This document shows positions 1 to 64,000 of a stretch of 64,000 nucleotides of DNA, piece by piece (within the stretch, counting starts at the first letter, position 1; each line of letters starts with the position of its first letter). Source of the DNA: Candidatus Woesebacteria bacterium GW2011_GWA1_44_23 (GTDB lineage: Bacteria > Patescibacteriota > Microgenomatia > UBA8517). The DNA lies in assembly GCA_001001045.1 (NCBI GenBank), contig LCIL01000005.1, positions 21,409-85,408 on the forward strand, in the 5' to 3' direction. The notes beneath the pieces were generated by a model. That model searched no databases. It saw only the letters and a list, made by a program, of their open reading frames with translations, and was not told the origin of the DNA. The position numbers and the translations under genes were made by a program.

Positions 1-228
1 TTTCAGTATCTTTCCTCGGGATTTTTACAACTCATACTCCTCCCCCTGATTTTGATCCAGCAAAATCTTCAAAGCAGGCATGATGAGCTTAGGGCCCAGC
101 ATGATTACGAAACAAATATCAAGGCCGAAAAAGAAATTGAGGCTATCCTGCTTCACCTGGAAAAACAGGATGAAGTTATGCGTAAAATTTTGCAGAAGAT
201 CGAAACTTTGGAGAAAGCCGGAAAATAG
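1..228 (+). CDS. 3' fragment of a hypothetical coiled-coil protein (runs off the left edge)
   Basis: The frame is open from position 1 to TAG at 226-228. The translation ...QQNLQSRHDELRAQHDYETNIKAEKEIEAILLHLEKQDEVMRKILQKIETLEKAGK is heptad-like. There is no start codon inside the window. Confidence 0.3.
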   Translation, partial: FQYLSSGFLQLILLPLILIQQNLQSRHDELRAQHDYETNIKAEKEIEAILLHLEKQDEVMRKILQKIETLEKAGK

Positions 229-329
229 TTTCCGTCACATCCTCTCCGGAGTCTGTATACCCAGAAGCTTCAAGCCATTTTTGAGTACTTGCCCCACTCC
301 AAATGTCAGGGCAAGCCTAAGCTCTTCAT

Positions 330-1829
330 TTAGAAACTGTTGTACTTTTGCGCCAAATCATGTAAGAAGTTGCAGAGAAGGTTCGGTGAATATAATAGTG
401 CAGCCGATTCAATGGCTTCGGGGTATCTAACTAGACTCCGGAGAACTGATGCTTCTTCGGCATTTAAGCTTCCTTCCTTTTTTTTGCTTTCCGGCTTTGC
501 TTTTGCAAGCACGGAGTTCGTTCGGGCGACGGTATACTGAAGATAGGGCCCCGAATTGCCCTCCATGTTCATTATTTTGTCCCATTCAAAAATTACGTTG
601 CTGGCAACCGAATGCATCAGATCAAAATACTTTATTGCCCCAATTCCCACCTCTTTTGCAACATTTTCTTGGCTATTACCCAATTTTTTAGCCCTTTTAA
701 CCGCCTCATCTAATACCTCCTCCAATTTTATGGTTTTACCTTTTCTGGTACTGAATTTTTTGCCGTCGGGCGCCAGGTAAAGCCCGTGGGCGGTATGAAT
801 AAGCTTAACCCGCTCTTTCACAAGACCCAAAAGCCTGGCTGCGGCAAAAAGTTGCTTGAAATGAAGGGATTGTTCGGCTCCGACTTCATAGATAATAGTG
901 TCCGGATCCCATTTTCGCTCCCTGAACTTAATTGTCGCCAGATCGCGTGTTGCGTAGGTTGTGGCCCCGTCGCTTTTAAGAAACATCAGGGGTGTTCCTA
1001 TCCCCTCTTTGGCCAGATCGATAATCAGTGCCCCGTCTTCGCCTTTGACAAGATGTTTTTTAAAACCGGGGTCCTGCATCATTTGCTTCATTTCACTCTC
1101 GTAATAGCTTTCACCGAAGGCAAAATCTATTTTTACCCCCAAGAGCTTGTAAATCCTGTCAAACTCTTCCATTGAGGCGTCAACACACTTCTGCCAGATA
1201 TCTTTAGCCTCGCTGTCCCCCTCTTCAAGCTTTTTGAACCACTCCCGGGCGCTTTCTTCAAGACTTGAATCTGTCTCGGCAAGTTTGTGAAACTCAACGT
1301 AAAGATCCTCAAGCTTGGCAATGTCAAAATCGGCCACATTTTTCAGTTTAATCATGTAAAGAAGCTTCCCGAATTGGGTTCCCCAATCCCCCAAATGGTT
1401 ATCCCCCACGACGGTGTAGCCGAGTGCCCCGTAAAGATTGTATAAAGCGGCCCCAATTATTGTTGAGCGCAGATGCCCGATCCCAAAAGGTTTGGCAATA
1501 TTGGGCGAGGAATAATCAATTATCACTGTTTTGCCTTTGCCTGCGTCTGAAGTCCCGTATTTCTCTTTTCGCTCTTCAATTTGGCTTAAATTATCAAGAA
1601 GGGCTTCTTTTTTCAGCCAGAAGTTAATAAATCCAGGCCCTGCAACCTCTATCCGGTCCACTAAATTGGTTAAATCTTTGTTTACTTTTAACTTTTCTGC
1701 AATTTCCTCTGCTATTTTCTTCGGCGAGCCATGCTGCAGGGCAATGTTGGCGGAGTAGTCCCCGAAAGCGGGATTATCCGTTGCCTCCAGTCCGAATCCC
1801 AGGATTTTTTCTAGTACTGTTTTCATCAC
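330..1829 (-). CDS. argS: arginine--tRNA ligase (class I aaRS)
   Basis: 499 aa. HIGH-like motif SPNIAKPFGIGHLRSTIIG, the anticodon-binding C-terminal region, and a KFSTRKG (MSK-like) motif are present. Confidence 0.85.
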   Translation of the reverse strand: MMKTVLEKILGFGLEATDNPAFGDYSANIALQHGSPKKIAEEIAEKLKVNKDLTNLVDRIEVAGPGFINFWLKKEALLDNLSQIEERKEKYGTSDAGKGKTVIIDYSSPNIAKPFGIGHLRSTIIGAALYNLYGALGYTVVGDNHLGDWGTQFGKLLYMIKLKNVADFDIAKLEDLYVEFHKLAETDSSLEESAREWFKKLEEGDSEAKDIWQKCVDASMEEFDRIYKLLGVKIDFAFGESYYESEMKQMMQDPGFKKHLVKGEDGALIIDLAKEGIGTPLMFLKSDGATTYATRDLATIKFRERKWDPDTIIYEVGAEQSLHFKQLFAAARLLGLVKERVKLIHTAHGLYLAPDGKKFSTRKGKTIKLEEVLDEAVKRAKKLGNSQENVAKEVGIGAIKYFDLMHSVASNVIFEWDKIMNMEGNSGPYLQYTVARTNSVLAKAKPESKKKEGSLNAEEASVLRSLVRYPEAIESAALLYSPNLLCNFLHDLAQKYNSF

Positions 1830-1882
1830 GGCAATGTCAAGATCATGATAATATCTTGCTTGTTGATTTATTCTACAACATT

Positions 1883-2815
1883 TTACTCTATCCAGTACTT
1901 TGTTCCGTCGGTCGTTACCCGGATATCCCCCGCTTGATCGGTTCTTAAAACCTTGACGTTATATCTCGCCAACATGTCGATTATTTCCGGGCGGGGAAAA
2001 TTCCACATGTTTTTGCCAACGCTGATTACCGCAACTTTAGGCACAAGGGACTTGAGGAGATTCTCGGTTAATCCGTTGACACTTCCATGATGAGGTATTT
2101 TGATATAGTTGACGCCCCCTTCCGTCACAACTTTTGATAGTTCGTCGGATAGCTCCTTGGGTATATCTCCCGGGAAAAACCCCGAGAAGTTTTTGAAGCT
2201 AAGTATGTAGACTATTGAATACAGATTGGTGTCCCTCGAAATCAGGTATTTTGCCATGTTGTCGTTGAGGTCATTGATGATTAGCTTAGCATAGAGCTCT
2301 TTGGAAGGGTTAAGTATATCTAAATATATCAGACCTACCCCAAGTCTCATGCCTGCAACCGGACTGATGACGGGTATACCCCGACCCCCCACCTCTTTTT
2401 TTAGCACTTCATAAACGGAAGTGCCAGGATCTATCGGGTTAATCAGAATTCCGCCCACTCTATAATTTTTGACCACTTCTATTAAACCGCTTGAATGGTC
2501 CTTGTCCGGATGAGTGGAAATAATTAGTTCAACGTCACGGTCCCAAAAAGGCATGTACTTCCCCAGACAACTCAAGACGCTTTTATCAGGTCCCCCGTCC
2601 GTCAGTATTTGGGTTTTTCCGTAAGTAATTAATATCGCATCCCCCAGTCCGACGTCACAGGCGATAACATGTAAATTTCCGTCCGGCAACTGAGTAAGAG
2701 CAACAACTGCCGTTGCCAGCATAAGCAGTAGTATTCCAAAAATATATTTCCAAAATTTCATGCGAATAAATAAACCATTTTTACAAACCACCAGTTTAAG
2801 GGGTAGGAAAGCCAA
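1883..2815 (-). CDS. comEC: ComEC/Rec2 C-terminal metallo-beta-lactamase domain protein (TM helix + MBL fold)
   Basis: N-terminal TM helix, then HVIACDVGLGDAILI...TDGG and ISTHPDKDH...KIPHHGS, the MBL-fold motifs typical of the ComEC C-terminus. Confidence 0.75.
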   Translation of the reverse strand: MAFLPLKLVVCKNGLFIRMKFWKYIFGILLLMLATAVVALTQLPDGNLHVIACDVGLGDAILITYGKTQILTDGGPDKSVLSCLGKYMPFWDRDVELIISTHPDKDHSSGLIEVVKNYRVGGILINPIDPGTSVYEVLKKEVGGRGIPVISPVAGMRLGVGLIYLDILNPSKELYAKLIINDLNDNMAKYLISRDTNLYSIVYILSFKNFSGFFPGDIPKELSDELSKVVTEGGVNYIKIPHHGSVNGLTENLLKSLVPKVAVISVGKNMWNFPRPEIIDMLARYNVKVLRTDQAGDIRVTTDGTKYWIE

Positions 2816-3840
2816 AGTATCATTTTACCCAAAAACGGGAATGCCAGACCTATTACTCCCCCTATGCTTCCCAGAATCATAATATAAGGGATTGTCCAAA
2901 GAACAAGTGCGTTGATAAGCGGAGACCATATATTAAACTGTCCAAATGTGACAAACAATATCGGAGCTACTCCGATTTGGGCGGCAAATGAGGTGGTCAA
3001 GCCCTCTTTCAAAATCTGCGGGACAAATTTTAGCCGCTTTGCAATCTTTTTTTCAAAAAGCATTATGGAGGCAGTGGAAACAAAGGAAAGGGCAAAACCG
3101 ATATCGGTTATCCAATCCGGCTCAATTACAAGCATGAGTGCTGCCGTGAGAAACAAAATCCGCCACGCCGTAACCAGCCTTCCCGTTTCCGCCGCCCAAA
3201 AGGCCAGCAGCGCCATGACCGCTGCCCTGACAAGCGGAGCCTCAAATCCCGACAAGAACAGATATAAAATAATACCTAATATAACAAACAGTATCGCCTT
3301 TTTCCGCGGTAGCAAGAGGGTTGTTATACCCATTAAAAAGGAGACAACAAAAGTTACGTTAGTGCCCGAGGCAACTACGACATGGGCAACTCCGGTAAGT
3401 TTCACCTTGTCCCAAAAGTCGGCGGTTAATGTTCCTTTACTTCCCAAGATTATTCCGGCAGTTAGACCCGACATCGGCTGGGGTAAAACTTCCTGGTAAA
3501 AAGCGATTATTCTTTTTCGGGCTAGGGAGCCAAAACTTATATTTCCGCTTACGGAAATTAGTTTTGGATCTTTTAATTTTCCATTACTTACCACTCCTTC
3601 AACCACCACCCTATCCCCGTAAGACACTTCCGGGTAGGCCGGAAGGTAAGCGGTTAATCCCGCGATTTTAATTCCCTGAAAACCCGGATAACTAATCGGG
3701 TCGGTAAAGACGGTTGCGGTTATCCGTACCGCGTCCCCGTTTTTATAAACCGGACGGGATGAGTAAAAACGGAAAGCAATTAATGAAATTATGAAGACTA
3801 TTAACATCAAATTTCTAAAAATTGGAGGGTTTTTAGTCAT
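2758..3840 (-). CDS. comEC: ComEC/Rec2 N-terminal competence (polytopic membrane) domain protein
   Basis: 360 aa polytopic membrane protein with an OB-like N-terminal region and a competence-channel-like TM bundle. It overlaps the MBL ORF by 58 nt in a different frame. Confidence 0.7.
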   Translation of the reverse strand: MTKNPPIFRNLMLIVFIISLIAFRFYSSRPVYKNGDAVRITATVFTDPISYPGFQGIKIAGLTAYLPAYPEVSYGDRVVVEGVVSNGKLKDPKLISVSGNISFGSLARKRIIAFYQEVLPQPMSGLTAGIILGSKGTLTADFWDKVKLTGVAHVVVASGTNVTFVVSFLMGITTLLLPRKKAILFVILGIILYLFLSGFEAPLVRAAVMALLAFWAAETGRLVTAWRILFLTAALMLVIEPDWITDIGFALSFVSTASIMLFEKKIAKRLKFVPQILKEGLTTSFAAQIGVAPILFVTFGQFNIWSPLINALVLWTIPYIMILGSIGGVIGLAFPFLGKMILWLSYPLNWWFVKMVYLFA

Positions 3841-3860
3841 TAAAAATCGATAACCGGAAA

Positions 3861-4490
3861 TTAATATACGCTAACCAAATCTTTGACCTTTTGATAGACG
3901 GAGGACTTGAGAACCCCCTTCGACAAGAGTTCTGAGGTATCTGAGTATGGTCTGTATTCAATGATTCTTTGGCCGTAAACAGGGCCAATACCCGGTAAGG
4001 AGTCCAATTCTCCCAGGCTGGCTGTATTAATGTTAATTAGCGTGTTACTATCGGATGAAAAAGTCGATGATACAGTTTGATCCCCCCCACTATTTTTAGC
4101 ACTCAGGACATTTGAGTGCTCATTTATGTTTGGTATATAAACCTTCTGCCCATCCGTCAACTTTGACGCCCGATTAAGGTATTTATCGGTCCAATTTCTG
4201 TCGGCATTTATACTAAATCCTCCGGAAACGATCAATAAATCCTCTACCCTGCCTCCCGCCGGCAGTCTATAAACACCGGGGGTCAAAACTTCCCCGGCAA
4301 TTTCCACTGCAATTTCTCCGTTAACTGCGGCCGATGTAGTCGCCGTCAAAACCTCCACTTTAGTTGAAGGAGACACCAGTCCGCTTTTAACAATGAAAAG
4401 ACCTGTGGCGATTAATATCAGACCCAGTAAAAGAAAAAGGAGAGGATAGCGGAATTTAATAATCAGTTCGTCAACATTGAAACCATTCAT
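3861..4490 (-). CDS. comEA: competence protein ComEA (SLBB + tandem helix-hairpin-helix DNA-binding)
   Basis: N-terminal TM anchor. C-terminus ININTASLGELDSLPGIGPVYGQRIIEYRP...KVKDLVSVY is an HhH pair. Confidence 0.8.
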   Translation of the reverse strand: MNGFNVDELIIKFRYPLLFLLLGLILIATGLFIVKSGLVSPSTKVEVLTATTSAAVNGEIAVEIAGEVLTPGVYRLPAGGRVEDLLIVSGGFSINADRNWTDKYLNRASKLTDGQKVYIPNINEHSNVLSAKNSGGDQTVSSTFSSDSNTLININTASLGELDSLPGIGPVYGQRIIEYRPYSDTSELLSKGVLKSSVYQKVKDLVSVY

Positions 4491-4522
4491 CTAATTAGTT
4501 ATACCCTATTTAGATGACAAAG

Positions 4523-6640
4523 TTAACTAACTTGCCGGGGACAAACACTACCTTCTTGATGTCTTTTCCCTTTATGAATGCTGAACGGCTTACCCAGGAT
4601 CTCCACCCAAGCCTCTTCACTCAGGTGAGGCGCGAAAGGAGCCAGAAGAAGCGCCAGAGCCTCCAGGTATTCGGTACTATATGTTTTGTACTCGTTTATC
4701 ATATTTACCAATTCCATTAGGGACGATATCGCAGTGTTATATTTATACTCTCCGATGTCACTCCCTACCTTTTTAATGGTTTGGTGAAGTTTTGAGGTAA
4801 CTTCGGGAATTACTTTTTCGTTTGGCTTTTCGTTAAAAAGCTTCCACACACGCTTTATAAACCTGTTTGCGCCTTCCATGCCGGAATCCCTAAAGTCGGG
4901 GGAAGCATCCATCGGTCCCATAAAAGCTAAATACAGGCGGAGGGTGTCTGCACCGAACTTATCAATATAATCGTCGGGGTTTACCACATTTCCCCTACTT
5001 TTGCTCATTTTGGATCCGTCTTTTATCATGAGCCCGTGCGCGAAAAATTTGGGGAAAGGTTCGTCGAAATCTATATGTTTCAAATCATTTAGGACCATTG
5101 TTACAAAACGGGAATACATCAGGTGCAGTACCGAATGCTCCGCTCCGCCAAAGTAAAGGTCAACGGGCAACCACTTCTTCGAAATAACCGGATCAAACGG
5201 TAACTTTGAGGATGTTCCGGCCTTGACTGACGGATAACGCAAGAAGTACCAGGATGAATCAACAAAGGTATCCATAACGTCAGTTTCGCGTTTAGCCTGC
5301 CCCCCGCAGCTAGGACACGCCACTTGATAAAATTCCTTGTGGTTTGCCAAAGGTCCCCGTCCGGAGCCTTCGGGTTTATAGTCCGATATCGGTGGAAGTA
5401 AAAGCGGCAGATCCTCCTCCGGAACCGTAACCCAACCGCATTTTGGGCAGTCGATCATGGGGATGGGTGCCCCCCAATATCTCTGCCTGCTGACCAACCA
5501 ATCCCTAAGGTGGTAATTGATGTGTTTTTTACCCCAACCCTCCTTTTCAATTCTTTCCCAGAGAGAATCATCGGGATCCTTCTCTACTATATCCAAATGA
5601 TATTTTTTAGCAAACTCCATATCACGCTCGTCATGTGCCGGAACTCCCATCACCGATCCAGTTCCGTAGCCGGCAGCTATGTAGTTAGTTTTCCAGATCG
5701 GAAGTTTTTTCCCGGTCAGAGGATCAATCGCACATTCACCGTTGGGCTCGCCGATCTTTTCGGTATTCCCCTCGTTGTACATTTTCTCATCCGCAACGGC
5801 TATAAAAGTAACCGCATTTAATGTATCCGGGCGTGTGGTAAATACAGGCAGATTCCCCCCGTTCTCTTTTTTAAAATTGATAATCATCCCCTCCGACTTC
5901 CCTATCCAGTTTTTCTGGGCGCTTACAACCCTCCGACTCCAGTCTATTTTATTTAAACCGCCCAAAAGCCTGTCGGCATAGTCCGTTATTTTGAAAAACC
6001 ACTGATCAAGGTCTTTCTTTTCCACAATCGTCCCGCAGCGCTCGCATACCTTAAGTTCTTCCGAGTACGAGACAGTTTCACCCTCTGCATTTTTAGGGTC
6101 TTTACCAGCGGTTTTCGGGCTTACTACCTGCTCGTCCGCCAGAACGGTCTTACAGGAAGGGCAAAAATTAACCGTAGCCTTTTTCTTGTAAGCAAGGCCG
6201 GCCTCAAACATCTTAATAAATAACCACTGTGTCCATCTGTAGTAATCCGGATCCGATGTTGTTACCGTTCTGGTCCAATCATATCCGTGACCGAGGCAGC
6301 GCAATTGATTCTCGTAATGCTTCGTTGTTCTTTTAACAACATCTTGGGGGTTTTCATTTATCTTAATTGCATAATTTTCGGAGTGAATTCCAAAAGAATC
6401 ATAGCCGATGGGCTGAAAGACGTCTTTCCCGTTCATTCTCATGAAACGTCCGACAATGTCACTGCCCGTTGAGGCGAAAGCATGTCCCGCATGAAGTCCT
6501 TCCGCGGAGGGGTACGGAAACATCCAAAGGTTATAGAAATGATTCTTTCCGTTTTCTATATCCGCAACGTAAAGCCCGGTCCTGTCCCATTTTTCCTGCC
6601 ATTTTTTCTCAATGGCCGCGTGGTCATACTTTTTTTGCAT
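4523..6640 (-). CDS. leuS: leucine--tRNA ligase (compact form, 705 aa)
   Basis: HAGH motif, Zn-finger insertion CPSC...CERC, TTRPDT and GTGSVMGVPAHDERD editing-domain motifs, and KMSKS. Confidence 0.85.
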   Translation of the reverse strand: MQKKYDHAAIEKKWQEKWDRTGLYVADIENGKNHFYNLWMFPYPSAEGLHAGHAFASTGSDIVGRFMRMNGKDVFQPIGYDSFGIHSENYAIKINENPQDVVKRTTKHYENQLRCLGHGYDWTRTVTTSDPDYYRWTQWLFIKMFEAGLAYKKKATVNFCPSCKTVLADEQVVSPKTAGKDPKNAEGETVSYSEELKVCERCGTIVEKKDLDQWFFKITDYADRLLGGLNKIDWSRRVVSAQKNWIGKSEGMIINFKKENGGNLPVFTTRPDTLNAVTFIAVADEKMYNEGNTEKIGEPNGECAIDPLTGKKLPIWKTNYIAAGYGTGSVMGVPAHDERDMEFAKKYHLDIVEKDPDDSLWERIEKEGWGKKHINYHLRDWLVSRQRYWGAPIPMIDCPKCGWVTVPEEDLPLLLPPISDYKPEGSGRGPLANHKEFYQVACPSCGGQAKRETDVMDTFVDSSWYFLRYPSVKAGTSSKLPFDPVISKKWLPVDLYFGGAEHSVLHLMYSRFVTMVLNDLKHIDFDEPFPKFFAHGLMIKDGSKMSKSRGNVVNPDDYIDKFGADTLRLYLAFMGPMDASPDFRDSGMEGANRFIKRVWKLFNEKPNEKVIPEVTSKLHQTIKKVGSDIGEYKYNTAISSLMELVNMINEYKTYSTEYLEALALLLAPFAPHLSEEAWVEILGKPFSIHKGKRHQEGSVCPRQVS

Positions 6641-6687
6641 CTAAATCCTTTGCAAATTATATCGTATGAACTATACTTTTAGAAGAT

Positions 6688-7326
6688 ATGCAATTTGTAT
6701 CCCCAATCCTTGGCGTCATAACTGTTGTTGCTGCTTTTCTTATAGCGGTCAGTCCCCTGGCAGACTACGGCTTACAAATCGCGGCTTTTACGATGGTGGT
6801 TTACGTGGGGGTTTCTTTTTTAATCCGAAAGCGCATTCTTTCGGCAGACATCAAAGTTACTCTTGATATTTTGGTTTTTTCCCTGACGATTTCCCTTTTG
6901 ATATTTACCACCGGCGGTTTTGCCTCCCCCGTATTCTTTTTAAGCTACTTTTTGCTTTTTGGGGTAACTCTTTTTTCTTCCCCCATCACGGCAACCGCAA
7001 TTACCGTTACCTTCGCACTCCTTTTTATAGTTGCGCCAAAGGCCGATTTTTGGATGGATTTACTTTTCGGGAGACAATATATAAAGGTTATTGCGGACAA
7101 AAAAATGATTACCGGGCTTAATCAGAAAGTCCAAAAAGACAAAATTGATGTAACAACCTGGACCGAGGGGGATTTCCGGAGGCGCCTTCTCAGGATCCAG
7201 GAATACCTGCAAAAGCTTGGGCAGGACCCCTCCATCGAACTTGACAAAAAAGAAAGGATTAACTCACTCTACCGGCAGATTTATGATTTGTTTTTAAGCG
7301 GCAGAAGTCTGGAGAAAAAAATTTAA
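6688..7326 (+). CDS. hypothetical polytopic membrane protein with C-terminal coiled-coil tail
   Basis: Five to six hydrophobic helices followed by a charged C-terminal region. No recognisable family. Confidence 0.45.
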   Translation: MQFVSPILGVITVVAAFLIAVSPLADYGLQIAAFTMVVYVGVSFLIRKRILSADIKVTLDILVFSLTISLLIFTTGGFASPVFFLSYFLLFGVTLFSSPITATAITVTFALLFIVAPKADFWMDLLFGRQYIKVIADKKMITGLNQKVQKDKIDVTTWTEGDFRRRLLRIQEYLQKLGQDPSIELDKKERINSLYRQIYDLFLSGRSLEKKI

Positions 7327-7331
7327 ATGCA

Positions 7332-8039
7332 ATGCTTAAGCTTACCCTCGGCCTGATTGCATCCCTAATCGGAACAGCCAACGCGCAGGGCGTAATCCAA
7401 TCCCCGAATTATATAATCCAGATGCCGAATTTGAATTCGGGCGCCGGGATCCCCTCGTCCAGCAATTATAATGTCGGAACAACAATCGGCCAAACCGGAC
7501 CCGGGCTTTATTCGTCAAGCGGCTACCGCGTTAAATCCGGTTTTCAATATATTTATTCAATAATTCCGTTCTCCTTTACCATTTCATCGGTTTCCATTAA
7601 TTTCGGGAGCCTTATACCCCAAACTCCGGCAACTTCGACCAACACCCTGACCGTCGCAAGCGGAGGCGCGGGGGGGTATCAGGTCAAAGCTTCCGAAAAT
7701 ACTCCCTTGAAACTTTCAAGTTCGGCCTCAACTATTCCCAATACGAATTGTGACTCTTCCTGTACGAATACCACCGCAGGGGTGTGGAGTTCAACCTCAA
7801 GATATGGTTTTGGGTTTAACATGTCGGGGGATGACATACCCGCTGATTTTGTCGATTTGACATATTTCCGCCCGTTTGCCGATAGGGCCAATAGTGAAAG
7901 TCCCCAAATCGTGATGTCTTCAATTTATGTCGGGCGCGGCAGACAATCAACCGTCACCTACAAAGTCAATATTTCAGGGGTTCAACCGGCGGGAACTTAC
8001 AACAATATAATTACTTTTACGGCAATCCCAAGCTACTAA
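7332..8039 (+). CDS. secreted hypothetical protein (family A, shares a C-terminal motif with the 9005..10534 product)
   Basis: Signal peptide MLKLTLGLIASLIGTANA. C-terminus ...YKVNISGVQPAGTYNNIITFTAIPSY. Confidence 0.55.
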   Translation: MLKLTLGLIASLIGTANAQGVIQSPNYIIQMPNLNSGAGIPSSSNYNVGTTIGQTGPGLYSSSGYRVKSGFQYIYSIIPFSFTISSVSINFGSLIPQTPATSTNTLTVASGGAGGYQVKASENTPLKLSSSASTIPNTNCDSSCTNTTAGVWSSTSRYGFGFNMSGDDIPADFVDLTYFRPFADRANSESPQIVMSSIYVGRGRQSTVTYKVNISGVQPAGTYNNIITFTAIPSY

Positions 8040-8233
8040 AAAATGACAAGGCACAAACTACAAACTTCAATTATCGGCATATTTCTATTTTTACTTGGTT
8101 ACTTGAGGTATCCCTTTCCATCTCTCCCCCCATTACCGAACTTGCCATCCAACCGGGCAGAAGTTTCAGCCAGGTTTTTACCGTCAAAAATAACGGGGTT
8201 CCCGTCACCGTCGTTGCAAAGATTTTCCCATTT

Positions 8234-8938
8234 GTGCCTTTTGACAAAGAAGGGCATGCGGAGCTTATCGAGGACCAAAATTCCATTAATGCCTTTACCG
8301 GCTGGTTCTTTTTTGATACGAACCCAACGTCTCTCGGAACAACCGCCAGTCATGACTTTTATGTAAAAATTACCCCTCCCGCAGGAGCCGAGGAAAAAGA
8401 TTATTATTTTACGTTCATTGCCGAGGTCCAAAGCGACAACGGCCTGGGAATCAATAATTCAAAGGCGCAATCAAGAATCGGGGCAAATCTCCTGGTAAGC
8501 GTATCCAAAGGCGGGACACCGGGAAAAAAGGCTTCGATAATTACATTTGCTGCACCCAAAATAATAGACTCATTTTCCGGACTGACTTATGAAGTTTTAA
8601 TAGGAAATTTGGGATCAAGCTTTTTTAAACCGGTTGGCAAAATTACGGTTGATCAAATTTTAGGTTCAACCACTACACTCAACCTGGCACCTCTTAATGT
8701 ACTTGTGGGCGGATCCAGGGAAATCTCATGTATTCAGGAAGAAGAGCTAACCCCCTGCAAAATGCCCGGGAAGTTTTTGATCGGGATTTATAGAGCCAAC
8801 CTGAGTTTTACGGTTGACGGATCCGGCGAAAGTATCGAAAAACAAATTTATACTATAGCTTTTCCGTTTTCCATTGTCCTGGGACTTATTACTATATTTA
8901 TAATCTATCGGTTAATCAGGAGATTGGCCTCCACGTAG
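8234..8938 (+). CDS. hypothetical surface protein with C-terminal TM anchor; the 5' part is probably frameshifted (signal peptide encoded in another frame from 8043)
   Basis: This frame is open from about 8040 with no ATG. A signal-peptide-like MTRHKLQTSIIGIFLFLLGYL sits in frame 0 at 8043. C-terminal anchor ...FPFSIVLGLITIFIIYRLIRRLAST. Confidence 0.45.
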   Translation: MPFDKEGHAELIEDQNSINAFTGWFFFDTNPTSLGTTASHDFYVKITPPAGAEEKDYYFTFIAEVQSDNGLGINNSKAQSRIGANLLVSVSKGGTPGKKASIITFAAPKIIDSFSGLTYEVLIGNLGSSFFKPVGKITVDQILGSTTTLNLAPLNVLVGGSREISCIQEEELTPCKMPGKFLIGIYRANLSFTVDGSGESIEKQIYTIAFPFSIVLGLITIFIIYRLIRRLAST

Positions 8939-9004
8939 TCTCAGTTTCCAAGTTTGGTAATTGTCACTTGACAGGATTTATAGCATGTATAACAATCTAT
9001 CTGT

Positions 9005-10534
9005 ATGCGTATAAGTAGAAGAGTTTTGTTTGTACTTCTTGTGGCAGTTTTTCTCGCCGCATTTGTATTTCTCTCCGACAGCCTCACCAGAAAAGCAGAT
9101 GCCGCTTCCCTATCAGGCGCCAAGGTGACTTTGGCCAATTCAAGACTATCCTATAAGGCGGGTGTGGCGACCGGATCCTCAGGTTCGTCAGTTGTAACAA
9201 TCGACAATTCTTCCCAGCCTGATATCAACACCGGCCATCTTTTCCCGGGTGATGTTCTTTGCTTTACCGATGCGGGGCAAAACGGATGCATCGGAAGCAA
9301 ATCTTATACAGTAGCCAGTGTTATTGATGGAACAACTTTTAACTTGACTTCCACACTCACAAATAACCTGGATACTTCGGGGTACGCGGTTGCAACGCAG
9401 TCGGGGCAATGGACGGTGTCGTTTACCACCGTAGCTGCGGTCCCGGTCGGGGGAAGTATTTTGATTACTATTCCTGAGGCAGACGGGGTTAGCGCCGTTC
9501 AAAGCAACAACGGAATTCCGGACTCAGGTTCAAGTGTCGCGCTAAGCGGTTTTGACTTAAACAGTCTTGCTGCCGGTGGTATTTCAATCACGGGCTGCAC
9601 CCCGGCAAACTGGTCAACCCCGGTTGTAACGGTTGGAGACGGAACCACCAACCATACAATTTCGATTCCCAGAGTTACCGCCGATTGTACGGGAGGAACG
9701 GCAATAGTAGTGACTCTCGGCACCGGTACTCCTTATATAGTCAATCCCGCCCCCTACATAGGCCACACCCAGGGGATTTCGGACGTTTATGGAGTAACCG
9801 TTCAGACGAAAGATGCCGGCGATAACGTTGTGGATTCAGCCATCCCCAGGGCCGCCGCCGTTGAAGCTGTTCTTATTTCGGCAAGTGTAGACGAAAGTCT
9901 GTCTCTGACCGTTGATTTCGTTACGGCAGCAACTCTTTATAATGGGGGCGTGGAAGGCGTTTGCGGCACAATTCCGGCATTATCAGATGCCAGAACTACA
10001 ACCGTCACATCAGTCCCCTGGGGAACGATAACTCAACCGAATCACTTTCTTTACGCTGCCCAAAAACTGACAGTAAGCACCAACGCGGCAACCGGCTATG
10101 TCGTAACATTTGAGGAAAATGACCAAATGGGAAGAAACGGAAATACCTGTACCGGAACTTCTCCCTCCGCCGGAGACTACACCTTCGGAGCGGGAACTTG
10201 CATAAGAGATACCACCTGTAACGGCTCTTGTTCGGAATCTGTCATGGGTGATTGGCAAAATGCGACAAGCTACCCCGGACTGGGTTATTCTCTTGCCAGC
10301 GCAAGCGGAACCGACGCTCCGTTCTTTTACAATCAGGGAGGAGGCTCAACTTGGTATGCCAAACAGCTAGCCGATAAAACCCAAGGTGGAGAGACGGCAC
10401 AGACCATTATGTCAAATGGTGCTCCGGTAAGCGGCAGCGCAGTTTATGTTTGTTACAAATTCACCATTCCCGGAACCCAGCCCGCAGGTTATTATTACAA
10501 TATAGGCAAGTATACAACCACGTCGACCTTTTAA
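9005..10534 (+). CDS. secreted hypothetical protein (family A paralog, 509 aa, Gly/Thr-rich beta-rich)
   Basis: Signal peptide MRISRRVLFVLLVAVFLAAFVFL. C-terminus ...YKFTIPGTQPAGYYYNIGKYTTTSTF matches the C-terminus of the 7332..8039 product. Confidence 0.6.
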   Translation: MRISRRVLFVLLVAVFLAAFVFLSDSLTRKADAASLSGAKVTLANSRLSYKAGVATGSSGSSVVTIDNSSQPDINTGHLFPGDVLCFTDAGQNGCIGSKSYTVASVIDGTTFNLTSTLTNNLDTSGYAVATQSGQWTVSFTTVAAVPVGGSILITIPEADGVSAVQSNNGIPDSGSSVALSGFDLNSLAAGGISITGCTPANWSTPVVTVGDGTTNHTISIPRVTADCTGGTAIVVTLGTGTPYIVNPAPYIGHTQGISDVYGVTVQTKDAGDNVVDSAIPRAAAVEAVLISASVDESLSLTVDFVTAATLYNGGVEGVCGTIPALSDARTTTVTSVPWGTITQPNHFLYAAQKLTVSTNAATGYVVTFEENDQMGRNGNTCTGTSPSAGDYTFGAGTCIRDTTCNGSCSESVMGDWQNATSYPGLGYSLASASGTDAPFFYNQGGGSTWYAKQLADKTQGGETAQTIMSNGAPVSGSAVYVCYKFTIPGTQPAGYYYNIGKYTTTSTF

Positions 10535-10535
10535 T

Positions 10536-11594
10536 ATGAAAAAAACTGCCCTGATCATTGCTTCTTTCCTGCTCCTCCTGGGAGGAGTTTTTGTAGCCTC
10601 CCGTATTCATGCTCAAGAAAGTCTGCAGGTTTTGCCTCTGACCGTCGTTCCTCCCAAACAGGAGGTTTTGATTAACCCCGGAGAGAAGTTTTCCACCTCC
10701 GTCAAGTTTTTAAATCAGGCCGACTCCCCCGTTACAGGCTCCCTGTATGTTCTTGATTTTGTGGTTGAGGATAATGTAGGCACGCCGATGTTTCTGGATA
10801 ATCCCCAGGTTGTGGGTACGACTCAAATCCCGGCCAAGTATTCCGCTGCCAAATGGATATCGATTCCGGATGACACCGTCACCATAGCTTCAAAGGGAAA
10901 TATTTCAGTCCCGATTACGATTAACGTTCCCAAGACTGCCGTTCCCGGAGGAAGATACGCGGCGGTTCTTTTCCAGCCTGCAACAAACCTGACCATGGAG
11001 GATTCGGAATCTGCACTGGAAACTCCAATTACGGTTCGGCTTGCGTCTCTTATTTATATAAGGGTGGCCGGTCCTATTTCCGAAAGCGCAACCGTTACCA
11101 AGTTTGAGGGTCCCAAATTCCTTGAATACGGGCCCGCATCAATCACCACGCAAATTTTAAACCAGGGTAATTACCATATTTCCCCCCAGGGAGATGTCAC
11201 TTTGAAAGACATATTCGGCCGTGTGGTTGCCAAGAGCAAACTTGATGCCAGAAATATCTTCCCGGGTACTTCTAGGGTCTATACAAACGAACTGGGGCAA
11301 AAGTTGATGATCGGTAAGTTCACCACTACCCTCAATGCCACATACGGAGATACGGGAAAACTTCTCACCGCAAGTTTTGTTATGTGGGTCCTGCCCTGGA
11401 GAATAATGCTGGCGATCCTCCTGGCGCTTATAATAATTGCCCTGACAGGAACCATGTGGTACAAGAGAATCAAAAAGAAGGAAGAAAAATTGGTTGAGGA
11501 ACTTAAAGAAGAAAAGACCGAACTCGAAGAATTAAAAGAAGAGCTTAAAGATAAAGTTGCCGGCGAGCCTACTCCAAAAGAAGAGACTAAATAG
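10536..11594 (+). CDS. cell-surface protein, DUF916-like N-terminal domain with C-terminal TM anchor and Lys/Glu-rich tail
   Basis: Signal peptide; QESLQVLPLTVVPPKQEVLINPGEKFSTSVKFLNQ...; C-terminus WVLPWRIMLAILLALIIIALTGTMWYKRIKKKEEKLVEELKEEK. Confidence 0.45.
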   Translation: MKKTALIIASFLLLLGGVFVASRIHAQESLQVLPLTVVPPKQEVLINPGEKFSTSVKFLNQADSPVTGSLYVLDFVVEDNVGTPMFLDNPQVVGTTQIPAKYSAAKWISIPDDTVTIASKGNISVPITINVPKTAVPGGRYAAVLFQPATNLTMEDSESALETPITVRLASLIYIRVAGPISESATVTKFEGPKFLEYGPASITTQILNQGNYHISPQGDVTLKDIFGRVVAKSKLDARNIFPGTSRVYTNELGQKLMIGKFTTTLNATYGDTGKLLTASFVMWVLPWRIMLAILLALIIIALTGTMWYKRIKKKEEKLVEELKEEKTELEELKEELKDKVAGEPTPKEETK

Positions 11595-11644
11595 TCCAAA
11601 CCTGCTGTGGTTAAAAACCCAAAGGACTAGTAAAATAATTAAAG

Positions 11645-12580
11645 ATGAAACGTCTCGCCGAGATAGCCTTCGTGTACCTCATTTTGGGGTGCCTATTTTT
11701 GTCCGCTGGTGGTTTACCCGCCTCGGCCCAAATACTGCCGAATCTGGGGACCAGGAGGGCCCAAGTGACGATTTCCGCAAGCCTCGGGGAACCGGTTTTG
11801 CGGCTTTGGGGCTACGGCTCTGCAAACTCAAGGGTTGAGTTGAGCGGACGGGGTGTTGCCGATTTTGCATATTCAAGGAGTGACGGCTATTATGAGTTTT
11901 CAAAAGCTTTTCTGCCGGCACCAACGGATTTTCTTTACCCCGAGCTTTGTCTGACCGCAATTGACCAGACCGGCCGGGCTACTCCCCCCACCTGCATCCC
12001 GGCTCTTCCCGCAAATGAATTCAGCTACGATATAGGGCCGATAATTTTACCCCCCACACTAAGTCTGGAGGCAGGAAGTACCACTCCGGACACTCAAGTG
12101 GCGGCAAGCGGCATGACAATTCCTAATTCCGAAGTCAAAATTGTTTTGGCGGAAGGCGGTACCGGCAACGCCATTACTAAACTCAGCATCGTTACCGAAG
12201 TTTCGGCGTATTACATTCCGAATTATACTGTGAAATCCGATTCTCAAGGCTACTTCAACTTCAACATGCCCGCGACAACTTCAGATAAATGGCGTATGTT
12301 TGCAATCACAAACTATTCACAGGTAGCCACATCCCCCAAAAGCAACACCCTCACCTTTGAAGTAATTTCCCCGGCCCTTGCCGCTGCCCAAAAATTTTGG
12401 AAACTGATTCTTTCACTTTTAACGCTACCTGTATTTATATCTTTCGAAATATTAATCATTCTCGTCCTTATCGCTTTATTGCTGGTGAAAAGGGGTAAAA
12501 AGAAAGTATCTCCAACTATTTCAAACAAGATCGATGAATATCAAGCTTACCTGATTTCGAAGCGCTTACCCAAAATCTAA
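11645..12580 (+). CDS. secreted hypothetical protein with C-terminal TM anchor
   Basis: Signal peptide MKRLAEIAFVYLILGCLFLSAGGLPASA. C-terminus ...LILSLLTLPVFISFEILIILVLIALLLVKRGKKK. Confidence 0.5.
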   Translation: MKRLAEIAFVYLILGCLFLSAGGLPASAQILPNLGTRRAQVTISASLGEPVLRLWGYGSANSRVELSGRGVADFAYSRSDGYYEFSKAFLPAPTDFLYPELCLTAIDQTGRATPPTCIPALPANEFSYDIGPIILPPTLSLEAGSTTPDTQVAASGMTIPNSEVKIVLAEGGTGNAITKLSIVTEVSAYYIPNYTVKSDSQGYFNFNMPATTSDKWRMFAITNYSQVATSPKSNTLTFEVISPALAAAQKFWKLILSLLTLPVFISFEILIILVLIALLLVKRGKKKVSPTISNKIDEYQAYLISKRLPKI

Positions 12581-13134
12581 TCAAAAGTGACAGTTGCTTT
12601 TTGGATCAAGGTTGCACCGTCGACTGCAGCCTCTATAATGTAAACCCCGGGGGCACTCTCCGAGGCTATATCAAAAGTCGCCCTTCCCTGATTGTCCGTA
12701 ACCGGCTGGATGGGAGAAACCTGGAGTGGGCCTCCTCCCAATGAAACGGTTTTGCCGGATATCCCAAGCCCCCTGTCGTTAAGAATGTAAACGGTTATTC
12801 TTATCTGTTCCCCTCCCACTTTAGCTCTTAAGGGGGACGCAAAAACGTATGAGTTCTCCAAAGACAAACCCGAGCTGCCCGCCGGCCGCGTTTTTTCGGT
12901 ACTGGTTGTAACGGAAGAATAAGCACCGCTTCGAAAAATAAGGGGGCTACGTATCAGATACAGAAAAAGGATGAGTATAAGAATAAGGATAATAAAAACA
13001 ATAAAAACTAAAATTATGTACCTCGTCCTCCTGGAGTCCCTTTCATTTTTTGTATTTTCGCTCTCTATTTTTTCGTCCTCTATACTTTTATCCTCGATAC
13101 TCCTGCCAACAATACTTTCATTATCCGCATCCAT
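12577..13134 (-). CDS. membrane-anchored protein with extracellular Ig-like (Big-like) domain
   Basis: Acidic N-terminus, TM helix YIILVFIVFIILILILILFLYLI, C-terminal beta-rich domain ...GQIRITVYILNDRGLGISGKTVSL.... Confidence 0.45.
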   Translation of the reverse strand: MDADNESIVGRSIEDKSIEDEKIESENTKNERDSRRTRYIILVFIVFIILILILILFLYLIRSPLIFRSGAYSSVTTSTEKTRPAGSSGLSLENSYVFASPLRAKVGGEQIRITVYILNDRGLGISGKTVSLGGGPLQVSPIQPVTDNQGRATFDIASESAPGVYIIEAAVDGATLIQKATVTFD

Positions 13135-13608
13135 GATATTATAATGAGGTACATCGTAATAAAAATCAAGTTTCTATGTATCTTCACAACTTTTGCGTGA
13201 AAATGTAACTCTCAGCTCACGTAAATTATAATTGCCATAAATTCGGGGTAAAAGTAGGGTAAATATTCCTGGCACTCAAGATATGGGTTTGCCAATTATA
13301 TGCGTAATTTTTCTATATTGAGCATACCAAGCTGCTGACAGTGTTTGATATACATATATACCGACAAATTGGAAAGTTAACCGCAAAATTATAGGACTTC
13401 ATATAATAAACGCATATCTCCGCATAAGAATTTTAGGCACGATATTTGTGTGTAAAACAGCGTTATTTTACAGTTATAGCCCCTGCCTTTTATTAATATA
13501 TAGTATTTTTGATGCGTGAAATTACTGCGGTAAATATACTATATACTGCATGAAATATATTTTACCATTCACCCGTTTTATTGCTAATATATTGCAACAA
13601 TTAGGCTC

Positions 13609-13637
13609 TTGACAGCCTTGGTAAATACTTTAATAAT
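13609..13637 (+). promoter_or_regulatory. candidate sigma70-type promoter (TTGACA, 17 nt spacer, AATAAT) for the 13675 gene
   Basis: TTGACA at 13609-13614, 17-nt spacer, AATAAT at 13632-13637, inside a 540-nt AT-rich intergenic region. Confidence 0.35.
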
Positions 13638-13674
13638 AGTCTAATTAGTATAATTCAGTATAATCTAGCCTTAA

Positions 13675-14193
13675 ATGCCCGATACACAATCCGACTCAGT
13701 CAAAAAAGATTTTATTAAATATCTCGATTCTCTTGGCCTTTCTCCCAGATCTCATAAAAATTATAGGAGCGATTTGGGCTACTTCCTTTCCTGGACAATA
13801 TTAAGAATCAGGTCTTTCGGAGCGTACGTCGAGTCGTTAACTGAAGTTGTCCCCTTTTTGAACAAAGATCTTGGCCGTGAATTTAAGAACTACATGACCG
13901 AGAATTCTGTTCCGTCAAAGACCATAAACCGGAGGCTATCCACTCTCAGGCACCTATCCAAATTTTTGACGCAAAGCCATGTTGTCGACAAGGATTTTGC
14001 CGGAGGAATTGAAAATATCAGTTCAAATTACAACAAGAGGCCCGGTATTAATCCTGTTTTCAATGATTTTAGATCGTTTCTCGAAAGTGAGAAGGTTTCC
14101 CCTAACACTATCAAAAACTATCTTTCTGATATAAGACATTTTCTGGCGTGGCTGGAGAATGACAACAAACAAACAGGTAACTTAACAAATTAA
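13675..14193 (+). CDS. tandem phage-integrase N-terminal SAM-like (core-binding) domain protein; probable frameshifted 5' part of the giant gene that follows
   Basis: DFIKYLDSLGLSPRSHKNYRSDLGYFLSW...INRRLSTLRHLSKFL, then a second FNDFRSFLESEKVSPNTIKNYLSDIRHFLAWL whose second half lies in the next ORF. Confidence 0.55.
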   Translation: MPDTQSDSVKKDFIKYLDSLGLSPRSHKNYRSDLGYFLSWTILRIRSFGAYVESLTEVVPFLNKDLGREFKNYMTENSVPSKTINRRLSTLRHLSKFLTQSHVVDKDFAGGIENISSNYNKRPGINPVFNDFRSFLESEKVSPNTIKNYLSDIRHFLAWLENDNKQTGNLTN

Positions 14194-14201
14194 CTAAATA
14201 T

Positions 14202-17200
14202 ATGTCCAACCTGCCTGATATCACTCCTGATTTAATAAAAAGATACCAAGAAGATTTGGTTGCACGCTTCTCCCCGGCCACGGTTAAGAGAAAGTCGATT
14301 TCGGTCGGTAAGTTTCTTGACTGGGCTCAAAAGGAAGGATTCCTGGATACGAATCCCGGAGGTGTTCTTTCGGCTCAGCGTTCAAAGGAGACACTAATCC
14401 CCGCAAAAGCTGCGGGAAAAACTGGTCTCCGCAAATGGTACCATAGGTATCAAAGTATTCCGGGAGCTTCGTATCTCGGGGTTGCGGTTGCCTTAATCCT
14501 TGCTTCAACTATTGGTCTTGGAGTATATAATCAATTCTTTAAAAATGCGCAAAACCCCCTGGCCTACCCCACTTCTCTAACGCCTCCAAGCCGTTATTTA
14601 TCCTTCCAGGGCAGACTCACAAATCAATTCGGTAACCCGATAACAGCCGTAACCAGTGTTACTTTTAAGCTTTATGACGATCCTAGTGCGGGTACAACTC
14701 TTTGGACGGGTACATGTAATGTTTCACCGGATACTGACGGGGTTTTTTCTTCTCTCCTCGGAAGCGATTGCGGAACACAGCTAACAAGCAACGTTTTCTC
14801 CGAAAATGCCGCGGTCTGGCTGGGAGTAAAGGTTGAGTCCGATCTTGAAGCCACACCCAGGGTGCAAATCGCAACCGTCGCCTATGCTACGAATTCGGAG
14901 ACCTTGCAAGGATTCCCTGCCTCCGCATCGGCAACGATCAACACGGTTCCCGTAATAGACAACTCGGGGCAATTGGTCATCGCAGCCTCCTCCCCCAAAA
15001 TTCAATCCACTTCAGGCACATTTGCGATTGAGGGACAGGCTTTGACAATAAGCACACCAACTGCATCAAACGGTGATGTTACTATAGCACCAGATGGCAC
15101 GGGTCAGCTCAATTTAACTTTTTCCGGAGCATCCCCGGGATCCGGAACCGGGATGGTGAATGCTACCGATGCCAATTTAACCTCAGGGTCTCTCTACTAT
15201 GGTGAGGTTGCCAATGACGCCACGGGATACAATCTGCTTGAGCTTGCAAGCGGTGCCACACCGAGAACCAAATTTGCGGTTGATTCGGCAGGTAATGCAA
15301 CGCTTTCGGGAACGATCAACGGCCTTGCCATTTCCGGAGGAACGATAACCTCAGGAACTTGGAATGGAACCGTAATTTCCACTACATACGGGGGTACCGG
15401 ACAGGACTGGGATTCCATCGCCCAAGGTTCACTTCCCTATTTCTCGGGAACCGGGACTATGAGTACGCTGGCTCCGGGGACTTCGGGATATGTTCTAATG
15501 ACTCAAGGGGCTTCAGCCAATCCGATTTGGACTCCTTCCTCAGGGGTAGGAACCAACTACTGGCAACTAACTTCAAATGCCCTCTCCCCCGTTAACTCAA
15601 CTTACGCACTAAACATAGGTAACACCGCAAGTACTTCCGCCTACTTCCATGTACCGGGAACCAATAATCAAAACGCATGGTTCAACTTGGGAACCGGGTA
15701 TTTAGGTGTTGGAACAACATCACCAACGGCTATATTGGATATTTCTGGAAATACAACAACATCGCTGGTTAAAATAACCCAAAATCACAGCTGGTCCGGT
15801 ACAGAATATGCGCTTACCGTTTCGGGATATTCAAATTTGGGAGGTTTTCGTATTAATGCTGCAGATGGTGCCAATGCAATATATAACACTCTTAATGGAA
15901 CGCTGGGTTTTACGAACAACCAAGGATATCCAATAACCTTCTCTAGTTGGAGCGGATCAACGGGTACTGAACGTATGAGGATAGACACCACTTCTGGTAA
16001 CGTCGGTATAGGTACCACTTCACCATCCCAAAAGCTTGATGTTGCCGGCAATGTCAATATCTCAGGCTATGCCACAGCTTCAGCATCTCTTAATGTCGGT
16101 AGCGGAAATGCATTGGCTGGGATAGGAAATATTTCGTATTCCAATGCACTCCTTCCTGGTGGAGTTGCAGGAACTTCAGGATATGTACTCACTTCCTCAG
16201 GGGGTGGAGTAAACACTTGGACAAACCCTGCAACTGTAGGAACTAACTACTGGCAGTTGAACGGATTGGTTCTCTCCCCTGCCAATGCAGTAGCATATGA
16301 TCTCACTATTGGAGGGACGGCAACAGGTTCTGCCTTCCAGGTATTTGCTGCAACAGGGAATATTACAACCTCGGGAGATTTAGCTCTCAATGGTGGGGAT
16401 ATCACATCGACCGGAGATCTGACTATTGATCCTGCGGGTGGAGACGTCTTCCTAAACTCAGACAATCTTAACCTTACGGCCTCCACCAACCTTATCTTTG
16501 GATCAACATCACTTGGAGAATACACATCAAACACAGATTCTGGAGCATATGTTGTTGGCGTATATGATGAGTTTACATATTCTACTGCAACCAATGTCCA
16601 GGGAGTACTAAAGAGCTTTGATACAGCTATCGCAGGAGCCTCCCTTTGGCAAAGAACAGCAGGCTCTCTTGCTCCTGCCAATATTACAGACTCACTTAAT
16701 CTCGGCAATACAGCAACAGCCTCAGCTCTAGTCCACTTGGCAGGAACAACCGGAGAAAACTCATGGATCAACACAGGGAGTGTGGGAATCGGAACAACAA
16801 ATCCGACTTTCAAACTTCATGTTATTGGTACAGCTGGCTTTTCAAATACGGTTACACTTACTACCAACAATGGCTTTTTCTTCGGAACTAAAACTGATGG
16901 TTCTACTACACACCGACTGATTGGACTTAATAATTCAAATCAGCTTCAAATTGGAGAAAATGCTAACGGTGTTCCTCTTATTTTTAAATCTGGAAGCAGC
17001 GGCCAAATGCTGTTTGACACATCAGGAAATCTAGGCATTGGCCTCACTAACCCTTCCTACAAACTGGATGTTACCGGCGATATTAACCTCACTGGAGCTC
17101 TGAGAGATAACGGTTCGGCAGGAACTTCCGGTCAGGTTCTTTCAACTACAGGAACAGGGGTGCAGTGGATAGATGCGGCAGGAGTAGGAACAAACTACTG

Positions 17201-18890
17201 GTCGGTGCTGAGTAACAACACAATATACCCCACAAACACCCTTCAGGATCTGCTTTTGGGTTCGTCTGCCACCGCATCAGCCAAATTTGCATTCAAAGGG
17301 GTTGGATCAGGAGTCCCTACAGCTTCCATCTCAGGAACAACTGCCAATGTAGCTACATTCATTGATGGTAACGGTAATATTTCCACAACAAACCGTAATA
17401 ATCTGATACTTGGAAATTCCTCCACATACAATTCAACCGGGAATATTCTTCTTAACCCCAATGGGACTGGAAATGTGGGGATTGGGACAACTGCCCCAAG
17501 TGGAAAGACCCATATTTTAGGATCTACAAACTCTGGGAACCAGCTTCTTGTCCTACAGAGTTCTGATGATTCCATAAATGACAACGCCCTTGAGATTCAG
17601 ACAAGCTCAGGAACTGTAGTAAGCCGATTTCGCGGTGATGGACGACTCTTTGTTTCAAATCAAATCGGAGTAACCAATGGAGCCTACTCCGGCAACTGGT
17701 ATGGACATCAACTGGATTTGACTGGAAGTGGTACCGTTTCTATTACTGCCGCAGGTAATTCTTATTTTAATTCTGGCAATGTTGGTCTCGGTACTGTTTC
17801 CCCGACAGCCAAACTTGACGTAGCAGGTGACGCTTCCACCTCTGCCTCGCTTGTATTTAGAGGTGCCACCCCAACCATTGATATTCTTAACGGTTCAACT
17901 CTCACATTCCAATCCTCCCCCGGTGGGGATGCCGGTCTAACAAGCATTGCTACCCTTGCACCTGCCGGCAACTTTACCGTTAACGGAACATTAAATGGAT
18001 TAACGGTATCGGGAGGAACAATAACGGGAGGGACCTGGAATGGAAGTTTAATTGGTACTCAATGGGGTGGAACGGGGGCCAATAACTCCACCGCAGCCCA
18101 ATATTCAGTTCCTTACTACTCTGCAACGGGAGTATTGGGAGGAGTTCTAGCTCCGGGAACCTCAGGATATGTATTGACCACAAACAGTACCAGTGGAGCT
18201 CCTACCTGGACCAATGCAGGAAGTGTTGGAACCAACTACTGGCAACTAAATAGCCTTGTTCTCTCCCCTGCCAATGCCTCTGCGTATGACCTTGCTATAG
18301 GAGGGACAGCAACAGGTTCTGCCTTCCAGGTATTTGCTGCAACCGGAGATATTACAACCTCGGGAGATTTGGCTCTCAATGGTGGGGATCTTACAACCAC
18401 AGGTGATTTGACCATTAATCCTGCGGGTGGGGATGTCTACTTGAACTCAGACAATCTTAACCTTACGGCCTCCACCAACCTTATCTTTGGATCAACATCA
18501 CTTGGAGAATATACATCAAACACGGATTCGGGAGCATATGTTGTTGGTGTATATGATGAATTCACATACTCTACTGCTACCAATATACAGGGAGTGCTAA
18601 AAAGTTTTGATACGGCCATTGCAGGAGCTTCTCTTTGGCAAAGAACAACAGGTTCACTCGCTCCTGCAAACATTACAGACTCACTTAACCTTGGCGCTAC
18701 CGCCACAGCAAGTGCCCTCGTGCACCTTGCCGGTACTTCGGGAGAAAACTCATTCATTAATACGGGTAATGTGGGGATAGGAACAAGTGCTCCTTCCACA
18801 TATAAGCTCCAGGTAGTAGGAACGGGAGGATTTAGTACAGACAGGCTGCTGCCGTTACTTTCGGAAACGCTTCATACCAGACGAATATAA
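14202..18890 (+). CDS. giant surface protein, part 1 (1562 aa): SAM-like half-domain, TM helix, tail-fibre-like repeats (GxVGIGTTxPxxKLDV)
   Basis: TM helix GASYLGVAVALILASTIGLGVY. More than 15 copies of the motif N(V/L)GIGTT(S/N)P.(A/Y)KL(D/H)V. Internal 200-aa near-identical duplication. Confidence 0.7.
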   Translation: MSNLPDITPDLIKRYQEDLVARFSPATVKRKSISVGKFLDWAQKEGFLDTNPGGVLSAQRSKETLIPAKAAGKTGLRKWYHRYQSIPGASYLGVAVALILASTIGLGVYNQFFKNAQNPLAYPTSLTPPSRYLSFQGRLTNQFGNPITAVTSVTFKLYDDPSAGTTLWTGTCNVSPDTDGVFSSLLGSDCGTQLTSNVFSENAAVWLGVKVESDLEATPRVQIATVAYATNSETLQGFPASASATINTVPVIDNSGQLVIAASSPKIQSTSGTFAIEGQALTISTPTASNGDVTIAPDGTGQLNLTFSGASPGSGTGMVNATDANLTSGSLYYGEVANDATGYNLLELASGATPRTKFAVDSAGNATLSGTINGLAISGGTITSGTWNGTVISTTYGGTGQDWDSIAQGSLPYFSGTGTMSTLAPGTSGYVLMTQGASANPIWTPSSGVGTNYWQLTSNALSPVNSTYALNIGNTASTSAYFHVPGTNNQNAWFNLGTGYLGVGTTSPTAILDISGNTTTSLVKITQNHSWSGTEYALTVSGYSNLGGFRINAADGANAIYNTLNGTLGFTNNQGYPITFSSWSGSTGTERMRIDTTSGNVGIGTTSPSQKLDVAGNVNISGYATASASLNVGSGNALAGIGNISYSNALLPGGVAGTSGYVLTSSGGGVNTWTNPATVGTNYWQLNGLVLSPANAVAYDLTIGGTATGSAFQVFAATGNITTSGDLALNGGDITSTGDLTIDPAGGDVFLNSDNLNLTASTNLIFGSTSLGEYTSNTDSGAYVVGVYDEFTYSTATNVQGVLKSFDTAIAGASLWQRTAGSLAPANITDSLNLGNTATASALVHLAGTTGENSWINTGSVGIGTTNPTFKLHVIGTAGFSNTVTLTTNNGFFFGTKTDGSTTHRLIGLNNSNQLQIGENANGVPLIFKSGSSGQMLFDTSGNLGIGLTNPSYKLDVTGDINLTGALRDNGSAGTSGQVLSTTGTGVQWIDAAGVGTNYWSVLSNNTIYPTNTLQDLLLGSSATASAKFAFKGVGSGVPTASISGTTANVATFIDGNGNISTTNRNNLILGNSSTYNSTGNILLNPNGTGNVGIGTTAPSGKTHILGSTNSGNQLLVLQSSDDSINDNALEIQTSSGTVVSRFRGDGRLFVSNQIGVTNGAYSGNWYGHQLDLTGSGTVSITAAGNSYFNSGNVGLGTVSPTAKLDVAGDASTSASLVFRGATPTIDILNGSTLTFQSSPGGDAGLTSIATLAPAGNFTVNGTLNGLTVSGGTITGGTWNGSLIGTQWGGTGANNSTAAQYSVPYYSATGVLGGVLAPGTSGYVLTTNSTSGAPTWTNAGSVGTNYWQLNSLVLSPANASAYDLAIGGTATGSAFQVFAATGDITTSGDLALNGGDLTTTGDLTINPAGGDVYLNSDNLNLTASTNLIFGSTSLGEYTSNTDSGAYVVGVYDEFTYSTATNIQGVLKSFDTAIAGASLWQRTTGSLAPANITDSLNLGATATASALVHLAGTSGENSFINTGNVGIGTSAPSTYKLQVVGTGGFSTDRLLPLLSETLHTRRI
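16236..16840 (+). repeat. about 600-bp internal near-identical duplication, copy 1 (copy 2 at about 18227..18835)
   Basis: The encoded 200-aa segments GTNYWQLN.LVLSPANA...GVIGTTNP are over 90% identical. The antisense ORFs 16247..16813 and 18437..18799 share identical peptides. Confidence 0.7.
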
Positions 18891-18925
18891 GCGGATCTTC
18901 GGTTGTTGTTAACTCCCTAACCGGA

Positions 18926-21900
18926 ATGATCAAAGGAACAAGCGGAACACTTAGTGCAATTACGGGGACAGCCGGATATGTAACTTACTGGAGTGATGCC
19001 AATACCATCGCAGCGGAACAATTTGTGACCACAGCCCAAGGAGGCTTGGGAGCAAATGTAACGGCAGGAGGTATAGGAGAAATCCTTTACTCAACAGGAA
19101 CAACCACGTATGACTCCTTAACTGCGGGGACTAGCGGATACATCCTTAAAGCAGCAGGAGCGGCTGCTCCTGCCTGGACGGCGCCTGCTGCTTTGACCAA
19201 GACGGATGACACCAATGTTACCGCCACTCTCGGGGGAAGCGCTTCCACCGCTTTGGTCAATGCTGCCTCCATTACCCTGGGCTGGACGGGACAGCTTTCC
19301 TTGGCCAGGGGCGGAACAAATAAAGCAATGACAGCATCAGCCGGAAGTGTTGCCTACTCCGATGCCGATTCACTGGAACTAGGGGTGGGAACTTCCGGAT
19401 ACGTACTTACCTCAGCAGGAACGGGAACTCCTACTTGGACCAATCCTGCAACACTCGGAACCAATCACTGGCAGCTTGCAAATAACATCCTGGCACCTAT
19501 TAATGTAACCAATGATCTTGCTATTGGGGGAAACTCTACAGCTTCTGCAAAATTCCAGGTGATGGGAACAACAGGCAATATCTCAACAGCCAACAATACC
19601 GTTGACTGGACACTAAACTCTGCAGTTGATGCACTAAATATTGATACCAATACACTTTCAGTAGATGCATTAAATAACAGAGTAGGGATTGGGACAACCA
19701 ATCCTTCTTCAAAAGTGGAGATCTCCGATGGAACAGACTCATTACAAATAGCCGCAAATGGCGATCTTACCTTTGTTGATGCTGACAGCTTTGCGCAAAT
19801 CATAGGACCTAACGGGGGCGGTCTCTATATCAGCTCAGGGACAAGTCAGGATATAGACCTTAATGCCGGCTCAAACAGAATCTATGTTAACGAGGGTCAA
19901 TTAGAATTTAATGCTTCAAGCAGCGATGCTATTTTAGATATTAATAAAAATGGAACAAGTCTACTAAGAATTGAGAATGAATGGGGTGGACAGGTTGCCA
20001 ATATGTATGTGGAGGGCCGCGTCGGTATTGGCACGACTGCTCCTACCGCAGAACTTGATGTTGCCGGTACCGCTTCTGTCTCTGCACTAACCATACGCGG
20101 CGCGTCTCCCGGCTATATAAACCAAGTCAACGGAAACAGCCTAATATTCCGCACGTCTCCCGGAGGAGATACGGGACTTACCGAAAAAATGACTCTCACC
20201 AACGCAGGCTACCTTGGAATCGGAACAACGTCTCCAAATACTAGTCTTCAGGTTGGATCGGGAACGAGCAATCACTCGCTAAGTGCTAATGACACCCTTC
20301 TAACCGCCGATCTTGAACTGGATGGAACAATGTATCTTGATGGCGGACAGATAGCCAATTCGGCCGGAACGGTGTCATTTAGCCTTTCCGCCACACCTGC
20401 AACTTCTTACAACTATCTTTCGTCCAGCAGTTGGCTTATTGATAATCCTGTCAATGTAGGCCAGGCTGCCCTGATGGTAAATCAAGGGAAAGGAGGAGAC
20501 ATTTTTACAGCCTCCGCTTCGGGATCTACTAAGTTTGTCATCAAGAACGATGGCAAAGTCGGGATTGGGACAACAGATCCTCAGGCAATTACACATATAA
20601 AAAACATGAATAACACGCAAGAGATGACAATTCTCCAAATCGATCCTGGTACTTTCACTACGGCAGGCACCTTCTCTGGCATAGTGGCAGATTTCAGTAG
20701 TATTACCCGAAGCGATAGCGACGCCATTGTTTATGGTATCTTTTTAAACAGTCCAACGGCAGGAGGCACCCCGCTCGATACGGTATACGGATTGTACATT
20801 GCAGGGACCAACTGGAATTACGGGATCGTGTCCGAAGACGATGTCTGGTTTCTATCCAACACAACTATCGGGGACGCCAGCGGTGATGCGGTTACGGTAA
20901 ATAGCGCCGGTTGGACTTTCAGCAATGATACCAACTTTTCTCTTTCCGGTGGGGTCAACGGACTGTCTTTCGATACAAGTACTCTGTCAATTGATGCAAC
21001 TAATGATCGAGTCGGCATTGGAACAACCAGCCCCAATGCCAAATTGGAAGTAACCGGAGATGTTTACCTGAGTAACGGTGCAACCCGGAATATAAAAATC
21101 CCAGCGAATATTGATGCTAACGGCAACGATCTTTATATCATGGCCGGAAGCGGAACCTCGACCGGGCCTGGCAATTATAACGGAGGGGATCTCTATCTTG
21201 ATGCCGGCAGTGGTATCAATGCCGGAGTCCCGGGGGATATTCTGCTTCAAACCACGAGCGGTAATGTCGGTATCGGTTTGACAAACCCCAGCCAGGCTCT
21301 TCAGGTTACAGGTAGTATTAATACCAGCGTCCAGTTCCTGGGTCAATCGGCAGATACCGTCTCTGCTCCGGCTTTCTCATGGACCGGTAATACGACTACC
21401 GGAATATATCGTCCTGCCGCCAGCCAAATTGCTCTTACCCTTGGAGGAACCCAAAGAGCTCTTTTCACCGCCACAGCCGTTACCCTTACCGGCCAGACAA
21501 CCCTTACCGCCTCATCACTGTCTACTCTCACCACATCCGCCACACTTAGTTTGGGTGGTGCCACAACTTTGACCTTTACTTCAGACAATGCCACCATCAA
21601 TGGTTCTGATGTTGCAGACGGCGATCTGACTCTTCAAGGAACATCCAACGCGACAAGGACAACAAGTTACGTTCTGCTTCAACCCACAGCCGGATACGTC
21701 GGCATTGGCACGACAGCACCTGTAACCCTGCTACATATACCCAGCACAGCCGATGGAGGTTTGAGCACTCATGGCTCTGAGGTATTAGGCCCGGTATCTG
21801 GAATAAATATGATGATGGATTCTAACGAAATCATGGTAAGAAACAATGGTGTCGCTTCAGCGCTGTATTTAAATCATGAGGGTGGGACTGTCAATATAAG

Positions 21901-23980
21901 CCAGTCAACTGCAGGTATCTTTTCAGTTAACACTAATGGACTTTATGTTAATGCAAGCAATAGTGTCGGCATTGGAACAACGGCACCCGGGGAGGAGCTT
22001 GATATAGCAGGACAAATCCAATTTAACTTGGATGGCGCCGCGGGAGATAATACGATTGGTGTTTGTAAAAGCGTGGCTGACAGCACGGGGGTAGAAGCCG
22101 ACGTTGAATTCCGAGACTGCAGCGGTACTCCGGGTGATATTGCGGAATATTATGCGGCGGAGGCCGACTTACATCCCGGAGACATTGTATCTATTACATA
22201 CATTGACAACAAACCCACGTTGATCAAAACAAACACTTCCTATGACAAGAATGTATTTGGAGTTGTATCTACCTATCCTGTCGGACAACACGGAAAACCG
22301 TTAAGTTCCGGTCTCTATTCTGCAGATGAATATCCAACAGCCATAGGTCTTGCAGGAAAAGTGCCGGTTAAAATCAGCGCAGAAAACGGACCTGTGGCAC
22401 CGGGTGATCCACTCGTATCGTCCTCCATTCCCGGCGTTGCCATGAAAGCTGGAAAAGCAGGCAAGATCATCGGTTATGCAATTGAACCGTATGACGGATC
22501 AACAACGGTCAGTAACGAGGTCAGGGTGCAGGAGTCTATGCGTAGCGGCGCAACCATGAAGTTCAATCTTGACCCACAAGACCCGACAGAGCCCGGAGTC
22601 GGCAAAATTCTGATGGCAGTCAACAATTCCACATATGATCCGGATATTTACCTTACCGATTCCGGCAATCTGAACGTTACCGTTGATCAAAACGGAAACT
22701 ACGAACTTACCGATACCACGACAGGAAACATAATCGACAGGGTTGGTGCATTTGCCGAAACGGTAGCCGCAACGGTGAGGGCAGGAGCAATTGTAACTTC
22801 CGATTTTGTTACCGAAAACCTGACCGCAGAAGTTGCCAACATAGCAAGTGTTGTTGCCCAAAACATTCAGGCAGGTGTGGTTGTAACTCAAGACCTGGCT
22901 ACAACTTCATTTACGGCTTTCCAGGGGACGGTTGACAATATGCTGATAAGTACGGGTTTGGTAGCCCAAAATGTACAAACGGATCTTATCTCTCCCCTTG
23001 CCGATTCTACTGACGTAAAAGTACAAGTGGGATCAAGCGCAACACCCTCCGGAAAGTTCATTGTCCAAGATACCGAAGGAAGTGCTGTGGCTTCAATCGA
23101 CAACGAAGGGAACGCCACATTCTCCGGAACTCTATATGCGGGAGCGATTGAGTCTCAGAGCCTGGATGACATTAAAGCCCTTTTGACCAGTGTCCAGACG
23201 GATCAGAATCTTTTGAAGGATGCTGCAAACTGGAATACTTTAACTGCAACAAACTCTGCAAGTCTTGATCAAATAGCGGTTGCCGATCTTTATGTAACCA
23301 ATCAAGCGGCCATTAATTCTCTCTCCGTAACCAATAGTGTAACAATAGGTTCCGATATGGTATTTAGTTCAACGCTCAACGACCAGTCATTGGCCGTCAA
23401 CAGCATCGATACGCTTTCCGCCCCCCTTAAGATTCAGGCTCTTGCCATGGCTCCTGTAGAAATCATGGCGGGCTTAGTCACAATTGATACTCACGGAAAT
23501 GTAAATATCAGCGGGAATCTTTATGTTGCCGGCCGGGTTAAGGCTTCCGGATTGACTTTGTCGGAAACCGATGTCCCGGAGAATGCTACAGCTTCAGCTC
23601 TTCTTACTCTTCAAAACCTGGCCGGGAGCGAGGTTGCCTCGGTTAATGCATCCGGCTCGGCCCAATTCGGATCAATCTCCACTCCCCAACTTGTTATTGC
23701 GGGGGCTGATGCAACGCAATCGGGTACTATTATAAACGGGGTTATTTCTACAAACTCAACCGTCGGGCAGGCGGTTATCCCGGCGGGAACCAGTGAAATT
23801 ACGATTAAAAATCCTAAAGTTACGGACTACACTTTGGTCTACGTAACTCCAACCTCTTCGACGGAAAACAACGTACTATATGTAAAGAGTAAACAGGGAG
23901 GTCAGTTTGTTGTTGGGTTTGCAAACCCAATAAATGTTGACGTCAGCTTTAACTGGTGGATAGTTCAAGTGAGCCAATGA
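18926..23980 (+). CDS. giant surface protein, part 2 (1684 aa; frame open from 18836): tail-fibre-like repeats and a distinct C-terminal region
   Basis: Same GIGTT repeat family. The frame continues upstream to 18836, which points to a single frameshift relative to part 1. C-terminal region GDIAEYYAAEADLHPGDIVSI...VFGVVSTYPVG. Confidence 0.7.
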   Translation: MIKGTSGTLSAITGTAGYVTYWSDANTIAAEQFVTTAQGGLGANVTAGGIGEILYSTGTTTYDSLTAGTSGYILKAAGAAAPAWTAPAALTKTDDTNVTATLGGSASTALVNAASITLGWTGQLSLARGGTNKAMTASAGSVAYSDADSLELGVGTSGYVLTSAGTGTPTWTNPATLGTNHWQLANNILAPINVTNDLAIGGNSTASAKFQVMGTTGNISTANNTVDWTLNSAVDALNIDTNTLSVDALNNRVGIGTTNPSSKVEISDGTDSLQIAANGDLTFVDADSFAQIIGPNGGGLYISSGTSQDIDLNAGSNRIYVNEGQLEFNASSSDAILDINKNGTSLLRIENEWGGQVANMYVEGRVGIGTTAPTAELDVAGTASVSALTIRGASPGYINQVNGNSLIFRTSPGGDTGLTEKMTLTNAGYLGIGTTSPNTSLQVGSGTSNHSLSANDTLLTADLELDGTMYLDGGQIANSAGTVSFSLSATPATSYNYLSSSSWLIDNPVNVGQAALMVNQGKGGDIFTASASGSTKFVIKNDGKVGIGTTDPQAITHIKNMNNTQEMTILQIDPGTFTTAGTFSGIVADFSSITRSDSDAIVYGIFLNSPTAGGTPLDTVYGLYIAGTNWNYGIVSEDDVWFLSNTTIGDASGDAVTVNSAGWTFSNDTNFSLSGGVNGLSFDTSTLSIDATNDRVGIGTTSPNAKLEVTGDVYLSNGATRNIKIPANIDANGNDLYIMAGSGTSTGPGNYNGGDLYLDAGSGINAGVPGDILLQTTSGNVGIGLTNPSQALQVTGSINTSVQFLGQSADTVSAPAFSWTGNTTTGIYRPAASQIALTLGGTQRALFTATAVTLTGQTTLTASSLSTLTTSATLSLGGATTLTFTSDNATINGSDVADGDLTLQGTSNATRTTSYVLLQPTAGYVGIGTTAPVTLLHIPSTADGGLSTHGSEVLGPVSGINMMMDSNEIMVRNNGVASALYLNHEGGTVNISQSTAGIFSVNTNGLYVNASNSVGIGTTAPGEELDIAGQIQFNLDGAAGDNTIGVCKSVADSTGVEADVEFRDCSGTPGDIAEYYAAEADLHPGDIVSITYIDNKPTLIKTNTSYDKNVFGVVSTYPVGQHGKPLSSGLYSADEYPTAIGLAGKVPVKISAENGPVAPGDPLVSSSIPGVAMKAGKAGKIIGYAIEPYDGSTTVSNEVRVQESMRSGATMKFNLDPQDPTEPGVGKILMAVNNSTYDPDIYLTDSGNLNVTVDQNGNYELTDTTTGNIIDRVGAFAETVAATVRAGAIVTSDFVTENLTAEVANIASVVAQNIQAGVVVTQDLATTSFTAFQGTVDNMLISTGLVAQNVQTDLISPLADSTDVKVQVGSSATPSGKFIVQDTEGSAVASIDNEGNATFSGTLYAGAIESQSLDDIKALLTSVQTDQNLLKDAANWNTLTATNSASLDQIAVADLYVTNQAAINSLSVTNSVTIGSDMVFSSTLNDQSLAVNSIDTLSAPLKIQALAMAPVEIMAGLVTIDTHGNVNISGNLYVAGRVKASGLTLSETDVPENATASALLTLQNLAGSEVASVNASGSAQFGSISTPQLVIAGADATQSGTIINGVISTNSTVGQAVIPAGTSEITIKNPKVTDYTLVYVTPTSSTENNVLYVKSKQGGQFVVGFANPINVDVSFNWWIVQVSQ

Positions 23981-24171
23981 TTTTATGGACATAAAAGGAA
24001 TACCTACTGATAAAAAGACATTAGCCATATTCGGCATATTACTTTTACTAGAAGGAGCCATTCTTAAAGGTCTGATTTTACAATGATAGCAAACCATATC
24101 AATATATATATATTTATATATCGTGAAATATTTTGATGTGAAAAGAAACAATTTGTTCTAAAAATGGGGTA

Positions 24172-24198
24172 TTGACAACGCCTAAAAAATGCTAAATA
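24172..24198 (+). promoter_or_regulatory. candidate promoter for the Wzy_C/TPR gene
   Basis: TTGACA at 24172-24177 and TAAATA about 15 nt downstream, in an AT-rich 240-nt spacer. Confidence 0.25.
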
Positions 24199-24220
24199 CT
24201 CATATGTACAAATAAAAAAA

Positions 24221-26149
24221 ATGGAAATAACCAAGCTCATCCGAAATATCGAAAAATACATCTTGGTAGCACTGGCGGGTTTATTTGCTTTATTTGTTTT
24301 TCCGAAATTTGCCTCCCCCTTCGTTGTCCCTAAGGAAATTTTTGGGGCCGTTGCCGTATCGACAGTGTTGGTTCTTTGGTCGGTGAGATCGATTATTAAA
24401 AGAGAGTCGACTTTTTCTGTCGGAAAGTTTGATCTTGGAGTACTTTTGATAGCACTTGCCTATGTTGTTGCGGCGGTAGTTAAAACTCCGAACAAAATGG
24501 AGGCATTTTTCTTCCCCGGTACCGTAACTTTTGTCATTATTTCTGCTATATTCTATTTTCTGGTCAACCAGTTCGGCAGAAGGACAAAGAACCTGATTTT
24601 AATTGCGCTTTTCGGCTCGGGAATCCTTCTTACGATCTCAATTCTTTTTACGCAGCTTGGGCTTTTTGCCAAAATTCCCCAGCTTCCGGATTTTATGAAA
24701 AACTCTTCTTTCAATCCCGTAGGCGGAGCGCTGCCTTCGGCTCTTTACCTGGTAACCTTACTTCCCGTTGGTATTGCCCTGGTTATTAAGGAGAAGGACT
24801 TGGCCAAAAGGTTATTTTACGGGGTTGCGTCTGTTGTTATCTTTTTTGGAGCAGCTCTTCTTACCATTAACCTTCTTCCCGGAAAGCCCCAAGCCTTGAT
24901 TTTTCCCAGCCTGCTGACCACCTGGGCGATAGTTATTGAGACCTTGAAGACAAGCCCAGTCTGGGGAATGGGCCCTGATAACTATGTTACCGCTTTTAAC
25001 TTGTTTAGGCCCATTTCCTACAATCAAACTGCTCTTTGGGCCGCCAGATATGCCACCGCGAATAACTACTATTTTACTTTGATTACCGAGGTTGGTTTTG
25101 CCGGACTTGCAGCCATCTCGGTACTTCTTATCGGTATTTATAGGGCGGTAGTGGCGGGCTTTAAACAGAAAAACTGGGAGATTGCTTCTTTGGCTCTGCT
25201 GGTTGTGCTTTTTGCGATATTTCCATCCGCTCCGGTTCTCTTTTTCCTTTTGATGGCTCTTCTGGCGGTTTTCTCGAAATCGGAGGAGAAATCCGTAAGT
25301 TTGGCTACCAATAGGGTCCCGACTGCCATTGTTGCAGCTCCGATACTTATTGGGGTTGTTGCTTTGGCAATTTTTGGTACAAGGGCCGTGATGGCGGAAG
25401 TAACTTACAAGAAGTCTTTGGATGCATTGGGCAGCAACAACGCCAAGGATACCTATACGCTAATGGCTCAGGCGATAACCCAGAGCCCATATGTGGATCG
25501 GTACCACGCTTCCCTGGCGCAGGTAGAGATGGCCATTGCTTCGTCAATCGCCAACAACAAGGATTTGACGGAAGAAGACCGTCAAACTATAACACAACTG
25601 ATCAGTCAGGCTATAAATGAGGGCAAGGCGACCGTGACCCTTAATCAGGGAAGGTCGGCCAATTGGGAGCTTCTTGCCCAGATCTATCAGAACATTATGT
25701 CCTTTGCCGAAGGGGCCGATCAGTTCGCCATTGATACATACACGCAGGCGGTTGCGCTTGATCCGATAAACCCCAACCTGAGAATCGGACTCGGTGGAGT
25801 GTATTACGCACTCGGCAGATACGATGACGCGATTGATATCTTTAAGCTTGCAGCTTTGGCAAAGCCCGATTTGGCCAACTCCCATTATAATCTGGCCATA
25901 GCCTATGGAGAGAAGAAAAACTATGACAGTGCAATTGCCGAGATGAACACGGTCTTGACCCTTGTGGCCAAAGATTCACCCGACTACACCTTGGCCAAAA
26001 ATACTCTGGATGCCTTGGAGAAAGCCAGACCCGCAACGCCCGCCGCAGCCGGATCTGAAAATCTGACCCCTCCCCAAAAGCAGGAAACAGTCATAGAGCC
26101 TCCCATAGAACTTCCGGAAGAGGCTACTCCCCCCGCAGCCACACCGTAA
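24221..26149 (+). CDS. O-antigen ligase (Wzy_C)-domain polytopic membrane protein with C-terminal TPR repeats; candidate protein O-oligosaccharyltransferase
   Basis: Ten or more TM helices. WGMGPDNYVTAFNLF...ANNYYFTLITEVGFAGL resembles the Wzy_C/WaaL/PglL motif. C-terminal TPR repeats ...LGRYDDAIDIFKLAALAKPDLANSHYNLAIAYGEKKNYDSAI. Confidence 0.65.
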   Translation: MEITKLIRNIEKYILVALAGLFALFVFPKFASPFVVPKEIFGAVAVSTVLVLWSVRSIIKRESTFSVGKFDLGVLLIALAYVVAAVVKTPNKMEAFFFPGTVTFVIISAIFYFLVNQFGRRTKNLILIALFGSGILLTISILFTQLGLFAKIPQLPDFMKNSSFNPVGGALPSALYLVTLLPVGIALVIKEKDLAKRLFYGVASVVIFFGAALLTINLLPGKPQALIFPSLLTTWAIVIETLKTSPVWGMGPDNYVTAFNLFRPISYNQTALWAARYATANNYYFTLITEVGFAGLAAISVLLIGIYRAVVAGFKQKNWEIASLALLVVLFAIFPSAPVLFFLLMALLAVFSKSEEKSVSLATNRVPTAIVAAPILIGVVALAIFGTRAVMAEVTYKKSLDALGSNNAKDTYTLMAQAITQSPYVDRYHASLAQVEMAIASSIANNKDLTEEDRQTITQLISQAINEGKATVTLNQGRSANWELLAQIYQNIMSFAEGADQFAIDTYTQAVALDPINPNLRIGLGGVYYALGRYDDAIDIFKLAALAKPDLANSHYNLAIAYGEKKNYDSAIAEMNTVLTLVAKDSPDYTLAKNTLDALEKARPATPAAAGSENLTPPQKQETVIEPPIELPEEATPPAATP

Positions 26150-26256
26150 AGGGTACTCCTTGCAAGTTCTTCGGATACAAAAGTTACCTGAAAACCCTGT
26201 TTTAGCCTCAATAAATGCCCCTTGCAAAGTCTCTTCTTACAAGGTAGTTTTAGATT

Positions 26257-27417
26257 ATGCCTGCCAAACTGCTTAGAAGGGTGGCTGAAGAAGGTACGTT
26301 CAGTCATATATATAATAACGGGGTTGAAAATATAGCCATCTTCAAGGACCGGCAAGACTTTGAAGTCTTTCTGGGTTTTTTGAAAGATTACCTATCTCCG
26401 GTCAGTTCCGAAGTTCCCAAAAAAGAATTCACTATTGAAGGCCGCTCTTTCCGGGGCACTCCCCGCCAACCTAAAAATTACCTGGGCAGAGTCGAGCTTA
26501 TCGCCTACCGGCTCACCCCTACCCATTTCCACCTCATCCTGCATCAGAATACCCCGGACTCGCTTGGGAATTTCATCAGGTCCCTCTGCACCAGATACTC
26601 GATATATTTTAATAAAAAATATTCCCATTCCGGAGCTTTATTCAACGGCCCCTACAAATCAGTTTATATCAAGGGTATATCCCAGCTTTTGCACTTCACC
26701 CGGTATCTCCACCGCAGTCCAGATAATGGTGAAGACCCTGTCAAAATATATACATCATACCCAGAGTATATCGGTCAAAGACAATCTTCATGGGTAAAGA
26801 CGAACGCGGTGCTTTCGGTCAAAGGAGTAGACGAGTACAAGGATTTTGTAGAAAAATATCAGCTTAACCAAGAAGAAAGAGATATTCTCGAAGGTGTTCC
26901 TTTTGATGTCAAAGCCCCGCACAAGGAAGAAGTCCTTTATGCACCCGACACCGTTTCCGCTTCTTCCCATGGGACACCTGAACTTTCCCACAAGGCACCG
27001 CCTACTGATTTAAAACCCCGGCCCCGTATTTTCGAGTACGGACTGGCAATGGGGGTTTTTATTGTACTTCTGAGCTTTGGGTTAAATAATGTCCGTGTTT
27101 CTCAGGCAAGATATTCAACAAACTCTCCGGTTCTTTCCGAATCAACAAGCATTATGCCCTCCCCGACCGCTGCCTTACCACCCACCGGTTCTCCCGAACC
27201 AAAAATAATGGTAACAGTTAAAACTGCTGATGCCTCGGTAAGTGCCAATATCCGCAAGGAGCCGAGTTTTCAGGCGGAAATAATCGGTATGGCCAAAAAC
27301 GGTGAAGTTTTTGAATCCGTGTCGATAGGCCCGGAGTGGAATGAGATCAAACTAAATGACGGTTCAATAGGATTTATATTATCAAAACTGGTACTAATAG
27401 ATCAAACTAATATCTAA
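26257..27417 (+). CDS. IS200-like Y1 (HUH) transposase domain fused to TM helix and C-terminal SH3b domain (copy 1, HuH intact)
   Basis: NIAIFKDRQDFEVFLGFL...VELIAYRLTPTHFHLILHQ...RYSIYFNKKYSHSGALFNGPYKS...RYLHRSP...YTSYPEY; TM helix GLAMGVFIVLLSFGL; SH3b ANIRKEPSFQAEIIGMAKNGEVFESVSIGPEWNEIKLNDGSIGFI. Confidence 0.7.
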   Translation: MPAKLLRRVAEEGTFSHIYNNGVENIAIFKDRQDFEVFLGFLKDYLSPVSSEVPKKEFTIEGRSFRGTPRQPKNYLGRVELIAYRLTPTHFHLILHQNTPDSLGNFIRSLCTRYSIYFNKKYSHSGALFNGPYKSVYIKGISQLLHFTRYLHRSPDNGEDPVKIYTSYPEYIGQRQSSWVKTNAVLSVKGVDEYKDFVEKYQLNQEERDILEGVPFDVKAPHKEEVLYAPDTVSASSHGTPELSHKAPPTDLKPRPRIFEYGLAMGVFIVLLSFGLNNVRVSQARYSTNSPVLSESTSIMPSPTAALPPTGSPEPKIMVTVKTADASVSANIRKEPSFQAEIIGMAKNGEVFESVSIGPEWNEIKLNDGSIGFILSKLVLIDQTNI

Positions 27418-27418
27418 T

Positions 27419-28009
27419 ATGCGCAAGATTTTAACATATATCGGCTTTGTAATCGCATGTGTTTTGGTTTCTCTGCTTTTTGTAACCGCCACTACATATA
27501 TTCAGTTAGCCGTTGCTGTCATCCTCTACCCCATCGTTGCCTATTTTGTAATGAAGATCCTCCCCCGCAAGACTAGAGTGGTCCCGGCAGTCGCGGTACA
27601 GACAGCGGGAACACAGGAGGAGGTTGCCGATTTTGACAGACGTACATTTCTCAAACTTGTGGGGGCAACAGGAATTTTCTTTTTTGTGTCCTCGCTTTTC
27701 GGTAAATGGGCCGGTGCTTTGCCGTTTGGCAAATCCTTGGGGTTGGGAGGCAATAGCATACAGGGGAATTCCGCCACCCCCGGAGCCGGCAACCCAGGAT
27801 CTTTGACTGCAAATGGCTACCAAATTTCCGAGATCGATGACGGCGCAATTACGTTTTACGGATTTACCAATGTTGACGGATCCTGGCTAATCATGAAGGA
27901 AGACACCGAAACAAGTTCTTTCCGCTATGCAAAAGGAAGCTCGGGATTTCCCGCAAGTTGGGATAACCGGCAAAATCTCAAGTACGACTACTACTATAAT
28001 CTCTTCTGA
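27419..28009 (+). CDS. membrane protein with internal twin-arginine-like motif (DRRTFLKLVGATG) and conserved C-terminal domain; partner of the Y1-TM-SH3b gene (copy 1)
   Basis: The start lies 1 nt after the upstream stop. Two N-terminal TM helices, then RRTFLK plus a hydrophobic stretch. C-terminus YGFTNVDGSWLIMKEDTETSSFRYAKG...YDYYYNLF is conserved with the 43904..44572 product. Confidence 0.6.
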   Translation: MRKILTYIGFVIACVLVSLLFVTATTYIQLAVAVILYPIVAYFVMKILPRKTRVVPAVAVQTAGTQEEVADFDRRTFLKLVGATGIFFFVSSLFGKWAGALPFGKSLGLGGNSIQGNSATPGAGNPGSLTANGYQISEIDDGAITFYGFTNVDGSWLIMKEDTETSSFRYAKGSSGFPASWDNRQNLKYDYYYNLF

Positions 28010-29007
28010 GATTCTTTTGTATTAAGCCCTGCCCGGATTTGGCTTTCGCGGGTAACTATGGCTCCGTAAAAAAGAATACTCAGGGAGAACAACAAAAACA
28101 TTGCCGCCTGACGCACATAAAATGGAGTCGTCGTATCAACCATCTGTTGATCCGGTGAAGCCGTGACCAAAAGCCAATTTCTGTTTCCCAAAGGTACGGG
28201 GGAATATGAAATCAGACGGCCGTCCCTAGCTAAACTCCCTTCCTTTGTCGTATTTAGGGCATCCTTGAGACTGTCGCTGACAGTTTGATTACCCAGAAAC
28301 GGTTCTTCGCCGGCTTCAAAAACCTTGACTCCCACTTTATCAGGCGTCTTGCTATCGTACAATAGATCCCCTTGCACACCTATCAGATACACCTCTGTAG
28401 CATCCGATATTTTCATTAACTCCAAATAGTGTTCCGTCAAAGGCTTCAATTTCGCCGAGGTAACTACAGCCCCTACAAAAACGCCGTTTTGAAATACCGG
28501 AGAGACCACCGGAATTATTACCTGGCCCTTGGTGCCGCCCATTCGGCTAACAATCGAGGTGCCAACCAAATATTCCCCTTCATCTGACCAGTTTTTGGCC
28601 CAGTCAAAATAATCACGGTCGGCCAGGGAAACTCCCACATCTTGCGTTCCCAAAACATTGGAGATAAACCTGACAATTCCGCGGCTGTCCGTTAATGCGA
28701 CTCCGGCAACCAGGCCGCTGTTGCTCCATTGAGTTACAAAGGCGTCTAAATCAGATTGGGTATTTTCACCCCAGCTTTCCATACTGCCCAACTTCGCAAG
28801 TACCGCAACCGAATTGCCGAACGTTTCGAAAAAAGCCTCAAGATTGCTGGCTTCAGCTCTCGTCACCATTTGTTGCTGATTTAAAAACTGGTTAGTGACC
28901 GCAGGTTTGACTCTCCAGCTTAGGATTACTAAAAAGGCAGCACCCAAACCCACTATCAAAAGAAGGCCAAATAACCAAATCCTGCCCGACAATGCTTTCC
29001 AAAACAT
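27994..29007 (-). CDS. membrane protein with periplasmic Cache-like sensor domain flanked by two TM helices, no output domain
   Basis: N-terminal TM helix IWLFGLLLIVGLGAAFLVIL, a 250-aa extracytoplasmic domain, and C-terminal TM helix AAMFLLFSLSILFYGAIV. Confidence 0.45.
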   Translation of the reverse strand: MFWKALSGRIWLFGLLLIVGLGAAFLVILSWRVKPAVTNQFLNQQQMVTRAEASNLEAFFETFGNSVAVLAKLGSMESWGENTQSDLDAFVTQWSNSGLVAGVALTDSRGIVRFISNVLGTQDVGVSLADRDYFDWAKNWSDEGEYLVGTSIVSRMGGTKGQVIIPVVSPVFQNGVFVGAVVTSAKLKPLTEHYLELMKISDATEVYLIGVQGDLLYDSKTPDKVGVKVFEAGEEPFLGNQTVSDSLKDALNTTKEGSLARDGRLISYSPVPLGNRNWLLVTASPDQQMVDTTTPFYVRQAAMFLLFSLSILFYGAIVTRESQIRAGLNTKESQKRL

Positions 29008-29100
29008 CTTGTTTAAAGGTTAGGGCCAAATGTTTACCCTGTCAATACGTCTTGAGCGTCCCACTGTAAAATTGTTGGGGTATGTCATATAATCGGCCGT

Positions 29101-29886
29101 ATGCTCTCGATCATAATTCCGTCTTATAAAGATCCCCTACTGGGTAAAACCATTGAATCTCTTCTGGAAAACGCCGAGGGTGAAATAGAAATAATCCCCG
29201 TTCTTGACGGATACTACCCGGAAACCCCGATAAAAGAGGATAGAAGAATAAGAGTTGTGCACCTTGGCAGAAATCAAGGTATGCGAAGAGCGATAAACGC
29301 GGGAGTTTCGGTAGCCCGGGGGGAATTTCTGATGCGGAACGACGAGCACCAGATGTTCGGCAAGGGATATGACGTAATTCTTACCCGTGATTGTCAGCCT
29401 AACTGGATTATCACACCCAGGCGTTATGCGCTTGATCCTGTAAAGTGGGAAATAATGAAAGAGGTTCCACCGGTAGATTTCATGAAGCTTAAAATCGTCA
29501 ACATGGCACCCGGTGTCAGAAAATTTTCAGGTGTTGAGGCCCCGGGAGATCCGGGAAAACCCATTCAGGAATCAATGGCTATGCAGGGAAGCTGTTGGGT
29601 AATGCCGCATGCATGGTGGGACAAAGTTATCGGAGAGCTCGAAAACGAAGGTTATGGACCACATTATCAGGACAGCCATGAGATGGTGTTTAAAACCTGG
29701 CAGGCAGGGGGAAAATTAATGGTAGATAAAAACACCTGGCACGCCCACAAACACAGGAATTTTCCCCGGACGCATAATAACGGCACTGCCGAAAACCCAT
29801 CCAATAATGAATCCTGCTGGGCTTATTCATTAAGTATTTGGGAAGATTACTATAATAAAGAAATTAAACCAAGGTGGAAGGTTTAA
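29101..29886 (+). CDS. glycosyltransferase family 2-like (GT-A) protein, paralog family with QGSCW motif
   Basis: MLSIIIPSYKDP...; motif MAMQGSCWVMP shared with the 31019 and 36362 products. Confidence 0.55.
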   Translation: MLSIIIPSYKDPLLGKTIESLLENAEGEIEIIPVLDGYYPETPIKEDRRIRVVHLGRNQGMRRAINAGVSVARGEFLMRNDEHQMFGKGYDVILTRDCQPNWIITPRRYALDPVKWEIMKEVPPVDFMKLKIVNMAPGVRKFSGVEAPGDPGKPIQESMAMQGSCWVMPHAWWDKVIGELENEGYGPHYQDSHEMVFKTWQAGGKLMVDKNTWHAHKHRNFPRTHNNGTAENPSNNESCWAYSLSIWEDYYNKEIKPRWKV

Positions 29887-29913
29887 CAAAATTGGAGTTA
29901 TAATTCCATCACG

Positions 29914-30132
29914 GTGGCTATTATATATGAAAGTATGAAAAAAACTATTGGGGAGCTTATCGACGGACTGTCTATTACTAACAACAAGATCTTCCATCTC
30001 GTCGACAAAGTCCAGCGCAACGAGCATACGCGCGAGGATGCAAAAAAAATCCAAGATTTAAATAAGTTAAGAAGTGAGTATATGAATGCTATAAACGAAT
30101 TCTTTAAGGAAAGGATAGATATAAAAGTGTGA
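29914..30132 (+). CDS. small hypothetical coiled-coil protein (72 aa)
   Basis: Its stop overlaps the next gene's GTG start (translational coupling). No similarity recognised. Confidence 0.3.
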   Translation: MAIIYESMKKTIGELIDGLSITNNKIFHLVDKVQRNEHTREDAKKIQDLNKLRSEYMNAINEFFKERIDIKV

Positions 30133-30917
30133 TTAGTATTTTCTCTGGAACAAAATTAACATCCTCCCGGATTAGAGGTATAGAAATGGCTACCTATCTC
30201 CAGGCCAAACACAACCCAAAAGAAGGATATAAAAACGATGTTTGTATTTATGTCAAACCCAAAGAAATGAGCGCAATTAAAGACGGTGACTGGGTTGATT
30301 TTCTAGATTCCAACATCAGCCTCATCGTCCAGTTGAAGGATCGGCCAAAGGTAAAGGTGATTGCCGCTTCGGAAGCCAGCAATGAAGCCCTCAAGCGGGT
30401 TTTGCCAAACGAAATTATCCTTATTCCCTCACATCACATCAATCAGGAAAAACTTAAAAGAACAAGAAGGCAGATCTCTATCGGAGGCTATATCGGAGGA
30501 TTCTCACCCATGTATGAAGAAATTAGAAGAGGGTTAAAGAAAATCGGATTTGATTTTGTAACCTGCTTCGATTTCAAAGGACGAACAGATGCGATGAAAC
30601 TGTACGAAAGCATCGATCTTCTGATTATTGGGTGGTGGACCGGAGACGACAGCCCCCATAAGATACCGACCAAGATTATCAACGCCGCCTCGTTTGGAAT
30701 CCCGTCGATTGCATATCCTTTGCGCGGATATAAAGAAATTGAAGGATTTTATGTTTCTGCTCATAATTTAAGTGAGATAATAACTGAAGCGGAAAAATTT
30801 AAGGATGAGGACTATTACAATAGATGGGCAAAGAAGATTTCCAAGATGGCTGAAAAATACCATATTAGCAAGATTGCCAAACTATATAAAAAACTAAAAC
30901 CAGGTTTTCCTGCTTAA
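30129..30917 (+). CDS. putative glycosyltransferase (GT-B-like C-terminal motif)
   Basis: ...KIINAASFGIPSIAYPLRGYKEIEG resembles the GT4-type nucleotide-sugar-binding C-terminal motif. Confidence 0.4.
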   Translation: MISIFSGTKLTSSRIRGIEMATYLQAKHNPKEGYKNDVCIYVKPKEMSAIKDGDWVDFLDSNISLIVQLKDRPKVKVIAASEASNEALKRVLPNEIILIPSHHINQEKLKRTRRQISIGGYIGGFSPMYEEIRRGLKKIGFDFVTCFDFKGRTDAMKLYESIDLLIIGWWTGDDSPHKIPTKIINAASFGIPSIAYPLRGYKEIEGFYVSAHNLSEIITEAEKFKDEDYYNRWAKKISKMAEKYHISKIAKLYKKLKPGFPA

Positions 30918-31018
30918 ATCTCTTGAAGGAATGGGGTATTATACACATTCGGAGAGAAGAGTAATTCCATACCTTCCCTGCTGAGAATCGGGTAAAATGG
31001 TGCGTATAGAATATCCAT

Positions 31019-31888
31019 ATGGGTTCAAACAAAAAACCAATAAACTTATCAATAATAATTCCCAGTCGAGATTGCCCCTATTTAATGAAAACTATCCAAA
31101 GTATATTAGACAATTGCGTCACCAATATTGAAATTATGGTAAATATTGACGGAAAACCCCCGAGAAAATTTATTAAGGACAAAAAGGTCACATATATCGT
31201 ACAACCTACTCCAATTGGGATGCGGGGCGGAATAAATAATGGGCTTAAAGCAGCTAAGGGCAAATTTATAATGAAGTGCGATGACCACTGCTTATTTGCT
31301 AAAGGATTTGACAAGATTCTGACAAACACCATGCAAGAGAATTGGCTGGTAACCCCCAAACGTTATTCTCTAAACGAAGTGAAATGGGAAAGGGATGAAA
31401 CCCGACCAATTAAAGAATATCTCTACCTATCCTATCCCAAAAAGTCCGTTCACGGACTTGCCATGTTCCCCGTAGATTGGAATAAAAAAAGTGATCGTCT
31501 TATAGATGATACCATGATGATTCAGGGAAGCTGTTGGCTAGCAAACAGAAAATATTTCATGAAACGAGTGGGTTTTCTTGACGATAAGCCTGAAACGTAC
31601 GGGACCTTTGCCCAGGAACCCGTAGAAGTTGCTTTGAAATACTGGCTTGGAGGCGGGGCGGTCAAGGTAAACAAAAATACCTGGTATGCCCACCTAAAAA
31701 AGAGTAAAAGGTACTATAACGAAACAGGCTGGGCAGAAAAGTTTGCAAAGCAGAACAAAGCAGTAGCAAAAGGCAATGAATGGGCAACCGTACACTGGAT
31801 GAATAATGAGGAACCCAACATGATTCACCCTTTTAGCTGGTTTATAAAAAAATTTCAACCGATTCCGGGTTGGGAGAATTACAAATGA
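31019..31888 (+). CDS. glycosyltransferase family 2-like protein (QGSCW paralog)
   Basis: LSIIIPSRDCP...MMIQGSCWLANRKYF. Confidence 0.55.
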   Translation: MGSNKKPINLSIIIPSRDCPYLMKTIQSILDNCVTNIEIMVNIDGKPPRKFIKDKKVTYIVQPTPIGMRGGINNGLKAAKGKFIMKCDDHCLFAKGFDKILTNTMQENWLVTPKRYSLNEVKWERDETRPIKEYLYLSYPKKSVHGLAMFPVDWNKKSDRLIDDTMMIQGSCWLANRKYFMKRVGFLDDKPETYGTFAQEPVEVALKYWLGGGAVKVNKNTWYAHLKKSKRYYNETGWAEKFAKQNKAVAKGNEWATVHWMNNEEPNMIHPFSWFIKKFQPIPGWENYK

Positions 31889-33372
31889 AAAAAATACTAA
31901 TAACAGGATGCGGAGGGATGTTGGGCGATGCTGTTTATGCTCAATTACGTAAAAGGTATCATGTCAACGCCACCGACATCAACCTCATTGAACCCTGGCT
32001 AAGTTACTTGGACGTCAGAGACCTTAAGAGTGTTAAAAAGGTTTGCGCCGAATTCAAACCGGATTATCTGATTCATCTGGCAGCCTTAACCGACATGGAA
32101 TACTGTGAAACCCACCCAGAAGAGGCGGCGCAAGTTAACGGAACTGCCACAGAAAATCTGGTTAAAATCTCCAAAAAACTTGATATTCCCTTTGTCTACA
32201 TCAGCACTGCAGGTATTTTTACCGATGACAAAAAGGAGCATAGCGAAAAAGACGACCCCAAAGACACTCCTGTAAGTGTATATGGCAAAACCAAATACCA
32301 AGGTGAGGTAGCAGCGAAATCATGGCGTAAGTCGATCATAATCAGGGCCGGTTGGATGATGGGTGGCGGACCCAAAAAGGACAAAAAATTCATCAATAAA
32401 ATTGTCAAACAATTAAGTAGCGGCGCTACAAAGATAAATGTGGTCAACGACAGGGTCGGCACCCCAAGCTATACCTACGATTTGGCAAAAATAATTGTAT
32501 TTCTTCTCGAAAGGAATCTTTACGGTTTATATCACGGCACTTGCGACGGAGGAAACGTAACCCGCCACGATGTCGTCAGTCATATACTTGAATGTTTTAA
32601 CTTGCAAGACAAGGTCAAAGTGGTTGAGGTGGGATCAGATTATTTTAAGGATAGTTTTTTTGCCCCGCGGCCGTTTTCCGAACAGCTAGGCAACAAAAAA
32701 CTTAAATCCACCAACCCAGAATTATTCCGCAGCTGGCGGGACTGTTTAAAGGAATATTTAGGCATGTTTTATTGGAAAGTATCAGGCAACCATACCCCGC
32801 TTTGCGATCTGGCCTATAAATACGGAACCGACAAATGTCCGGAAATAAACCATTCGTATACCCCTTTTTATTACAAATTGCTACAACCCAAAAGAAACTC
32901 TATCAAAAAGATTTTGGAAATAGGAATAGGCTACCCGTCCAACATGAATCATATCGTCCCCCATTACCGGGCGGGTGCAAGTTTATATATGTGGAGGGAG
33001 TTTTTCCCCAACGCCATGATTTACGGAGCTGATATTCTCCCGGAAGCGTTGTTCAAAGACGCACATATAGAAACTTTTTTGTGTAACCAGAAAAAAGACA
33101 CGGACCTAACGAATTTAATCAAAAGCACGGGCTCGGATATCGATATCGTAATTGACGACGGCTCTCATGTAAAAAAGGTCCAGGTGTTTACTTGCCTTAT
33201 CCTATTGCCTCTTCTCAAAAAAGATGTTATTTACATAATAGAAGATGTTAAAGATGCCGTCGAGGTTACCGGAATGATTAAAAAACTCGGCGGGTATGAT
33301 TGCGAGGTTCCGAAGTTGAACCCGGAAAGGCAAGTGAGGCAGGATTGTTTGGTTATTGTTAAAAACAAATGA
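31870..33372 (+). CDS. bifunctional protein: RmlD-like dTDP-4-dehydrorhamnose reductase (SDR) fused to class I SAM-dependent (sugar O-)methyltransferase
   Basis: N-terminal ITGCGGMLG...YGKTKYQGE (YGxSKxxGE RmlD signature). C-terminal LEIGIGYP...DIVIDDGSH (MTase motifs I and post-I). Confidence 0.6.
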   Translation: MGELQMKKILITGCGGMLGDAVYAQLRKRYHVNATDINLIEPWLSYLDVRDLKSVKKVCAEFKPDYLIHLAALTDMEYCETHPEEAAQVNGTATENLVKISKKLDIPFVYISTAGIFTDDKKEHSEKDDPKDTPVSVYGKTKYQGEVAAKSWRKSIIIRAGWMMGGGPKKDKKFINKIVKQLSSGATKINVVNDRVGTPSYTYDLAKIIVFLLERNLYGLYHGTCDGGNVTRHDVVSHILECFNLQDKVKVVEVGSDYFKDSFFAPRPFSEQLGNKKLKSTNPELFRSWRDCLKEYLGMFYWKVSGNHTPLCDLAYKYGTDKCPEINHSYTPFYYKLLQPKRNSIKKILEIGIGYPSNMNHIVPHYRAGASLYMWREFFPNAMIYGADILPEALFKDAHIETFLCNQKKDTDLTNLIKSTGSDIDIVIDDGSHVKKVQVFTCLILLPLLKKDVIYIIEDVKDAVEVTGMIKKLGGYDCEVPKLNPERQVRQDCLVIVKNK

Positions 33373-34091
33373 AAAATCTACTGGTTTATGTAAGTAAAGA
33401 TAAAAAGTTTAACCGGGAGTGTGAGACTCTGGCCAAAATCCAAATTGACAACAGTCTTCGTTTAAAGTGGAGAAAAGAAGATATTTTAATGGTCACTAAC
33501 TTTGATTATGAGTATCGGGGAGTTAAAGCTATCGTTGTAGGGGACGAGAATTATTGTGCAGTCAGGCCAAGATCGATTAAAACTTCGATAATCCCCCACT
33601 TAATTGAAAAGGGAATCATAGAAAAAAGGCATATTTACTGGAATCATGATTTTGACGCTTTTCAATTGCATTCTATCAAAGATGAAGAATTGGGACTAGA
33701 CGGTTTTGATGCGGGCTTTACCGACTACGGTTGGAAAAACGACTGGTGTTTGGGAAGTGATTTTATAAAGGAGAGCGCAAAAGACATCTTTGAGTGGCTG
33801 AGGGACGCAATATTTGCTAATTGGGAGGATGAGGAAATACTCGGAAGAATTACGAGAAGGAATACACATAATATCAACTCGAGAATAAAGAAAATGAATA
33901 TAACTTATCAGATTGGAATGAAAAACGTTGATTTTAACTACAAAATAGCTGCAAAACCGCTAAAAGTTCTCCACTTCCATCCGCATAAACCGGGGCTCCT
34001 AGACATCTTCATGTACGGCAAAAACCAAACGGACAAACCCCTTATGCCTAAGGGTTTAATCAATATATTTAATAAACACGGAATAAAGTAA
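33369..34091 (+). CDS. hypothetical protein (glycan-locus associated)
   Basis: 240 aa, no recognisable motif. Start overlaps the upstream stop. Confidence 0.45.
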   Translation: MKNLLVYVSKDKKFNRECETLAKIQIDNSLRLKWRKEDILMVTNFDYEYRGVKAIVVGDENYCAVRPRSIKTSIIPHLIEKGIIEKRHIYWNHDFDAFQLHSIKDEELGLDGFDAGFTDYGWKNDWCLGSDFIKESAKDIFEWLRDAIFANWEDEEILGRITRRNTHNINSRIKKMNITYQIGMKNVDFNYKIAAKPLKVLHFHPHKPGLLDIFMYGKNQTDKPLMPKGLINIFNKHGIK

Positions 34092-34260
34092 ATACGTTAT
34101 GAGCAAACCATCAGTGGTGGCAATCTTGCCGAATTTTTAAAAAGTATTAGAAAAAGGTGCGAAAACCTATAGAGATCCATAATATTTGCAATCCAAATAT
34201 TAATTCCCAAACGAATATCCTGGGTATCGGAATGAAGGTCATGGAAATTTTCAGAAATAT

Positions 34261-34944
34261 ATGAATAGAGATTTAACAATAATTTATTACTCATCTAATC
34301 GGGAAGTGCCCGAGTTTGAGACCAGAATTAGGAACAATATTTTAAAAGTTTGTGGCGATTTGCCCATAATAAGCGTTACTCAAAAGCCGATAGACTTTGG
34401 AAAAAATATTGTTGTTGGAGATGTGGGAGCTTCTGGGTTTAACATGTTTAGGCAAGTTCAAATTGCCTGCAAGGAGGCAACAACGAAGTTCGTAGTTTCT
34501 GCTGAAGCGGATTGCTTGTACCCCCCGGACTATTTCACCTTTATTCCCGAGAAGGACAACGTATGTTACCGTAATAAAAATCTATATGTAATGGGTCAAT
34601 ATAGAACCTATTTCTACAAAAAGGAGGAAGGTGCAACGCACGCCCAAGTGGTCGGGCGGGAGTTCTGCTTAAGAACTCTGGATAAACTTTTTGAAGGAGG
34701 TCCGAATTGGTCAATCAAGGAGAGAAATTTCCCCAAAGAGAGGACTCATCAAAAAAAGGAGGATGTTTTTGGCAGTGACGAAATTGAATTCTACGAGACA
34801 AAAAATCCGATTGTACAAATAAAAACAAGCCACAGCATGCGACATTACACTCATTCTGATAGAATACCTCGTGACGAACTTCCCTATTGGGGCAAGGGGG
34901 TAGATTTTAGAAAAAAATATTACGATATCGGATTTAGGCATTAA
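34261..34944 (+). CDS. hypothetical protein, paralog family B (QPIDFGKNIV motif), possible GT-A-like
   Basis: Shares ...V(S)..QPIDFGKNIV...(E)AD/EHD..LY.P..F with the 35578..36321 product. Confidence 0.45.
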   Translation: MNRDLTIIYYSSNREVPEFETRIRNNILKVCGDLPIISVTQKPIDFGKNIVVGDVGASGFNMFRQVQIACKEATTKFVVSAEADCLYPPDYFTFIPEKDNVCYRNKNLYVMGQYRTYFYKKEEGATHAQVVGREFCLRTLDKLFEGGPNWSIKERNFPKERTHQKKEDVFGSDEIEFYETKNPIVQIKTSHSMRHYTHSDRIPRDELPYWGKGVDFRKKYYDIGFRH

Positions 34945-34946
34945 AT

Positions 34947-35576
34947 ATGAAACTAATAGATGCAATTAAAGAGCAGCACGGAAGGCCATTTACAATCCCC
35001 GATTGCTCCCGTGATGAACTCCCCGAATGTTTTAAACAAATGGGCTACAAAACAGGGGCAGAGGTCGGGGTTTATAAGGGGGCGTTTACCGAAAAATTCT
35101 GTAAAGCAGGCTTAAAAATGTATGCCATAGATCCCTGGAAGGCATATCAGGGAGCCGGCCGTACTCAACAGGAACAAGCAAGGCAAGACTTCCTTTACGG
35201 GCATACTCAAAGGACTCTCGCTCCCTATAAAGACTGTACAATAATCAGAAAGACGTCGATGGACGCTCTAAACGACTTCGGCCCGGGAAGCCTGGACTTT
35301 GTCTATTTGGACGGCGATCACCGCTTCCCGTACGTGGCACAAGATATTTATGAATGGAGCGAGAAAGTCAAAAACGGTGGGGTGGTCTCCGGGCATGATT
35401 ATTTCTGCACGGATCCACGGGCAAAAAATGTTTTGTGCCAGGTGGGCGCGATAGTAGATGCTTATGTTAGTGCCTTCGGAATTGAAAATTTTTATGTATT
35501 CGGACGGTCCAAATCACTGGAACTTGAGGCCAAAGATGACAGATATCTAAGCTGGATGTGGATTAAGCCTCTCTGA
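34947..35576 (+). CDS. class I SAM-dependent methyltransferase (Methyltransf_24/TylF-like)
   Basis: GAEVGVYKGAFT...FVYLDGDHRFPYVAQDIYEWSEKVKNGGVVSGHDY. Confidence 0.55.
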   Translation: MKLIDAIKEQHGRPFTIPDCSRDELPECFKQMGYKTGAEVGVYKGAFTEKFCKAGLKMYAIDPWKAYQGAGRTQQEQARQDFLYGHTQRTLAPYKDCTIIRKTSMDALNDFGPGSLDFVYLDGDHRFPYVAQDIYEWSEKVKNGGVVSGHDYFCTDPRAKNVLCQVGAIVDAYVSAFGIENFYVFGRSKSLELEAKDDRYLSWMWIKPL

Positions 35577-35577
35577 C

Positions 35578-36321
35578 ATGACAAGCACAAAAGGGTGCAT
35601 TTACTACACCGATAACCGCCCGAAGTCTTTTATTTTGGATAAATGCCGTGAGGAAATTTTAAAAGGCTGGAAAGGTCCCCTGGTTTCGGTTTCGCTTCAA
35701 CCGATTGACTTCGGCAAAAATATAGTCTTGGCAGGGGTAGAACGCGGACTCCCGACTATGATCAAACAAATAACAATGGCTTTGGAGGCACTGGATACTG
35801 ACATTGTCTTTTTTCTGGAACATGATGTTTTATATCACCCGTCTCATTTCGATTTCACTCCCCCAAAGGAAGAAATCTATTATTACAATCTCAATAACTG
35901 GCGCTGGGGAATTAAGGAAAATTTTGCTATTACATACGATGGTCTGACCTCCCTTTCTCAACTCGCATGTTACCGAAAAACTGCCCTAAACCATTATAAA
36001 GGAAGACTTAAATACATCATTGACCACGGACTTAACAAGGACCAAAGCCGGGATCCGAGATGGGGACGGGTTATGGGCTACGAGCCCGGAACAAAGCCCA
36101 GGAGGAGGGGTGGTTTTTCCGATGAAAAGTTTGAGATTTGGAAAAGCGATTTTCCAAACATAGATATCCGCCACAGACATACATTTTCCCCGCCGAAATA
36201 CAATTTGGCTGATTTCAAACATCAACCGATAAACTTCCGCCAAGAGAAAATTGAAAATATTCCTTACTGGAATCTGAAAACGTTGCGGGATCAATGGCTG
36301 GATAAATACATAATAAATTAA
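35578..36321 (+). CDS. hypothetical protein, paralog family B
   Basis: Paralog of the 34261..34944 product. Confidence 0.45.
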   Translation: MTSTKGCIYYTDNRPKSFILDKCREEILKGWKGPLVSVSLQPIDFGKNIVLAGVERGLPTMIKQITMALEALDTDIVFFLEHDVLYHPSHFDFTPPKEEIYYYNLNNWRWGIKENFAITYDGLTSLSQLACYRKTALNHYKGRLKYIIDHGLNKDQSRDPRWGRVMGYEPGTKPRRRGGFSDEKFEIWKSDFPNIDIRHRHTFSPPKYNLADFKHQPINFRQEKIENIPYWNLKTLRDQWLDKYIIN

Positions 36322-36361
36322 ATGAATAAAGGCATGGTTCTCCACACCGCTTTTCCCGGCT

Positions 36362-37474
36362 TTGATAATGCCTAAGTATGCTGTATTATTGCCTCACGCG
36401 AAACCTATGGCTGATCTTTCAATATTAATACCGGCACGGAATGAAATATTTCTGGCCCGCACGATAGAAGACCTCCTGGCAAACATCGAGGCTGATACCG
36501 AGATCATCGCTGTTTTGGACGGGGTACCCGCCAACCCTCCGATTCCCAAAAATGAAAGAGTAAATGTAATCTCCCTTTCCGAAAGTATCGGACAAAGGGC
36601 GGCAACTAATCTTGCCTGTAAATTAAGCCGCGCCAAATATGTAATGAAGGTAGACGCACACTGCGGATTTGATAAAGGTTTTGACCGAAAAATGCTCGAG
36701 GCATTTAAAATTACCGGAGACAACGTTACGATGGTCCCAATTATGCGTAACCTCTGGGCATATGACTGGAAATGCTACCACTGCGGCTGGAAAAAATACC
36801 AAGGCCCCACTCCGGAAAAGTGTGGGCAGTGCGGTAAGGGAGACAAAATTAGAAGAAAGATGCTTTGGATCGGAAAACATAACCCTCAAAGTACTTCTTA
36901 CTGCTTTGACTCGTCTCCCCATTTCCAGTACTTCGAGGATTGGAAACACCGGCCGCAATACGAAAAAGACAAGAGAGAAACGGGACTGACTGAAACAATG
37001 AGCCTGCAGGGCAGCTGCTGGATGTTGACCCGCGAAAAATACTGGGACCTTAATGTTTGCGAAGAAGCATTTGGGGGTTGGGGTTCTCAGGGAATTGAAG
37101 TTGCGGTTAAAACCTGGCTTTCCGGAGGTAGAGTTATTGTCAATCATAAAACTTGGTATGCACATATGTTTAGAACCCAAGGGGGCGACTTCGGGTTCCC
37201 CTACCCGATTTCAGGAAAGGATCAGGAAAAGGCGAAAAGATATGCAAGGGATTTGTTTTTCAACAATAACTGGAATAAGCAAATTCGCCCTCTTTCCTGG
37301 CTCATCGAAAAATTCTGGCCGGTGAAGGGGTGGGCAGAAGAAGACTTGACCAAGCTTAAAACAAACACTTTCAGATTTAAAGAGAAAGCGGAGCCAAAAC
37401 CTGCCGAGAGTGAGCCCGTTACAAGTGATCCGGTAAGAAACCATCAGACGGGTGTTATTTACTCCGCCACTTAA
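36362..37474 (+). CDS. glycosyltransferase family 2-like protein (QGSCW paralog) with inserted CxxC...CxxC zinc-ribbon
   Basis: LSILIPARNE...; WKCYHCGWKKYQGPTPEKCGQCGKGD; MSLQGSCWMLT. Confidence 0.55.
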   Translation: MIMPKYAVLLPHAKPMADLSILIPARNEIFLARTIEDLLANIEADTEIIAVLDGVPANPPIPKNERVNVISLSESIGQRAATNLACKLSRAKYVMKVDAHCGFDKGFDRKMLEAFKITGDNVTMVPIMRNLWAYDWKCYHCGWKKYQGPTPEKCGQCGKGDKIRRKMLWIGKHNPQSTSYCFDSSPHFQYFEDWKHRPQYEKDKRETGLTETMSLQGSCWMLTREKYWDLNVCEEAFGGWGSQGIEVAVKTWLSGGRVIVNHKTWYAHMFRTQGGDFGFPYPISGKDQEKAKRYARDLFFNNNWNKQIRPLSWLIEKFWPVKGWAEEDLTKLKTNTFRFKEKAEPKPAESEPVTSDPVRNHQTGVIYSAT

Positions 37475-37520
37475 TCAAGAAATTCTTCAGAGTTAGAATC
37501 TCATAGTTACAAATTTTAAG

Positions 37521-37574
37521 AATGTATATAATGGCTTAGCCGTTTTGAAACGGTTATGTTGTTGTATATAAATG
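37521..37574 (+). promoter_or_regulatory. conserved roughly 50-nt element (TATAAT box plus 13-bp palindrome CCGTTT(T)GAAACGG) upstream of the SP-repeat gene; copy A
   Basis: aatgtatataatggcttagccgttttgaaacggttatgttgttgtatataaatg is nearly identical to 44912..44961. Confidence 0.6.
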
Positions 37575-37648
37575 TTTAAGAATAAATACTTCTCAGATGG
37601 CTTCAGAAAGGAGGAGATTAGTATAAAAACTAACAGGAGGAAAATCTA

Positions 37649-40600
37649 ATGGCAGTAACATACGTCAAAGCTAGTACCCCCAATACAGATGCGGCGGGAG
37701 CCTTTACAGTAACAGGTGCAGCTCCTGCTGTTGCTGGGAATATTATCATCCTTCAAATTTTTCAGGACGGTACTACTGACGGGGCGGTAACTCAAACCAG
37801 TGCTACCAATATTACTGCTCTAGATGGTACGGCTAATACATGGACTGCTATTACCGAACAGTCGGTAGGAGCATCAGACGAAGGTAGACAGTATCTATGG
37901 GTAGGGCGTTCAAGCGGAAGGTCTACTCCCACATTTACAGGCGGCAACACAACTTCAGAGGATCTTTACCTCAGGATGTATGAGTTTAGCGGAGTAGATG
38001 CTAATGCCACGACTTTATCTGGGATTCTTGAAAACGGTACTGCAGGAACTGTAGCTAACGGCACTGGAACATCTGCGTCCGTTTCTGATACAAGCGTTCA
38101 GACACTGGGAGATGGCCGGCTCGCATTAAATTTTATCGCTGTAAACGATGATCCCCAGGCAGCAGAACTAGCCGCAATGACTGGTGAAACAGGGGGGGAT
38201 TGGGCTTATCCTGTTGCTGCGTGGGGTTCTAGTTCTGGCACTGACGGTACAATCGCTTTAGTTACAGCTTCTATCCCTTCTTCGGGAACAATTGATGGAG
38301 GCTCAGATGCCATAACTTCAGCTGCTTGGGGGGTGATAGGCTTTGCCCTTAAACCTGAATTTACTCCAACAGTAGCTTTAAGTACCCCTGCAGATGACGC
38401 GACAGGAGTAAGTACCACCCCAGCCCTAGTTTTTACAGGAACAGATGCTAACTCAGATGAAGTGGAATATGAGGTACAGGTAGATACAGTAAACACTTTT
38501 GATTCTTCGTCAGCCACTATGGCTAGCAATAGTGAAAGTACTTATGACCATGATTACATTGATAATTATAATTCAGTACCTCCTTCATGGTATGGTCAGA
38601 CATTTACCCCACCTTTTATGGGACCCGTCACTTCAGTTAAGTTTTATTTAAAAGGTTCCGATGGTTTAACGGGTAACATGCCAGTTAGATTGTATGCCAC
38701 AGACACCTCTGGTACTCCAGTAGGTGAAATATTAGCCACATCAGCTAATTTGGATTTATCTAGTCTTTCAACTTCTGCTTATGAACTAGTAGAGTTTATA
38801 TTTAGTTCCCCATACACAGTTGAGTCTGGGGTTCTGTATGCATTAACTTTAGAAAATCTTAGTTCCTCTAACCTATATGTTGGTGCAGATATTAGTTCTC
38901 CTGCTTATACAAATGGTACTGCAATTAGTATGAGTCCCGGTGGTTACCTGACTGTTGCTAGTGATTTATGTTTTTATGTTTATAGTGGAGGTTCTCTTCT
39001 TGACATCTTCTCCCTCGCCGATAACGATGCTAACTGGGCAGGCACAGGAGCACCTAATCCCTTTCCTTCAGGAAATGAAATAACCTATACAGTACCGGCA
39101 GGAAGTGCTTTAGCCGCAGGAACTACTTATTACTGGAGAGTACGAGCTATTGACCCTCTAGGAAGTAATGCCTGGGGATCTTGGAGTCCTGGGGCACATA
39201 GTGGATATAGTGAGTTTACAACACAGGCAACAGGTTCATTTTCGCCTTCGATTTCTCCATCTGTAAGTCCAAGTGCGTCTCCTTCGGTATCCCCCTCAGT
39301 CAGTCCGTCTATCTCGCCTTCTGTAAGTCCCTCAGTTAGCCCTAGTGTTTCCCCAAGTCTATCTCCCAGCGTTTCTCCTTCTGCATCTGTTTCGCCATCA
39401 ATCTCACCCAGTGTTAGTCCTTCGGAAAGCCCATCAGTATCGCCCTCGGTCTCGCCTTCAGTTTCACCCTCTGCATCCATATCTCCATCGACCTCACCCA
39501 GTGTTAGTCCATCAGTAAGTCCCAGTGCAAGTGCTAGCCCATCGGTCTCACCATCGGCTAGTCCGTCGGTGTCTCCCAGCGTTTCTCCTTCCGTAAGTCC
39601 GTCGGCTTCTGTTAGTCCGTCTATGAGTCCGAGTGTATCGCCCTCTGTAAGTCCCTCTGCATCAGTTTCACCATCTATCAGTCCTTCTGTGTCTCCCTCC
39701 GTCAGCCCCAGTGTCAGCCCCAGTGTCTCACCCAGCGCAAGTATCTCTCCAAGTGTTAGTCCCAGCGTGTCGCCAAGTGCTTCTCCTTCTATTTCACCTT
39801 CCGTTTCTCCATCAGCTTCTATATCTCCGTCAGTTTCGGAAAGTGTAAGTCCATCCGTTAGCCCAAGTGCGAGTGTAAGCCCGTCGGAATCACCGTCAGT
39901 TAGTCCATCTGTATCTCCAAGCTTTAGCCCTTCGATCTCAGCCAGTATATCGCCAAGCATATCTCCGAGTGTGTCCCCTTCGGCTTCCGTATCCCCATCG
40001 GTTTCCCCCAGTATCAGCCCTTCTGTCTCCCCAAGTGCCAGCCCAAGTCAAAGCCCATCGGCATCAATTAGTCCTTCCGTAAGTCTATCCATTTCTCCTT
40101 CTTTCTCTCCGTCCGCATCCATTAGTCCCAGTGTCTCTCCCAGCATATCGCCCTCGATCAGTCCATCAGTATCCCCTTCGGAGTCTCCCTCTGCATCAGC
40201 TAGCCCATCTATTAGCCCTAGCGTATCTCCTTCTGTCTCGCCCAGTGCTTCTGTGTCCCCTTCGGTAAGTCCGTCTGCAAGTGTTTCGCCTTCTGTCTCC
40301 CCATCGGCCAGTCCATCTGTCTCTCCGAGTCAAAGTCCATCGATTAGCCCATCAATTAGTCCGAGTATATCTCCTTCCGTTTCGCCTTCAGCGTCGATTA
40401 GTCCGTCAATTAGTCAATCAGCAAGTCCGTCAGTGTCACCGAGTGCGAGTATTAGCCCTTCACTAAGTCCAAGCATGTCTCCTTCTGTTTCTCCTTCTGG
40501 GTCAATCTCACCCTCAATAAGTGCTTCCGTTTCGCCTTCTGTCTCCCCTTCAGCATCTATTTCTCCGTCAATAAGTCCTTCTATTAGTCCGTCTGTTTCC

Positions 40601-42538
40601 CCATCGACTAGTCCATCTGTCTCTCCGAGTCAAAGTCCATCGGCTTCGATTTCCCCGTCTGTCTCTCCAAGCGTTTCTCCTTCAATAAGTCCATCGGTAA
40701 GTCCAAGTTTGTCTCCTTCGGTAAGTCCTTCAGCTTCGGTTTCACCAAGTATCTCGCCAAGTTTGTCTCCTTCGGTTTCCCCCAGCGCAAGTATTTCACC
40801 TTCCATTTCTCCAAGCGTTTCTCCTTCGATAACTATATCATCGTCTATCAGTCCAAGTGTGTCACCCAGTGTCAGTCCATCGGTAAGTCCTTCGGTATCA
40901 TCTTCTCAAAGCCCTTCCGCATCAGTATCCCCATCAGTTTCACTGTCCGTAAGCCCAAGTGTATCTGCGAGCGTTTCCCCGTCGGTTTCCCCTTCAGCCG
41001 GATCAAGCGAGTCTCCATCACTTTCACCAAGTATAAGCCCATCAATTAGCCCCTCAGTTTCCCCATCTGTCAGTCCTTCGATTTCCCCTAGTGTTTCGCC
41101 ATCAATCAGTCCTTCTGCTTCGATTTCTCTATCTGTAAGCCCGTCGGTTTCACCATCAGTCAGTCCGTCGATAAGCGCTTCCGTTTCACCAAGCCCCAGT
41201 GTTTCTCCTTCGACTAGTGCGAGCATTTCTCCTTCCATTAGCCCATCAGTCAGTCTGTCGGTGTCACCCTCAATTAGTCCAAGTGTCTCTCCTTCGGTTT
41301 CACCAAGTATCTCGCCAAGTTTGTCTCCTTCGGTTTCCCCCAGCGCAAGTATTTCACCTTCCATTTCTCCAAGCGTTTCTCCTTCGATAATCAGCCCTTC
41401 GGTGTCACCAAGTATAAGCCCATCCATTTCGCCCAGCATCTCACCTTCTCAAAGTCCGTCAGTGTCCGTATCACCTAGCCAATCTCCCTCCGCCTCTCTG
41501 TCACCGTCAGTATCGCCCAGTGCAAGTATTAGCCCTTCAATAAGTCCAAGTGTCTCACCTTCGGTTTCACCTTCTGGATCAATCTCACCCTCAGTAAGCC
41601 CTTCTGTTTCACCTTCTGTCTCTCCTTCAGAATCTATTTCCCCGTCAATAAGCCCATCCCGCAGCCCGTCAGTTTCTCCATCCATCAGCCCGTCAGCAAG
41701 TCCGTCTGTGTCACCAAGCGCAAGTATTTCGCTGTCTATTAGCCTGAGTGCTTCTCCATCTGTTTCCGCCTCGATATCGCCGTCTGTTTCACCTTCTGTA
41801 AGTCTCAGCGTTTCTCCTTCGATAAGCCAATCGGTAAGTCCAAGTTTGTCTCCTTCGGTAAGTCCTTCAGCTTCGGTTTCACCAAGCGCAGGCTTTTCAA
41901 TTTCACCCAGCGTTTCACCGTCTCAAAGCCCTTCGGCTGCGGCTCCCTCAAGTCTCAGTCCATCCGTGTCTCCATCAATTTCTCCTTCAATTGCCATTTC
42001 AACCTCACTATCTCCAAGTGTGTCCCCTTCTATCTCAGCATCCCCATCAATACCGTCTTCAATATCTCTTTCTGTATCACCAAGTGCGAGTCTAAGTCCA
42101 AGCCTGAGCCCATCGGTCGGTCCTAGCGGGAGTCCGCCAGCTTTGCCCAGCACCAGTGCCTCTTTCTCTGTTAGCCCAAGTGCCTCACCGTCACTGTCTG
42201 CTAGTGCTTCTCCTACTGAATCAGCATCACCTTCACCTGCCACGGTGGTATATTCTGCCAGCGCCAGCCCGAGTGTTTCTCCGTCGATCAGCCCCTCTCC
42301 CGCCCGCTATGCATCACCAGAAAAGCCCAGCTTTTATTATGACTCCGCTATTGTTCTCCGGGATGTGGCAAATCGTGATGTTAACTTAAGTGGGCTTCAA
42401 GATACCATACCTTCATGGAACAATGCAGGCCGGCCGAAGAATTTAAAACCCGCCACATTAGGTTTCAATATTGAGACAAAGGATCTCGAATTATATGACG
42501 GATCATTATGGCATAGGCTGCCAATGAAAAAAGTATAG
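37649..42538 (+). CDS. giant Ser/Pro-repeat surface protein (1629 aa): N-terminal globular/FN3-like region, about 1000 aa of SPSxSP repeats, conserved C-terminal domain
   Basis: RBS ggagg upstream. N-terminal region includes ...TTYYWRVRAIDPLGSNAWGSWS. Repeats SPSVSPSISPSVSPSAS.... C-terminus ...PSWNNAGRPKNLKPATLGFNIETKDLELYDGSLWHRLP. Confidence 0.8.
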   Translation: MAVTYVKASTPNTDAAGAFTVTGAAPAVAGNIIILQIFQDGTTDGAVTQTSATNITALDGTANTWTAITEQSVGASDEGRQYLWVGRSSGRSTPTFTGGNTTSEDLYLRMYEFSGVDANATTLSGILENGTAGTVANGTGTSASVSDTSVQTLGDGRLALNFIAVNDDPQAAELAAMTGETGGDWAYPVAAWGSSSGTDGTIALVTASIPSSGTIDGGSDAITSAAWGVIGFALKPEFTPTVALSTPADDATGVSTTPALVFTGTDANSDEVEYEVQVDTVNTFDSSSATMASNSESTYDHDYIDNYNSVPPSWYGQTFTPPFMGPVTSVKFYLKGSDGLTGNMPVRLYATDTSGTPVGEILATSANLDLSSLSTSAYELVEFIFSSPYTVESGVLYALTLENLSSSNLYVGADISSPAYTNGTAISMSPGGYLTVASDLCFYVYSGGSLLDIFSLADNDANWAGTGAPNPFPSGNEITYTVPAGSALAAGTTYYWRVRAIDPLGSNAWGSWSPGAHSGYSEFTTQATGSFSPSISPSVSPSASPSVSPSVSPSISPSVSPSVSPSVSPSLSPSVSPSASVSPSISPSVSPSESPSVSPSVSPSVSPSASISPSTSPSVSPSVSPSASASPSVSPSASPSVSPSVSPSVSPSASVSPSMSPSVSPSVSPSASVSPSISPSVSPSVSPSVSPSVSPSASISPSVSPSVSPSASPSISPSVSPSASISPSVSESVSPSVSPSASVSPSESPSVSPSVSPSFSPSISASISPSISPSVSPSASVSPSVSPSISPSVSPSASPSQSPSASISPSVSLSISPSFSPSASISPSVSPSISPSISPSVSPSESPSASASPSISPSVSPSVSPSASVSPSVSPSASVSPSVSPSASPSVSPSQSPSISPSISPSISPSVSPSASISPSISQSASPSVSPSASISPSLSPSMSPSVSPSGSISPSISASVSPSVSPSASISPSISPSISPSVSPSTSPSVSPSQSPSASISPSVSPSVSPSISPSVSPSLSPSVSPSASVSPSISPSLSPSVSPSASISPSISPSVSPSITISSSISPSVSPSVSPSVSPSVSSSQSPSASVSPSVSLSVSPSVSASVSPSVSPSAGSSESPSLSPSISPSISPSVSPSVSPSISPSVSPSISPSASISLSVSPSVSPSVSPSISASVSPSPSVSPSTSASISPSISPSVSLSVSPSISPSVSPSVSPSISPSLSPSVSPSASISPSISPSVSPSIISPSVSPSISPSISPSISPSQSPSVSVSPSQSPSASLSPSVSPSASISPSISPSVSPSVSPSGSISPSVSPSVSPSVSPSESISPSISPSRSPSVSPSISPSASPSVSPSASISLSISLSASPSVSASISPSVSPSVSLSVSPSISQSVSPSLSPSVSPSASVSPSAGFSISPSVSPSQSPSAAAPSSLSPSVSPSISPSIAISTSLSPSVSPSISASPSIPSSISLSVSPSASLSPSLSPSVGPSGSPPALPSTSASFSVSPSASPSLSASASPTESASPSPATVVYSASASPSVSPSISPSPARYASPEKPSFYYDSAIVLRDVANRDVNLSGLQDTIPSWNNAGRPKNLKPATLGFNIETKDLELYDGSLWHRLPMKKV
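39240..42290 (+). repeat. coding tandem repeat array, 9-nt/18-nt periodicity (SPS[VIAL]SP)
   Basis: Direct reading of the translation. Antisense ORFs (GE/TD/LG-rich) are artefacts of the same repeat. Confidence 0.85.
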
Positions 42539-42818
42539 TATCTTGCAATATTTTTTGACTATAAGCGTATTCTTAAAGCCGTATCTAACTACCCATAGTT
42601 CCTTATAAGCTTCTGGTACTCTCCTACTCCTATAACCATTACCGATCTCCAATATATTAACTAAATCATGATTTTACTCATTTGTTGCATTTTGCGGGCT
42701 TCCATGAATTATAAGGGGAATTTCCTAGATAGCTTCCTGAATAATCGGATAGTTAAGAAGGCTCAGTCTACTAAAAGACTCTTGTAAATCATAATCGCTT
42801 TATACATACTTGTAATCT

Positions 42819-42844
42819 ACTTGCTATCTTCAGTGATAGCAAGT
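42819..42844 (+). promoter_or_regulatory. 10-bp-arm inverted repeat (ACTTGCTATC-N6-GATAGCAAGT) 12 nt upstream of the GTG start of the second Y1-like gene
   Basis: Seen directly. Candidate operator or 5' UTR hairpin. Confidence 0.35.
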
Positions 42845-42855
42845 AACTTAAAACT

Positions 42856-43902
42856 GTGACTGCCCATGATTATCAAGCCAAACTAAATGGGGTACTATAT
42901 TCCCATGTTTATCGTGATCTCGCATCTGAAAAAATTTTCATTGATAACGAAGATTATCAGGCATTCGTAAACTTCTTAAATGAATACTTGTCTGACAAAA
43001 ATGTTGATGATAGTAAAAAAATATTTACAATAAGGGGGCATACTTACCAAGGAGTCCCCCGTTTACCTAAAAACTTCTCTAAACAGATTGAGCTTTTAGC
43101 CTATAAGTTAGAGCCAAATCGTTTTGACTTCCTGATAAGAGAAAATGTTCCTGGGACTACTCAAAAGTTCATAAGAGCCGTATCAACAAGGTACGCCCTA
43201 TACTACAACAAGAAACATCATCGAACCGGTTCCCTATTCAAGGATACTTACAAACTGGAAAGAATCAGCGATCCTGCACTACTACCAGGTCTAATTCGTA
43301 GCCTCCACAGTAACTTTAGTAAAAAAGACGGTGTGCCCGATCATGCTTACTCTTCATGCCCTGAATATCTTGGTCAAAGAGCATCGAATTGGATCAATTC
43401 GCAGGCTATACTTTCTAATGAAGGACTGGGTGATCAAAAGCTGTACCCGGAAAAGGGTAAACCGGAAACCGGTGTACGTGTCACCCGTTATCGCCCAAGA
43501 TCCAAAGCCAGGGTACCAGAAATAATATTATCCATTGCGATTCTGGCTATGCTAATAGCTCAAAGTATATTAAGAATCGAAACTTCTTCAACATCAAAAG
43601 CTTCATACTCGCCTCCTTCATACGCTACGGTTCTGGGTGACAAAAGGGAAGCAACGGAAGACGAAAATATAAAAACCGTAGAAGTGAATCAAGGGAAGGT
43701 TTTAATTGATACCGTTGATAATTTGGAAAGTGTAGATATCTATCGGGACGCTTTGTTATCGTCACTTAAAATTGGCGAGGCTAAGGATAATGACATCTTT
43801 GAGCTTGTTTCTGAAAGCCCGGGCTGGTATCAAGTAAAACTTATTAATGGGTCAACTGGCTATGTCTCGTCAGAATATTCGGAAATAATAACGAATTATT
43901 AA
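42856..43902 (+). CDS. IS200-like Y1 transposase domain fused to TM helix and SH3b domain (copy 2, HuH motif degenerated to FDF)
   Basis: GVLYSHVYRDLASEKIFIDNEDYQAFVNFL...IELLAYKLEPNRFDFLIRE...RYALYYNKKHHRTGSLFKDTYK...; TM helix IILSIAILAMLIAQSIL; SH3b ...SPGWYQVKLINGSTGYVSSEY. Confidence 0.7.
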   Translation: MTAHDYQAKLNGVLYSHVYRDLASEKIFIDNEDYQAFVNFLNEYLSDKNVDDSKKIFTIRGHTYQGVPRLPKNFSKQIELLAYKLEPNRFDFLIRENVPGTTQKFIRAVSTRYALYYNKKHHRTGSLFKDTYKLERISDPALLPGLIRSLHSNFSKKDGVPDHAYSSCPEYLGQRASNWINSQAILSNEGLGDQKLYPEKGKPETGVRVTRYRPRSKARVPEIILSIAILAMLIAQSILRIETSSTSKASYSPPSYATVLGDKREATEDENIKTVEVNQGKVLIDTVDNLESVDIYRDALLSSLKIGEAKDNDIFELVSESPGWYQVKLINGSTGYVSSEYSEIITNY

Positions 43903-43903
43903 A

Positions 43904-44572
43904 ATGATCAAAAAAATTATGTTATATGGCAGTTTCTTGGCTGCCAGCTCTGCTGATACGGCCGTTTTCCTTGCGTCTAATGATTATTTTCATCTTGCGC
44001 TTGCCATCCTTCTTTATTTCCCGTTAATTTATATTGCTTTTATAATATTTCCTCGCAGAACCGAATTTGCTGGGAATGTCCCAATCCACCAGGGAAATGG
44101 AATAGAGCCAAACCTGCTAACCACTAACAAGATCGGACAATTTTCCGGCTCCCCTTCCCCTTCGACCGACAGCGTCGAAGTTTCCGACATCAATAAACGG
44201 GTGTTTCTCAAAATGATTGGGGCTACGGGTTTATCCTTCTTCATTTCTTCTCTTATTTCAAAAAGGTTGCCTTCTCATGTTTTCGGGCAATCTGAAGAAC
44301 CAACAACAACCTCTATCATAGATTCCACAGGAGAGGCAGTAGACCCTGCCAAGCACCACCCCACTGACAGCTATAAAATTTCCGAGGTCGACTATGGAAT
44401 TAATACCTATTATGGCTTTATTGATGAAAATGATGGCTGGTTCATTATGGAACAAGATACAAATGCCGGAACCTACCGTTATATAAAAGGCAATGCGAAT
44501 TTTCCTGATAATTGGAGGAGCCGCGAAAGTCTTACATATGACTATTACAATAAAATTTTTGCCAAATCGTGA
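43904..44572 (+). CDS. partner membrane protein (copy 2): KR-FLK motif and conserved C-terminal domain
   Basis: DINKRVFLKMIGATGLSFFISS; C-terminus YGFIDENDGWFIMEQDTNAGTYRYIKG...YDYYNKIF. Start lies 1 nt after the upstream stop. Confidence 0.6.
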   Translation: MIKKIMLYGSFLAASSADTAVFLASNDYFHLALAILLYFPLIYIAFIIFPRRTEFAGNVPIHQGNGIEPNLLTTNKIGQFSGSPSPSTDSVEVSDINKRVFLKMIGATGLSFFISSLISKRLPSHVFGQSEEPTTTSIIDSTGEAVDPAKHHPTDSYKISEVDYGINTYYGFIDENDGWFIMEQDTNAGTYRYIKGNANFPDNWRSRESLTYDYYNKIFAKS

Positions 44573-44911
44573 TCTTAATACGTGTTTACAATCAATAGGA
44601 AGTTGAATAGTAAGTGAAGCATGATTTGGACGACGATAGACTTGGGATCGAAAGCGTACCCCACTAGGAATACTCCCGGTGTTTCGATGGAAGCCATGTA
44701 CAAAGCAACAGCCAGTGTGGCTAGGACCAAACCGTGATTACCCACCCACTGGTCCTGCTCAAAGCCGAACAAAGAATCGATGGCAAACGAGTTGAAAGCT
44801 AGCCTGCCGTACCACAGAAAAGCGGTATTTTTATGGCGCTTCAGAAAACCACTTCGCAAATGTCAATTGATGTTTGTAAACTCACAAAATCTTATAGTTG
44901 GAACGCACAAA

Positions 44912-44961
44912 AATGTATATAATGGCTTAGCCGTTTGAAACGGTTGTGTTGTTGTATAAAT
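44912..44961 (+). promoter_or_regulatory. conserved roughly 50-nt element, copy B, upstream of the second SP-repeat gene
   Basis: aatgtatataatggcttagccgtttgaaacggttgtgttgttgtataaatg. Confidence 0.6.
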
Positions 44962-45050
44962 GATACTTATTATTGTTAATAGGCCGCATGCGAATAAAAA
45001 TATATTTTAATGCTGTAATTTATGTAGGTTTTACGTTCAAGTAATCTAAA

Positions 45051-46496
45051 ATGGCAACACGGTTGTATCTACCATCAACGGGGACTCCCGCGGTAACCCC
45101 CGCTTATAGTGCGTCTTGGACCGGAACTGACGAGGCGTCAAGGCTAAGTGCTGTAACAACAAAAATCTCTTCGGCGATGGCCTCTGCTTCGACCACAACC
45201 GATACCAGTAAAGTCCCGGATGCTTATCTCATGAGGCAGTACGTTTCTGATCCTTTGACCACTCAAACAATTTTAGCCCAAACAGTCAAATGGCAAATTA
45301 GAGCCTCTGAGACAAACCTATCAAACAATATTTTTACCGCAATTACTATTAGAAGTTGGGACGGTGCTTCTACTTTTCAAACACTGCTTGCTTTAACCTA
45401 TGACGGTACGGAGTTAACAACGTCTCTGGTCAACAGACAATTTAGCGCCACAACCACAGAGGTAAGTATTACTTCCGGAGACAGGTTAATTATTGAAATC
45501 GGAGTAGGTGGTGACCCTACACCCTCCGGATCCGACTTTCATCACGGATCCTTGCGTATTGGAGACGCATCATCAACGGACCTGCCAGAAAATGATACCG
45601 ATACAAACGATTACAATCCCTGGGTCGAGTTTGCAAATACTTTGACATTCGCTGTGGCCGGCCCTTCGTTTTCGCCATCGGTTTCTCCTTCAGTTTCTCC
45701 TTCGGTTTCTCCTTCTATTTCCCCTAGTATTTCTCCGTCAGTTTCTCCCAGTATTTCTCCTTCTATTTCACCTTCAATTTCACCATCTGTTTCCCCTAGT
45801 ATTTCTCCGTCAGTTTCTCCCAGTATTTCTCCTTCTATTTCACCTTCAATTTCACCATCTGCCTCGATATCCCCTTCTATTAGTCCAAGTGAGTCTCCTT
45901 CGGTTTCACCATCAATCAGCCCGTCAATTTCACCATCTGAATCACCATCGACAAGTCCTTCGGTAAGTCCCAGTGCTTCACCGTCGGTCTCACCGTCAGA
46001 AAGTCCATCCGAAAGCCCATCAGAATCTCCTTCGGTTTCTCCGTCAATTTCTCCCAGCGCTTCGCCTTCGGTATCACCATCCGAATCTCCGTCAGCGAGT
46101 CCTTCTATATCCCCTTCAATATCACCCAGTCCGAGTATGTCTCCTTCAACCTCACCAAGCACATCTCCTTCAATAAGCCCTTCCGAATCACCATCGGCTA
46201 GCCCTTCAATTAGCCCTAGCTTATCTCCATCTGTTTCTCCATCAGAAAGTCCATCGGAGAGCCCGTCCGTTTCTCCAAGTGTCTCACCGTCTGTTTCACC
46301 TTCCATTGCCTCCAGCTTTTCACCTTCTATCTCACCTTCGGAAAGCCCGTCGGTGTCCCCGTCGGTGTCCCCGTCCCTTTCCCCGAGTGCCTCCCCAAGC
46401 ATTAGTCCGTCTGTTTCTCCTTCAGCTTCGATTTCACCATCTTATTCACCGTCTGTTTCACCTTCAGTCTCTCCATCGCAATTAGCCCTTCCATAA
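45051..46496 (+). CDS. Ser/Pro-repeat surface protein, N-terminal part (unique 200-aa domain plus SPS repeats); probably continuous with the next two ORFs
   Basis: N-terminus MATRLYLPSTGTPAVTPAYSASWTGTDEASRL.... Repeats begin about aa 205. The frame ends inside the repeat at a junction sequence that recurs at 47740. Confidence 0.6.
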   Translation: MATRLYLPSTGTPAVTPAYSASWTGTDEASRLSAVTTKISSAMASASTTTDTSKVPDAYLMRQYVSDPLTTQTILAQTVKWQIRASETNLSNNIFTAITIRSWDGASTFQTLLALTYDGTELTTSLVNRQFSATTTEVSITSGDRLIIEIGVGGDPTPSGSDFHHGSLRIGDASSTDLPENDTDTNDYNPWVEFANTLTFAVAGPSFSPSVSPSVSPSVSPSISPSISPSVSPSISPSISPSISPSVSPSISPSVSPSISPSISPSISPSASISPSISPSESPSVSPSISPSISPSESPSTSPSVSPSASPSVSPSESPSESPSESPSVSPSISPSASPSVSPSESPSASPSISPSISPSPSMSPSTSPSTSPSISPSESPSASPSISPSLSPSVSPSESPSESPSVSPSVSPSVSPSIASSFSPSISPSESPSVSPSVSPSLSPSASPSISPSVSPSASISPSYSPSVSPSVSPSQLALP

Positions 46497-49110
46497 GCCC
46501 CTCCCTTTCTCCCTCGGTTAGTCCGAGTCTGTCTCCATCGGTCTCCCCGAGTGCCTCCCCAAGCATTAGTCCGTCTGTTTCTCCTTCAGCTTCGATTTCA
46601 CCATCTATGAGCCCCTCCGAATCACCATCTACGTCTCCTTCCACGTCACCGTCGATTTCGCCTTCGGTTTCACCAAGCCCGAGTATTAGTCCCTCAGTAA
46701 GTCCGAGTTTTTCTCCGTCAGTTTCATCGTCAATCTCACCAAGCATTTCACCCTCCGTCTCGCCGTCACCGTCGATATCTCCTTCAATAAGTCCGTCCGT
46801 TTCACCTTCCCCCGGCTCCAGTTTTTCTCCATCCATAAGTCCGTCAATCTCGCCTTCGATTAGCTCTAGTGTTTCGCCGTCAGTCAGCCCGTCGGTATCA
46901 CCATCTCCCTCCGTCTCGCCTTCGGTTTCGCCAAGCCCGAGTATTAGTCCCTCAATAAGCCCGAGTGTCTCTCCGTCAGTCTCTCCCAGTGTAAGTTCAT
47001 CGGTTTCTCCCTCAGTATCGCCATCGGCGTCGATCTCGCCATCTATATCTCCAAGCAAGTCGCCATCAGTGTCTCCAAGTGTATCCGTCAGTATCTCCCC
47101 TTCGGTTTCGCCTTCACCATCCATCTCGCCTTCAGTAAGCCCATCGGTAAGTGCGTCGATCTCTCCTTCTATCAGTTCCAGTGTCTCGCCTTCTGTCTCC
47201 CCAAGTCCTAGCATGTCCTCATCGATAAGCCCGTCGGCGTCCCCGTCTGTTAGTCCGTCCGTTTCCTCATCTGTTAGTCCGTCTATTTCCCCGTCACCGT
47301 CAGCATCACCTTCGAATAGCCCATCGGTAAGTCCATCGATCTCTCCTTCAGTAAGTCAAAGCATTTCCCTTTCGGTTTCTCCTTCCCCATCCGTCTCGCC
47401 TTCGGTAAGCCCATCGGTTTCCCTGTCTGCATCGCCGTCCGGATCGCCGTCTGTTTCACCATCGGTTTCTCCCTCACTGTCTGTTTCGCCATCCGTCTCC
47501 CCGAGCCCAAGTGCTTCACCATCCGTAAGTGCCTCGATCTCTCCTTCAATAAGTCCGTCCGTTTCGCCTTCCCCCGGCTCCAGTTATTCTCCTTCCATAA
47601 GTCCGTCAATCTCGCCTTCAATTAGCCCGAGTCTGTCTCCATCGGTCTCCCCGAGTGCCTCCCCAAGCATTAGTCCGTCTGTTTCTCCTTCAGCTTCGAT
47701 TTCACCATCTTATTCACCGTCTGTTTCACCTTCAGTCTCTCCATCGGTGTTTCGGCATCCATTAGCCCATCTACCTCGCCCTCGGTTTCCATATCTCCGT
47801 CTATTTCACCCAGTAAATCTCCGTCTATTTCACCAAGTGTTTCTCCCAGTATTTCCGCCTCTATTTCTCCAAGTCCTAGTATTTCGCCTTCAATTAGCCC
47901 AAGTGTGTCTCTTTCGGTGTCTCCCAGTGTTAGCCTGTCAATTTCTCCCTCCGTCTCGCCATCACCTTCCCTGTCCCCGTCCTTTAGTCCAAGCCAATCT
48001 CCTTCGGTTAGTCCGAGTGTTTCCCCGTCAGTCAGCCCGTCGGTATCACCATCTCCTTCGATCTCGCCATCGGTGTCACCAAGCGCGAGTATCAGCCCTT
48101 CAATAAGTCCGAGTATTTCTCCGTCAGTTTCTCCCAGCGTAAGTTCATCGGTTTCTCCCTCGGTATCGCCCTCACCGTCGATTTCACCTTCAATGAGCCC
48201 ATCGGTAAGTCCATCAATCTCTCCTTCAATAAGTCAAAGCATTTCCCCTTCGGTTTCGCCCTCTATTGGTGTAAGTATTTCTCCATCGGTTAGTCCCAGC
48301 GTCTCAGTATCCAAATCCCCGAGTATTTCACCGTCAAAGTCTCCGTCCTTAAGTCCGTCGGTTTCACCCTCGCCTTCCCGTTCGCCCTCTCTTAGCCCAA
48401 GTGAGTCCGCTTCTGTTTCACCCTCTGCTTCACTTTCGCCGTCGGAATCCGCTTCGGTAAGTCCTTCCTTCTCACCATCGGCTTCCATCTCACCCTCAAG
48501 AAGCCCTTCTATTTCACCTTCTATAAGTCCCAGTATTTCACCCTCAAAGTCTCCATCAGCAAGCCCGTCCACTTCTCCCTCTGCTTCAATCTCGCCATCT
48601 TTGAGCAAGTCTGCCTCACCTTCAAGATCGCCTTCAGTTTCCCCGTCAGGATCGGCGTCAATTTCACCTTCATCAAGCTCATCGGTCTCACCTTCGGTAT
48701 CAATCTCGCCAAGTGTTTCTCCTTCGGTTTCTCCAAGCCCCAGTCTGTCACCTTCTGTAAGTCCAAGTAAATCGCCCTCTCTTTCTCCGTCAATCTCACC
48801 AAGCTTTTCTCCGTCGGTTTCTATCTCCCCTTCATTAAGCGCATCGGTCTCGCCAAGCCCGAGCGTTTCTCCTTCCCCTTCCCTCTCCCTGTCCATTTCA
48901 CCAAGCGTTTCTCCGTCGGCTTCTATATCACCTTCGGTTTCGCCACCAAATTCAATTTCACCTTCCATTTCCCCCTCAAGCGCTCCTGTTGCGAGCGCCT
49001 CGCCTTCGGTTTCCCCGTCCCCATCAGCTGCCGGGGTGGCTTCTTCTGTCTCGCCGTCACCTTCTCCGGCGGTAATTGTTTACTCGGCCAGTGCCAGCCC
49101 ATCAACCTCT
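45660..49110 (+). repeat. coding SPSxSP tandem repeat array spanning three ORFs in three frames
   Basis: Seen directly. An 80-100 bp sub-repeat recurs at about 46370, 46531 and 47641. Confidence 0.8.
46607..48106 (+). CDS. SP-repeat ORF (frame open from about 46481); middle segment of the same repeat gene
   Basis: Pure SPSxSP repeat translation. The frame differs by one from its neighbours. Confidence 0.45.
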   Translation: MSPSESPSTSPSTSPSISPSVSPSPSISPSVSPSFSPSVSSSISPSISPSVSPSPSISPSISPSVSPSPGSSFSPSISPSISPSISSSVSPSVSPSVSPSPSVSPSVSPSPSISPSISPSVSPSVSPSVSSSVSPSVSPSASISPSISPSKSPSVSPSVSVSISPSVSPSPSISPSVSPSVSASISPSISSSVSPSVSPSPSMSSSISPSASPSVSPSVSSSVSPSISPSPSASPSNSPSVSPSISPSVSQSISLSVSPSPSVSPSVSPSVSLSASPSGSPSVSPSVSPSLSVSPSVSPSPSASPSVSASISPSISPSVSPSPGSSYSPSISPSISPSISPSLSPSVSPSASPSISPSVSPSASISPSYSPSVSPSVSPSVFRHPLAHLPRPRFPYLRLFHPVNLRLFHQVFLPVFPPLFLQVLVFRLQLAQVCLFRCLPVLACQFLPPSRHHLPCPRPLVQANLLRLVRVFPRQSARRYHHLLRSRHRCHQARVSALQ

Positions 49111-49365
49111 TTCAGTCCTTCCATCCCCCCAGTTCCGGAAGAGCCGATACTGTATAAAAATCCAACTATTTTCAGAAACAAAAGAGTATCTGTAGGTGTG
49201 AGCTATGTTCCAAGCGGACAGCCAAGACTCCCGTCATGGAACACGGCGGGAAGACCCAAAAACCCAAGGGCAAGAGTCGTCGGATTTAATTTCGCAACTT
49301 CCAGTTTAGAATATTGGAATGGATCAAAGTGGTTAATACTACCTATGAAGAGGATCAAAACTTAG
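47905..49365 (+). CDS. SP-repeat ORF (frame open from about 47750) carrying the conserved C-terminal domain
   Basis: C-terminus ...RLPSWNTAGRPKNPRARVVGFNFATSSLEYWNGSKWLILPMKR. Confidence 0.55.
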   Translation: MSLSVSPSVSLSISPSVSPSPSLSPSFSPSQSPSVSPSVSPSVSPSVSPSPSISPSVSPSASISPSISPSISPSVSPSVSSSVSPSVSPSPSISPSMSPSVSPSISPSISQSISPSVSPSIGVSISPSVSPSVSVSKSPSISPSKSPSLSPSVSPSPSRSPSLSPSESASVSPSASLSPSESASVSPSFSPSASISPSRSPSISPSISPSISPSKSPSASPSTSPSASISPSLSKSASPSRSPSVSPSGSASISPSSSSSVSPSVSISPSVSPSVSPSPSLSPSVSPSKSPSLSPSISPSFSPSVSISPSLSASVSPSPSVSPSPSLSLSISPSVSPSASISPSVSPPNSISPSISPSSAPVASASPSVSPSPSAAGVASSVSPSPSPAVIVYSASASPSTSFSPSIPPVPEEPILYKNPTIFRNKRVSVGVSYVPSGQPRLPSWNTAGRPKNPRARVVGFNFATSSLEYWNGSKWLILPMKRIKT

Positions 49366-49445
49366 CAGGTTGGGCATCTTGTAAGGAGAGACCTTTCAAG
49401 GAGGCTAACAGGAAGATTAACCATTAACCTATCAAATTTTTACTA

Positions 49446-49474
49446 TTGATATGGGGTGGTAAGATTAATATAAT
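49446..49474 (+). promoter_or_regulatory. near-consensus promoter TTGATA-17-TATAAT, 12 nt upstream of the ATG of the mini-gene
   Basis: TTGATA at 49446-49451, 17-nt spacer, TATAAT at 49469-49474. The leader is very short and has no obvious SD. Confidence 0.45.
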
Positions 49475-49486
49475 AATTTAAACAAT

Positions 49487-49681
49487 ATGGCAATTTCTTC
49501 ACCGGTACTTGTTGAGATAGGTCAGGGTTTGTCTTTAATGGTCGGTCTCCCGACGATCGCATCTTGGAATTCTCAGAAGCGTCCGCAAAAAGCAAAAAGG
49601 GGTACGTTCGGATTTAACACCCAGACAAAAAGTTTGGAATATTGGGACGGGTCGGGGTGGTACACTGCCAAGCTTAGTTAG
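49487..49681 (+). CDS. 64-aa stand-alone copy of the conserved C-terminal domain of the SP-repeat proteins
   Basis: MAISSPVLVEIGQGLSLMVGLPTIASWNSQKRPQKAKRGTFGFNTQTKSLEYWDGSGWYTAKLS aligns with the C-termini of the 37649 and 47905 products. Confidence 0.5.
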   Translation: MAISSPVLVEIGQGLSLMVGLPTIASWNSQKRPQKAKRGTFGFNTQTKSLEYWDGSGWYTAKLS

Positions 49682-49731
49682 TCAAAAGTACTACTTGTTT
49701 TTTTATAATTTCGGATTAATAATGTTGCAAG

Positions 49732-49935
49732 ATGCTTAATTTCATTAAAAATATCGGTCCCGTAGAGTGGGTGGTTATTCTTCTTATTCTGATAATAATT
49801 TTCGGCCGCAAAATACTTGTAAGCCTTGGCCGTGCCAGTGGTGAAACAGTTAGGGAACTGAAAAGCGTTAAGAAAAGCTTGACCGACGCTGTTGAAGGAA
49901 CAGAGGACAAGCCCGAGAAGAAGGAGGTGTCTTAA
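49732..49935 (+). CDS. tatA: twin-arginine translocase subunit TatA/E
   Basis: N-terminal TM helix followed by the FG hinge: WVVILLILIIIFGRKILVSLGRASGETVRELK. Confidence 0.7.
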   Translation: MLNFIKNIGPVEWVVILLILIIIFGRKILVSLGRASGETVRELKSVKKSLTDAVEGTEDKPEKKEVS

Positions 49936-49941
49936 AAATTT

Positions 49942-50103
49942 ATGTTTCAATCGATAGGGACAACAGAGTGGATAATAATTGCCGTCTTGGTACTTTTACT
50001 CTTCGGAGGAAAAAAGATTCCGGAATTTTTCAAAGGCATCGGTGAGGCCGTCAGGGAGTTTAAGAAAGCTTCAAAAGATACCGACGAGAAAAAAGAAGGA
50101 TAA
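49942..50103 (+). CDS. tatA: second TatA/E-family protein (53 aa; below the ORF-track cutoff)
   Basis: [53 protein letters not shown]. Confidence 0.65.
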
Positions 50104-50123
50104 TCCAGTAGAATGTTCTCAAG

Positions 50124-50873
50124 GTGGAAAACATCAAGGCTCTCGGATCCCCCGAAGTTAAAGAAGCGCTAGCCAAGTACTCTCACTATTTGGTTGAAGC
50201 CCGCAAAAAGATCATATTTACGCTTATTGTTTTCGTTCTGGCAACTTTCGTGGGTTTTTTCTTTTATGAACAGATAATAAAATTTCTGGTTGATTTCCTG
50301 AGTCTTACCGGAATCAACATAGTTTTCACTTCCCCATTCCAGTTTATCAATCTTGCAATCAGTTGCGGCGTGGCAACCGGCATAATATTTTCCTTTCCGC
50401 TTCTTGTCTTCCAAATCATGTCCTTTTTGAAGCCGGCTCTCAGAGGAAAAGAATATAAAATGATCATGAGGCTCCTGCCCTTTTCCCTTATTCTTTTCGC
50501 TTTGGGGTTTTCATTCGGGGTTTTTATTATGAAATGGCAGGTCCAGATATTTTTAAGCAGGGCAGTTTCAATCGGCATCGGCAACATCCTGGACATAAGT
50601 AAGCTTTTATCGGTAGTTCTTTTAACCTCCGCTCTGATGGGGATAGGTTTCCAGTTTCCTATCCTGTTGCTTCTTCTTCTCAGAATCGGTCTAATTACCA
50701 ACGGTCAACTTCGTAAAATCCGTAAATGGGTTTATCTCGGTTCTTTCGTGTTCGCGCTGCTGCTGCCGCCGGATTCAATTTTGGCAGACGTACTTTTATC
50801 GCTGCCTTTGATAATCCTTTACGAAATTACCCTGATTCTAGATAGAACTTTTGACGGTCACCGTTTAACCTAA
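50124..50873 (+). CDS. tatC: twin-arginine translocase subunit TatC (GTG start)
   Basis: Six TM helices, TatC-like ...FTSPFQFINLAISCGVATGIIFSFPLLVFQIMSFLKPAL. Confidence 0.8.
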   Translation: MENIKALGSPEVKEALAKYSHYLVEARKKIIFTLIVFVLATFVGFFFYEQIIKFLVDFLSLTGINIVFTSPFQFINLAISCGVATGIIFSFPLLVFQIMSFLKPALRGKEYKMIMRLLPFSLILFALGFSFGVFIMKWQVQIFLSRAVSIGIGNILDISKLLSVVLLTSALMGIGFQFPILLLLLLRIGLITNGQLRKIRKWVYLGSFVFALLLPPDSILADVLLSLPLIILYEITLILDRTFDGHRLT

Positions 50874-51821
50874 GCGGTTTGCCTTAAACCAATCGACAAA
50901 TTCGGTTAGACCAGCCTCCAAGGTGATCTTGGATTCAAATCCGAGAAGTTTTTTGGCCTTTGAGGTATCCGCATACGTGTTTCTCGATTCCCCGCTGAGA
51001 CTTGGAAGATATTTGATTTTTGCCTTCTTACCGGTTATTTTTTCCAAAACGGAAATAAACTTTTTAATGCTTACCGGACGGCTTGCGCCGAGGTTAATTA
51101 TTTCGTAACCGAAAGGTTTGGCAAGGGCAAGTGTTATGCCCCGGACAATATCTTTTATGTTCGTAAAGTCGCGCGTTGCACGCCCGTCCCCGTTCAGGTT
51201 AATTTTTTTACCTGTTAAGAGAGATTGCGTAAAAATGTAAGGTGACATGTCGGGGCGCCCCTTGGGGCCGTAGACAGTAAAAAAACGGAGTATGGTAACG
51301 TTTAGGCCGTAAATCATGTGGTAGGTGTAGCAAAGGAGCTCAGCCGACCTTTTGGACATCGCGTAGGGATTAAGAGGCTTAAGACACGGCGCATCTTCCT
51401 TTGAGGGAATGGGTTCATCATTGCCGTAGACCGATGAGGATCCTGCAAATACGACGTCTTTAACTCCCATTTCCCTTGCGGCCTCCAAAACGTTAAGGGT
51501 ACCGGTAACATTTGTTTTGATGTATAAATCCGGGTTTTTAAGCGAATTTCTTACCCCTACTCTTGCGGCCAAATGGACAACTTTATCGAAGTGAAGCCCC
51601 TTAAGAAGGCGCATTAACCGGGCGCGGTCCTCAATATCGACGTTCAAAACCCGCAGGCGTTTATTTTTGAGCCTACGGATATTTTCCTTCTTGAAAAGGA
51701 TGTCATAATAGTCACTGAAATTATCAACACAGGTAACCTTGTCCCCTTTTTTAAGTAGTTCCTCAATTAAACTTGAGCCGATAAATCCGGCGCCTCCCGT
51801 AACAAGAATTTTCATATTCAA
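50865..51821 (-). CDS. NAD-dependent epimerase/dehydratase (extended SDR; UDP-sugar 4-epimerase-like)
   Basis: VTGGAGFIGS...YAMSKRSAE (YxxxK). Confidence 0.8.
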   Translation of the reverse strand: MNMKILVTGGAGFIGSSLIEELLKKGDKVTCVDNFSDYYDILFKKENIRRLKNKRLRVLNVDIEDRARLMRLLKGLHFDKVVHLAARVGVRNSLKNPDLYIKTNVTGTLNVLEAAREMGVKDVVFAGSSSVYGNDEPIPSKEDAPCLKPLNPYAMSKRSAELLCYTYHMIYGLNVTILRFFTVYGPKGRPDMSPYIFTQSLLTGKKINLNGDGRATRDFTNIKDIVRGITLALAKPFGYEIINLGASRPVSIKKFISVLEKITGKKAKIKYLPSLSGESRNTYADTSKAKKLLGFESKITLEAGLTEFVDWFKANRLG

Positions 51822-51848
51822 AACTGAGGGCAGTATACTCCAAAGATG

Positions 51849-51919
51849 TGGACCGTGGGGGAATTGAACTCCCTTTTCCGCAATGCGAATGCGGTGTACT
51901 ACCGGTGTACTAACGGCCC
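51849..51919 (-). tRNA. tRNA-Ala (anticodon CGC) candidate, 71 nt
   Basis: Hand-folded cloverleaf. Acceptor GGGCCGU/ACGGUCC carries the G3:U70 Ala identity pair. D-arm GUAC-ACCGGUA-GUAC. Anticodon arm CCGCA-UUCGCAU-UGCGG. T-loop UUCAAUU. There is one A-C mismatch in the T-stem and no encoded CCA. Confidence 0.55.
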
Positions 51920-51949
51920 AGACACACTTGGATTATACCAAAGTATTCC

Positions 51950-53098
51950 CTAACGAAGATAGTTAAGCGGATTGACGCGTACTCCATTGAGGAATATCTC
52001 AAAATGCGTGTGAGGGCCGGATGAGCGGCCTGTAGAACCCATCTTCCCGATCGCCTGGCCGCGGCCGATGTTTTGCCCCGATATGACCATAATCTGGGAT
52101 AAATGCGCGTAGCGTGTTTTGTAGCCGTTTCCATGATCGATAAGTACCATATTTCCATACCCGGCAGTATCCCAGCCCGCGTAGATAACACGCCCGCTGT
52201 CGGCAGCCACGTCCGGAGTCCCGGTGGAGTTGGCAATATCAAGACCCGGGTGGTACCAGGAGAATCTTTGAGTGATTCTTCCCGCAGTCGGCCAGACGAA
52301 TTGGCCCATGGCGGTAACCGTGCCCGCATCGGGCGTAACTTGCCTTACCCTCGGGGCTACCGCGGCGGCCGGCATAACTCCGTCGGGAACCACAACAATC
52401 TGGCCTATGGCCAGTTCAAAGGTTTCGTCATCGGTGAAAGTATTAAAGGGAAAATCGACTATCGCCTGCGAATCCGCGTCATATTTTTTTGCAATGGAAT
52501 AAACTGTGTCGCCCTTGGCTACAGTATGGGTAATTCCCGTTACGGGCATGACTTTGAGGGTTTGCCCGACTTTAATTTTGTCGTTCGTAAGTCCGTTTCC
52601 CCAACGGACTGTGTCGGCCGAAACACCAAACTTATTGGCAATGGATGCAACCGTGTCCCCGCTTTGAACCTTGTAATCAACCACACTATCTCTTACCTTA
52701 CTGGATATTTGTGTATCAATGGCAGGGTCGTCGGTGGAAGCGGAAAGCACGACGGGGGTAACCGATATGCTCCAGGGATTTACACTTTTGCCCGGAAATT
52801 CCTGGGCAATAATAGGAGCCATCATGACTCCAAGGGCCGTTATTGCCACCATTCCAGAATGAGAAAGAGTTCTTGAAAGTTTCCCCCTTTTTCTATACAG
52901 TGCCGTAACAACGACTCCCTTTTTCTCCTCAAACCGCAAGAAACTTATGTGAAGACTTTTAAATGCAAAATTAGCAAGCTCTCTTAGAAAAATCTTTATG
53001 TCTTGCCATATTCCAACCAAAGCCTCGAGGGTATCATCCATGCGACATAGATGATATCGTATAAAAGGGTGTGAAGCAAACTTTTTAGAAGAACACAA
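51950..53098 (-). CDS. LysM-repeat M23 family metallopeptidase (membrane-anchored)
   Basis: Two LysM repeats (VQSGDTVASIANKFGVS...; VAKGDTVYSIAKKYDAD...). M23 motifs HPGLDIA...GYGNMVLIDHGNGYKTRYAHL...GPHTHFE. Confidence 0.75.
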   Translation of the reverse strand: MCSSKKFASHPFIRYHLCRMDDTLEALVGIWQDIKIFLRELANFAFKSLHISFLRFEEKKGVVVTALYRKRGKLSRTLSHSGMVAITALGVMMAPIIAQEFPGKSVNPWSISVTPVVLSASTDDPAIDTQISSKVRDSVVDYKVQSGDTVASIANKFGVSADTVRWGNGLTNDKIKVGQTLKVMPVTGITHTVAKGDTVYSIAKKYDADSQAIVDFPFNTFTDDETFELAIGQIVVVPDGVMPAAAVAPRVRQVTPDAGTVTAMGQFVWPTAGRITQRFSWYHPGLDIANSTGTPDVAADSGRVIYAGWDTAGYGNMVLIDHGNGYKTRYAHLSQIMVISGQNIGRGQAIGKMGSTGRSSGPHTHFEIFLNGVRVNPLNYLR

Positions 53099-53105
53099 AA
53101 TTAGC

Positions 53106-54431
53106 TCAGGCAGTTTTTAGGCTGTCGAGGAATTCGTCATTGGTCTCAGTCCTGGAAAGTCTATCGATCAGAGTCAGGGTTTTTTCATCATCATTCATCA
53201 TTTCAATCATCCTCCGAAGCGTATTTACCTTCTTAAGTTTTTCCATTCCGAAAAGAAGTTCATCCTGTCTTGTCCCGCTTCTTGATATGTCAATAGCTGG
53301 AAAAACGCGCTTGTCCGAAAGCTTTCTGTCCAAGTGAAGTTCCATATTTCCGGTTCCTTTGAATTCTTCATAAATCAGGTCATCCATTCTGCTTCCCGTG
53401 TCAACCAAACAAGTTCCGATAATGGTCAGGGATCCCTTGCCTTCAATTTTTCTGGCAGCTCCGAAGAATTTTTTAGCAGGGAAAAGAGCCATGGGGTCAA
53501 ATCCTCCCGAAAGGGTTCTGCCGGAAGTCGGAAGAGCCAGGTTGTATGCCCTGGCCATTCTGGTAATCGAATCAAGGACTATAACAACATCACGCCCACC
53601 TTCAACCAGCCTTCTGGCCCGTTCCAGTGCCAACTCTCCCACTCTGGTTTGGTCCTGAGGAGCTTCATCAAAATTGGAGGCCGCAACCTCTCCCATTTTA
53701 TCCGTGACAATGTCCATCGTTCTTATGATATCCGTGACTTCCTCGGGGCGCTCCCCGATAAGAACGGCCATAATGTGAACTTTTCTGGCTTTTCCTTTTC
53801 CTTTCTCCGGATAATTGAGTGCGATTCCCTTGATAATGTCTTTCACAAGCCAGGTTTTACCGGCTTTGGGTGGAGAAACTATAAGGGCACGCTGACCGAA
53901 ACCTATCGGAGCAACCAAATCTATCATTCTATTAGTTAATGTATCTTTATCGGTCGAAAGAATAATCTGTGCATCAGGGTAAACGGCCGTCATGTCGTCA
54001 AAGTCCACTCTTTGACCCAAAGCTTCAACCGGTTCTCCGTTAACTTTTTCAACCTTCAAAAGACCCCAATATCTTTCGTTTTCTTTTGGACGCCTGGCCT
54101 GTCCGCCAACCATGTCTCCGACACGCAAGTTAAACCTTCTGATTTGTGAGGCGGAAATATAAATATCGTGATCGCTCGGAGCAAACCTTTGAGGCCTAAG
54201 AAGTCCGCTTCCCTCATTGGCAATATCCAGAACTCCCTCTACAGACTCCGTAGGTAGCCCCGCATCGGGAATCATCCTCTCATCAACCACCAAGGGGTTA
54301 ATGGGCCTTTCCTGAATGGCCACAGGAGCCGGAGGAAGCATCCCTGCATCAACCGGGGCACCGACCAGCGACTGCACGTCACTATCCCCCTCTTCTTTTA
54401 TAAGTGTCTTCTCAACTGCTTTTTTCGGCAT
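53106..54431 (-). CDS. rho: transcription termination factor Rho
   Basis: GVLDIANEGSGLLRP (OB/CSD), Walker A FGQRALIVSPPKAGKT, ...VVIVLDSITRMARAYN. Confidence 0.85.
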   Translation of the reverse strand: MPKKAVEKTLIKEEGDSDVQSLVGAPVDAGMLPPAPVAIQERPINPLVVDERMIPDAGLPTESVEGVLDIANEGSGLLRPQRFAPSDHDIYISASQIRRFNLRVGDMVGGQARRPKENERYWGLLKVEKVNGEPVEALGQRVDFDDMTAVYPDAQIILSTDKDTLTNRMIDLVAPIGFGQRALIVSPPKAGKTWLVKDIIKGIALNYPEKGKGKARKVHIMAVLIGERPEEVTDIIRTMDIVTDKMGEVAASNFDEAPQDQTRVGELALERARRLVEGGRDVVIVLDSITRMARAYNLALPTSGRTLSGGFDPMALFPAKKFFGAARKIEGKGSLTIIGTCLVDTGSRMDDLIYEEFKGTGNMELHLDRKLSDKRVFPAIDISRSGTRQDELLFGMEKLKKVNTLRRMIEMMNDDEKTLTLIDRLSRTETNDEFLDSLKTA

Positions 54432-54504
54432 TAAATTAGTGGTAATAGAAAACTCACGGAAATCCGGGCAAACTCGAAGTTACAACTGTAAGTATAGCCC
54501 TATT

Positions 54505-57291
54505 TTAGACCATGTCAAGGGTAGCGCTTCTGCCCTTTTTAGACTTAAAAATCAACACAAGCAGTGTAACAAGTCCCAAGACTCCTCCTCCCCACTCCAA
54601 AATCTGAGGCCAGAAGAAAATATAGATTACGGAATTTGATTTTGCATTTTCGGACTTCCCGGTAGTCCACCCGTTTGCCCAACTATTAATCCTAACGTGA
54701 TTCAATACCTGGAATCTGGAATTGACGATCCGGAAGGCCACCCAACCCCTATCATAACCTTGTCCCAATTCAAGTAAGCCTTCACCTCCTGTTTCAACGC
54801 CATAACCCCACGTACCAAACTTTTGAACTTTCAGGAGCCTCAGATCATTTTGGATAGCTTGGAGGCTTCCCGAGGGAGACGCAATAAAGCTATTCAGATA
54901 CCCGGAATCTACCGGGTAAAACTCGACTTTCGTCAAAAGGTTTTCGGAGGCAATTCTACCAAAAGACCTTGTTTCAAGATTCAAAACATATCCTGCGCCT
55001 TCAACATTTTTCGGATAAACAAAATATGTCTTATCAAACTTGCCGGAAGGAAGAATTTCCTCAACGTCCGGCACCTGAGAATATAAATTAAATAAATAAA
55101 TCTTGAGTCCTCTTCCTTCCCTGTTTTCTCCGGAAATTCTTACGATATAACCTTGGTTATATCGGAGATCGGGGTAAGGTAAATAGTCGCAGGATGCTCC
55201 ACTTCCTTCCGCGCGGTACAGGATTCCAATGGCAGAGTTGGTTTTGAAAACACTACCGATTTTTTTCAAATCGCAGTTATAAGCACTGGGAAAACCGCGG
55301 TTCACCGAAAGATTCTCTGATATTGCGGGACTTCCCGAAGGTAAATCCGGAGCTTTTCTGGCCGGAACCACGCTATCGTCGCCTGTATAATCGCCATACG
55401 CTGCAAACTCCGGATCAACCGGCGAATATGACAAATCTGAATCGGTTCGAATAAATTCAGATGGGGCAAATACTTCCGCCTTACCGAAACCGGTTTCGTA
55501 AATTGTCAAAAAGCCAAATTTTGCCTCTTCCCTAATCCCGTTTTCTGCAAAGATAGCTTTAAGTTCGGGAATTTTAAGAATATCTGCTGTCCCGCCGGGG
55601 TTAACTATCGACTCGTCCAAAAGCAAATATTTTACCTGATATTTTTTGAGTGTATTCACAAAGCTCTGAGTGTCATTCGCATATAATGCGAATGCGCTTT
55701 GAGTGTAAAAGTCTTCGTTACCGATGCTCCAACGGTCAAAATCACGGTATAAAATCGGGTCGGAGACTCCATATGTTAAAAACCCTGATCCTTCATACCC
55801 CCAACTTCTGTACTCCCAGCCGTATTTGGAATTGATAGGGAAAAGGGCAACACGGCCTCCCGGATTTGAATTAAACCGGTCAAATACCCGACCGTACTCC
55901 TCCGGTAAAACCTTTTTAACATTGGGTCCAATCAACCAGCCATTGAATACGGGCAGGGCAAAGTAAATCAGACCGGCAGTGGTTAAAAGAAAAAATAATA
56001 CCTTAACCAAAACCACAAACGCTTTTAAACGGGCTCCCCAGAAAGTTAGGAGTATAAATGTAAAATAACCGAAATAGAATGAGGCGGTAATTTCAAACAA
56101 AATTGAAAACTTCGTGAAAGGCATTCTGAATCCCTCGGCAAAAACCCCAAAGTTGTTATAGAAATAGGCATATAAATTCCCCAACGGCGGGTTAATATTC
56201 AAAAGGAAAAACAGGCAAAAGATAAGTACAGGGATAAAAGCCAGGGCGGCTTTTCCCAGTTTTATGATTCCTGAAAAAAGCCCCAAAAGGGTTAAGCCAG
56301 CCAGGATATATCCTGTGGCGGTAACGGCAGGAATTGACAAATATTTTGTCCAAACTCCCAATAGATCGGTAAATTGATTGCCGGCAAAATCAAAATTACG
56401 CCACCCGAAAAGAAAGTTTTTCTGCAAAAGAATATCGGCAGGATTACCGTAATCACGGTTTCTTAAAAACGCCTCCTGGCTAAAAAGGCGGTTTATATTT
56501 GAGTTTGAAATCACCCCTGATTGGTTGGCGATCGAATAAATATTGGGCAAGATCCAATACAGGCTTAAAAGCACGGCGGTTAGTATCATTACTAAAAGTC
56601 TTACAAATTTAACTTTTTTATCCGGGGACACAAGGACGTAAGTGCAAAAAAAGACAAAAAGCCCGGCGAAGCTCGCATACCAAAGCGTCGCCGCATAAGC
56701 CATAGGTGATGATAAAATCAAGATTACCGCCCAAAATATGAGACTTACCTTACCCCCTTCCTGCAGGTATTTAAGTCCTGAGAACGCTATCCAAGGGAGG
56801 AATGCAAACGCCGCCGTAAACATCTCGAAAGGAACGTAAAAGTTCTGCAAAGTTCCAAGGTTCAGAAGGTAAAATAGGGCCCCCGAAAAAGCTGCAGGAT
56901 ATATCCAAACACTTTCCTTCTCTTTCCGGAAAACATATTTAAGAAAAAAATAGACCCCCAGGGGACCCAAAATCAGACAAATAAAAATATAGGAATAACG
57001 AAGGAAAGAGGCCGGGAGAACAAACGATTCGAGCCATAAGAAGATAATTCTTGGAAAGTCGGCCATGTGCGAATGAGCCGCAACCGCCCCCAACCCCTGT
57101 TCCGCCCTCCATACGCCTTCCCAAACGCGCCTAAAGGCCTCGGCAAAATTAAACTCCGGGTGCAGGGAGTCCCAACCGATAAGATAAGTGCCCGGAGAGT
57201 AATTTTTAAAACAGATAAACGCCGCAACGGAAAAAATAATAAGCGGGAATAAAATACTAAGGAGCAGTTTGAATTTTTTATTAGAAATCAT
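54505..57291 (-). CDS. large polytopic membrane protein (928 aa) with C-terminal extracytoplasmic domain; GT-C-like (AftD/DUF3367-like?) glycosyltransferase candidate
   Basis: About 14 TM helices in the first 450 aa, then a soluble domain. N-terminus YLIGWDSLHPEFNFAEAFRRVWEGVW. The family assignment is tentative. Confidence 0.45.
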   Translation of the reverse strand: MISNKKFKLLLSILFPLIIFSVAAFICFKNYSPGTYLIGWDSLHPEFNFAEAFRRVWEGVWRAEQGLGAVAAHSHMADFPRIIFLWLESFVLPASFLRYSYIFICLILGPLGVYFFLKYVFRKEKESVWIYPAAFSGALFYLLNLGTLQNFYVPFEMFTAAFAFLPWIAFSGLKYLQEGGKVSLIFWAVILILSSPMAYAATLWYASFAGLFVFFCTYVLVSPDKKVKFVRLLVMILTAVLLSLYWILPNIYSIANQSGVISNSNINRLFSQEAFLRNRDYGNPADILLQKNFLFGWRNFDFAGNQFTDLLGVWTKYLSIPAVTATGYILAGLTLLGLFSGIIKLGKAALAFIPVLIFCLFFLLNINPPLGNLYAYFYNNFGVFAEGFRMPFTKFSILFEITASFYFGYFTFILLTFWGARLKAFVVLVKVLFFLLTTAGLIYFALPVFNGWLIGPNVKKVLPEEYGRVFDRFNSNPGGRVALFPINSKYGWEYRSWGYEGSGFLTYGVSDPILYRDFDRWSIGNEDFYTQSAFALYANDTQSFVNTLKKYQVKYLLLDESIVNPGGTADILKIPELKAIFAENGIREEAKFGFLTIYETGFGKAEVFAPSEFIRTDSDLSYSPVDPEFAAYGDYTGDDSVVPARKAPDLPSGSPAISENLSVNRGFPSAYNCDLKKIGSVFKTNSAIGILYRAEGSGASCDYLPYPDLRYNQGYIVRISGENREGRGLKIYLFNLYSQVPDVEEILPSGKFDKTYFVYPKNVEGAGYVLNLETRSFGRIASENLLTKVEFYPVDSGYLNSFIASPSGSLQAIQNDLRLLKVQKFGTWGYGVETGGEGLLELGQGYDRGWVAFRIVNSRFQVLNHVRINSWANGWTTGKSENAKSNSVIYIFFWPQILEWGGGVLGLVTLLVLIFKSKKGRSATLDMV

Positions 57292-57399
57292 TTGGGGATC
57301 AATCTAATCATAACACTAAAAAAATATGGGGCTGGCTGGCAAATGTTGATTAAAAAATCAAATTTGGTATCCAACCAACCCCCTTCTTAGACTTAAAGC

Positions 57400-57804
57400 C
57401 TAAGGCCAATATACATAAACTGGAATATCAAAATCATATCCCCCTCCATTCAGTCCCGTGACGGTCAGTCGAGCGGTAAAGCTCGTAAACGGCCACGGAT
57501 AGTAGTGATCTGTAAACGCAACACCGTTTATCATTTCAATATCGGTTGATGCGCCATCCTGTCCCAAAGTGTCAAACTGGATATGTGCCCAACCGTCTGG
57601 AGCATTCTGACAGCTTATATCAAATGTCACAAAGTTCGGCGCATAGGTTGTAACTACAATGTTGCATTGCGGCTCTGGATACGGCTTCATAATAAGTGGT
57701 AGGAAAACTTGATGTCCTTCCGCCGCTTTTACTTGAACCGACCCGATCCCGACAAATACAAATATGACCATCGTTATGATGGTCAAAAACAGGTGTTTCT
57801 TCAT
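57400..57804 (-). CDS. small secreted hypothetical protein
   Basis: Signal peptide MKKHLFLTIITMVIFVFVGIGSVQVKA. Confidence 0.45.
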   Translation of the reverse strand: MKKHLFLTIITMVIFVFVGIGSVQVKAAEGHQVFLPLIMKPYPEPQCNIVVTTYAPNFVTFDISCQNAPDGWAHIQFDTLGQDGASTDIEMINGVAFTDHYYPWPFTSFTARLTVTGLNGGGYDFDIPVYVYWP

Positions 57805-57980
57805 TTGATCCTCCTTTTGGGTATATGAAAAAACTTTTGGTCTTAGAATTAAAGAGCAAAACTTCGCTCAGCTAAATTAATAAAAAATATTATTAACTTA
57901 GTCGAACGGGTAACCACTTTATTTTAATCTCAGATGAGAAGAAAATTGTGGTTACCCGAATCGAGGCAAATATTTATTAT

Positions 57981-58967
57981 CTACCGGGTAAAGGTAGTTT
58001 CAAGGCCCATCAGGGGTTCGTTTCCAGATGTAAATAACACTTGGATGTGAACGCCTTTGCAGCCTTCAGGAACGGAACAATTTGCTCCAGCATTTTGAAT
58101 CCCGGTCGGATTCAATTTGGAGTTCATGTTCAACATTTTGTTGGTACCTTCACTGGTAAGACCCCAGATGGCCATGTCCAACGCATTTCCGTTGAAATAG
58201 CGGCCATGTAGCCTGAAACCTTGGTTAAAGATACCTGTGTAATCGCTGGTAACCTTACCTACATTGATGACTACTAACATACAACCGATTCCAGTTCCGT
58301 TTTCTGAACAAGAACCAACACCGGGTATATCGTAATCGCCACTGTAATACAGGTAGGATTCCGAAGCGACTGGCACGCGACAAGCTTCTCCGGCCAATTG
58401 CTGGCAGAAGTTGCTTTCGGGATTGGCGTATTCCAATCCGTCCGGGACACATTGCTTGGTGGGGTCATCGGCGCACGTGACTACCGGAAATTCCGGAACC
58501 AGAGGATTCGGCTCATTTGGAAATGTAGGCCAAAGCTCCGGAGCGATTGCGCGCCAAGTCCACTTCTCAGCATCCTGCCGGAAGGTTGTTCCATCCCCAC
58601 GGTCAAAATCAGCACCTGCCAACCATGTCAATGTCCAGTCGTTTGACTGACTTGACCCTACAATAACCTGTGCGCCAGCAGGTTGGACTGCAGGTTGGAC
58701 AGCAGGTTCTGCCGTTGCGGCGGGTACGGTTACTGCTGATACTTGGTTTTGACCTGCTGGGCCTTGTGGGCCTGCGGGACCTGCTGGGCCTTGCGGACCT
58801 GCGGGACCTGCTGGGCCTTGTGGGCCTGCCACTGCGGCCTGATTTTTAATTTCAGAAAGCATATTTACCGTATTCGCAATCTGAGGACCGGGCCACACAA
58901 ACCAGAGAAACGCAAGTACTGCCAAAAAAACAATCACGATTAGAATCAACCACAAAATCTTTCTCAT
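57981..58967 (-). CDS. membrane-anchored protein with short collagen-like (GPQ/GPA)n stretch and Cys-rich C-terminal domain
   Basis: RBS aaggagg. TM helix ILWLILIVIVFLAVLAFLWFV. AGPQGPAGPAGPQGPAGPAGPQGPAG. Confidence 0.55.
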   Translation of the reverse strand: MRKILWLILIVIVFLAVLAFLWFVWPGPQIANTVNMLSEIKNQAAVAGPQGPAGPAGPQGPAGPAGPQGPAGQNQVSAVTVPAATAEPAVQPAVQPAGAQVIVGSSQSNDWTLTWLAGADFDRGDGTTFRQDAEKWTWRAIAPELWPTFPNEPNPLVPEFPVVTCADDPTKQCVPDGLEYANPESNFCQQLAGEACRVPVASESYLYYSGDYDIPGVGSCSENGTGIGCMLVVINVGKVTSDYTGIFNQGFRLHGRYFNGNALDMAIWGLTSEGTNKMLNMNSKLNPTGIQNAGANCSVPEGCKGVHIQVLFTSGNEPLMGLETTFTR

Positions 58968-59223
58968 TTCAGCCTCCTTTCAAGGCGAAAGATAGATCTT
59001 GTTTTCTGGCGCCAGAAAACAAACATTTTTTATCGAAAAAATTGTTTCGCTTTTTGAACGCCCGTTTCGACTTCGGGAATCTAAGAACTAAAAACTGAAT
59101 AACAAAAACAAATGCTTTTCTAATTCCTAGAGTCCCAAAGCCGAATTTTTTGCCTCGATATATTAAAGTGCTAACTAACCTATCAAGCCGCCACGCATTT
59201 GTGATGGCCTGAATTGGTCAGTT

Positions 59224-59463
59224 TTAAGCAGAAACTTTATTTAGTTTCTTTGAAAGAACCAAAAACATTAGTGAGGAAACCAGAAGCACTCCCCCAACCA
59301 CGGCTAGATTGTCTCCCAAACCGGCTGCTACCGGTGTATGAACTCCACAAACAACTCCCCCTCCGTATGGCTGGGGACAAATAATCTCAACTTCCTCCGC
59401 CAAAACCCTTACCGGGGCGGCAAGAAATACCAAAGCCAAAATCACTAAAATCAGCTTTTTCAT
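59224..59463 (-). CDS. small secreted protein with C-terminal hydrophobic anchor and basic tail (candidate sortase substrate, no canonical LPXTG)
   Basis: MKKLILVILALVFLAAPVRVLA...HTPVAAGLGDNLAVVGGVLLVSSLMFLVLSKKLNKVSA. Lies immediately downstream of the sortase gene. Confidence 0.4.
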   Translation of the reverse strand: MKKLILVILALVFLAAPVRVLAEEVEIICPQPYGGGVVCGVHTPVAAGLGDNLAVVGGVLLVSSLMFLVLSKKLNKVSA

Positions 59464-59563
59464 ATTGATGTGGGCACTATATCACGGATATACCGGTTTG
59501 TCAACATTATAAGACATGTTTTGTTCTGTGTATGACAAGCCATAGTTTTTAGGTTTATTTTCG

Positions 59564-60454
59564 TTAAACCTGAATCAGGCGTGCGTAGATAAATACCTTC
59601 TCTTCCCCGGTCAAGGTCTCACAGGTATAAAGGATAAGGTCAGCCGAATAATCCAGTATTTGGGTCCCCTTGCTGGTCGCATAAACCTCATATAGATATT
59701 TCCTTTGGCTCCAATCGATTTCCACCATATCCCCAACCTTAACTTTGGGTAGATTGTAAAATGAATTATTGCGCCTGTAAGAGTTTGTCCAGGCCAGATA
59801 CCCGAATCTGTGCGCGGCAAGTATGATTGATCTGCCGTTATCATTCGGGGCACCAAAGTCGGAAACCCTCCAAACACCCTTTTTTAAAGCAGCCTCGAAA
59901 TTATCGGCAGTAGCCTCCTGAATGTCGGTATCCACTCCGATAGACGCTATAACCAGGTGGTTGGTTAAGGGCAATCTCGGGTCAAAAGGGGGGAAATAGA
60001 CAGGTTTTGATGTATTTAGATCACTTTTAAGGGTCTGAACTTCGGTGCGGGACATCCTGAAATTCTCAAAAGTCGTGCTGATAATAGTCTTTCCAAAGGT
60101 TAATGCTCTCGGAGCGAAGAAGGTGAGAACCAAGGCAATGCCTATTAAGGCCGAGAATTTTGAAAGTTTTCGAAAAGATAAGGATACTTTACCGGGCTGC
60201 CTTGGAGCCACGACACGCTCAGGCATGATCGGCTGCGGAGACACCTCCACGGTGCCAAATTTCCTGTTGTATATATGTTGGTAGATAACAACTTCTGCCA
60301 TATTTGAATCCGTATTATAGGCTACTTGAAGGAAAATTGCAACTTTTACAATAAAAAAATGCACTCCGTACCAAACTTGAGGAACGGGTAGATCCCCTGC
60401 CCTAGAATCCACCCGTCCCTCAAACCTGGTATTAAAAGTGCATTTTCCTCCCAA
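59564..60454 (-). CDS. sortase family transpeptidase (membrane-anchored)
   Basis: IILAAHR (catalytic His context), LILYTCETLTG (TLxTC Cys motif), N-terminal TM helix. Confidence 0.7.
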   Translation of the reverse strand: MGGKCTFNTRFEGRVDSRAGDLPVPQVWYGVHFFIVKVAIFLQVAYNTDSNMAEVVIYQHIYNRKFGTVEVSPQPIMPERVVAPRQPGKVSLSFRKLSKFSALIGIALVLTFFAPRALTFGKTIISTTFENFRMSRTEVQTLKSDLNTSKPVYFPPFDPRLPLTNHLVIASIGVDTDIQEATADNFEAALKKGVWRVSDFGAPNDNGRSIILAAHRFGYLAWTNSYRRNNSFYNLPKVKVGDMVEIDWSQRKYLYEVYATSKGTQILDYSADLILYTCETLTGEEKVFIYARLIQV

Positions 60455-60882
60455 CTATCAAAGGGCCTTGACAACCCCTTGCATTCGCTTTAGTCTGATT
60501 ACGATTTGTCTTGAGCTAGTCAGTTCGTCAGTTAACCTGTCCGCAAGACAAATCCCGTGTACGAAGTACTTGAAAATTTACTTCGTTATAGTTTTGAAAG
60601 AGCATCTCTATTCGTGGCGAGTCCCACTAGAAATTAGAGGAGAACCCAACGATGGCGATGCTCTTTTTTTACTTCCTCAAACCAATTTCAATGTTCAAGA
60701 AAAAGTGTAACACTCCATGTCAACTCTGTCAAACCCTATAACATATTTAACTGTAAAATTTTACTCACCCATAGTCGAAAATCCCCCAATAATGCCATAT
60801 ATACGGCATTATTTTTTTATACTCAAAATTTGTGGATAACTCGTTGATATCTCTAAATGGCTGCGTTATAGTCTGAAAGGGG

Positions 60883-62190
60883 TTATCTGAAGAGTTGTTT
60901 GATTGCAGCCCCCACATACTTTACCTCTTTTGATGTAATTGCAATAGTAAACCCGAGTCTTTTTGACTCTTTTATCCTTTTGTCCTGCGCCACCACTTCC
61001 CGGACCTCTCCCAGAAGGCCCACCTCCCCAACCGCGATAACTTTTCCTGAGACTGGTTTATCAAAATAGCTTGAAGCCACTGCCAAGCAGATGGAAAGAT
61101 CACTCGCCGGTTCCGTCACCTTAAGTCCCCCCGCTACGTTTACAAAGACATCGTAATCATAAACAGGGAGACCGCAACGACGTGTCAGTACGGCAAGCAG
61201 CAGTTCAAGACGCCTCGAGTCAATTCCTTGTGCAACTCGCCTTGGAATGGCCAACTTTGTGGGCACAACAAGTGCCTGAATTTCCACCAAAAGCGGCCGT
61301 GTTCCCTGCATAACACTCGTTGCAATACTCCCCGAAACATTCTTTACCCCCTTCTCCAGAAATGCTTTTTCGATATCGTCAACGGGCATAAGTCCCCTGT
61401 CCTGCATCTCGAAAACCCCCACTTCGTCAGTCGGCCCGAACCTGTTTTTAACGGCCCGCAGCACGCGAGTTGTGAGTGTTTTATCCCCTTCAAACCACAG
61501 GACGGTATCTACTATATGAGCAAGCACCGCGGGTCCCGCAACCGTACCTTCTTTGGTAACATGTCCAACCAGGAAAAGAGGAATATTCTTCTCTTTTGCG
61601 GCCTTGAGGAGCCTGAATGTGCACTCGCGAACCTGTCCTACCGATCCTGCCATACCTGACAGGTCCGATGTAGTCATTGTTTGGATAGAATCGACAATAA
61701 CGGCTGAGGGGCTTTCGATCGAATCGATTACCGTATCCACATCTGTATTCTCCAAAAGGTTAATTCCACTTTTTTTGATACCAAGCCTCATAGCCCGGAC
61801 CTTGATTTGGCTCACAGATTCCTCCCCACAAACATAGAGAACATTGTCAAGGTTTTCCGAAAGCTGAAGAAGAAGTGTCGATTTACCTATTCCGGGCTCT
61901 CCCGCAACAAGTACGACCTGCCCCGGCACGAGTCCCCCTCCAAGCACCCTGTCAAGCTCGGAGATCTTGGTGGAAACGCGCTTCGTGGCAGCGTTTTTTA
62001 TATCCGAAAGTTTTATGGTTTTTGCCTGTTTTGCTGTTCCCTGACCACGGCTTGTCTTTACAGATTTGGTCCCCGTTTCAATGACAGTCTCAACAAGGCT
62101 GTTCCAGGTTCCGCACTCGGGACATTTGCCCATCCAGCCGGCAGACTCGTAACCACATTGCTGGCAGACATATTTGGAGTGAAGTGACAT
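60883..62190 (-). CDS. radA: DNA repair protein RadA/Sms
   Basis: N-terminal C4 zinc finger CQQCGYESAGWMGKCPECGTWN, Walker A GEPGIGKST, Lon-like C-terminal domain. Confidence 0.85.
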   Translation of the reverse strand: MSLHSKYVCQQCGYESAGWMGKCPECGTWNSLVETVIETGTKSVKTSRGQGTAKQAKTIKLSDIKNAATKRVSTKISELDRVLGGGLVPGQVVLVAGEPGIGKSTLLLQLSENLDNVLYVCGEESVSQIKVRAMRLGIKKSGINLLENTDVDTVIDSIESPSAVIVDSIQTMTTSDLSGMAGSVGQVRECTFRLLKAAKEKNIPLFLVGHVTKEGTVAGPAVLAHIVDTVLWFEGDKTLTTRVLRAVKNRFGPTDEVGVFEMQDRGLMPVDDIEKAFLEKGVKNVSGSIATSVMQGTRPLLVEIQALVVPTKLAIPRRVAQGIDSRRLELLLAVLTRRCGLPVYDYDVFVNVAGGLKVTEPASDLSICLAVASSYFDKPVSGKVIAVGEVGLLGEVREVVAQDKRIKESKRLGFTIAITSKEVKYVGAAIKQLFR

Positions 62191-62216
62191 CTCGGCTCAA
62201 TAATACCACAAAGGGG

Positions 62217-63332
62217 TTATTTGTATCCTACCGGGACTGAGGTTAAAACGAGGCCCAGAGCAATCCTTTTATCTTTTAAATTAACTTCCTCAATTGTGCA
62301 TTTGACTTCTGCCCCAACCGAAAGCTTATAAGCAGGAGGGATTTGAGTAATGTGGATCAAGCCCTCAACCCCCGGTTCAAGCTCAACAAACGCTCCAAAA
62401 TCACTGATCCGGACAATCTTACCCGTAACTTTATCCTCAGATTTATACTTTTTCGGAACTTCCTCCCAGGGATCTTTCTTAGCCTGTTTAATGGAAAATG
62501 CAAGTTTTCCCTCGTGTGCAGCCAGAACCTTCACCTGGACCTGGTCACCTTCGTGAATAACATCGGATGGAAGGTTAACTCTCGAGAAGGAAAGCTCGGA
62601 AACATGGACCAGGCCTTCTACTTCTGCTTTTTGCTTTTTAGCGCTCTTCGCTGTCGCCACCGGGACCTCAATTTTTACAAAAGCGCCGAAAGGAGCGACG
62701 GTTGTGACAACTCCCTCGTAAACTTCCCCTTCTTTGATCTTTTTCAAAGCTTCTTTTACTAGTGCGATATTCCCTGCTTCCGACACTTCCTTCTCGGATA
62801 GAACTACTTTTTTGTTCATTTTATCAACCTCCATGACGCGGGCTTTAAAGTACTTGCCGACCAAATTCTGAGGATTCCCGGTGATTTCCTTCCCAAGTTG
62901 GGAGGTTGGAATAAACCCTTCAATCCCCATAACGTCCACTACAAACCCGGGGGTACTTACTCCCTTGCCAAAAACAGGAACCGCTTCTCCGGATTTTTTG
63001 CAAGCTTCCAATTTTTCCCAGGAGATATCCTTCATGGCATCTTTAAGACCCAAAATTGTGGTTCCCTCGCGGGTTTCCGGCACCAAAATGGTAACCATTA
63101 CATCATCGCCCACCTTAATGCCTTCAATGAATTCTTTGGCGTCGGTGTAGCCTTTTTCCTTAACAATTCCTTCGGATTTGCCGCCGATATCAAAAAGGAT
63201 TACGGAATCCGTTTTGGAAAGGACTTTGGCAACGACTCTCTGCCCTTTCGTGAATGTTTGGACCTTATTCTTGGCACGAGCGAGGAGCTCCGCCATGGTT
63301 ACTGCCTTAGTTGAAGTTGTTTTTGTAGTCAC
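62217..63332 (-). CDS. rpsA: 30S ribosomal protein S1 (short four-S1-domain form)
   Basis: Four S1 repeats (GQRVVAKV..., GDDVMVTI..., GKYFKARV..., GEVYEGVV..., GDQVQVKV...). Confidence 0.75.
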   Translation of the reverse strand: MTTKTTSTKAVTMAELLARAKNKVQTFTKGQRVVAKVLSKTDSVILFDIGGKSEGIVKEKGYTDAKEFIEGIKVGDDVMVTILVPETREGTTILGLKDAMKDISWEKLEACKKSGEAVPVFGKGVSTPGFVVDVMGIEGFIPTSQLGKEITGNPQNLVGKYFKARVMEVDKMNKKVVLSEKEVSEAGNIALVKEALKKIKEGEVYEGVVTTVAPFGAFVKIEVPVATAKSAKKQKAEVEGLVHVSELSFSRVNLPSDVIHEGDQVQVKVLAAHEGKLAFSIKQAKKDPWEEVPKKYKSEDKVTGKIVRISDFGAFVELEPGVEGLIHITQIPPAYKLSVGAEVKCTIEEVNLKDKRIALGLVLTSVPVGYK

Positions 63333-63394
63333 TAATCATTACCGCCTTTCTTTTGTAATACAGGTATTGTACGCCTAAAAACTAAAACTGACAA

Positions 63395-63449
63395 GGGAAA
63401 AAAGAAAAATCCGCCTGCAGGGGTGTGTTGAAAATACCCTTACAGGCGG
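63395..63449 (-). terminator. rho-independent terminator for the 63471..63836 gene (minus strand)
   Basis: 12/13-bp stem CCGCCUGCAGGGG...CCCUUACAGGCGG followed on the minus strand by a U-rich tract (plus-strand gggaaaaaagaaaaat). Confidence 0.5.
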
Positions 63450-63470
63450 CAACTTGCAAAAAAAGGATTG

Positions 63471-63836
63471 TTACAGGTGTTTGGCTTGGTTTTTAAACCA
63501 ATTTCGAATCTCTGGCCAAAGAGCCCATATCCAAATCAATACGACTCCTATTACCATAATGAGTAAACCCGATAGGGTTTTACCATAACGGTCAAGGATA
63601 AAACCAACGATTAGTGATGCAAACATCACAACGACTGGCCAATCCTTCTGCATTTTTCCTCCTTGTGTCTTCAGGTTTGCCCAAATTGTCTTGGGAAACT
63701 TGCTGTTAAAAAAATGCCAGAATACGATTACAAAGATAATGTACGCGATCAAGACTTCCTGTTCGGTCATTCTTCCTCCTTTTGCAAAGTCAAAGAACAT
63801 CATATCGGCGATATGATTGTGGGAATTTTCCCACAA
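63471..63836 (-). CDS. small hypothetical membrane protein (121 aa, three TM helices)
   Basis: Hydrophobic helices. No recognisable family. Confidence 0.4.
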   Translation of the reverse strand: MWENSHNHIADMMFFDFAKGGRMTEQEVLIAYIIFVIVFWHFFNSKFPKTIWANLKTQGGKMQKDWPVVVMFASLIVGFILDRYGKTLSGLLIMVIGVVLIWIWALWPEIRNWFKNQAKHL

Positions 63837-63860
63837 AAAACCCCGATTTACAAATCGGGG
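63833..63860 (-). terminator. rho-independent terminator just downstream of 5S rRNA (minus strand)
   Basis: Minus strand reads CCCCGAUUUGUAAAUCGGGG followed by UUUUUU. Confidence 0.55.
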
Positions 63861-63880
63861 TAATTTGTTTCAAGACATTG

Positions 63881-63998
63881 TTCTGGCGATGAGATATTTT
63901 CGCGCTCAGTTGCCCGAGGACTATCGTCTCCGCTAAAGTGTTTCACTTCTGAGTTCGGAAAGGGATCAGGTGGGACCACTTTGCACTAATCACCAGAA
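63881..63998 (-). rRNA. rrf: 5S ribosomal RNA (minus strand), at the window edge
   Basis: The reverse complement reads UUCUGGUGAUUAGUGCAAAGUGGUCCCACCUGAUCCCUUUCCGAACUCAGAAGUGAAAC...CUCAUCGCCAGAA. It carries the conserved loop-C block CCGAACUCAGAAGUGAAAC. Helix I pairs 5' UUCUGGUGAU with 3' AUCGCCAGAA. Confidence 0.8.
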
Positions 63999-64000
63999 AA

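Follow-up and report, generated by a model that had tools for sequence, protein, structure and literature searches.

In the 64-kb stretch of DNA analyzed here (the window), from an ultra-small bacterium of the Patescibacteria, a block of ten co-directional genes (29101–37474, + strand) probably supplies the variable enzymes of a conserved cassette for direct glycosylation of a protein in the cytoplasm. The cassette appears to be a phage-type module, present here in a chromosomal form together with the genes Y1SH3, TMRR and TatA/TatC, and its most likely role, judged from sequence, is to decorate the neighboring giant SP-repeat proteins with methylated sugars inside the cell. We infer all functions, and every enzymatic step, from homology and synteny.

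Gene content of the island

The island contains nine ORFs of at least 200 aa and one of 72 aa (29914–30132) that is also called by NCBI; the first-pass annotation had counted eleven genes, but the ORF list and the NCBI calls agree on ten. The ORF coordinates were confirmed, all ten ORFs are intact, and the gene order of the locus is the same in at least six independent assemblies. Four of eight junctions overlap or abut (−19, −4, +2 and +1 bp), as had been described, and the GC content of the island is 0.40–0.415 versus 0.45–0.49 in its surroundings. The initial reading of the region as a glycosylation island is supported by GT2, GT-A, RmlD and methyltransferase assignments.

Glycosyltransferases with a QGSCW motif

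The products of the genes at 29101, 31019 and 36362 had been proposed to be paralogs sharing a QGSCW motif, and blastp comparisons confirm this (E 7e-49, 1.5e-36 and 3e-20). All three exceed the Pfam gathering score for Glycos_transf_2 and combine QGSCW with a DxH motif (DEH, DDH or DAH). GTq1 (29101–29886, +; Glycos_transf_2 E 6.6e-14) is a soluble GT2/GT-A enzyme with DEH and forms the conserved start of the cassette; homologues with at least 45% identity lie upstream of Zn-GT at 66 loci. GTq2 (31019–31888, +; Pfam E 9.5e-14) is a second paralog, with DDH and 37.5% identity to GTq1. The conserved final gene, Zn-GT (36362–37474, +), probably starts at one of two alternative start codons, 36368 or 36407, and was assigned through Pfam, PDB and profile matches as a GT2 enzyme whose C-terminal half is GT27-like and which carries a Zn-ribbon insert. 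The predicted ribbon is indeed present as CxxC...CxxC at residues 138/141 and 154/157 and is kept in orthologs, with C138, C141 and C154 invariant and C157 conserved in at least 90%. Across 129 loci in Patescibacteria genomes and IMG/VR contigs, the Zn-GT proteins are 54–84% identical.

Among solved structures, only eukaryotic polypeptide GalNAc-transferases (ppGalNAc-Ts, family GT27) match the C-terminal half of the QGSCW enzymes. A phmmer search of PDB with Zn-GT recovers ppGalNAc-Ts (E 9e-5) over a region spanning the Gal/GalNAc-T motif and its His, and positions 189–279 of the family profile (A1) match ppGalNAc-Ts only (E 6e-9 to 1e-5). The best Foldseek matches for Zn-GT are also ppGalNAc-Ts, with a model that is weak in the informative half (pLDDT 58), and 5 of 17 members have weak matches to GT60 (PF11397). 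The GT27 ppGalNAc-Ts and the cytoplasmic or Golgi polypeptide GlcNAc-Ts of GT60, which act on mucin tandem repeats, resemble these enzymes in their GT-A fold, their DxH metal motif and the block W-G-x4-E...W..GG...H-x-F-R, and their acceptors, like those predicted here, are Ser/Pro-rich tandem repeats. ppGalNAc-Ts prefer Pro at +1 or +3 of Ser, and each Ser of the SP repeats has Pro at +1 or +3. The likeness of Zn-GT to GT27 is nonetheless partial: the sequence is WGSQGIE rather than WGGENxE, there is neither a ricin lectin domain nor a membrane anchor, the Zn ribbon is inserted between DxH and QGSCW, and Pfam places these enzymes in Glycos_transf_2. With its ppGalNAc-T-like catalytic half (DxH, W-G-x4-E, His-x-F-R) and its constant position adjoining the acceptor gene, Zn-GT is the strongest candidate for the enzyme that initiates glycosylation of the polypeptide.

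Other enzymes of the island

Two further genes, previously described as mutual paralogs, share 38% identity over 105 aa (E 2e-18) and appear to encode divergent GT-A glycosyltransferases for which Pfam has no model. The second, family B2 (35578–36321, +), has EHD at the DxD position and gives an AlphaFold2 model with pLDDT 95.3 for which every Foldseek match in PDB is a GT-A enzyme (E 4e-6); its match in BFVD is a phage protein (E 6.6e-14, TM 0.66). The fold of the first, family B1 (34261–34944, +; EAD), is assigned by paralogy from the B2 model. Family B2 is present in 43 of 51 genome loci and 73–74 of 80 viral loci. The product of 33369–34091 (+) belongs to a family with an invariant H-D-x-D (H93, D94 and D96 in family alignment A5). 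It has no match in Pfam or PDB itself, and members of its family have faint matches to Nucleotid_trans (0.02) and Glyco_transf_8 (0.034), so that it is possibly a GT8/Nucleotid_trans-like GT-A enzyme; the family occurs in 22 of 51 loci, often as 2–4 tandem copies.

The gene at 31870–33372 (+) encodes the RmlD–methyltransferase fusion that had been predicted, with RmlD_sub_bind at residues 8–297 (E 5e-53) and a methyltransferase domain at residues 311–471 (PHROG E 7e-12). The first domain resembles NDP-4-keto-6-deoxyhexose reductases, although its TIGR01214 score of 176.6 bits is under the cutoff of 224. The predicted second methyltransferase (34947–35576, +) is a SAM-dependent Methyltransf_24 enzyme (Pfam E 1.3e-13) with homologues in 37 of 51 genome and 62 of 80 viral loci. 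A glycan of methylated (deoxy)sugars, along the lines suggested earlier, is plausible given the RmlD-like reductase and two methyltransferase domains, but RmlD is found in only 5 of 51 loci and is a variable passenger of the cassette. Two more genes follow GTq1. The 72-aa ORF (29914–30132, +) has a weak match to Pfam DUF4254 (E 7e-5) and at some loci is fused with the following gene, among GT-B-like homologues. That gene (30129–30917, +) encodes a possible GT-B-like half-domain protein, with weak matches to Glyco_trans_1_4 (E 0.0045, below cutoff) and to a PHROG glycosyltransferase (E 5.7e-5), and has homologues at 14 of 51 genome loci.

SP-repeat proteins as candidate acceptors

Ser/Pro-repeat proteins had been placed on both flanks of the island. 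This holds downstream (37649–42538 and 45051–49365), but the upstream giants (14202 and 18926) are Thr/Ser/Gly-rich with 3% Pro. SP-repeat protein 1 (37649–42538, +; 1629 aa), the candidate acceptor, consists of an N-terminal domain of 560 aa, an (SPSxSP)n region of about 1000 aa and, at the C-terminus, a domain with the motif PSWN..GRPK..GFN..T..LE.Y.G..W..LPMKK, which matches phrog_1325 (E 1e-4). SP-repeat protein 2 (45051–49365, +) has the same C-terminal domain and spans three ORFs (45051, 46607 and 47905) in three frames, so that a single gene has probably been interrupted, either by frameshifts or by mis-assembly of the repeats. At its N-terminal domain it shares 48.5% identity with a Ser-rich repeat protein in IMG/VR (locus L111). 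The C-terminal motif also occurs alone in a 64-aa ORF (49487–49681, +; phrog_1325 E 6e-7), and such an ORF precedes TatA at L008, L024, L035 and L042 as well. A 49-nt element with TATAAT and a hairpin (37497–37545, +; family D14) lies upstream of SP gene 1, with a second copy at 82% identity upstream of SP gene 2 (44888–44936).

Neither a signal peptide nor a twin-arginine motif was found in the SP-repeat proteins. Since they have no signal peptide, the label of surface protein is unproven, and no pathway is known to export a protein of 1600 aa that lacks one.

Conservation of the cassette

We surveyed 51 genome loci and 80 viral loci. There are several features that link the enzymes with the repeat proteins. 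First, a same-strand (SPS)n ORF lies downstream of Zn-GT at 28 of 34 genome loci versus 1 of 41 upstream (Fisher p=1e-13, which overstates independence because the loci are phylogenetically related), and likewise at 40 of 53 viral loci; this makes the Ser/Pro-repeat proteins the best candidates for the acceptors, as first proposed. Second, the (SPS)n ORF can start within 100 bp of Zn-GT (L024, L031, L043 and L052). Finally, all recognized cassette genes are co-directional (696/696). Against the link, 6 of the 34 genome loci have no SP ORF downstream; five of them carry tandem 375-aa Ser/Thr-rich proteins instead.

The cassette products in the window have no membrane helices, save for one segment at the hydropathy threshold within the 31870 methyltransferase domain. 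No flippase, polymerase or WecA-like gene was found across the 51 genome loci, where TatC (8–9 loci) is the only recurrent polytopic ORF.

Chromosomal and phage forms

Several accessory genes accompany the chromosomal cassettes only. Y1SH3 (26257–27417, +; paralog 42856–43902) combines a weakly Y1_Tnp-like domain at the N-terminus with one TM helix and SH3_3, and is present at 7 of 51 genome and 0 of 80 viral loci. TMRR (27419–28009, +; paralog 43904–44572), present at 13 of 51 genome and 0 of 80 viral loci, has two TM helices, a linker, the twin-arginine-like motif (K/R)RxFLK, a third TM helix and a conserved domain of 80 aa; the motif usually reads KR and not RR. Two TatA ORFs and TatC (49732–50873, +; TatC Pfam E 8e-41) follow the SP genes, and TatC is near none of the 80 viral cassettes. 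The order TMRR–GTq1...ZnGT–SP–small protein–TatAC is found again in two complete chromosomes and in further long contigs from different classes (L024, L028, L035 and L042). In a related genome the 25.7-kb block that carries the cassette (26150–51847) is missing at the same site, where the tRNA lies 62 bp past the Wzy_C-TPR gene (L060); tRNA-Ala(cgc) (51848–51919, −) marks its right edge here.

On viral contigs this cassette comes after genes for portal, capsid and terminase: upstream of GTq1 there are matches to portal (E 3e-120), major head protein (E 4e-80) and terminase (E 1e-45); GenBank phages give capsid and protease matches. Cell-type and viral sequences interleave in the Zn-GT tree.

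Proposed mechanism and alternatives

We propose that soluble GT-A enzymes (GTq1, GTq2, the two family B proteins, Zn-GT and probably the H-D-x-D protein) would take nucleotide sugars, including a 6-deoxyhexose completed by the RmlD-like reductase, and build short O-glycans on serines within the (SPSxSP)n repeats of the giant protein whose gene comes next downstream. Zn-GT would perform the first, polypeptide-directed transfer, and the two SAM methyltransferase domains would cap sugar hydroxyls. In the phage version the repeat protein would be a virion fiber for which export is unnecessary; in the chromosomal form Y1SH3, TMRR, the small C-terminal-motif protein and TatA/TatC are candidates for bringing the fiber to the cell surface.

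It seems improbable that these enzymes instead assemble a glycan of methylated deoxyhexose on a polyprenyl carrier, which would then be flipped and either remain as a wall polymer or be passed en bloc to exported proteins by an O-oligosaccharyltransferase of the Wzy_C type, such as 24221. Firmicutes S-layer glycosylation (slg) clusters and PglL systems work by a lipid-linked route, the RmlD, GT-A and methyltransferase set resembles slg and O-antigen clusters, and peripheral glycosyltransferases of such pathways often also have no TM helices; the genome could, moreover, encode a small monotopic PGT or a flippase at another site. The window, however, contains no initiating phosphoglycosyltransferase (PGT), Wzx flippase, Wzy polymerase or ABC exporter, the same cassette is held by phage head modules, and the linked repeat proteins, having no signal peptide, would not meet a periplasmic transferase. 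The Wzy_C-TPR protein, whose own Wzy_C match is weak although many of its homologues match Wzy_C, is predicted to have 11 TM helices, lies 3 kb upstream and had been linked to the glycan. That link is not supported: the protein is the conserved partner of 18926-type giants (3 of 3 contigs), and two of these contigs have no cassette gene within 10 kb, while the third has downstream Cache, Y1SH3 and TMRR homologues and no glycosyltransferases. The GT-C-like protein invoked alongside it (54505) has no detectable family.

A decaying prophage copy, with a cassette and SP proteins serving the virion rather than the cell and with Tat, TMRR and Y1SH3 coincidental, would account for the homologous cassettes in phage context, the block adjoining tRNA-Ala that is missing in a relative, the lower GC, the three-frame SP gene 2, and the interleaved Zn-GT tree. 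We nevertheless regard this as unlikely: there are no phage head-module homologues in the 64-kb window and no att-like repeat of the tRNA end, the island ORFs are intact, the gene order recurs in the independent assemblies and with TMRR and TatAC in other genomes, and the accessory genes are absent from all viral loci. Far less credible is hypermodification of DNA, in which glycosylated and methylated bases would be an anti-restriction device. Glycosylation of DNA by phage glycosyltransferase arrays is known (review: PMC12619734), and the 34947 product matches a PHROG labeled 'DNA methyltransferase' (E 1.4e-15), but that label annotates a generic Methyltransf_24 fold. The window has no hydroxymethylase or base-modifying gene, and the cassette sits in the structural rather than the replication module, is tightly syntenic, on the same strand, with a gene for a Ser-rich repeat protein, and has a catalytic half like that of polypeptide transferases.

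Relation to known systems

The proposed cytoplasmic glycosylation of giant repeat proteins has a parallel in the SRRP islands of Gram-positive bacteria (GtfA/GtfB and accessory Sec), where island glycosyltransferases of strain-variable content act stepwise in the cytoplasm before dedicated export. The giant Ser-rich repeat proteins, the stepwise cytoplasmic enzymes (here predicted) and the variable gene set are alike, but the enzyme families differ, the neighboring translocase here is Tat, and there is a phage version; GtfA/B (GT4/DUF1975), SecA2/SecY2/Asp, a long signal peptide and LPXTG were not found here. The slg clusters of Geobacillus and Paenibacillus likewise have Rml, GT-A and sugar O-methyltransferase domains beside a structural protein gene, but depend on WsaP, an ABC exporter and WsaB as the transferase, and none of these was found here. 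In giant viruses all steps of capsid and fibril glycosylation are cytoplasmic (e.g. chlorovirus A064R, with a methyltransferase domain), but there the N- or O-glycans are those of eukaryotic viruses, and the capsid proteins that bear them have no SP repeats.

Mycobacteriophage virion glycosylation is also comparable. In the work of Freeman et al. (2023), as summarized in PMC12619734, one or two phage-encoded soluble glycosyltransferases beside structural genes act without a lipid carrier in the host cytoplasm on Ser/Thr-rich, signal-less virion proteins, where they modify short tails at the C-termini of capsid and tail-tube subunits. Compared with the systems in that account, the cassette shares soluble glycosyltransferases, structural-gene neighbors and a predicted cytoplasmic route without a lipid carrier, but has 5–10 glycosyltransferase and methyltransferase genes bracketed by two conserved glycosyltransferases, a dedicated 700–2600-aa (SPSxSP)n protein as candidate acceptor, a chromosomal version with Tat and membrane partners, and hosts of another phylum. 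With nearly the same cluster lying beside the head genes of uncultured phages, a single mucin-like glycoprotein kit seems to be common to the cells and their viruses.

Gene content of the island

The open reading frames (ORFs) of the glycosylation island sit at the coordinates predicted by the first-pass annotation, and the overlapping or abutting arrangement described there is seen at four of eight junctions. The predicted count of 11 genes is not borne out; there are 10, nine of them ORFs of 200 aa or longer and the tenth a 72-aa ORF that is also called by NCBI. The G+C content of the island is 0.40-0.415 compared with 0.45-0.49 in its surroundings, and a scan for promoters and terminators gave signal no higher than background. 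The region lies between housekeeping genes: ArgRS, LeuRS and ComEC to its left, and Rho, RadA and S1 to its right. The source of the window is a Microgenomates (Patescibacteria/CPR) genome. A protein of 'Microgenomates group bacterium GW2011_GWC1_43_13' has exactly the sequence of the 35578 product, and the locus is found with unchanged gene order in no fewer than six independent assemblies, GCA_000999065.1 and GCA_001793715.1 among them.

The products of 29101, 31019 and 36362 (GTq1, GTq2 and Zn-GT, together the QGSCW enzymes) are paralogs as proposed, with blastp E values of 7e-49, 1.5e-36 and 3e-20 and the QGSCW motif common to all. The CxxC...CxxC ribbon of Zn-GT is real and is kept in orthologs. 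The Zn-GT ORF as called has a TTG start, and the start codon in use is probably at 36368 or 36407. HMM annotation places all three above the Pfam gathering cutoff of 23.3 bits for Glycos_transf_2, at 52.6, 52.1 and 46.0 bits, respectively. The 34261 and 35578 products (family B) are likewise mutual paralogs (E 2e-18). The 34947 product is a methyltransferase, matching Methyltransf_24 (PF13578) at E 1.3e-13 and 52.1 bits against a cutoff of 26.3, and the 31870 product does join an RmlD_sub_bind domain (E 5e-53) to a C-terminal methyltransferase domain, which reaches E 7e-12 to a PHROG methyltransferase but only 14.2 bits in Pfam. The 31870 product scores 176.6 bits against TIGR01214 (dTDP-4-dehydrorhamnose reductase RmlD), short of the equivalog cutoff of 224, while carrying the Pfam domain and YGKTK, a YxxxK SDR motif; the reductase is thus only RmlD-like and its substrate putative. 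Neither RmlA nor RmlC is found within the window. In one or more related loci, a single protein combines the 72-aa DUF4254-like ORF and the GT-B-like ORF that follows it (29914-30917), and from this arrangement the two probably act together. In total, the island encodes five secure GT-A enzymes, at most two further glycosyltransferases, one sugar-nucleotide reductase and two methyltransferase domains.

QGSCW enzymes and polypeptide glycosyltransferases

The two halves of the QGSCW enzymes have different relationships. The N-terminal half is generic GT2: Glycos_transf_2, which covers this nucleotide-binding half, is matched by 17 of 17 family members. A DxH motif is common to all three paralogs. 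The sole PDB sequence matches of the C-terminal half (QGSCW to W-Y-A-H) are eukaryotic polypeptide GalNAc-transferases (ppGalNAc-Ts), with a phmmer E value of 9e-5 and a profile E value of 6e-9. Alignment of Zn-GT with these enzymes pairs DAH with DAH, WGSQGIE with WGGENLE, and AHMFR with GHVFR. The GT27 metal motif is present, with DAH98-100 falling on DAH and H268 (AHMFR) on GHVFR of GalNAc-T1, and D98, H100 and H268 are invariant across all three paralog types. At the position of the Gal/GalNAc-T motif WGGENxE the sequence is homologous (profile E 6e-9), but it is WGSQGIE in Zn-GT orthologs and more divergent in the paralogs, with only the W, the G and the final E retained. The Glyco_transf_7C match falls below cutoff (E 0.052), and PF11397 (GT60 polypeptide GlcNAc-transferase) is weakly matched by five of the 17 members (best E 0.009). 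A Foldseek search with the AF2 model of Zn-GT is dominated by ppGalNAc-Ts, although this model derives from a shallow alignment, is weak (C-terminal half pLDDT 58), and is used solely as weak support.

There are several departures from GT27. No transmembrane segment corresponding to a GT27-type anchor was found in Zn-GT and no ricin-type lectin domain was found in Pfam; the protein terminates about 100 aa past the catalytic domain. The QGSCW enzymes thus differ from GT27 in having neither lectin domain nor membrane anchor and in carrying the Zn-ribbon insert, and we regard them as candidate work-alikes of GT27 rather than as members of it. Among the 120 best Zn-GT homologues, eight (P0016, P0017, P0018, P0038, P0046, P0070, P0073 and P0109; e.g. 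locus L007, 10001-11866) carry a fusion to UDP-glucose/GDP-mannose dehydrogenase domains, which hints that the donor in those lineages may be a UDP-uronic acid or a derivative.

Divergent glycosyltransferase families

Searches of Pfam, NCBIfam and PDB sequences with family B returned nothing. Its AlphaFold model (72 homologues) has a pLDDT of 95.3, and the Foldseek PDB matches of this model are exclusively GT-A, from E 4e-6 and with TM 0.4-0.5, including heparosan synthase, alpha-1,3-GalT, GalNAc-T2 and SpsA. In BFVD, where the matches are again all GT-A enzymes, a protein of an uncultured phage comes first (E 6.6e-14, TM 0.66) and giant-virus glycosyltransferases next. An invariant E81-x-D83 occupies the DxD position. 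By its predicted structure, family B is a GT-A fold glycosyltransferase. In the 33369 family H-D-x-D is invariant and there are faint hints of Nucleotid_trans and GT8; it may be a GT-A enzyme. For the 30129 product (the GT-B-like protein) there is a sub-threshold GT-B hint. PDB sequence searches with the 33369, 30129 and 54505 products were empty or at chance level, and the last, which had been put forward as a GT-C-like partner of the island, is without any match. No match was found by hhalign among the island families, even between two that are GT-A by fold search, so that this null result is uninformative on the 33369 and 30129 families. Family B and the H-D-x-D family, the latter as a possible GT-A enzyme, would represent two glycosyltransferase families missed by current HMM libraries.

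A conserved cassette linked to Ser/Pro-repeat genes

Zn-GT homologues are numerous (6489 detected), with 70-84% identity in several Microgenomates classes, and a genome scan with one genome per species yielded 50 loci, which belong to Microgenomates, WWE3 and Parcubacteria lineages. A tblastn matrix reveals a fixed architecture with a GTq1 ortholog first, Zn-GT last and 2-10 recognisable genes between, and all 696 of 696 recognised cassette genes are co-directional. The middle genes include family B (43 of 51 loci), Methyltransf_24 (37), the 33369 family (22) and the GT-B-like gene (14), together with SDR enzymes; the 31870-type C-terminal methyltransferase occurs as a free protein in 17 of the 51. 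RmlD is present in only five of the 51 loci, and the deoxyhexose step is therefore variable content.

An ORF with (SPS)n repeats lies 3' of Zn-GT on the same strand in 28 of the 34 genome loci whose downstream DNA extends for 3 kb or more, sometimes starting less than 100 bp from it. An upstream (SPS)n ORF is present in one of 41 loci (Fisher p 1e-13, a generous value since the loci are related). The window itself had been thought to carry Ser/Pro-repeat proteins on both sides of the island; this is correct downstream, where the (SPSxSP)n giants (SP proteins) lie at 37649-42538 and 45051-49365, whereas the upstream giants (14202 and 18926) are Thr/Ser/Gly-rich. We considered whether the SP ORFs could be artefacts of repeat DNA, and this is ruled out by their conserved non-repeat N- and C-terminal domains and their use of one strand in 68 loci.

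In five of the six loci with no SP gene after Zn-GT, tandem 375-aa Ser/Thr-rich proteins stand in its place. These Ser/Thr/Ala/Gly-rich paralogs (MADAHKNFAYST...), in one to three tandem copies (11102-14525 in L014/L015, 12252-15827 in L017 and 12051-13001 in L025), are possible alternative acceptors. The second SP gene of the window (45051-49365) is present as three ORFs in three frames (45051, 46607 and 47905), the tail of the 46607 ORF being repeat translated out of frame; it is either a pseudogene with two frameshifts or a mis-assembly of the repeat. SP proteins close with the motif PSWN..GRPK..GFN..T..LE.W.G..W..LPMKK (the final ~70 aa in the products of 37649 and 47905), which weakly matches the phage family phrog_1325 and also occurs free-standing as a 64-aa ORF (49487-49681) directly before TatA. 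Both SP genes have upstream of them a 49-nt element (37497-37545 and 44888-44936; 82% identity) in which TATAAT occurs and a hairpin begins; it may be a promoter or leader common to the two.

The chromosomal form of the cassette

Four components accompany chromosomal cassettes and are found in none of 80 viral loci: Y1SH3, TMRR, the small ORF with the SP C-terminal motif, and TatA/TatC. Y1SH3 is a paralog pair (26257-27417 and 42856-43902) with a weak IS200/Y1-transposase-like domain, one transmembrane helix and SH3_3. TMRR, also a pair (27419-28009 and 43904-44572), has two transmembrane helices, an internal (K/R)RxFLK twin-arginine-like motif, a third transmembrane helix and a conserved domain. 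The order TMRR-GTq1...ZnGT-SP-small ORF-TatA-TatC is present in two complete chromosomes (CP066693 and OZ246401) and in other long contigs, and TatC is located 5' of TMRR in other lineages. The window carries a partial duplication of this module, with two copies each of Y1SH3, TMRR and the SP gene. We infer, speculatively, that these chromosomal genes equip a fibre of phage type to be displayed by the cell.

In the related locus L060, tRNA-Ala lies 62 bp after the gene for Wzy_C-TPR (24221 in the window), whereas in the window 26150-51847 intervenes before tRNA-Ala(cgc) at 51848-51919 (-); the short spacing in L060 indicates a 25.7-kb indel. The block holds both SP modules, the glycosyltransferase island, TatA/A/C and an SDR epimerase, and no att-like repeat of the tRNA-Ala end was found. 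Elsewhere in the window, phage-integrase SAM-like domains with no catalytic domain are present in a 172-aa protein (13675-14193) and at the N-terminus of the 1562-aa giant (14202-14400), in which one transmembrane helix follows. The ranges 57981-58967 and 59564-60454 (-) cover a secreted protein with a collagen-like (GPAGPQ)n stretch, unrelated to the island, and a sortase gene near it.

Related cassettes in viral contigs

The Zn-GT alignment has 134 matches among IMG/VR viral contigs, and 80 of these loci were examined. GTq1 is present in 80 of 80, family B in 73-74 and Methyltransf_24 in 62, and an SP ORF follows the cassette in 40 of 53. The ORFs found upstream of GTq1 in 17 viral loci include ones for portal (E 3e-120), large terminase (E 1e-45) and major head protein (E 4e-80 and 1e-80), along with head protease and head-tail adaptor families; for two of the upstream viral ORFs, GenBank phages have matching capsid and protease genes. 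A position of the glycosyltransferase genes within a phage structural block is thus a property of homologous cassettes and not of the window copy. There is no Zn-GT homologue among 50,697 GenBank phages, and the phage link therefore rests on the IMG/VR contigs.

In a distance tree, cell-type and viral Zn-GT sequences interleave. A Ser-rich repeat protein of viral locus L111 shares 48.5% identity in its N-terminal domain with the second SP protein of the window. Carrier-free cytoplasmic glycosylation of a signal-less fibre protein suits the needs of a phage, and in mycobacteriophages similar glycosylation occurs on the tails of capsid and tail-tube proteins (PMC12619734). A contig assigned to a 'Sphingomonas sp.' MAG (JBAZXU010000012.1) has ORFs near-identical (99.5-100%) to those of a 48,602-bp IMG/VR contig, and appears to be a phage-like contig that was mis-binned. 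Many 'uncultured Gammaproteobacteria' loci have Patescibacteria-type cassettes, and those titles consequently look unreliable.

Proposed function and alternative interpretations

The island probably supplies the enzymes of a protein O-glycosylation cassette that Patescibacteria and their phages have in common and whose acceptor is the adjacent SP-repeat fibre, although our preference for this interpretation is a modest one.

Homologous cassettes lie among phage structural genes, and the window copy could be a prophage remnant with no function for the cell; no head-gene homologue is found in the window, and we consider this explanation unlikely. DNA modification as the role of the enzymes is highly improbable. 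Assembly of the glycan on a lipid carrier, as in lipid-linked O-antigen, slg and PglL pathways, is again an unlikely route. It requires genes that are missing from the window, where no initiating phosphoglycosyltransferase, Wzx/flippase, ABC exporter, Wzy/polymerase or O-oligosaccharyltransferase was found, and TatC is the sole recurrent polytopic ORF of the 51 loci. A small monotopic phosphoglycosyltransferase may nevertheless be encoded elsewhere in the genome. The island proteins have no convincing transmembrane helix (the lone above-threshold hydropathy segment is inside the 31870 methyltransferase domain), and the N-termini of the SP proteins lack a hydrophobic segment.

The Wzy_C-TPR gene is tied to other proteins. 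The first-pass annotation had linked it with the island; instead it directly follows an 18926-type giant in three of three long contigs, of which two have no cassette gene within 10 kb and the third has only Cache, Y1SH3 and TMRR homologues downstream, with no glycosyltransferases. This linkage was tested from the Wzy_C side, as the 10-kb flanks of the cassettes (linkage in 0 of 51) rarely extend that far. In 14202-26149 and in L060-L062 the Wzy_C+TPR membrane protein always comes after at least one 18926-type giant, and these giants have tail-fibre-like PHROG matches. The two form a separate conserved pair and might be an O-oligosaccharyltransferase and its substrate.

Significance of the cassette

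Glycosylation of Ser-rich repeat or virion proteins in the cytoplasm is a kind of system already known. The cassette differs from the SRRP/accessory-Sec islands, whose GtfA-GtfB and SecA2/SecY2/Asp domains were not found in the window and whose SRR proteins have a signal peptide and LPXTG, in contrast to the SP proteins. In the searchable literature we found no description of these enzyme families, the acceptor type, the sharing between phage and host or the Tat neighbourhood, nor of the cassette or SPS-repeat proteins in Patescibacteria. A bolder proposal, which we hold only tentatively and think rather doubtful, is that Patescibacteria and their phages have a true mucin-type system, in which a Zn-ribbon GT27/GT60-like starter would act on the (SPSxSP)n giants in the cytoplasm, the glycan would be diversified by GT-A enzymes and methyltransferases whose hypervariable repertoire phage and host exchange, and in cells the finished signal-less fibre would arrive at the surface by a Tat-linked TMRR/Y1SH3 route. 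If true, this would provide a prokaryotic and viral relative of the eukaryotic mucin-initiating enzymes and a new export path for glycosylated protein.

Patescibacteria account for much of bacterial diversity and have a lifestyle of attachment to other cells, yet to our knowledge almost nothing is known of their envelopes and attachment structures. If the cassette makes a mucin-like fibre, it is a defined, widespread and testable gene set (129 loci) that offers candidate adhesins, phage receptors and decoys, and an instance of a glycosylation module exchanged by phage and host. Bacterial and viral relatives of the ppGalNAc-transferases could also shed light on how mucin-type O-glycosylation arose and provide new enzymes for glyco-engineering.

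Follow-up and report, generated by a model that had tools for sequence, protein, structure and literature searches.

An element of about 50 nucleotides stands before two giant Ser/Pro-repeat (SP) genes of Candidatus Woesebacteria bacterium GW2011_GWA1_44_23 and recurs, in diverged form, before a different gene in related genomes. It is conserved in sequence, folds as RNA in a strand-specific manner and keeps its position just ahead of an ATG. The favoured explanation, plausible though a little short of probable, is that it serves as a portable promoter and leader-hairpin module of a Candidatus Woesebacteria lineage. The family had not been catalogued before, is limited to a few Woesebacteria-like genomes and is most likely an ordinary kind of control element. 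In what follows, the window is the whole stretch of 64,000 nucleotides that was analysed.

The two window copies and their loci

An earlier reading made from the sequence alone had pointed to two near-identical sequences lying 75-90 nt upstream of the start codons of both SP genes. Both are present as quoted, copy A at 75 nt and copy B at about 90 nt from the respective start codon. The positions given for copy A and for the start of copy B also stand; the end of copy B moves from 44961 to 44962, where its 51-nt string terminates. The two copies, the genes that follow them and a short block shared upstream are as follows:

37521 to 37574, + strand: element copy A, 54 nt (covariance model 75.5 bits, E about 1e-14)
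44912 to 44962, + strand: element copy B, 51 nt (covariance model 76.3 bits)
37649 to 42538, + strand: gene A, encoding a 1629-aa Ser/Pro-repeat protein, with AGGAGG at 37635-37640
45051 to 49365, + strand: gene B, encoding a Ser/Pro-repeat protein and present in the window as three ORFs (45051-46496, 46607-48106 and 47905-49365)
37497 to 37508, + strand: upstream block AATCTCATAGTT of copy A, aligning without gaps with 44888-44899
44888 to 44899, + strand: upstream block AATCTTATAGTT of copy B

Inside the element, copies A and B differ by one substitution (A37556 against G44946) and two short indels, namely a single nucleotide in the loop (TTTT in A, TTT in B) and a TA that separates TATATAAA from TATAAA. 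Allowing up to three mismatches, the 21-mer core TATATAATGGCTTAGCCGTTT matches the window only at copies A and B; the expectation from shuffles is 0.00, and none of 100 shuffles contained two or more matches. No third copy in the 64 kb was returned by an nhmmer profile or by the covariance model with its filters off, in agreement with the earlier statement that the sequence occurs nowhere else in the window.

The flanks of the two copies do not align on either side. Common to both is a block of the form AATCTyATAGTT, placed at the same 12-nt distance upstream of the element and absent from the three versions found in related contigs (L016, L009 and L021). The G at ATGGCT is likewise common to copies A and B, and the L016 orthologue of gene B has neither this G nor the 12-mer. 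The derived G and the upstream 12-mer suggest that gene conversion between copies A and B has accompanied selection.

Upstream of gene A lies a long glycosylation cluster, the last gene of which encodes a family-2 glycosyltransferase (36362-37474). Both loci are preceded by a paralogous gene pair, which adjoins the B locus and lies beyond the glycosylation cluster in the case of A. One gene of the pair encodes an SH3-domain protein whose Y1-transposase-like match is sub-threshold, the other a protein with a twin-arginine signal. Between the two loci the members of the pair are only 28% and 33% identical. The unit was therefore duplicated long ago, and the element, at roughly 96% identity, is no relic of that event. 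A long segmental duplication, which the sequence-only reading had itself raised as an objection, is ruled out by the unalignable flanks and the divergence of these neighbours; the element is an island of identity. No regulator gene is present among the window ORFs flanking either copy. Exact protein matches place the window in Candidatus Woesebacteria / Microgenomates assemblies from the Rifle aquifer, e.g. GCA_001793715.1. The contig is chromosomal and carries genes for ArgRS, LeuRS, ComEC, Rho (53106-54431), S1 and TatC together with one tRNA and a 5S rRNA, all encoded in the window.

The N-terminal domains of the two SP proteins are unrelated, that of gene A having homologues in phage-like modules. 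The proteins have in common their SP repeats and a C-terminal stretch of about 95 amino acids, which is 44% identical between them. In contig L018, from another assembly, gene B is intact as a single ORF of about 1674 codons. A protein search with the common SP C-terminal domain yielded a single fragment; as gene callers pick the opposite strand within the SP repeats, SP genes are mostly missed by searches that start from proteins. GenBank phages gave no protein match to the N-terminus of gene A and DNA matches at chance level only, and a comparison of SP-gene domains with PHROGs gave nothing informative.

Diverged versions in related genomes

Five distinct versions of the element are now available: copies A and B of the window and those of contigs L016, L009 and L021. 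The pattern scan of metagenomes found 4 loci only. The L009 and L021 copies were reached by following homologues of the glycosyltransferase, which in these contigs is about 80% identical to that of the window. The L009 copy is recovered by nhmmer with the profile of A and B alone (E 1.6e-4), and the L021 copy has an nhmmer E-value of 1.2e-6.

In L016, a B-type gene (MATRLYLPSTG...) directly follows the glycosyltransferase, i.e. it occupies the position that gene A has in the window. Homology between L016 and window copy B starts exactly at the 5' edge of the element. Between copy B and this orthologue, identity is 98% in the element (48/49), 78.5% in the remaining leader (73/93), 94.5% in the first 146 nt of coding sequence and 43% in the upstream flank, so that the element is the most constrained part of the region.

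The L009 and L021 copies, both in glycosylation clusters, sit directly before a conserved gene of 375 amino acids. The window contains no homologue of this gene, which does not belong to the SP-repeat genes. The element is thus not specific to SP-repeat loci. The earlier reading had tied it to the two SP genes and had counted its occurrence at unrelated genes as evidence to the contrary; this is what the related genomes present. The setting of the copies also varies upstream. Co-directional genes end 40-60 nt before the element in A, L016 and L021, the L021 neighbour being an XRE-family HTH gene whose product has no homologue in the window, and in L009 the genes on either side of the element are divergent and only 100 nt apart.

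Searches beyond these contigs define how far the family extends. Contigs of GTDB species representatives yielded 0 matches each to the patterns TATAATGGNNNNNCCGTTTN{0,1}GAAACGG and TGTATATAATGNCTTAGNCGTTT, and three pattern scans of a viral contig collection also yielded 0 matches. For the patterns scanned, these results confine the element to a narrow lineage. The covariance model (R1) with filters off and nhmmer returned no further copies from the window and the non-redundant related loci (about 226 kb for the model). The element is absent from L020, L022, L023-L026 and the phage-like loci L011-L015 and L027. Among these, L022 offers the same TGTGTATATAAT context and was set aside as a candidate, as its fold is not significant. 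At gathering score, Rfam identifies only the 5S rRNA and the tRNA in the window and no family matches the element; at permissive E-values, the Rfam matches are at chance level and all below gathering scores.

Hairpin, promoter-like sequence and start codon

The features read within the element and directly after it are as follows:

37523 to 37570, + strand: long imperfect hairpin of copy A, with a 13-bp G-U-rich outer helix, a 1x1 mismatch and an 8-bp inner hairpin
44916 to 44958, + strand: long imperfect hairpin of copy B (-17.3 kcal/mol, z -4.55), specific to + strand RNA
37537 to 37556, + strand: inner hairpin of copy A, 8 pairs (3 G-C), loop of 4, -7.9 kcal/mol
44928 to 44946, + strand: inner hairpin of copy B, 8 pairs, loop of 3, -7.1 kcal/mol
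37557 to 37565, + strand: U/G-rich tract TGTTGTTGT, 3' arm of the outer helix
37527 to 37532, + strand: -10-like hexamer TATAAT of copy A, preceded by an A-rich tract and then a TG two bases upstream
44918 to 44923, + strand: -10-like hexamer TATAAT of copy B, read from the sequence
37572 to 37649, + strand: 25-codon upstream ORF of locus A, opening at the terminal ATG of the element, its TAA overlapping the start of gene A (TAATG, 37647-37651)
44960 to 45010, + strand: 16-codon upstream ORF of locus B, opening at the terminal ATG of the element and stopping 41 nt early, uncoupled from the start of gene B

The palindrome that first drew attention to the element forms the apical part of a hairpin of 19-21 bp with one mismatch in the window copies. 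It had been described as 13 bp long in both; this holds for B, and in A it measures 14 nt (CCGTTT-TG-AAACGG, 37540-37553, within the inner hairpin). It had also been placed within 5 nt of TATAAT, and on this point the description has to be amended, as CCG is 7 nt away (across GGCTTAG) and it is the extended stem that begins closer, from a TAG 4 nt after the box. In the outer helix, TATATAATGRC pairs with GTTGTTGTATA through several G-U pairs, and the 5' arm therefore includes TATAAT. Part of the outer helix is a possible by-product of two self-complementary TATA-like runs.

As + strand RNA, copy A has a minimum free energy of -20.8 kcal/mol (z -5.9), and 0 of 200 shuffles are as good. Over the five versions the energies are -20.8, -17.3, -17.8, -16.1 and -11.0 kcal/mol, with z-scores of -5.9, -4.6, -4.7, -3.3 and -1.6, the last being that of L009. 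The three near-identical copies before SP genes thus span -17 to -21 kcal/mol, and those of L021 and L009 are weaker. The reverse strand gives only -4.5, -4.0, -4.0, -3.5 and -10.7 kcal/mol. With DNA parameters the values are -5.3 for A and -4.1 for B, where the inner stem alone forms.

Pair cells are paired in 92% of cases over the five versions, against 25-47% in slid controls. Two pairs have changed on both sides and six on one side with pairing kept; the inner stem taken alone has one-sided changes only. One of the two-sided changes, from A-U to G-C in L021, falls where the downstream TATA-like box is lost (TACAAA). The covariation score is matched by 39 of 500 shuffles and, with five sequences only, is not significant. 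In the covariance analysis, which the sequence-only reading had called for, stem changes are thus compatible with pairing, and covariation does not reach significance. CCG and CGG are separated by 8, 7, 7, 6 and 6 nt in the five versions, and L009 and L021 no longer have the inner TTT/AAA.

The U/G-rich tract TGTTGTTGT would be single-stranded if transcription starts inside the element; a terminator scan describes it as a weak T-rich tail. Long-range pairing of this tract with the first codons is a lead only: its z-scores are weak, and phage-context homologues without the element already have the GCAGTAACA of gene A.

Aligned from 5' to 3', the invariant or nearly invariant parts of the five versions are an A-rich tract, GTATA with TATAAT, CTTAG, YCG...CGG, T-TGTT and TA-A-A. 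The consensus -10 box noted at the outset stays conserved as TATAAT in four of the five versions (A, B, L016 and L009) and as TATATT in L021, so that A at position 2 and T at position 6 are kept in all. In L009 and L021 the helix is open opposite hexamer positions 4-6, and the hexamer is still consensus-like; with the hexamer kept where its partner columns are unpaired, the -10 sequence seems constrained in its own right. The TG of the window copies lies two bases before TATAAT rather than one, i.e. one base out of the extended -10 register, and L021 has GGG in place of TG. A -35 hexamer near TTGACA at 16-18 nt upstream is not conserved across the five versions. A sigma-70 promoter scan of A yielded no pair, and its one weak pair in B is unrelated and lies downstream. 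If the start is A37538, the ATAGTT of the A block falls at about -35 to -30 and matches TTGACA at 1/6 positions. The arrangement in L009 is TTCAAA-N16-TATAAT, with a -35 match of 4/6, and because the gap between its divergent genes is only 100 nt, the downstream gene needs a promoter there. Upstream of the element, no -10-like box is conserved in position across the five versions. A tandem second promoter (TTGAAA with TATAAA) was considered and rejected, as its spacing differs between A and B and its box becomes TACAAA in L021.

A distance of 4-10 bp downstream of the -10 box is the range of start sites examined for E. coli RNA polymerase, and the TAG of the invariant CTTAG fits a Y-R-R start element at the right distance (PMC12641261). 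On this basis the start is predicted at the A or G of CTTAG, i.e. at 37538/9 in copy A and 44929/30 in copy B. Three observations argue that transcription starts inside the element: the -10 box, a CTTAG at the distance expected for a start, and the arrangement in L009.

An ATG is found 2-7 nt 3' of the hairpin in all five versions. It follows the aligned block in four of them and is shifted 3 nt downstream in L016. In L009 and L021 this ATG starts the 375-aa gene, with the N-terminus MKK(I/T)LVIMG and without a Shine-Dalgarno sequence. In A and B it is not the gene start, gene A having its own AGGAGG, 75 nt downstream; here it opens the short upstream ORFs listed above. The corresponding ORF in L016 has 29 codons and stops one base before the main ATG. 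A conserved upstream-ORF peptide was considered and rejected, since the A, B and L016 peptides are not conserved. The ribosome-binding and start region of gene A, GGAGGAAAATCTAATGGCAGTAACA, recurs in its phage-context homologues in L014 and L015, which come after another ORF and are without the element. The module seems to have been put before a pre-existing translation start.

Interpretation and known systems

In the favoured explanation, the promoter would be dominated by its -10 box, with the A-rich tract, TG and TATAAT leading to a start at the A or G of CTTAG. A self-initiated transcript would then carry the 8-bp inner stem-loop at its 5' end, followed by a U/G-rich and then A/U-rich single strand and the AUG. 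By analogy with other bacteria, the 5'-terminal hairpin may stabilise the mRNA. The AUG would act as the true start in the 375-aa gene and would open a short upstream ORF in the SP genes, which may couple to the main start in gene A and in L016. Transcripts reading through from outside would also carry the 5' arm, including the -10 sequence, and could form the full G-U-rich hairpin of 19-21 bp. This hairpin would bury the tract just 5' of the AUG and, again by analogy, could insulate the gene by tying expression to the module's own promoter. With the same transcription and leader signals at A and B, the two loci could be co-expressed, and it is proposed that a dedicated repressor is unneeded.

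Several other explanations have to be weighed against this one. The main rival, unlikely though deserving serious attention, is that transcripts made by read-through or from an upstream promoter contain the entire element as a hairpin. TATAAT would then be only stem sequence, and the stem by the AUG would act as a processing site (e.g. for RNase III) or as the site of a translational regulator of the start codon or the upstream ORF. The strand-specific G-U-rich fold spanning the whole element, with z down to -5.9, fits this role, as do the G-C pair of L021 in place of the downstream TATA-like box, the co-directional genes ending shortly upstream in A, L016 and L021, and the AUG next to the stem in every version. 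However, the upstream gene of L009 is divergent and leaves about 55 nt without a convincing promoter before the hairpin, no upstream -10-like box is conserved in position, and an intact hexamer with unpaired partners is unexpected if pairing alone mattered. It is improbable that the inner hairpin and the U-rich tract form a promoter-proximal attenuator, pause or weak terminator, possibly read by a processive antitermination factor that would permit full transcription of the 5-kb repeat genes in the manner of ops/JUMPStart or LoaP. Both copies look terminator-like in the scan (8 pairs, then TGTTGTTGTA), the element lies in or beside glycosylation clusters and before very long genes, and Rho is encoded at 53106-54431. 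Against this role, the stem is weak (-7 to -8 kcal/mol, 3 G-C pairs), the U tract is interrupted by G, the ops consensus is absent, and the start codons of L009 and L021 come no more than 25 nt later, which leaves little room. There is also no NusG paralogue among the window ORFs scanned, which cover part of the window, or among the Pfam-annotated called genes of the related loci.

The remaining explanations concern DNA rather than RNA. The sequence-only reading had offered a choice between a shared leader RNA hairpin and an operator, overlapping +1, at which a dimeric DNA-binding protein would co-regulate the two loci. The hairpin is the better fit of the two, given a fold that is specific to one strand of RNA and weak as DNA, and the operator is very unlikely. 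Its attraction is the perfect CCGTTT/AAACGG inverted repeat just 3' of the -10 box in A, B and L016, together with the XRE-family HTH gene immediately upstream of the L021 copy. Yet the half-sites are spaced by N8, N7, N7, N6 and N6 and their inner part is changed in L009 and L021, the stem being kept throughout. Stem changes pass via G-U intermediates, which are relevant to RNA and not to duplex DNA; the window encodes no homologue of the L021 HTH protein; and the motif occurs just twice in 64 kb, with no regulator gene in the ORFs flanking the window copies. Only a slight chance is given to recombination at the DNA level, whether as a mobile, REP-like hairpin with Y1-transposase-like neighbours or as a boundary for swapping N-terminal modules, so that conservation would reflect recombination and not expression. 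The B-type gene at the A position in L016, with homology to B beginning at the 5' edge of the element, would be explained in this way, as would the signs of gene conversion between A and B, the paralogue with a sub-threshold Y1_Tnp match before each locus (E 0.0011 and 0.0083) and the invariant CTTAG 5' of the stem. But the window has only two copies, in the same + orientation and both before genes, without REP-like abundance, and the fold is weak as DNA. The Y1_Tnp matches are below the Pfam threshold, one paralogue lacks the HUH motif, and L009 and L021 have the element without a Y1-like gene in their called-gene tables. Moreover, the element is about 70% conserved across genomes in which the glycosyltransferase is only about 80% identical, which argues for purifying selection. 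Finally, it is extremely unlikely that the element is a functionless remnant, a short tract whose identity in the two loci is owed solely to recent gene conversion. The loci do stem from an old tandem duplication of the Y1/SH3 gene, the TAT-signal gene and the SP gene, and the SP repeats promote recombination; yet between orthologues the element outdoes both leader and coding sequence in identity (98% against 78.5% and 94.5%), and other genomes have a recognisable copy before a different gene.

An extended version of the portable-module explanation is also rather improbable. Here the element would be the head of a dual-purpose cassette, combining an embedded-promoter fold-back switch with a recombination boundary, in a system for surface or host-attachment variation of an episymbiotic lineage. 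Only self-initiated transcripts would be translated, and the signal would reach the main SP ORF via the coupled upstream ORF. The boundary on the 5' side would be the element, that on the 3' side the SP repeats together with the C-terminal domain; between the two, the phage-tail-fibre-like N-terminal modules of giant surface proteins could be exchanged between loci and strains. The L016 arrangement, with its B-type gene at the A position, is the case cited for this extension.

To our knowledge, hardly any experimental work has dealt with promoters or leader RNAs of the Microgenomates or of CPR bacteria in general. The element, in which a -10 box and a 5' hairpin are joined to a start codon that has no Shine-Dalgarno sequence, offers a compact, conserved test construct. 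Since giant Ser/Pro-repeat genes are systematically missed by gene callers, the element could help to find them and the genes co-expressed with them; the genes found in this way probably encode glycosylated surface proteins related to phage tail fibres. If fold-back or cassette exchange proves right, the element would show how reduced genomes insulate and diversify the expression of surface proteins; otherwise it is an ordinary shared promoter and leader.

Several known systems resemble the element in part. An operator of the LacI, LexA or XRE type would resemble the window copies in the perfect 6+6 inverted repeat immediately after the -10 box, but spacing and half-sites are not conserved and the pattern fits RNA pairing. 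An intrinsic terminator would likewise have a G-C-rich apical stem followed by a U-rich run able to pair upstream; here, however, the stem is weak, the U run is interrupted, the sequence after the full hairpin is A-rich, and L009 has no co-directional upstream gene to terminate. REP/RAYT systems differ in having many dispersed copies, often as inverted pairs around a RAYT gene, rather than two copies in 64 kb on the same + strand. The ops/JUMPStart and LoaP leader elements lie upstream of polysaccharide and long operons, and they share with the present element its short conserved form, its hairpin potential and its place before glycosylation and very long surface-protein genes. They are situated well inside the leader, whereas this element overlaps its promoter, has no GGCGGTAG ops core and is accompanied by no RfaH- or LoaP-like gene among the ORFs scanned.

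Two further comparisons bear on the proposed module. In IS10 and IS50, read-through transcripts are inhibited by folding back. The element likewise has a 5' arm upstream of its own predicted start and a 3' arm just 5' of an AUG, so that the occluding helix would be possible only in transcripts from outside. It differs in having neither terminal inverted repeats nor a downstream transposase, and in A and B the occluded AUG belongs to the upstream ORF and not to the main gene. In other bacteria, 5'-terminal mRNA hairpins protect against decay that depends on the 5' end, as in the stabilising stem-loops of the E. coli ompA 5' UTR and of the B. subtilis aprE and ermC leaders. The predicted transcript would similarly have an 8-bp hairpin at its start, with no more than one nucleotide left unpaired at the 5' end, a geometry that blocks 5'-end-dependent RNases. 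There is no sequence similarity to these leaders, and the hairpin of the element differs in tipping a longer helix that includes the -10 box. In its behaviour the element resembles the promoter-leader hairpins already known, and nothing so far points to an unusual mechanism.

Possible exchange of genes behind the shared element

The related contig L016 (1-11341) keeps the gene order of window 26257-37649, consisting of a Y1/SH3 protein, a TAT-signal protein, a glycosylation cluster and a glycosyltransferase. The gene that follows the shared putative promoter/hairpin element is B-type in L016 and A-type in the window, A and B being the two giant Ser/Pro-repeat (SP-repeat) genes. From these sequences, a B-type gene in place of an A-type gene after the element suggests that SP-gene cassettes have been exchanged, with the element as boundary. 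Two gene pairs in the window are paralogous, at 28% and 33% identity:

26257-28009, paralogous gene pair
42856-44572, paralogous gene pair

The first member of each pair combines a sub-threshold match to the IS200-like Y1_Tnp with a membrane segment and an SH3 domain; its HUH motif is kept in the gene at 26257 (HFH) and lost from that at 42856 (FDF). The second member bears a twin-arginine signal motif (RRxFLK).

Possible promoter context and leader pairing

In L021, a related locus carrying the element, an XRE-family HTH gene of 89 aa (9613-9882) lies directly upstream of the element copy; no homologue of its product was found in the 64-kb window. A third genome (L022, 7918-8036) has an orthologue of the 375-aa gene, the non-SP gene that directly follows the element in L009 and L021, with the same TGTGTATATAAT box approximately 100 nt upstream and TATAAATTATG at the start. 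Folding revealed no hairpin upstream of this orthologue (z +0.55). The TGTGTATATAAT -10 context may be a promoter form common in these genomes.

When the two leaders are folded to minimum energy, the start codon and the codons right after it are bound by the conserved UGUUGUUGU tract through 9-10 pairs including G-U, with weak z-scores:

37556-37565 with 37652-37660, tract pairing in the gene A leader
44946-44955 with 45051-45060, tract pairing in the gene B leader

Since the gene A partner sequence is also present in homologues without the element, this pairing may have arisen by chance.

Genes A and B, which are otherwise unrelated, have similar start-codon surroundings, AATCTAATGGCA and AATCTAAAATGGCA, and the gene A form is also kept in phage-context homologues:

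37640-37654 and 45040-45056 (window), similar start-codon contexts
1700-1715 (L014, a short contig), similar start-codon context

Annotation and integrity of the SP-repeat genes

Public records annotate short minus-strand ORFs rich in GE, GD and TE within the SP repeats, replacing the long plus-strand genes:

39130-42243 and 45611-48968, minus strand, opposite-strand ORFs inside SP-repeat genes (public gene calls; also in loci L001-L008)

Genes A and B are therefore mostly missing from protein databases, and a protein search with their shared C-terminal domain matched a single 97-aa fragment.

In the window, gene B (45051-49365) is broken into three ORFs that overlap or are shifted in frame. 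It is intact in contig Ga0156354_154 (L018, reverse strand, 5787-10814) as a single ORF of approximately 1674 codons, approximately 700 nt longer, which indicates either that the repeats vary in length or that they were collapsed when the window was assembled. For gene A, one assembly (L005, 14666-16556) is identical to the window as far as 40243, within the SP repeats. Past the equivalent point it has a different C-terminus, made of EPSTAWTD repeats, and an SU10_adaptor gene comes next. Either the repeats caused two sequences to be joined as a chimera, or L005 holds a variant of gene A that is linked to a phage.

Phage-like relatives

At window 13675-23980, two giant ORFs of 1562 and 1684 aa come straight after an ORF of 172 aa that has no more of a phage integrase than its N-terminal SAM-like domains; the second giant ORF has weak PHROG tail-fibre matches.

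At L011-L015 and L027, the N-terminal domain of gene A has homologues (44-61% identity) that form proteins of their own, approximately 490-720 aa long. Those of L011-L013 and L027 sit within tightly packed phage-like structural modules, adjoining an SU10-type adaptor gene. On the short contigs L014 and L015, an upstream co-directional ORF is all that accompanies the homologue. The SP-repeat genes seem to be chromosomal genes derived from phage tail-fibre-type proteins.

Follow-up and report, generated by a model that had tools for sequence, protein, structure and literature searches.

The window, i.e., the whole 64-kb stretch of DNA analysed, contains two genes of one protein family, here called copy 1 and copy 2, each followed directly by the gene of a membrane-protein partner (Table 1). 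It had been predicted from the sequence that copy 2, the subject of this work, joins a Y1-like domain to a transmembrane (TM) helix and an SH3b domain, and this architecture was borne out. The helix is present in the AF2 model, and the C-terminal part matches Pfam SH3_3 (PF08239) at 33.1 bits (cut-off 27) and the PDB entries 2krs, 4krt and 9ovi. A TM-like hydrophobic segment was found in 149 of the 161 family members sampled. The N-terminal domain has the HUH-core fold (a beta-alpha-beta-beta-alpha-beta sheet plus the helix that bears the Tyr position) with an inserted beta-hairpin at aa 55–66. There was no Pfam match in copy 2 to a C-terminal HTH domain of the subclass 2.1 type, and domain searches found no winged-helix (OmpR-type) DNA-binding domain. 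An origin in a defence system or a phage was rejected, neither protein of the pair having a PADLOC or PHROGs match. In public databases the proteins of the family are labelled only “hypothetical” or “SH3b domain-containing protein.”

Table 1. Features of the copy 2 locus and related sites, in window coordinates.
Feature	Position	Strand	Description
Canonical family element CTTGCAAAGTCTCTTCTTACAAG upstream of copy 1	26221..26243	.	Overlaps promoter TTGCAA, 17 nt, TAGTTT, 6 nt to ATG
Copy 1, HFH-clade paralog	26257..27417	+	386 aa; H90, H92 and Y150 intact
Copy 1 partner	27419..28009	+	196 aa; RR motif, DFDRRTFLK
Retained left-end element, candidate operator	42807..42845	.	TACTTGYWA boxes at 42807 (+), 42818 (+) and 42837 (-); palindrome made up of the second and third
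Predicted sigma-70-like promoter	42821..42849	+	TTGCTA, 17 nt, TAACTT; ends 6 nt before GTG
Copy 2 gene	42856..43902	+	GTG start, 348 aa; predicted nuclease-dead RAYT-like Y1/HUH domain, one TM helix, SH3b; RFD clade
Y1/HUH (RAYT-like) N-domain	42856..43416	+	aa 1–187; predicted on the cytoplasmic side
R89-F90-D91 at HuH metal-binding position	43120..43128	+	Both His replaced (translation, alignments)
S149 at catalytic Tyr position	43300..43302	+	TnpA-REP Y115, copy 1 Y150 (translation; profile alignment to 4er8)
“SS” proximal-tail motif Y165-S-S-C-P-E-Y-L	43348..43371	+	Aligned to TnpA-REP “FSTF” (PMC6006769 Table 1)
Transmembrane helix EIILSIAILAMLIAQSILRIE	43519..43581	+	aa 222–242, helix in AF2 model; N-in/C-out
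SH3b domain	43696..43890	+	aa 281–345; predicted on the extracytoplasmic side; Pfam SH3_3 and PDB matches
Partner gene	43904..44572	+	222 aa; two N-terminal TM helices, variable linker, Tat-like signal-anchor, C-terminal beta-meander domain of ~65 aa
Tat-like motif D-I-N-K-R-V-F-L-K in partner	44186..44212	+	Family consensus D-x-[DN]-[KR]-R-x-F-L-K-x-[IV]-G-A-T-G
Solo family element CTTGTAAGGAGAGACCTTTCAAG	49378..49400	.	“Right-end” orientation; between SP-repeat genes and small-ORF/tat operon
tatA, tatA, tatC	49732–49935, 49942–50103, 50124–50873 (span 49732..50873)	+	Pfam matches

The homology to the Y1/HUH transposases holds at the level of the family and not of the single sequence, since copy 2 by itself remains below threshold (15.2 bits with Pfam Y1_Tnp, PF01797, against a cut-off of 23; copy 1 reaches 19.5), a family profile that includes the soluble relatives finds the RAYT structure 4er8 (E 1.6e-6), in register at the HuH, Y115 and SS motifs, and one relative (P0013) bears a precomputed PF01797 match. 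PDB searches with the single sequence and with the A1 profile returned SH3b matches only, and NCBIfam REP_Tyr_transpos gave no more than 11.6 bits, for copy 1 alone. The family to which copy 2 belongs is a domesticated RAYT of TnpAY1 class 2, nearest to subclass 2.1, the TIRYT type.

When both copies were aligned to 4er8, the HuH histidines were not conserved in copy 2. The original prediction had placed the degenerate motif at F-D-F; both histidines are indeed lost, but alignments and translation put the register at R89-F90-D91, with R and D in place of the two His and F as the intervening residue. It had further been proposed that a C-terminal Tyr motif was kept in AYSSCPEYLGQ. This segment pairs instead with “FSTF” of TnpA-REP, a non-catalytic tail motif that is listed as “SS” for TnpAY1 subclass 2.1 (PMC6006769, Table 1), and its S167 and Y171 are invariant throughout the family. 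In the profile alignment to 4er8 the catalytic Tyr is Y150 of copy 1 (“TRYLHRS”), where copy 2 has S149 (“IRSLHSN”), and the class 2 signature Y-x-x-x-N-P is absent from copy 2 (“RSLHSN” vs. “RYLHRSP” in copy 1). In TnpA-REP the change Y115F at the corresponding residue gives a catalytic mutant (PMC8266576). Copy 2 is therefore an inactive derivative more thoroughly than had been claimed and, because both metal-binding histidines and the nucleophilic Tyr have been lost, it is almost certainly unable to cut or join DNA.

To call such a domain degenerate is nevertheless misleading. R-F-D was present in 20 of 161 sampled sequences and is fixed across one clade (hereafter the RFD clade), together with S, D, N or E at the Tyr position, and this dead domain is the most conserved region of the clade, with pairwise identities of 64% against 39–41% in the linker and SH3b. 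The residues that are invariant across both clades (RFD and HFH) fall in the RAYT core. The full catalytic triad is found in 26 of 56 membrane-anchored loci vs. 36 of 38 soluble relatives. Even copy 1 is not clearly “active”: its ortholog at locus L063, 80% identical, lacks the first His and reads RFH, yet has a dN/dS of 0.10 over the N-domain. This value was taken from the comparison of copy 1 with L063 and not from copy 2, because the contigs carrying copy 2, those of the aquifer samples JGI 3300025117 and 3300025012 included, are all nucleotide-identical and its next ortholog is only 52% identical. Most family members have lost catalytic residues yet stay under strong purifying selection. 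With ~250 clusters at 50% identity, found in Woese-, Levy-, Davies- and Roizmanbacteria and in WWE3, the membrane-anchored family is specific to Microgenomates. Literature searches retrieved no Y1 protein described as anchored in the membrane or fused to SH3b, and we regard this large family of ultra-small Microgenomates (candidate phyla radiation) as previously undescribed.

The two copies are homologous over their whole length and not just along low-complexity stretches (BLASTP E 6e-50). The identity of 35–40% initially estimated between them holds for the N-terminal 187 aa (38%) but not for the complete proteins (28%). As had been suggested, copy 2 was duplicated along with its partner: the partners fall into the same two clades as the Y1 proteins, and the pairwise identities of Y1 proteins and partners are correlated (r = 0.61). 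This was an ancient and not a recent event. In other genomes copy 2 is conserved as a positional ortholog beside tatA-tatA-tatC, an M23 peptidase gene and rho; its locus is chromosomal and syntenic, with the M23 peptidase gene and rho downstream, and is not mobile. In the window tatA-tatA-tatC lies 5.2 kb 3' of the partner, and in orthologous loci it is directly adjacent. Downstream tat genes accompany the RFD-clade pairs of the window and of loci L001/L002/L054, L003 and L010. Other neighbours are of envelope type, namely glycosyltransferases, LysM/M23 peptidase and giant surface repeat proteins.

The partner gene begins 1 nt past the stop of copy 2, as originally noted, and its product is a paralog of the copy 1 partner (33% identity, E 1e-42). 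Wherever the 3' sequence is long enough, practically every TM-SH3b locus has a partner gene as its immediate downstream neighbour, no soluble relative has one there, and the family gene is apparently co-transcribed and translationally coupled with this three-TM partner. The third helix of the partner is preceded by a Tat-type (K/R)RxFLK motif, conserved in all 25 partners aligned, most of which have KR and not RR. The copy 2 partner is one of the KR type (N-K-R-V-F-L-K-M-I-G-A-T-G), and that of copy 1 has RR. D95, R99, L102, K103 and G109 are invariant in the partner alignment. Tat HMMs gave sub-threshold scores, for the copy 1 partner only (Pfam TAT_signal, 13.7 bits vs. a cut-off of 22.7; TIGR01409, 11.7 vs. 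16.7). The AF2 model of the partner has a pLDDT of 60, and its C-terminal domain found no Foldseek match in the PDB (best E 0.6).

The palindrome described upstream of copy 2 at 42819..42844 is real, although its arms are of 11 bp and not 10 (42818–42828 and 42835–42845, with a 6-nt loop). No other perfect hairpin in the 64-kb window has arms of 11 bp or more (0.07 such hairpins would be expected at random), and orthologs and paralogs have homologous elements immediately before their start codons. Among 31 soluble relatives, about 20 show the layout of a REPtron/TIR, with one strong palindrome just 5' of the ATG and another at the stop codon or shortly beyond it. The palindrome of copy 2 is the left-end element of the ancestral transposase gene, which has been retained. 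ORFs of the HFH clade contain the upstream element in reverse complement, at aa 205–225, where the soluble genes stop. At two or fewer mismatches this internal element was detected in 25 of ~48 HFH loci vs. none of seven RFD loci, and the best match inside the copy 2 ORF has four mismatches, so that copy 2 has no internal copy; it has no downstream copy either. The ancestral gene was fused to the TM helix and SH3b through read-through across its right-end hairpin.

The same elements overlap putative promoters. The arrangement TTGNNA, 16–18 nt, TANNNT, 5–6 nt and start codon is present in 45 of 66 distinct family loci, and the mRNA of copy 2 is predicted to be leaderless. In 37 of these 66 loci we found the dyad CTTGNAN-N9-NTNCAAG, which ends 12–14 nt before the start codon in most (12–15 nt in 32 of the 37). 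Its outer bases (CTTG/CAAG), some of them outside the hexamers, carry ~1.5–2 bits, and several other positions of the spacer ~1.2–1.7 bits. The RFD clade has a variant with longer arms and N10–11 between them, in which a box is repeated in tandem with a period of 11 bp; of seven independent loci, about four (the window, L003, L055 and L057) show a clear inverted arm, whereas that of L001, L005 and L010 is weak. A simple sigma-70 consensus scanner called no promoter at the copy 2 palindrome (7–8 of 12 matches). The sequence CTTGCAA occurs 16 times in the window against 9.9 expected, i.e., it is not enriched and therefore is not a genome-wide -35 variant. Exact canonical elements are restricted to two in the window (at 26221 and 49378), besides the variant of copy 2, and to 48 in 918 kb of loci. 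The latter lie for the most part immediately 5' of a family gene, and the others mostly inside such a gene or at most a few hundred bases away. A guide tetranucleotide like the GTAG of E. coli REPs was discarded, CTAC/GTAG being found only within the stem at some RFD-clade loci, which is not equivalent.

The reading that we favor, tentatively and at slightly less than an even chance, is that copy 2 encodes a membrane-tethered DNA-binding regulator that uses the retained element on its own promoter. The N-terminal domain would stay at the cytoplasmic face of the membrane as a sequence- or structure-specific nucleic-acid-binding module, and would recognize the left-end element (the TACTTGYWA boxes plus the palindrome of 11-bp arms, 42807–42845). 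Both hexamers (-35 and -10) of the predicted leaderless promoter overlap with this element, whose occupation could tune or repress the transcription of the two genes. Signals from the side of the cell wall might enter through the external SH3b and through the small beta domain of the partner, putatively exported by Tat. The logic would be that of a bitopic membrane regulator with a co-encoded membrane partner (ToxR/ToxS), in which an exapted transposase domain replaces the winged helix. Binding of DNA by the dead domain is something that we infer from its conservation together with the element, and the conservation of the upstream element could largely reflect promoter constraint or the site of another regulator. 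Membrane-tethered regulation of a double-stranded promoter is plausible, but we know of no precedent for it with the HUH fold, RAYTs acting on single-stranded hairpins.

The alternative that survives best, possible although clearly on the doubtful side, is that the dead domain is a protein-protein scaffold that, for example, holds the cytoplasmic linker or the Tat signal of the partner, or contacts TatC, in envelope biogenesis or cell-wall anchoring, the palindrome being then a promoter plus a transposase relic. The obligate pairing with a start/stop-coupled partner that carries a Tat-like motif is what such a scaffold would predict, as are the tat genes adjoining RFD-clade pairs, the neighbours with envelope functions, a hairpin without covariation and the free loss of catalytic residues over the family. 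However, conservation extends to parts of the spacer and to flanks of the hexamers that a promoter alone does not need, the type of element follows the protein clade, and the residues invariant between clades sit in the RAYT core. Besides, since the soluble relatives keep palindromes flanking their genes, recognition of the hairpin is the ancestral function of the domain.

RAYT and IS200 enzymes work on hairpins in ssDNA (PMC8266576, PMC6006769), and a tethered HUH domain might accordingly bind hairpin ssDNA on the inner side of the membrane, and also nick it in the paralogs with an intact triad such as copy 1, in DNA uptake or in the anchoring or processing of chromosomal copies of the 23-nt element, copy 2 being a non-cutting binder or a regulator of copy 1. 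The complete triad of copy 1, the presence of both paralogs in one genome, the solo element at 49378 and the extra copies in or near family genes at other loci are in line with this activity. We nevertheless hold it to be distinctly unlikely: the element is not dispersed (two exact copies and the copy 2 variant in 64 kb; 48 exact copies in 918 kb, mostly at family genes), more than half of the membrane-anchored proteins lack the complete triad, and no competence or pilus genes were seen beside the pairs at the loci examined.

The palindrome is very unlikely to act as RNA and not as a DNA site for a protein, for instance as an attenuator, a hairpin in the 5'-UTR or a terminator for the SP-repeat gene that precedes it. 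Its stem of 11 bp is perfect and it stands between a long upstream gene and a start codon; at four loci (L017, L074, L062 and L080) the element is 31–43 nt 5' of the start, and a promoter located beyond it would place it within the transcript. Against this, the stem has no T-run, the terminator scan called nothing at the palindrome, and the upstream gene ends ~280 nt before (stop at 42538). Two positions of the stem are usually unpaired in the elements of the family, and covariation on the upstream element was 0.092 vs. 0.077 in shuffles (50 of 500 shuffles reached 0.092), a neutral result with which structured RNA was rejected as the main explanation. The constant spacing of 5–6 nt from TANNNT to the start codon also suits a leaderless promoter. 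Finally, that copy 2 is a decaying, pseudogenising duplicate of an active membrane-anchored transposase is hardly credible, for although all three catalytic residues have gone, the ORF is intact, the RFD state is retained in syntenic orthologs at 42–61% identity and conservation within the protein is highest in the N-domain.

Returning to the membrane-tethered regulator, a more ambitious form of it would be the exaptation of a Y1/HUH domain to signal transduction, a dead RAYT domain, tethered to the membrane and coupled to the external SH3b and to a Tat-inserted partner, sitting on its ancestral hairpin or dyad, now the core of a leaderless promoter, and relaying signals from the cell wall or the host surface to transcription. 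We consider this form unlikely, on balance. If true, it would represent a new class of one-component membrane regulator in ultra-small CPR bacteria and the TnpA counterpart of the TnpB-derived TldR repressors, with a frozen right-end element that records the fusion event. Irrespective of this, a lineage-wide family of ~250 clusters, membrane-anchored, with the SH3b predicted to face the cell wall and a partner with a Tat-like motif always alongside, has kept its cognate element, one copy on the promoter and a second one inside the ORF of the sister clade at the point of fusion. The right-end element within the ORF is an unusually clear molecular record of the capture of a mobile-element gene, and the family is a testable candidate for envelope-to-DNA signalling in Microgenomates bacteria.

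RAYTs are the textbook case of a domesticated bacterial transposase and, to our knowledge, all those described are soluble and keep their catalytic residues. Among the mobile relatives, IS200/IS605 TnpA (IS608, ISDra2) resembles copy 2 in the subterminal hairpins that flank the gene, the left-end one adjoining the gene start. These enzymes have a Y-x-x-x-Q motif, are obligate dimers and belong to multi-copy, mobile elements often linked to tnpB, whereas the locus of copy 2 is single, syntenic and chromosomal, without tnpB and without catalytic residues. The closest known group is TnpAY1 subclass 2.1 or TIRYT (Quentin et al., 2018, PMC6006769; group 1 of Bertels), with which copy 1 and the soluble relatives share NH[YF]H, Y[IV]HLNP, the SS tail motif and a size of ~220–240 aa; TIRYT genes and those of the soluble relatives are both bracketed by inverted elements, and the SS motif is retained in copy 2. 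Subclass 2.1 proteins (~238 aa) have intact catalytic motifs and a C-terminal HTH-like domain (DnaA_C, HTH_23 or HTH_28), while copy 2 (348 aa) has lost the motifs and has a tail of TM helix and SH3b; the text of PMC6006769 makes no mention of a transmembrane or SH3 architecture. TnpA-REP, the E. coli RAYT (PDB 4ER8; TnpAY1 subclass 2.2), has the HuH, Y115 and tail motifs in register with the copy 2 family, and its gene is likewise tied to a cognate palindrome. However, it is a soluble enzyme of 165 aa with HMH and Y115, in contrast to the RFD, S149, inserted beta-hairpin, TM helix and SH3b of copy 2, and copy 2 has neither a GTAG-type guide nor, in the 64-kb sequence, a dispersed population of REPs.

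Outside the transposases, Tat signal-anchors are known from Rieske proteins, such as the three-TM Rieske of actinobacteria and the chloroplast Rieske with a natural KR motif. The predicted topology of the partner is alike, with N-terminal helices, a cytoplasmic (K/R)RxFLK and a hydrophobic anchor helix, and by analogy a small, folded domain at the C-terminus would be taken through the membrane by this anchor via Tat; unlike that of Rieske proteins, the domain has no Fe-S or any known fold. ToxR/ToxS, CadC and TcpP/TcpH represent bitopic transcription regulators that sit in the membrane and are encoded together with a membrane partner. The logic proposed for copy 2 would be the same, in that a single TM helix joins a DNA-binding domain in the cytoplasm to a sensor domain outside, and in both the next gene 3' specifies a partner in the membrane that likewise has an external domain. 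A winged-helix/OmpR-type domain is lacking in copy 2, as is any homology to ToxR, and the resemblance is functional and architectural only. TldRs are nuclease-dead repressors derived from TnpB. As with TldR (see also PMC10691335 for exapted TnpB), a component of the IS200/IS605 world would have lost its nuclease residues and been exapted for a host role, probably regulatory, with its nucleic-acid recognition kept, the difference being that TldRs are soluble and come from TnpB (RuvC fold, RNA-guided) and not from a Y1 TnpA.

All four open reading frames of the original prediction, i.e., two genes for proteins with a Y1-like domain, a TM helix and an SH3b domain (copy 1 and copy 2) and the membrane-protein gene directly 3' of each (the partner), are present in the window, and their coordinates are listed in the table below together with those of other relevant features. 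The two Y1-TM-SH3b proteins align over their full length (BLASTP, E 6e-50). Their paralogy holds, but the identity of 35–40% first attributed to them applies to the N-terminal 187 residues (38%) and not to the whole (28%). For the partners, identity amounts to 33% (E 1e-42). SH3_3 scores above the Pfam threshold in both copies, and Y1_Tnp gives 15.2 bits in copy 2 and 19.5 bits in copy 1, both under the cut-off of 23. In the databases the window's own protein is a "hypothetical protein" or "SH3b domain-containing protein" of Candidatus Woesebacteria.

Coordinates of the gene pairs, upstream elements and neighboring features in the window
Feature	Position	Strand	Remarks
Copy 1 gene	26257..27417		386 aa ORF
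Copy 1 partner	27419..28009		196 aa ORF
dCache_1-only membrane protein	27994..29007	-	337 aa
Giant SP-repeat proteins	37649..42538, 45051..46496, 46607..49365		hundreds of S-P-S-[VIA] repeats, globular N-terminal domains
Palindrome	42818-42828, 42835-42845		perfect 11-bp arms TACTTGCTATC / GATAGCAAGTA, 6-nt loop
Copy 2 predicted promoter	42821-42826, 42844-42849		TTGCTA, 17 nt, TAACTT, 6 nt, GTG
Copy 2 gene	42856..43902	+	GTG start, 348 aa ORF
Copy 2 partner	43904..44572		222 aa ORF
Solo exact 23-nt dyad element	49378-49400		right-end orientation, CTTGTAAGGAGAGACCTTTCAAG
Small ORF upstream of tat	49487..49681	+	also in loci of other genomes or contigs: L003 7896-8099, L002 3800-3976

An AlphaFold2 model of copy 2 built with 15 homologs (mean pLDDT 69.6, 70–90 in the N-domain) places a beta/alpha N-domain at aa 14-186, the TM helix at 222-242 and an SH3b beta-barrel at 281-345. 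Single sequences searched against PDB sequences matched only SH3b domains. A profile that included the soluble relatives (Y1 proteins without TM-SH3b) matched 4er8, the E. coli RAYT TnpA-REP, at E 1.6e-6. In this alignment the family motifs mpnHfHll, ltrYiHlnpv and YSSy correspond to LPEHMHCI, HVDY(115)IYINPV and FSTF of TnpA-REP, whose catalytic mutant is Y115F (PMC8266576). These equivalences place the HuH and Tyr positions at H90, H92 and Y150 in copy 1 and at R89, D91 and S149 in copy 2. Both histidines are therefore lost in copy 2, as had been proposed from an "FDF" motif, although the register was one residue off (R89-F90-D91). The supposedly retained Tyr motif AYSSCPEYLGQ is not the nucleophile but the SS motif of the proximal tail, assigned by Quentin et al. 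to TnpAY1 subclass 2.1 (PMC6006769). Copy 2 thus very probably contains a RAYT-type HUH fold deprived of its catalytic residues. With six Lys/Arg just N-terminal of the TM helix, one just C-terminal and no signal peptide, the N-terminal domain is predicted to be cytoplasmic, and the SH3b and partner C-terminal domains to be outside the cell.

A word-based search recovered only 14 relatives. The family HMM, run against 1.84 billion representatives, gave 252 clusters at E <= 1e-30, 4,708 at <= 1e-10 and 15,097 at <= 1e-3. We sampled 161 sequences (the top 150 representatives, the first hits and both window copies), of which 142 had an SH3b domain and 149 a TM-like segment. In our scans of species genomes and metagenomes the long form fell within Microgenomates-type Patescibacteria (Woese-, Levy-, Davies- and Roizmanbacteria, WWE3), the nearest species genome being Candidatus Woesebacteria RIFCSPLOWO2_01_FULL_39_10. 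The soluble relatives (ca. 220 aa) come from other CPR groups, Omnitrophota, Planctomycetota, Bacillota and others, and carry the subclass 2.1 signatures NH[FYIV]H, YIHLNP and YSSYPEYLG. Counted over distinct loci, their HxH and Tyr triad is intact in 36/38 cases, against only 26 of the 56 membrane-anchored genes. Over the sample, HxH plus Tyr was kept in only 59/161 sequences. R-F-D, found in 20/161, marks the clade of copy 2 (RFD clade; that of copy 1 is the HFH clade), with D, S, N or E at the Tyr position. Many other members show separate substitutions, e.g., His or Phe at the Tyr position beside an HxH, or SFH, QFH and SFN. Taken as a whole, the family seems not to depend on DNA cleavage.

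The RAYT-type domain is nonetheless under purifying selection. Within the RFD clade the catalytically dead N-domain has the highest mean pairwise identity (64%, against 41% for SH3b and 39% for the linker). L063, an 80%-identical ortholog of copy 1 from a related organism (contig Ga0208958_1001084, 6959-8116), has lost the first HuH His (RFH), and its N-domain gives a dN/dS of 0.10 against copy 1. A pseudogene or decaying duplicate is excluded for copy 2, because the RFD state is clade-wide, the N-domain is the best-conserved region and the dN/dS of the copy 1/L063 pair is low. The sample that yielded L063 (JGI 3300025117) also contains contigs identical to the window. One RFD-clade member of 308 aa (L053, 682-1608, and L005, 1476-2402) has no SH3b domain, and 3' of its partner gene lie several unrelated ORFs, with no tat genes there.

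Wherever flanking sequence sufficed, essentially all TM-SH3b loci had a partner homolog directly 3', its start codon overlapping the Y1 stop codon or 0–3 nt from it; none was found beside soluble relatives. The division of the partners into two clades mirrors that of the Y1 proteins, with correlated pairwise identities (r = 0.61), and this bears out the proposed duplication of the two genes together. All partners begin with two TM helices, after which come an FPRK motif, a variable linker and a conserved motif, D-x-[DN]-[KR]-R-x-F-L-K-x-[IV]-G-A-T-G, then another hydrophobic helix, the third, and at the C-terminus a conserved domain, modeled as a four-stranded beta-meander (pLDDT ca. 88) for which the structure search gave no match. 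The motif resembles the Tat consensus S/T-R-R-x-F-L-K, but KR is commoner than RR and the Tat HMM scores stayed below threshold.

At the loci L001/L002/L054, L003 and L010, a small ORF and tatA-tatA-tatC come after the RFD-clade pair. Gene order in the window is the same, on to an M23/LysM peptidase gene and rho, but with an epimerase gene inserted after tatC and the SP-repeat genes (45051-49365) between partner and tat. This conserved chromosomal neighborhood makes copy 2 a positional ortholog. HFH-clade pairs (copy 1, L004) are surrounded by glycosyltransferase genes. The small ORF is conserved (58–67 aa, directly 5' of tatA-tatA-tatC), and the motif it contains, RP..K..G.FGFN....S.EY.DG..W, is also found at the C-terminal end of the first giant SP-repeat protein; a further match (E 6e-7) is to the N-terminal part of functionally unassigned phage proteins, PHROG 1325. 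The SP repeats generate long spurious antisense ORFs, and a domain similar to the N-terminal ones of these giant proteins is encoded near the RFD-clade pair of L053 (5615-6130). Beside copy 1, the convergent dCache_1 gene overlaps the 3' end of the partner by 16 nt, and its product has this sensor as sole domain, with no output domain. On the 5' side, the gene taken for an O-OTase (24221..26149) shows at Pfam E <= 0.001 only a C-terminal TPR, and no family for its polytopic N-terminal part.

The palindrome before copy 2 is perfect, as first described, but with arms of 11 rather than 10 bp. No other such hairpin occurs in the window (random mean 0.07, first-order Markov with dinucleotide frequencies). 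We aligned the 75 nt 5' of the start codon in 66 distinct loci. A dyad CTTGNAN-N9-NTNCAAG was found in 37/66, mostly ending 12–14 nt before the start codon (12–15 nt in 32/37, a few 19–43 nt upstream). In 45/66 there is TTGNNA, 16–18 nt and TANNNT ending 5–6 nt before the start codon. The consensus reads ggtaCTTGCAAagtCTCTyCTTwCAAGnTAnnnT-N6-ATGCCTGCC, with ca. 2 bits in CTTG, 1.5–2 in CAAG and 1.4–1.5 in the T, A and T of TAnnnT. From the hexamer spacing and the 6-nt distance, transcription would be expected to start on the A of the start codon, and the family mRNA would accordingly be leaderless. The copy 2 promoter conforms to this layout. A simple promoter scanner made no call at these sites. 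ATGCCTGCC represents the first nine nt of family genes (Met-Pro-Ala; 26257-26265 in the window and most other loci) and is conserved as DNA although the proteins are only ca. 40% identical, which could reflect a 5'-end constraint on a leaderless mRNA. In the variant peculiar to the RFD clade the arms are longer (CTACTTGC...GCAAGTAG), their spacing is N10-11 and another direct box lies 11 bp farther upstream; the window, L003, L055 and L057 have it, L001, L005 and L010 only in part. Three of the four TACTTGYWA words in the window lie within the 39-bp upstream stretch of copy 2.

The soluble relatives each have a strong lineage-specific palindrome immediately 5' of the start codon, and ca. 20/31 an inverted copy at or just past the stop codon (gene position ca. 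650–770), as in the REPtron/TIR layout of RAYTs and TIRYTs. In membrane-anchored genes of the HFH clade the upstream element recurs in reverse complement within the ORF (residues ca. 205–225, typically CTTGAAAGGAGAGACCTTGCAAG, often coding LERRDLA), just beyond the end of the Y1 domain, where soluble genes stop. It is exact in L007, L008, L009 and L026 and within two mismatches in 25 of ca. 48 HFH-clade loci (chance ca. 0.02 per locus), against 0/7 RFD-clade loci; in copy 1 it is degenerate (four mismatches). The frame in which it is read differs between L008 and the other loci, an argument for DNA-level conservation. Most simply, the family would have originated when a hairpin-flanked RAYT/TIRYT gene was read through past its right-end element into TM-SH3b coding sequence lying downstream; an alignment gap indicates that this segment has since been deleted in the RFD clade. 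Copy 2 still has the ancestral flanking element, in a form specific to its clade and placed exactly on top of the predicted promoter. Two exact element matches in 64 kb are ca. 100-fold more than chance predicts for a pattern of 12 fixed bases. The solo match, situated 13 nt past the end of an SP-repeat gene and 87 nt 5' of the small ORF/tat operon, may represent either a second operator or a dispersed copy of REP-like kind.

As to function, we tentatively propose a mechanism that may well prove wrong: the membrane-tethered dead domain would still bind the upstream element and so control its own operon, with the SH3b and partner C-terminal domains supplying the input from outside. Its strongest competitor is a scaffold function within an envelope or Tat-related complex, in which case the element would be no more than a promoter and a relic; a promoter as such does not require the conserved C 5' of TTG, the CAAG preceding the -10 hexamer or parts of the spacer. 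We consider it less likely that the protein handles ssDNA at the membrane or that the hairpin acts at the RNA level. In a pair-count test, 42 distinct elements gave no covariation signal, and stem positions 5-19 and 8-16 are usually unpaired, so that the element is kept as a dyad-symmetric sequence, not demonstrably as a hairpin.

Compared with known systems, the copy 2 protein belongs to the TnpAY1 lineage as a derived form whose motifs are closest to those of subclass 2.1 and whose structure is closest to that of TnpA-REP. However, the HuH motif and Tyr that define the enzymes of this lineage are both missing, as is the helix-turn-helix tail of subclass 2.1, and we therefore file it as an exapted membrane-anchored pseudo-transposase and not as a RAYT. 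Neither our literature searches nor the main classification paper (PMC6006769) provided a Y1 protein fused to a TM or SH3b segment. The proposed regulation would resemble, by analogy and in its working only, membrane regulators of the ToxR/ToxS type, while as an evolutionary event the family is like the TldR repressors, nuclease-dead proteins derived from TnpB.
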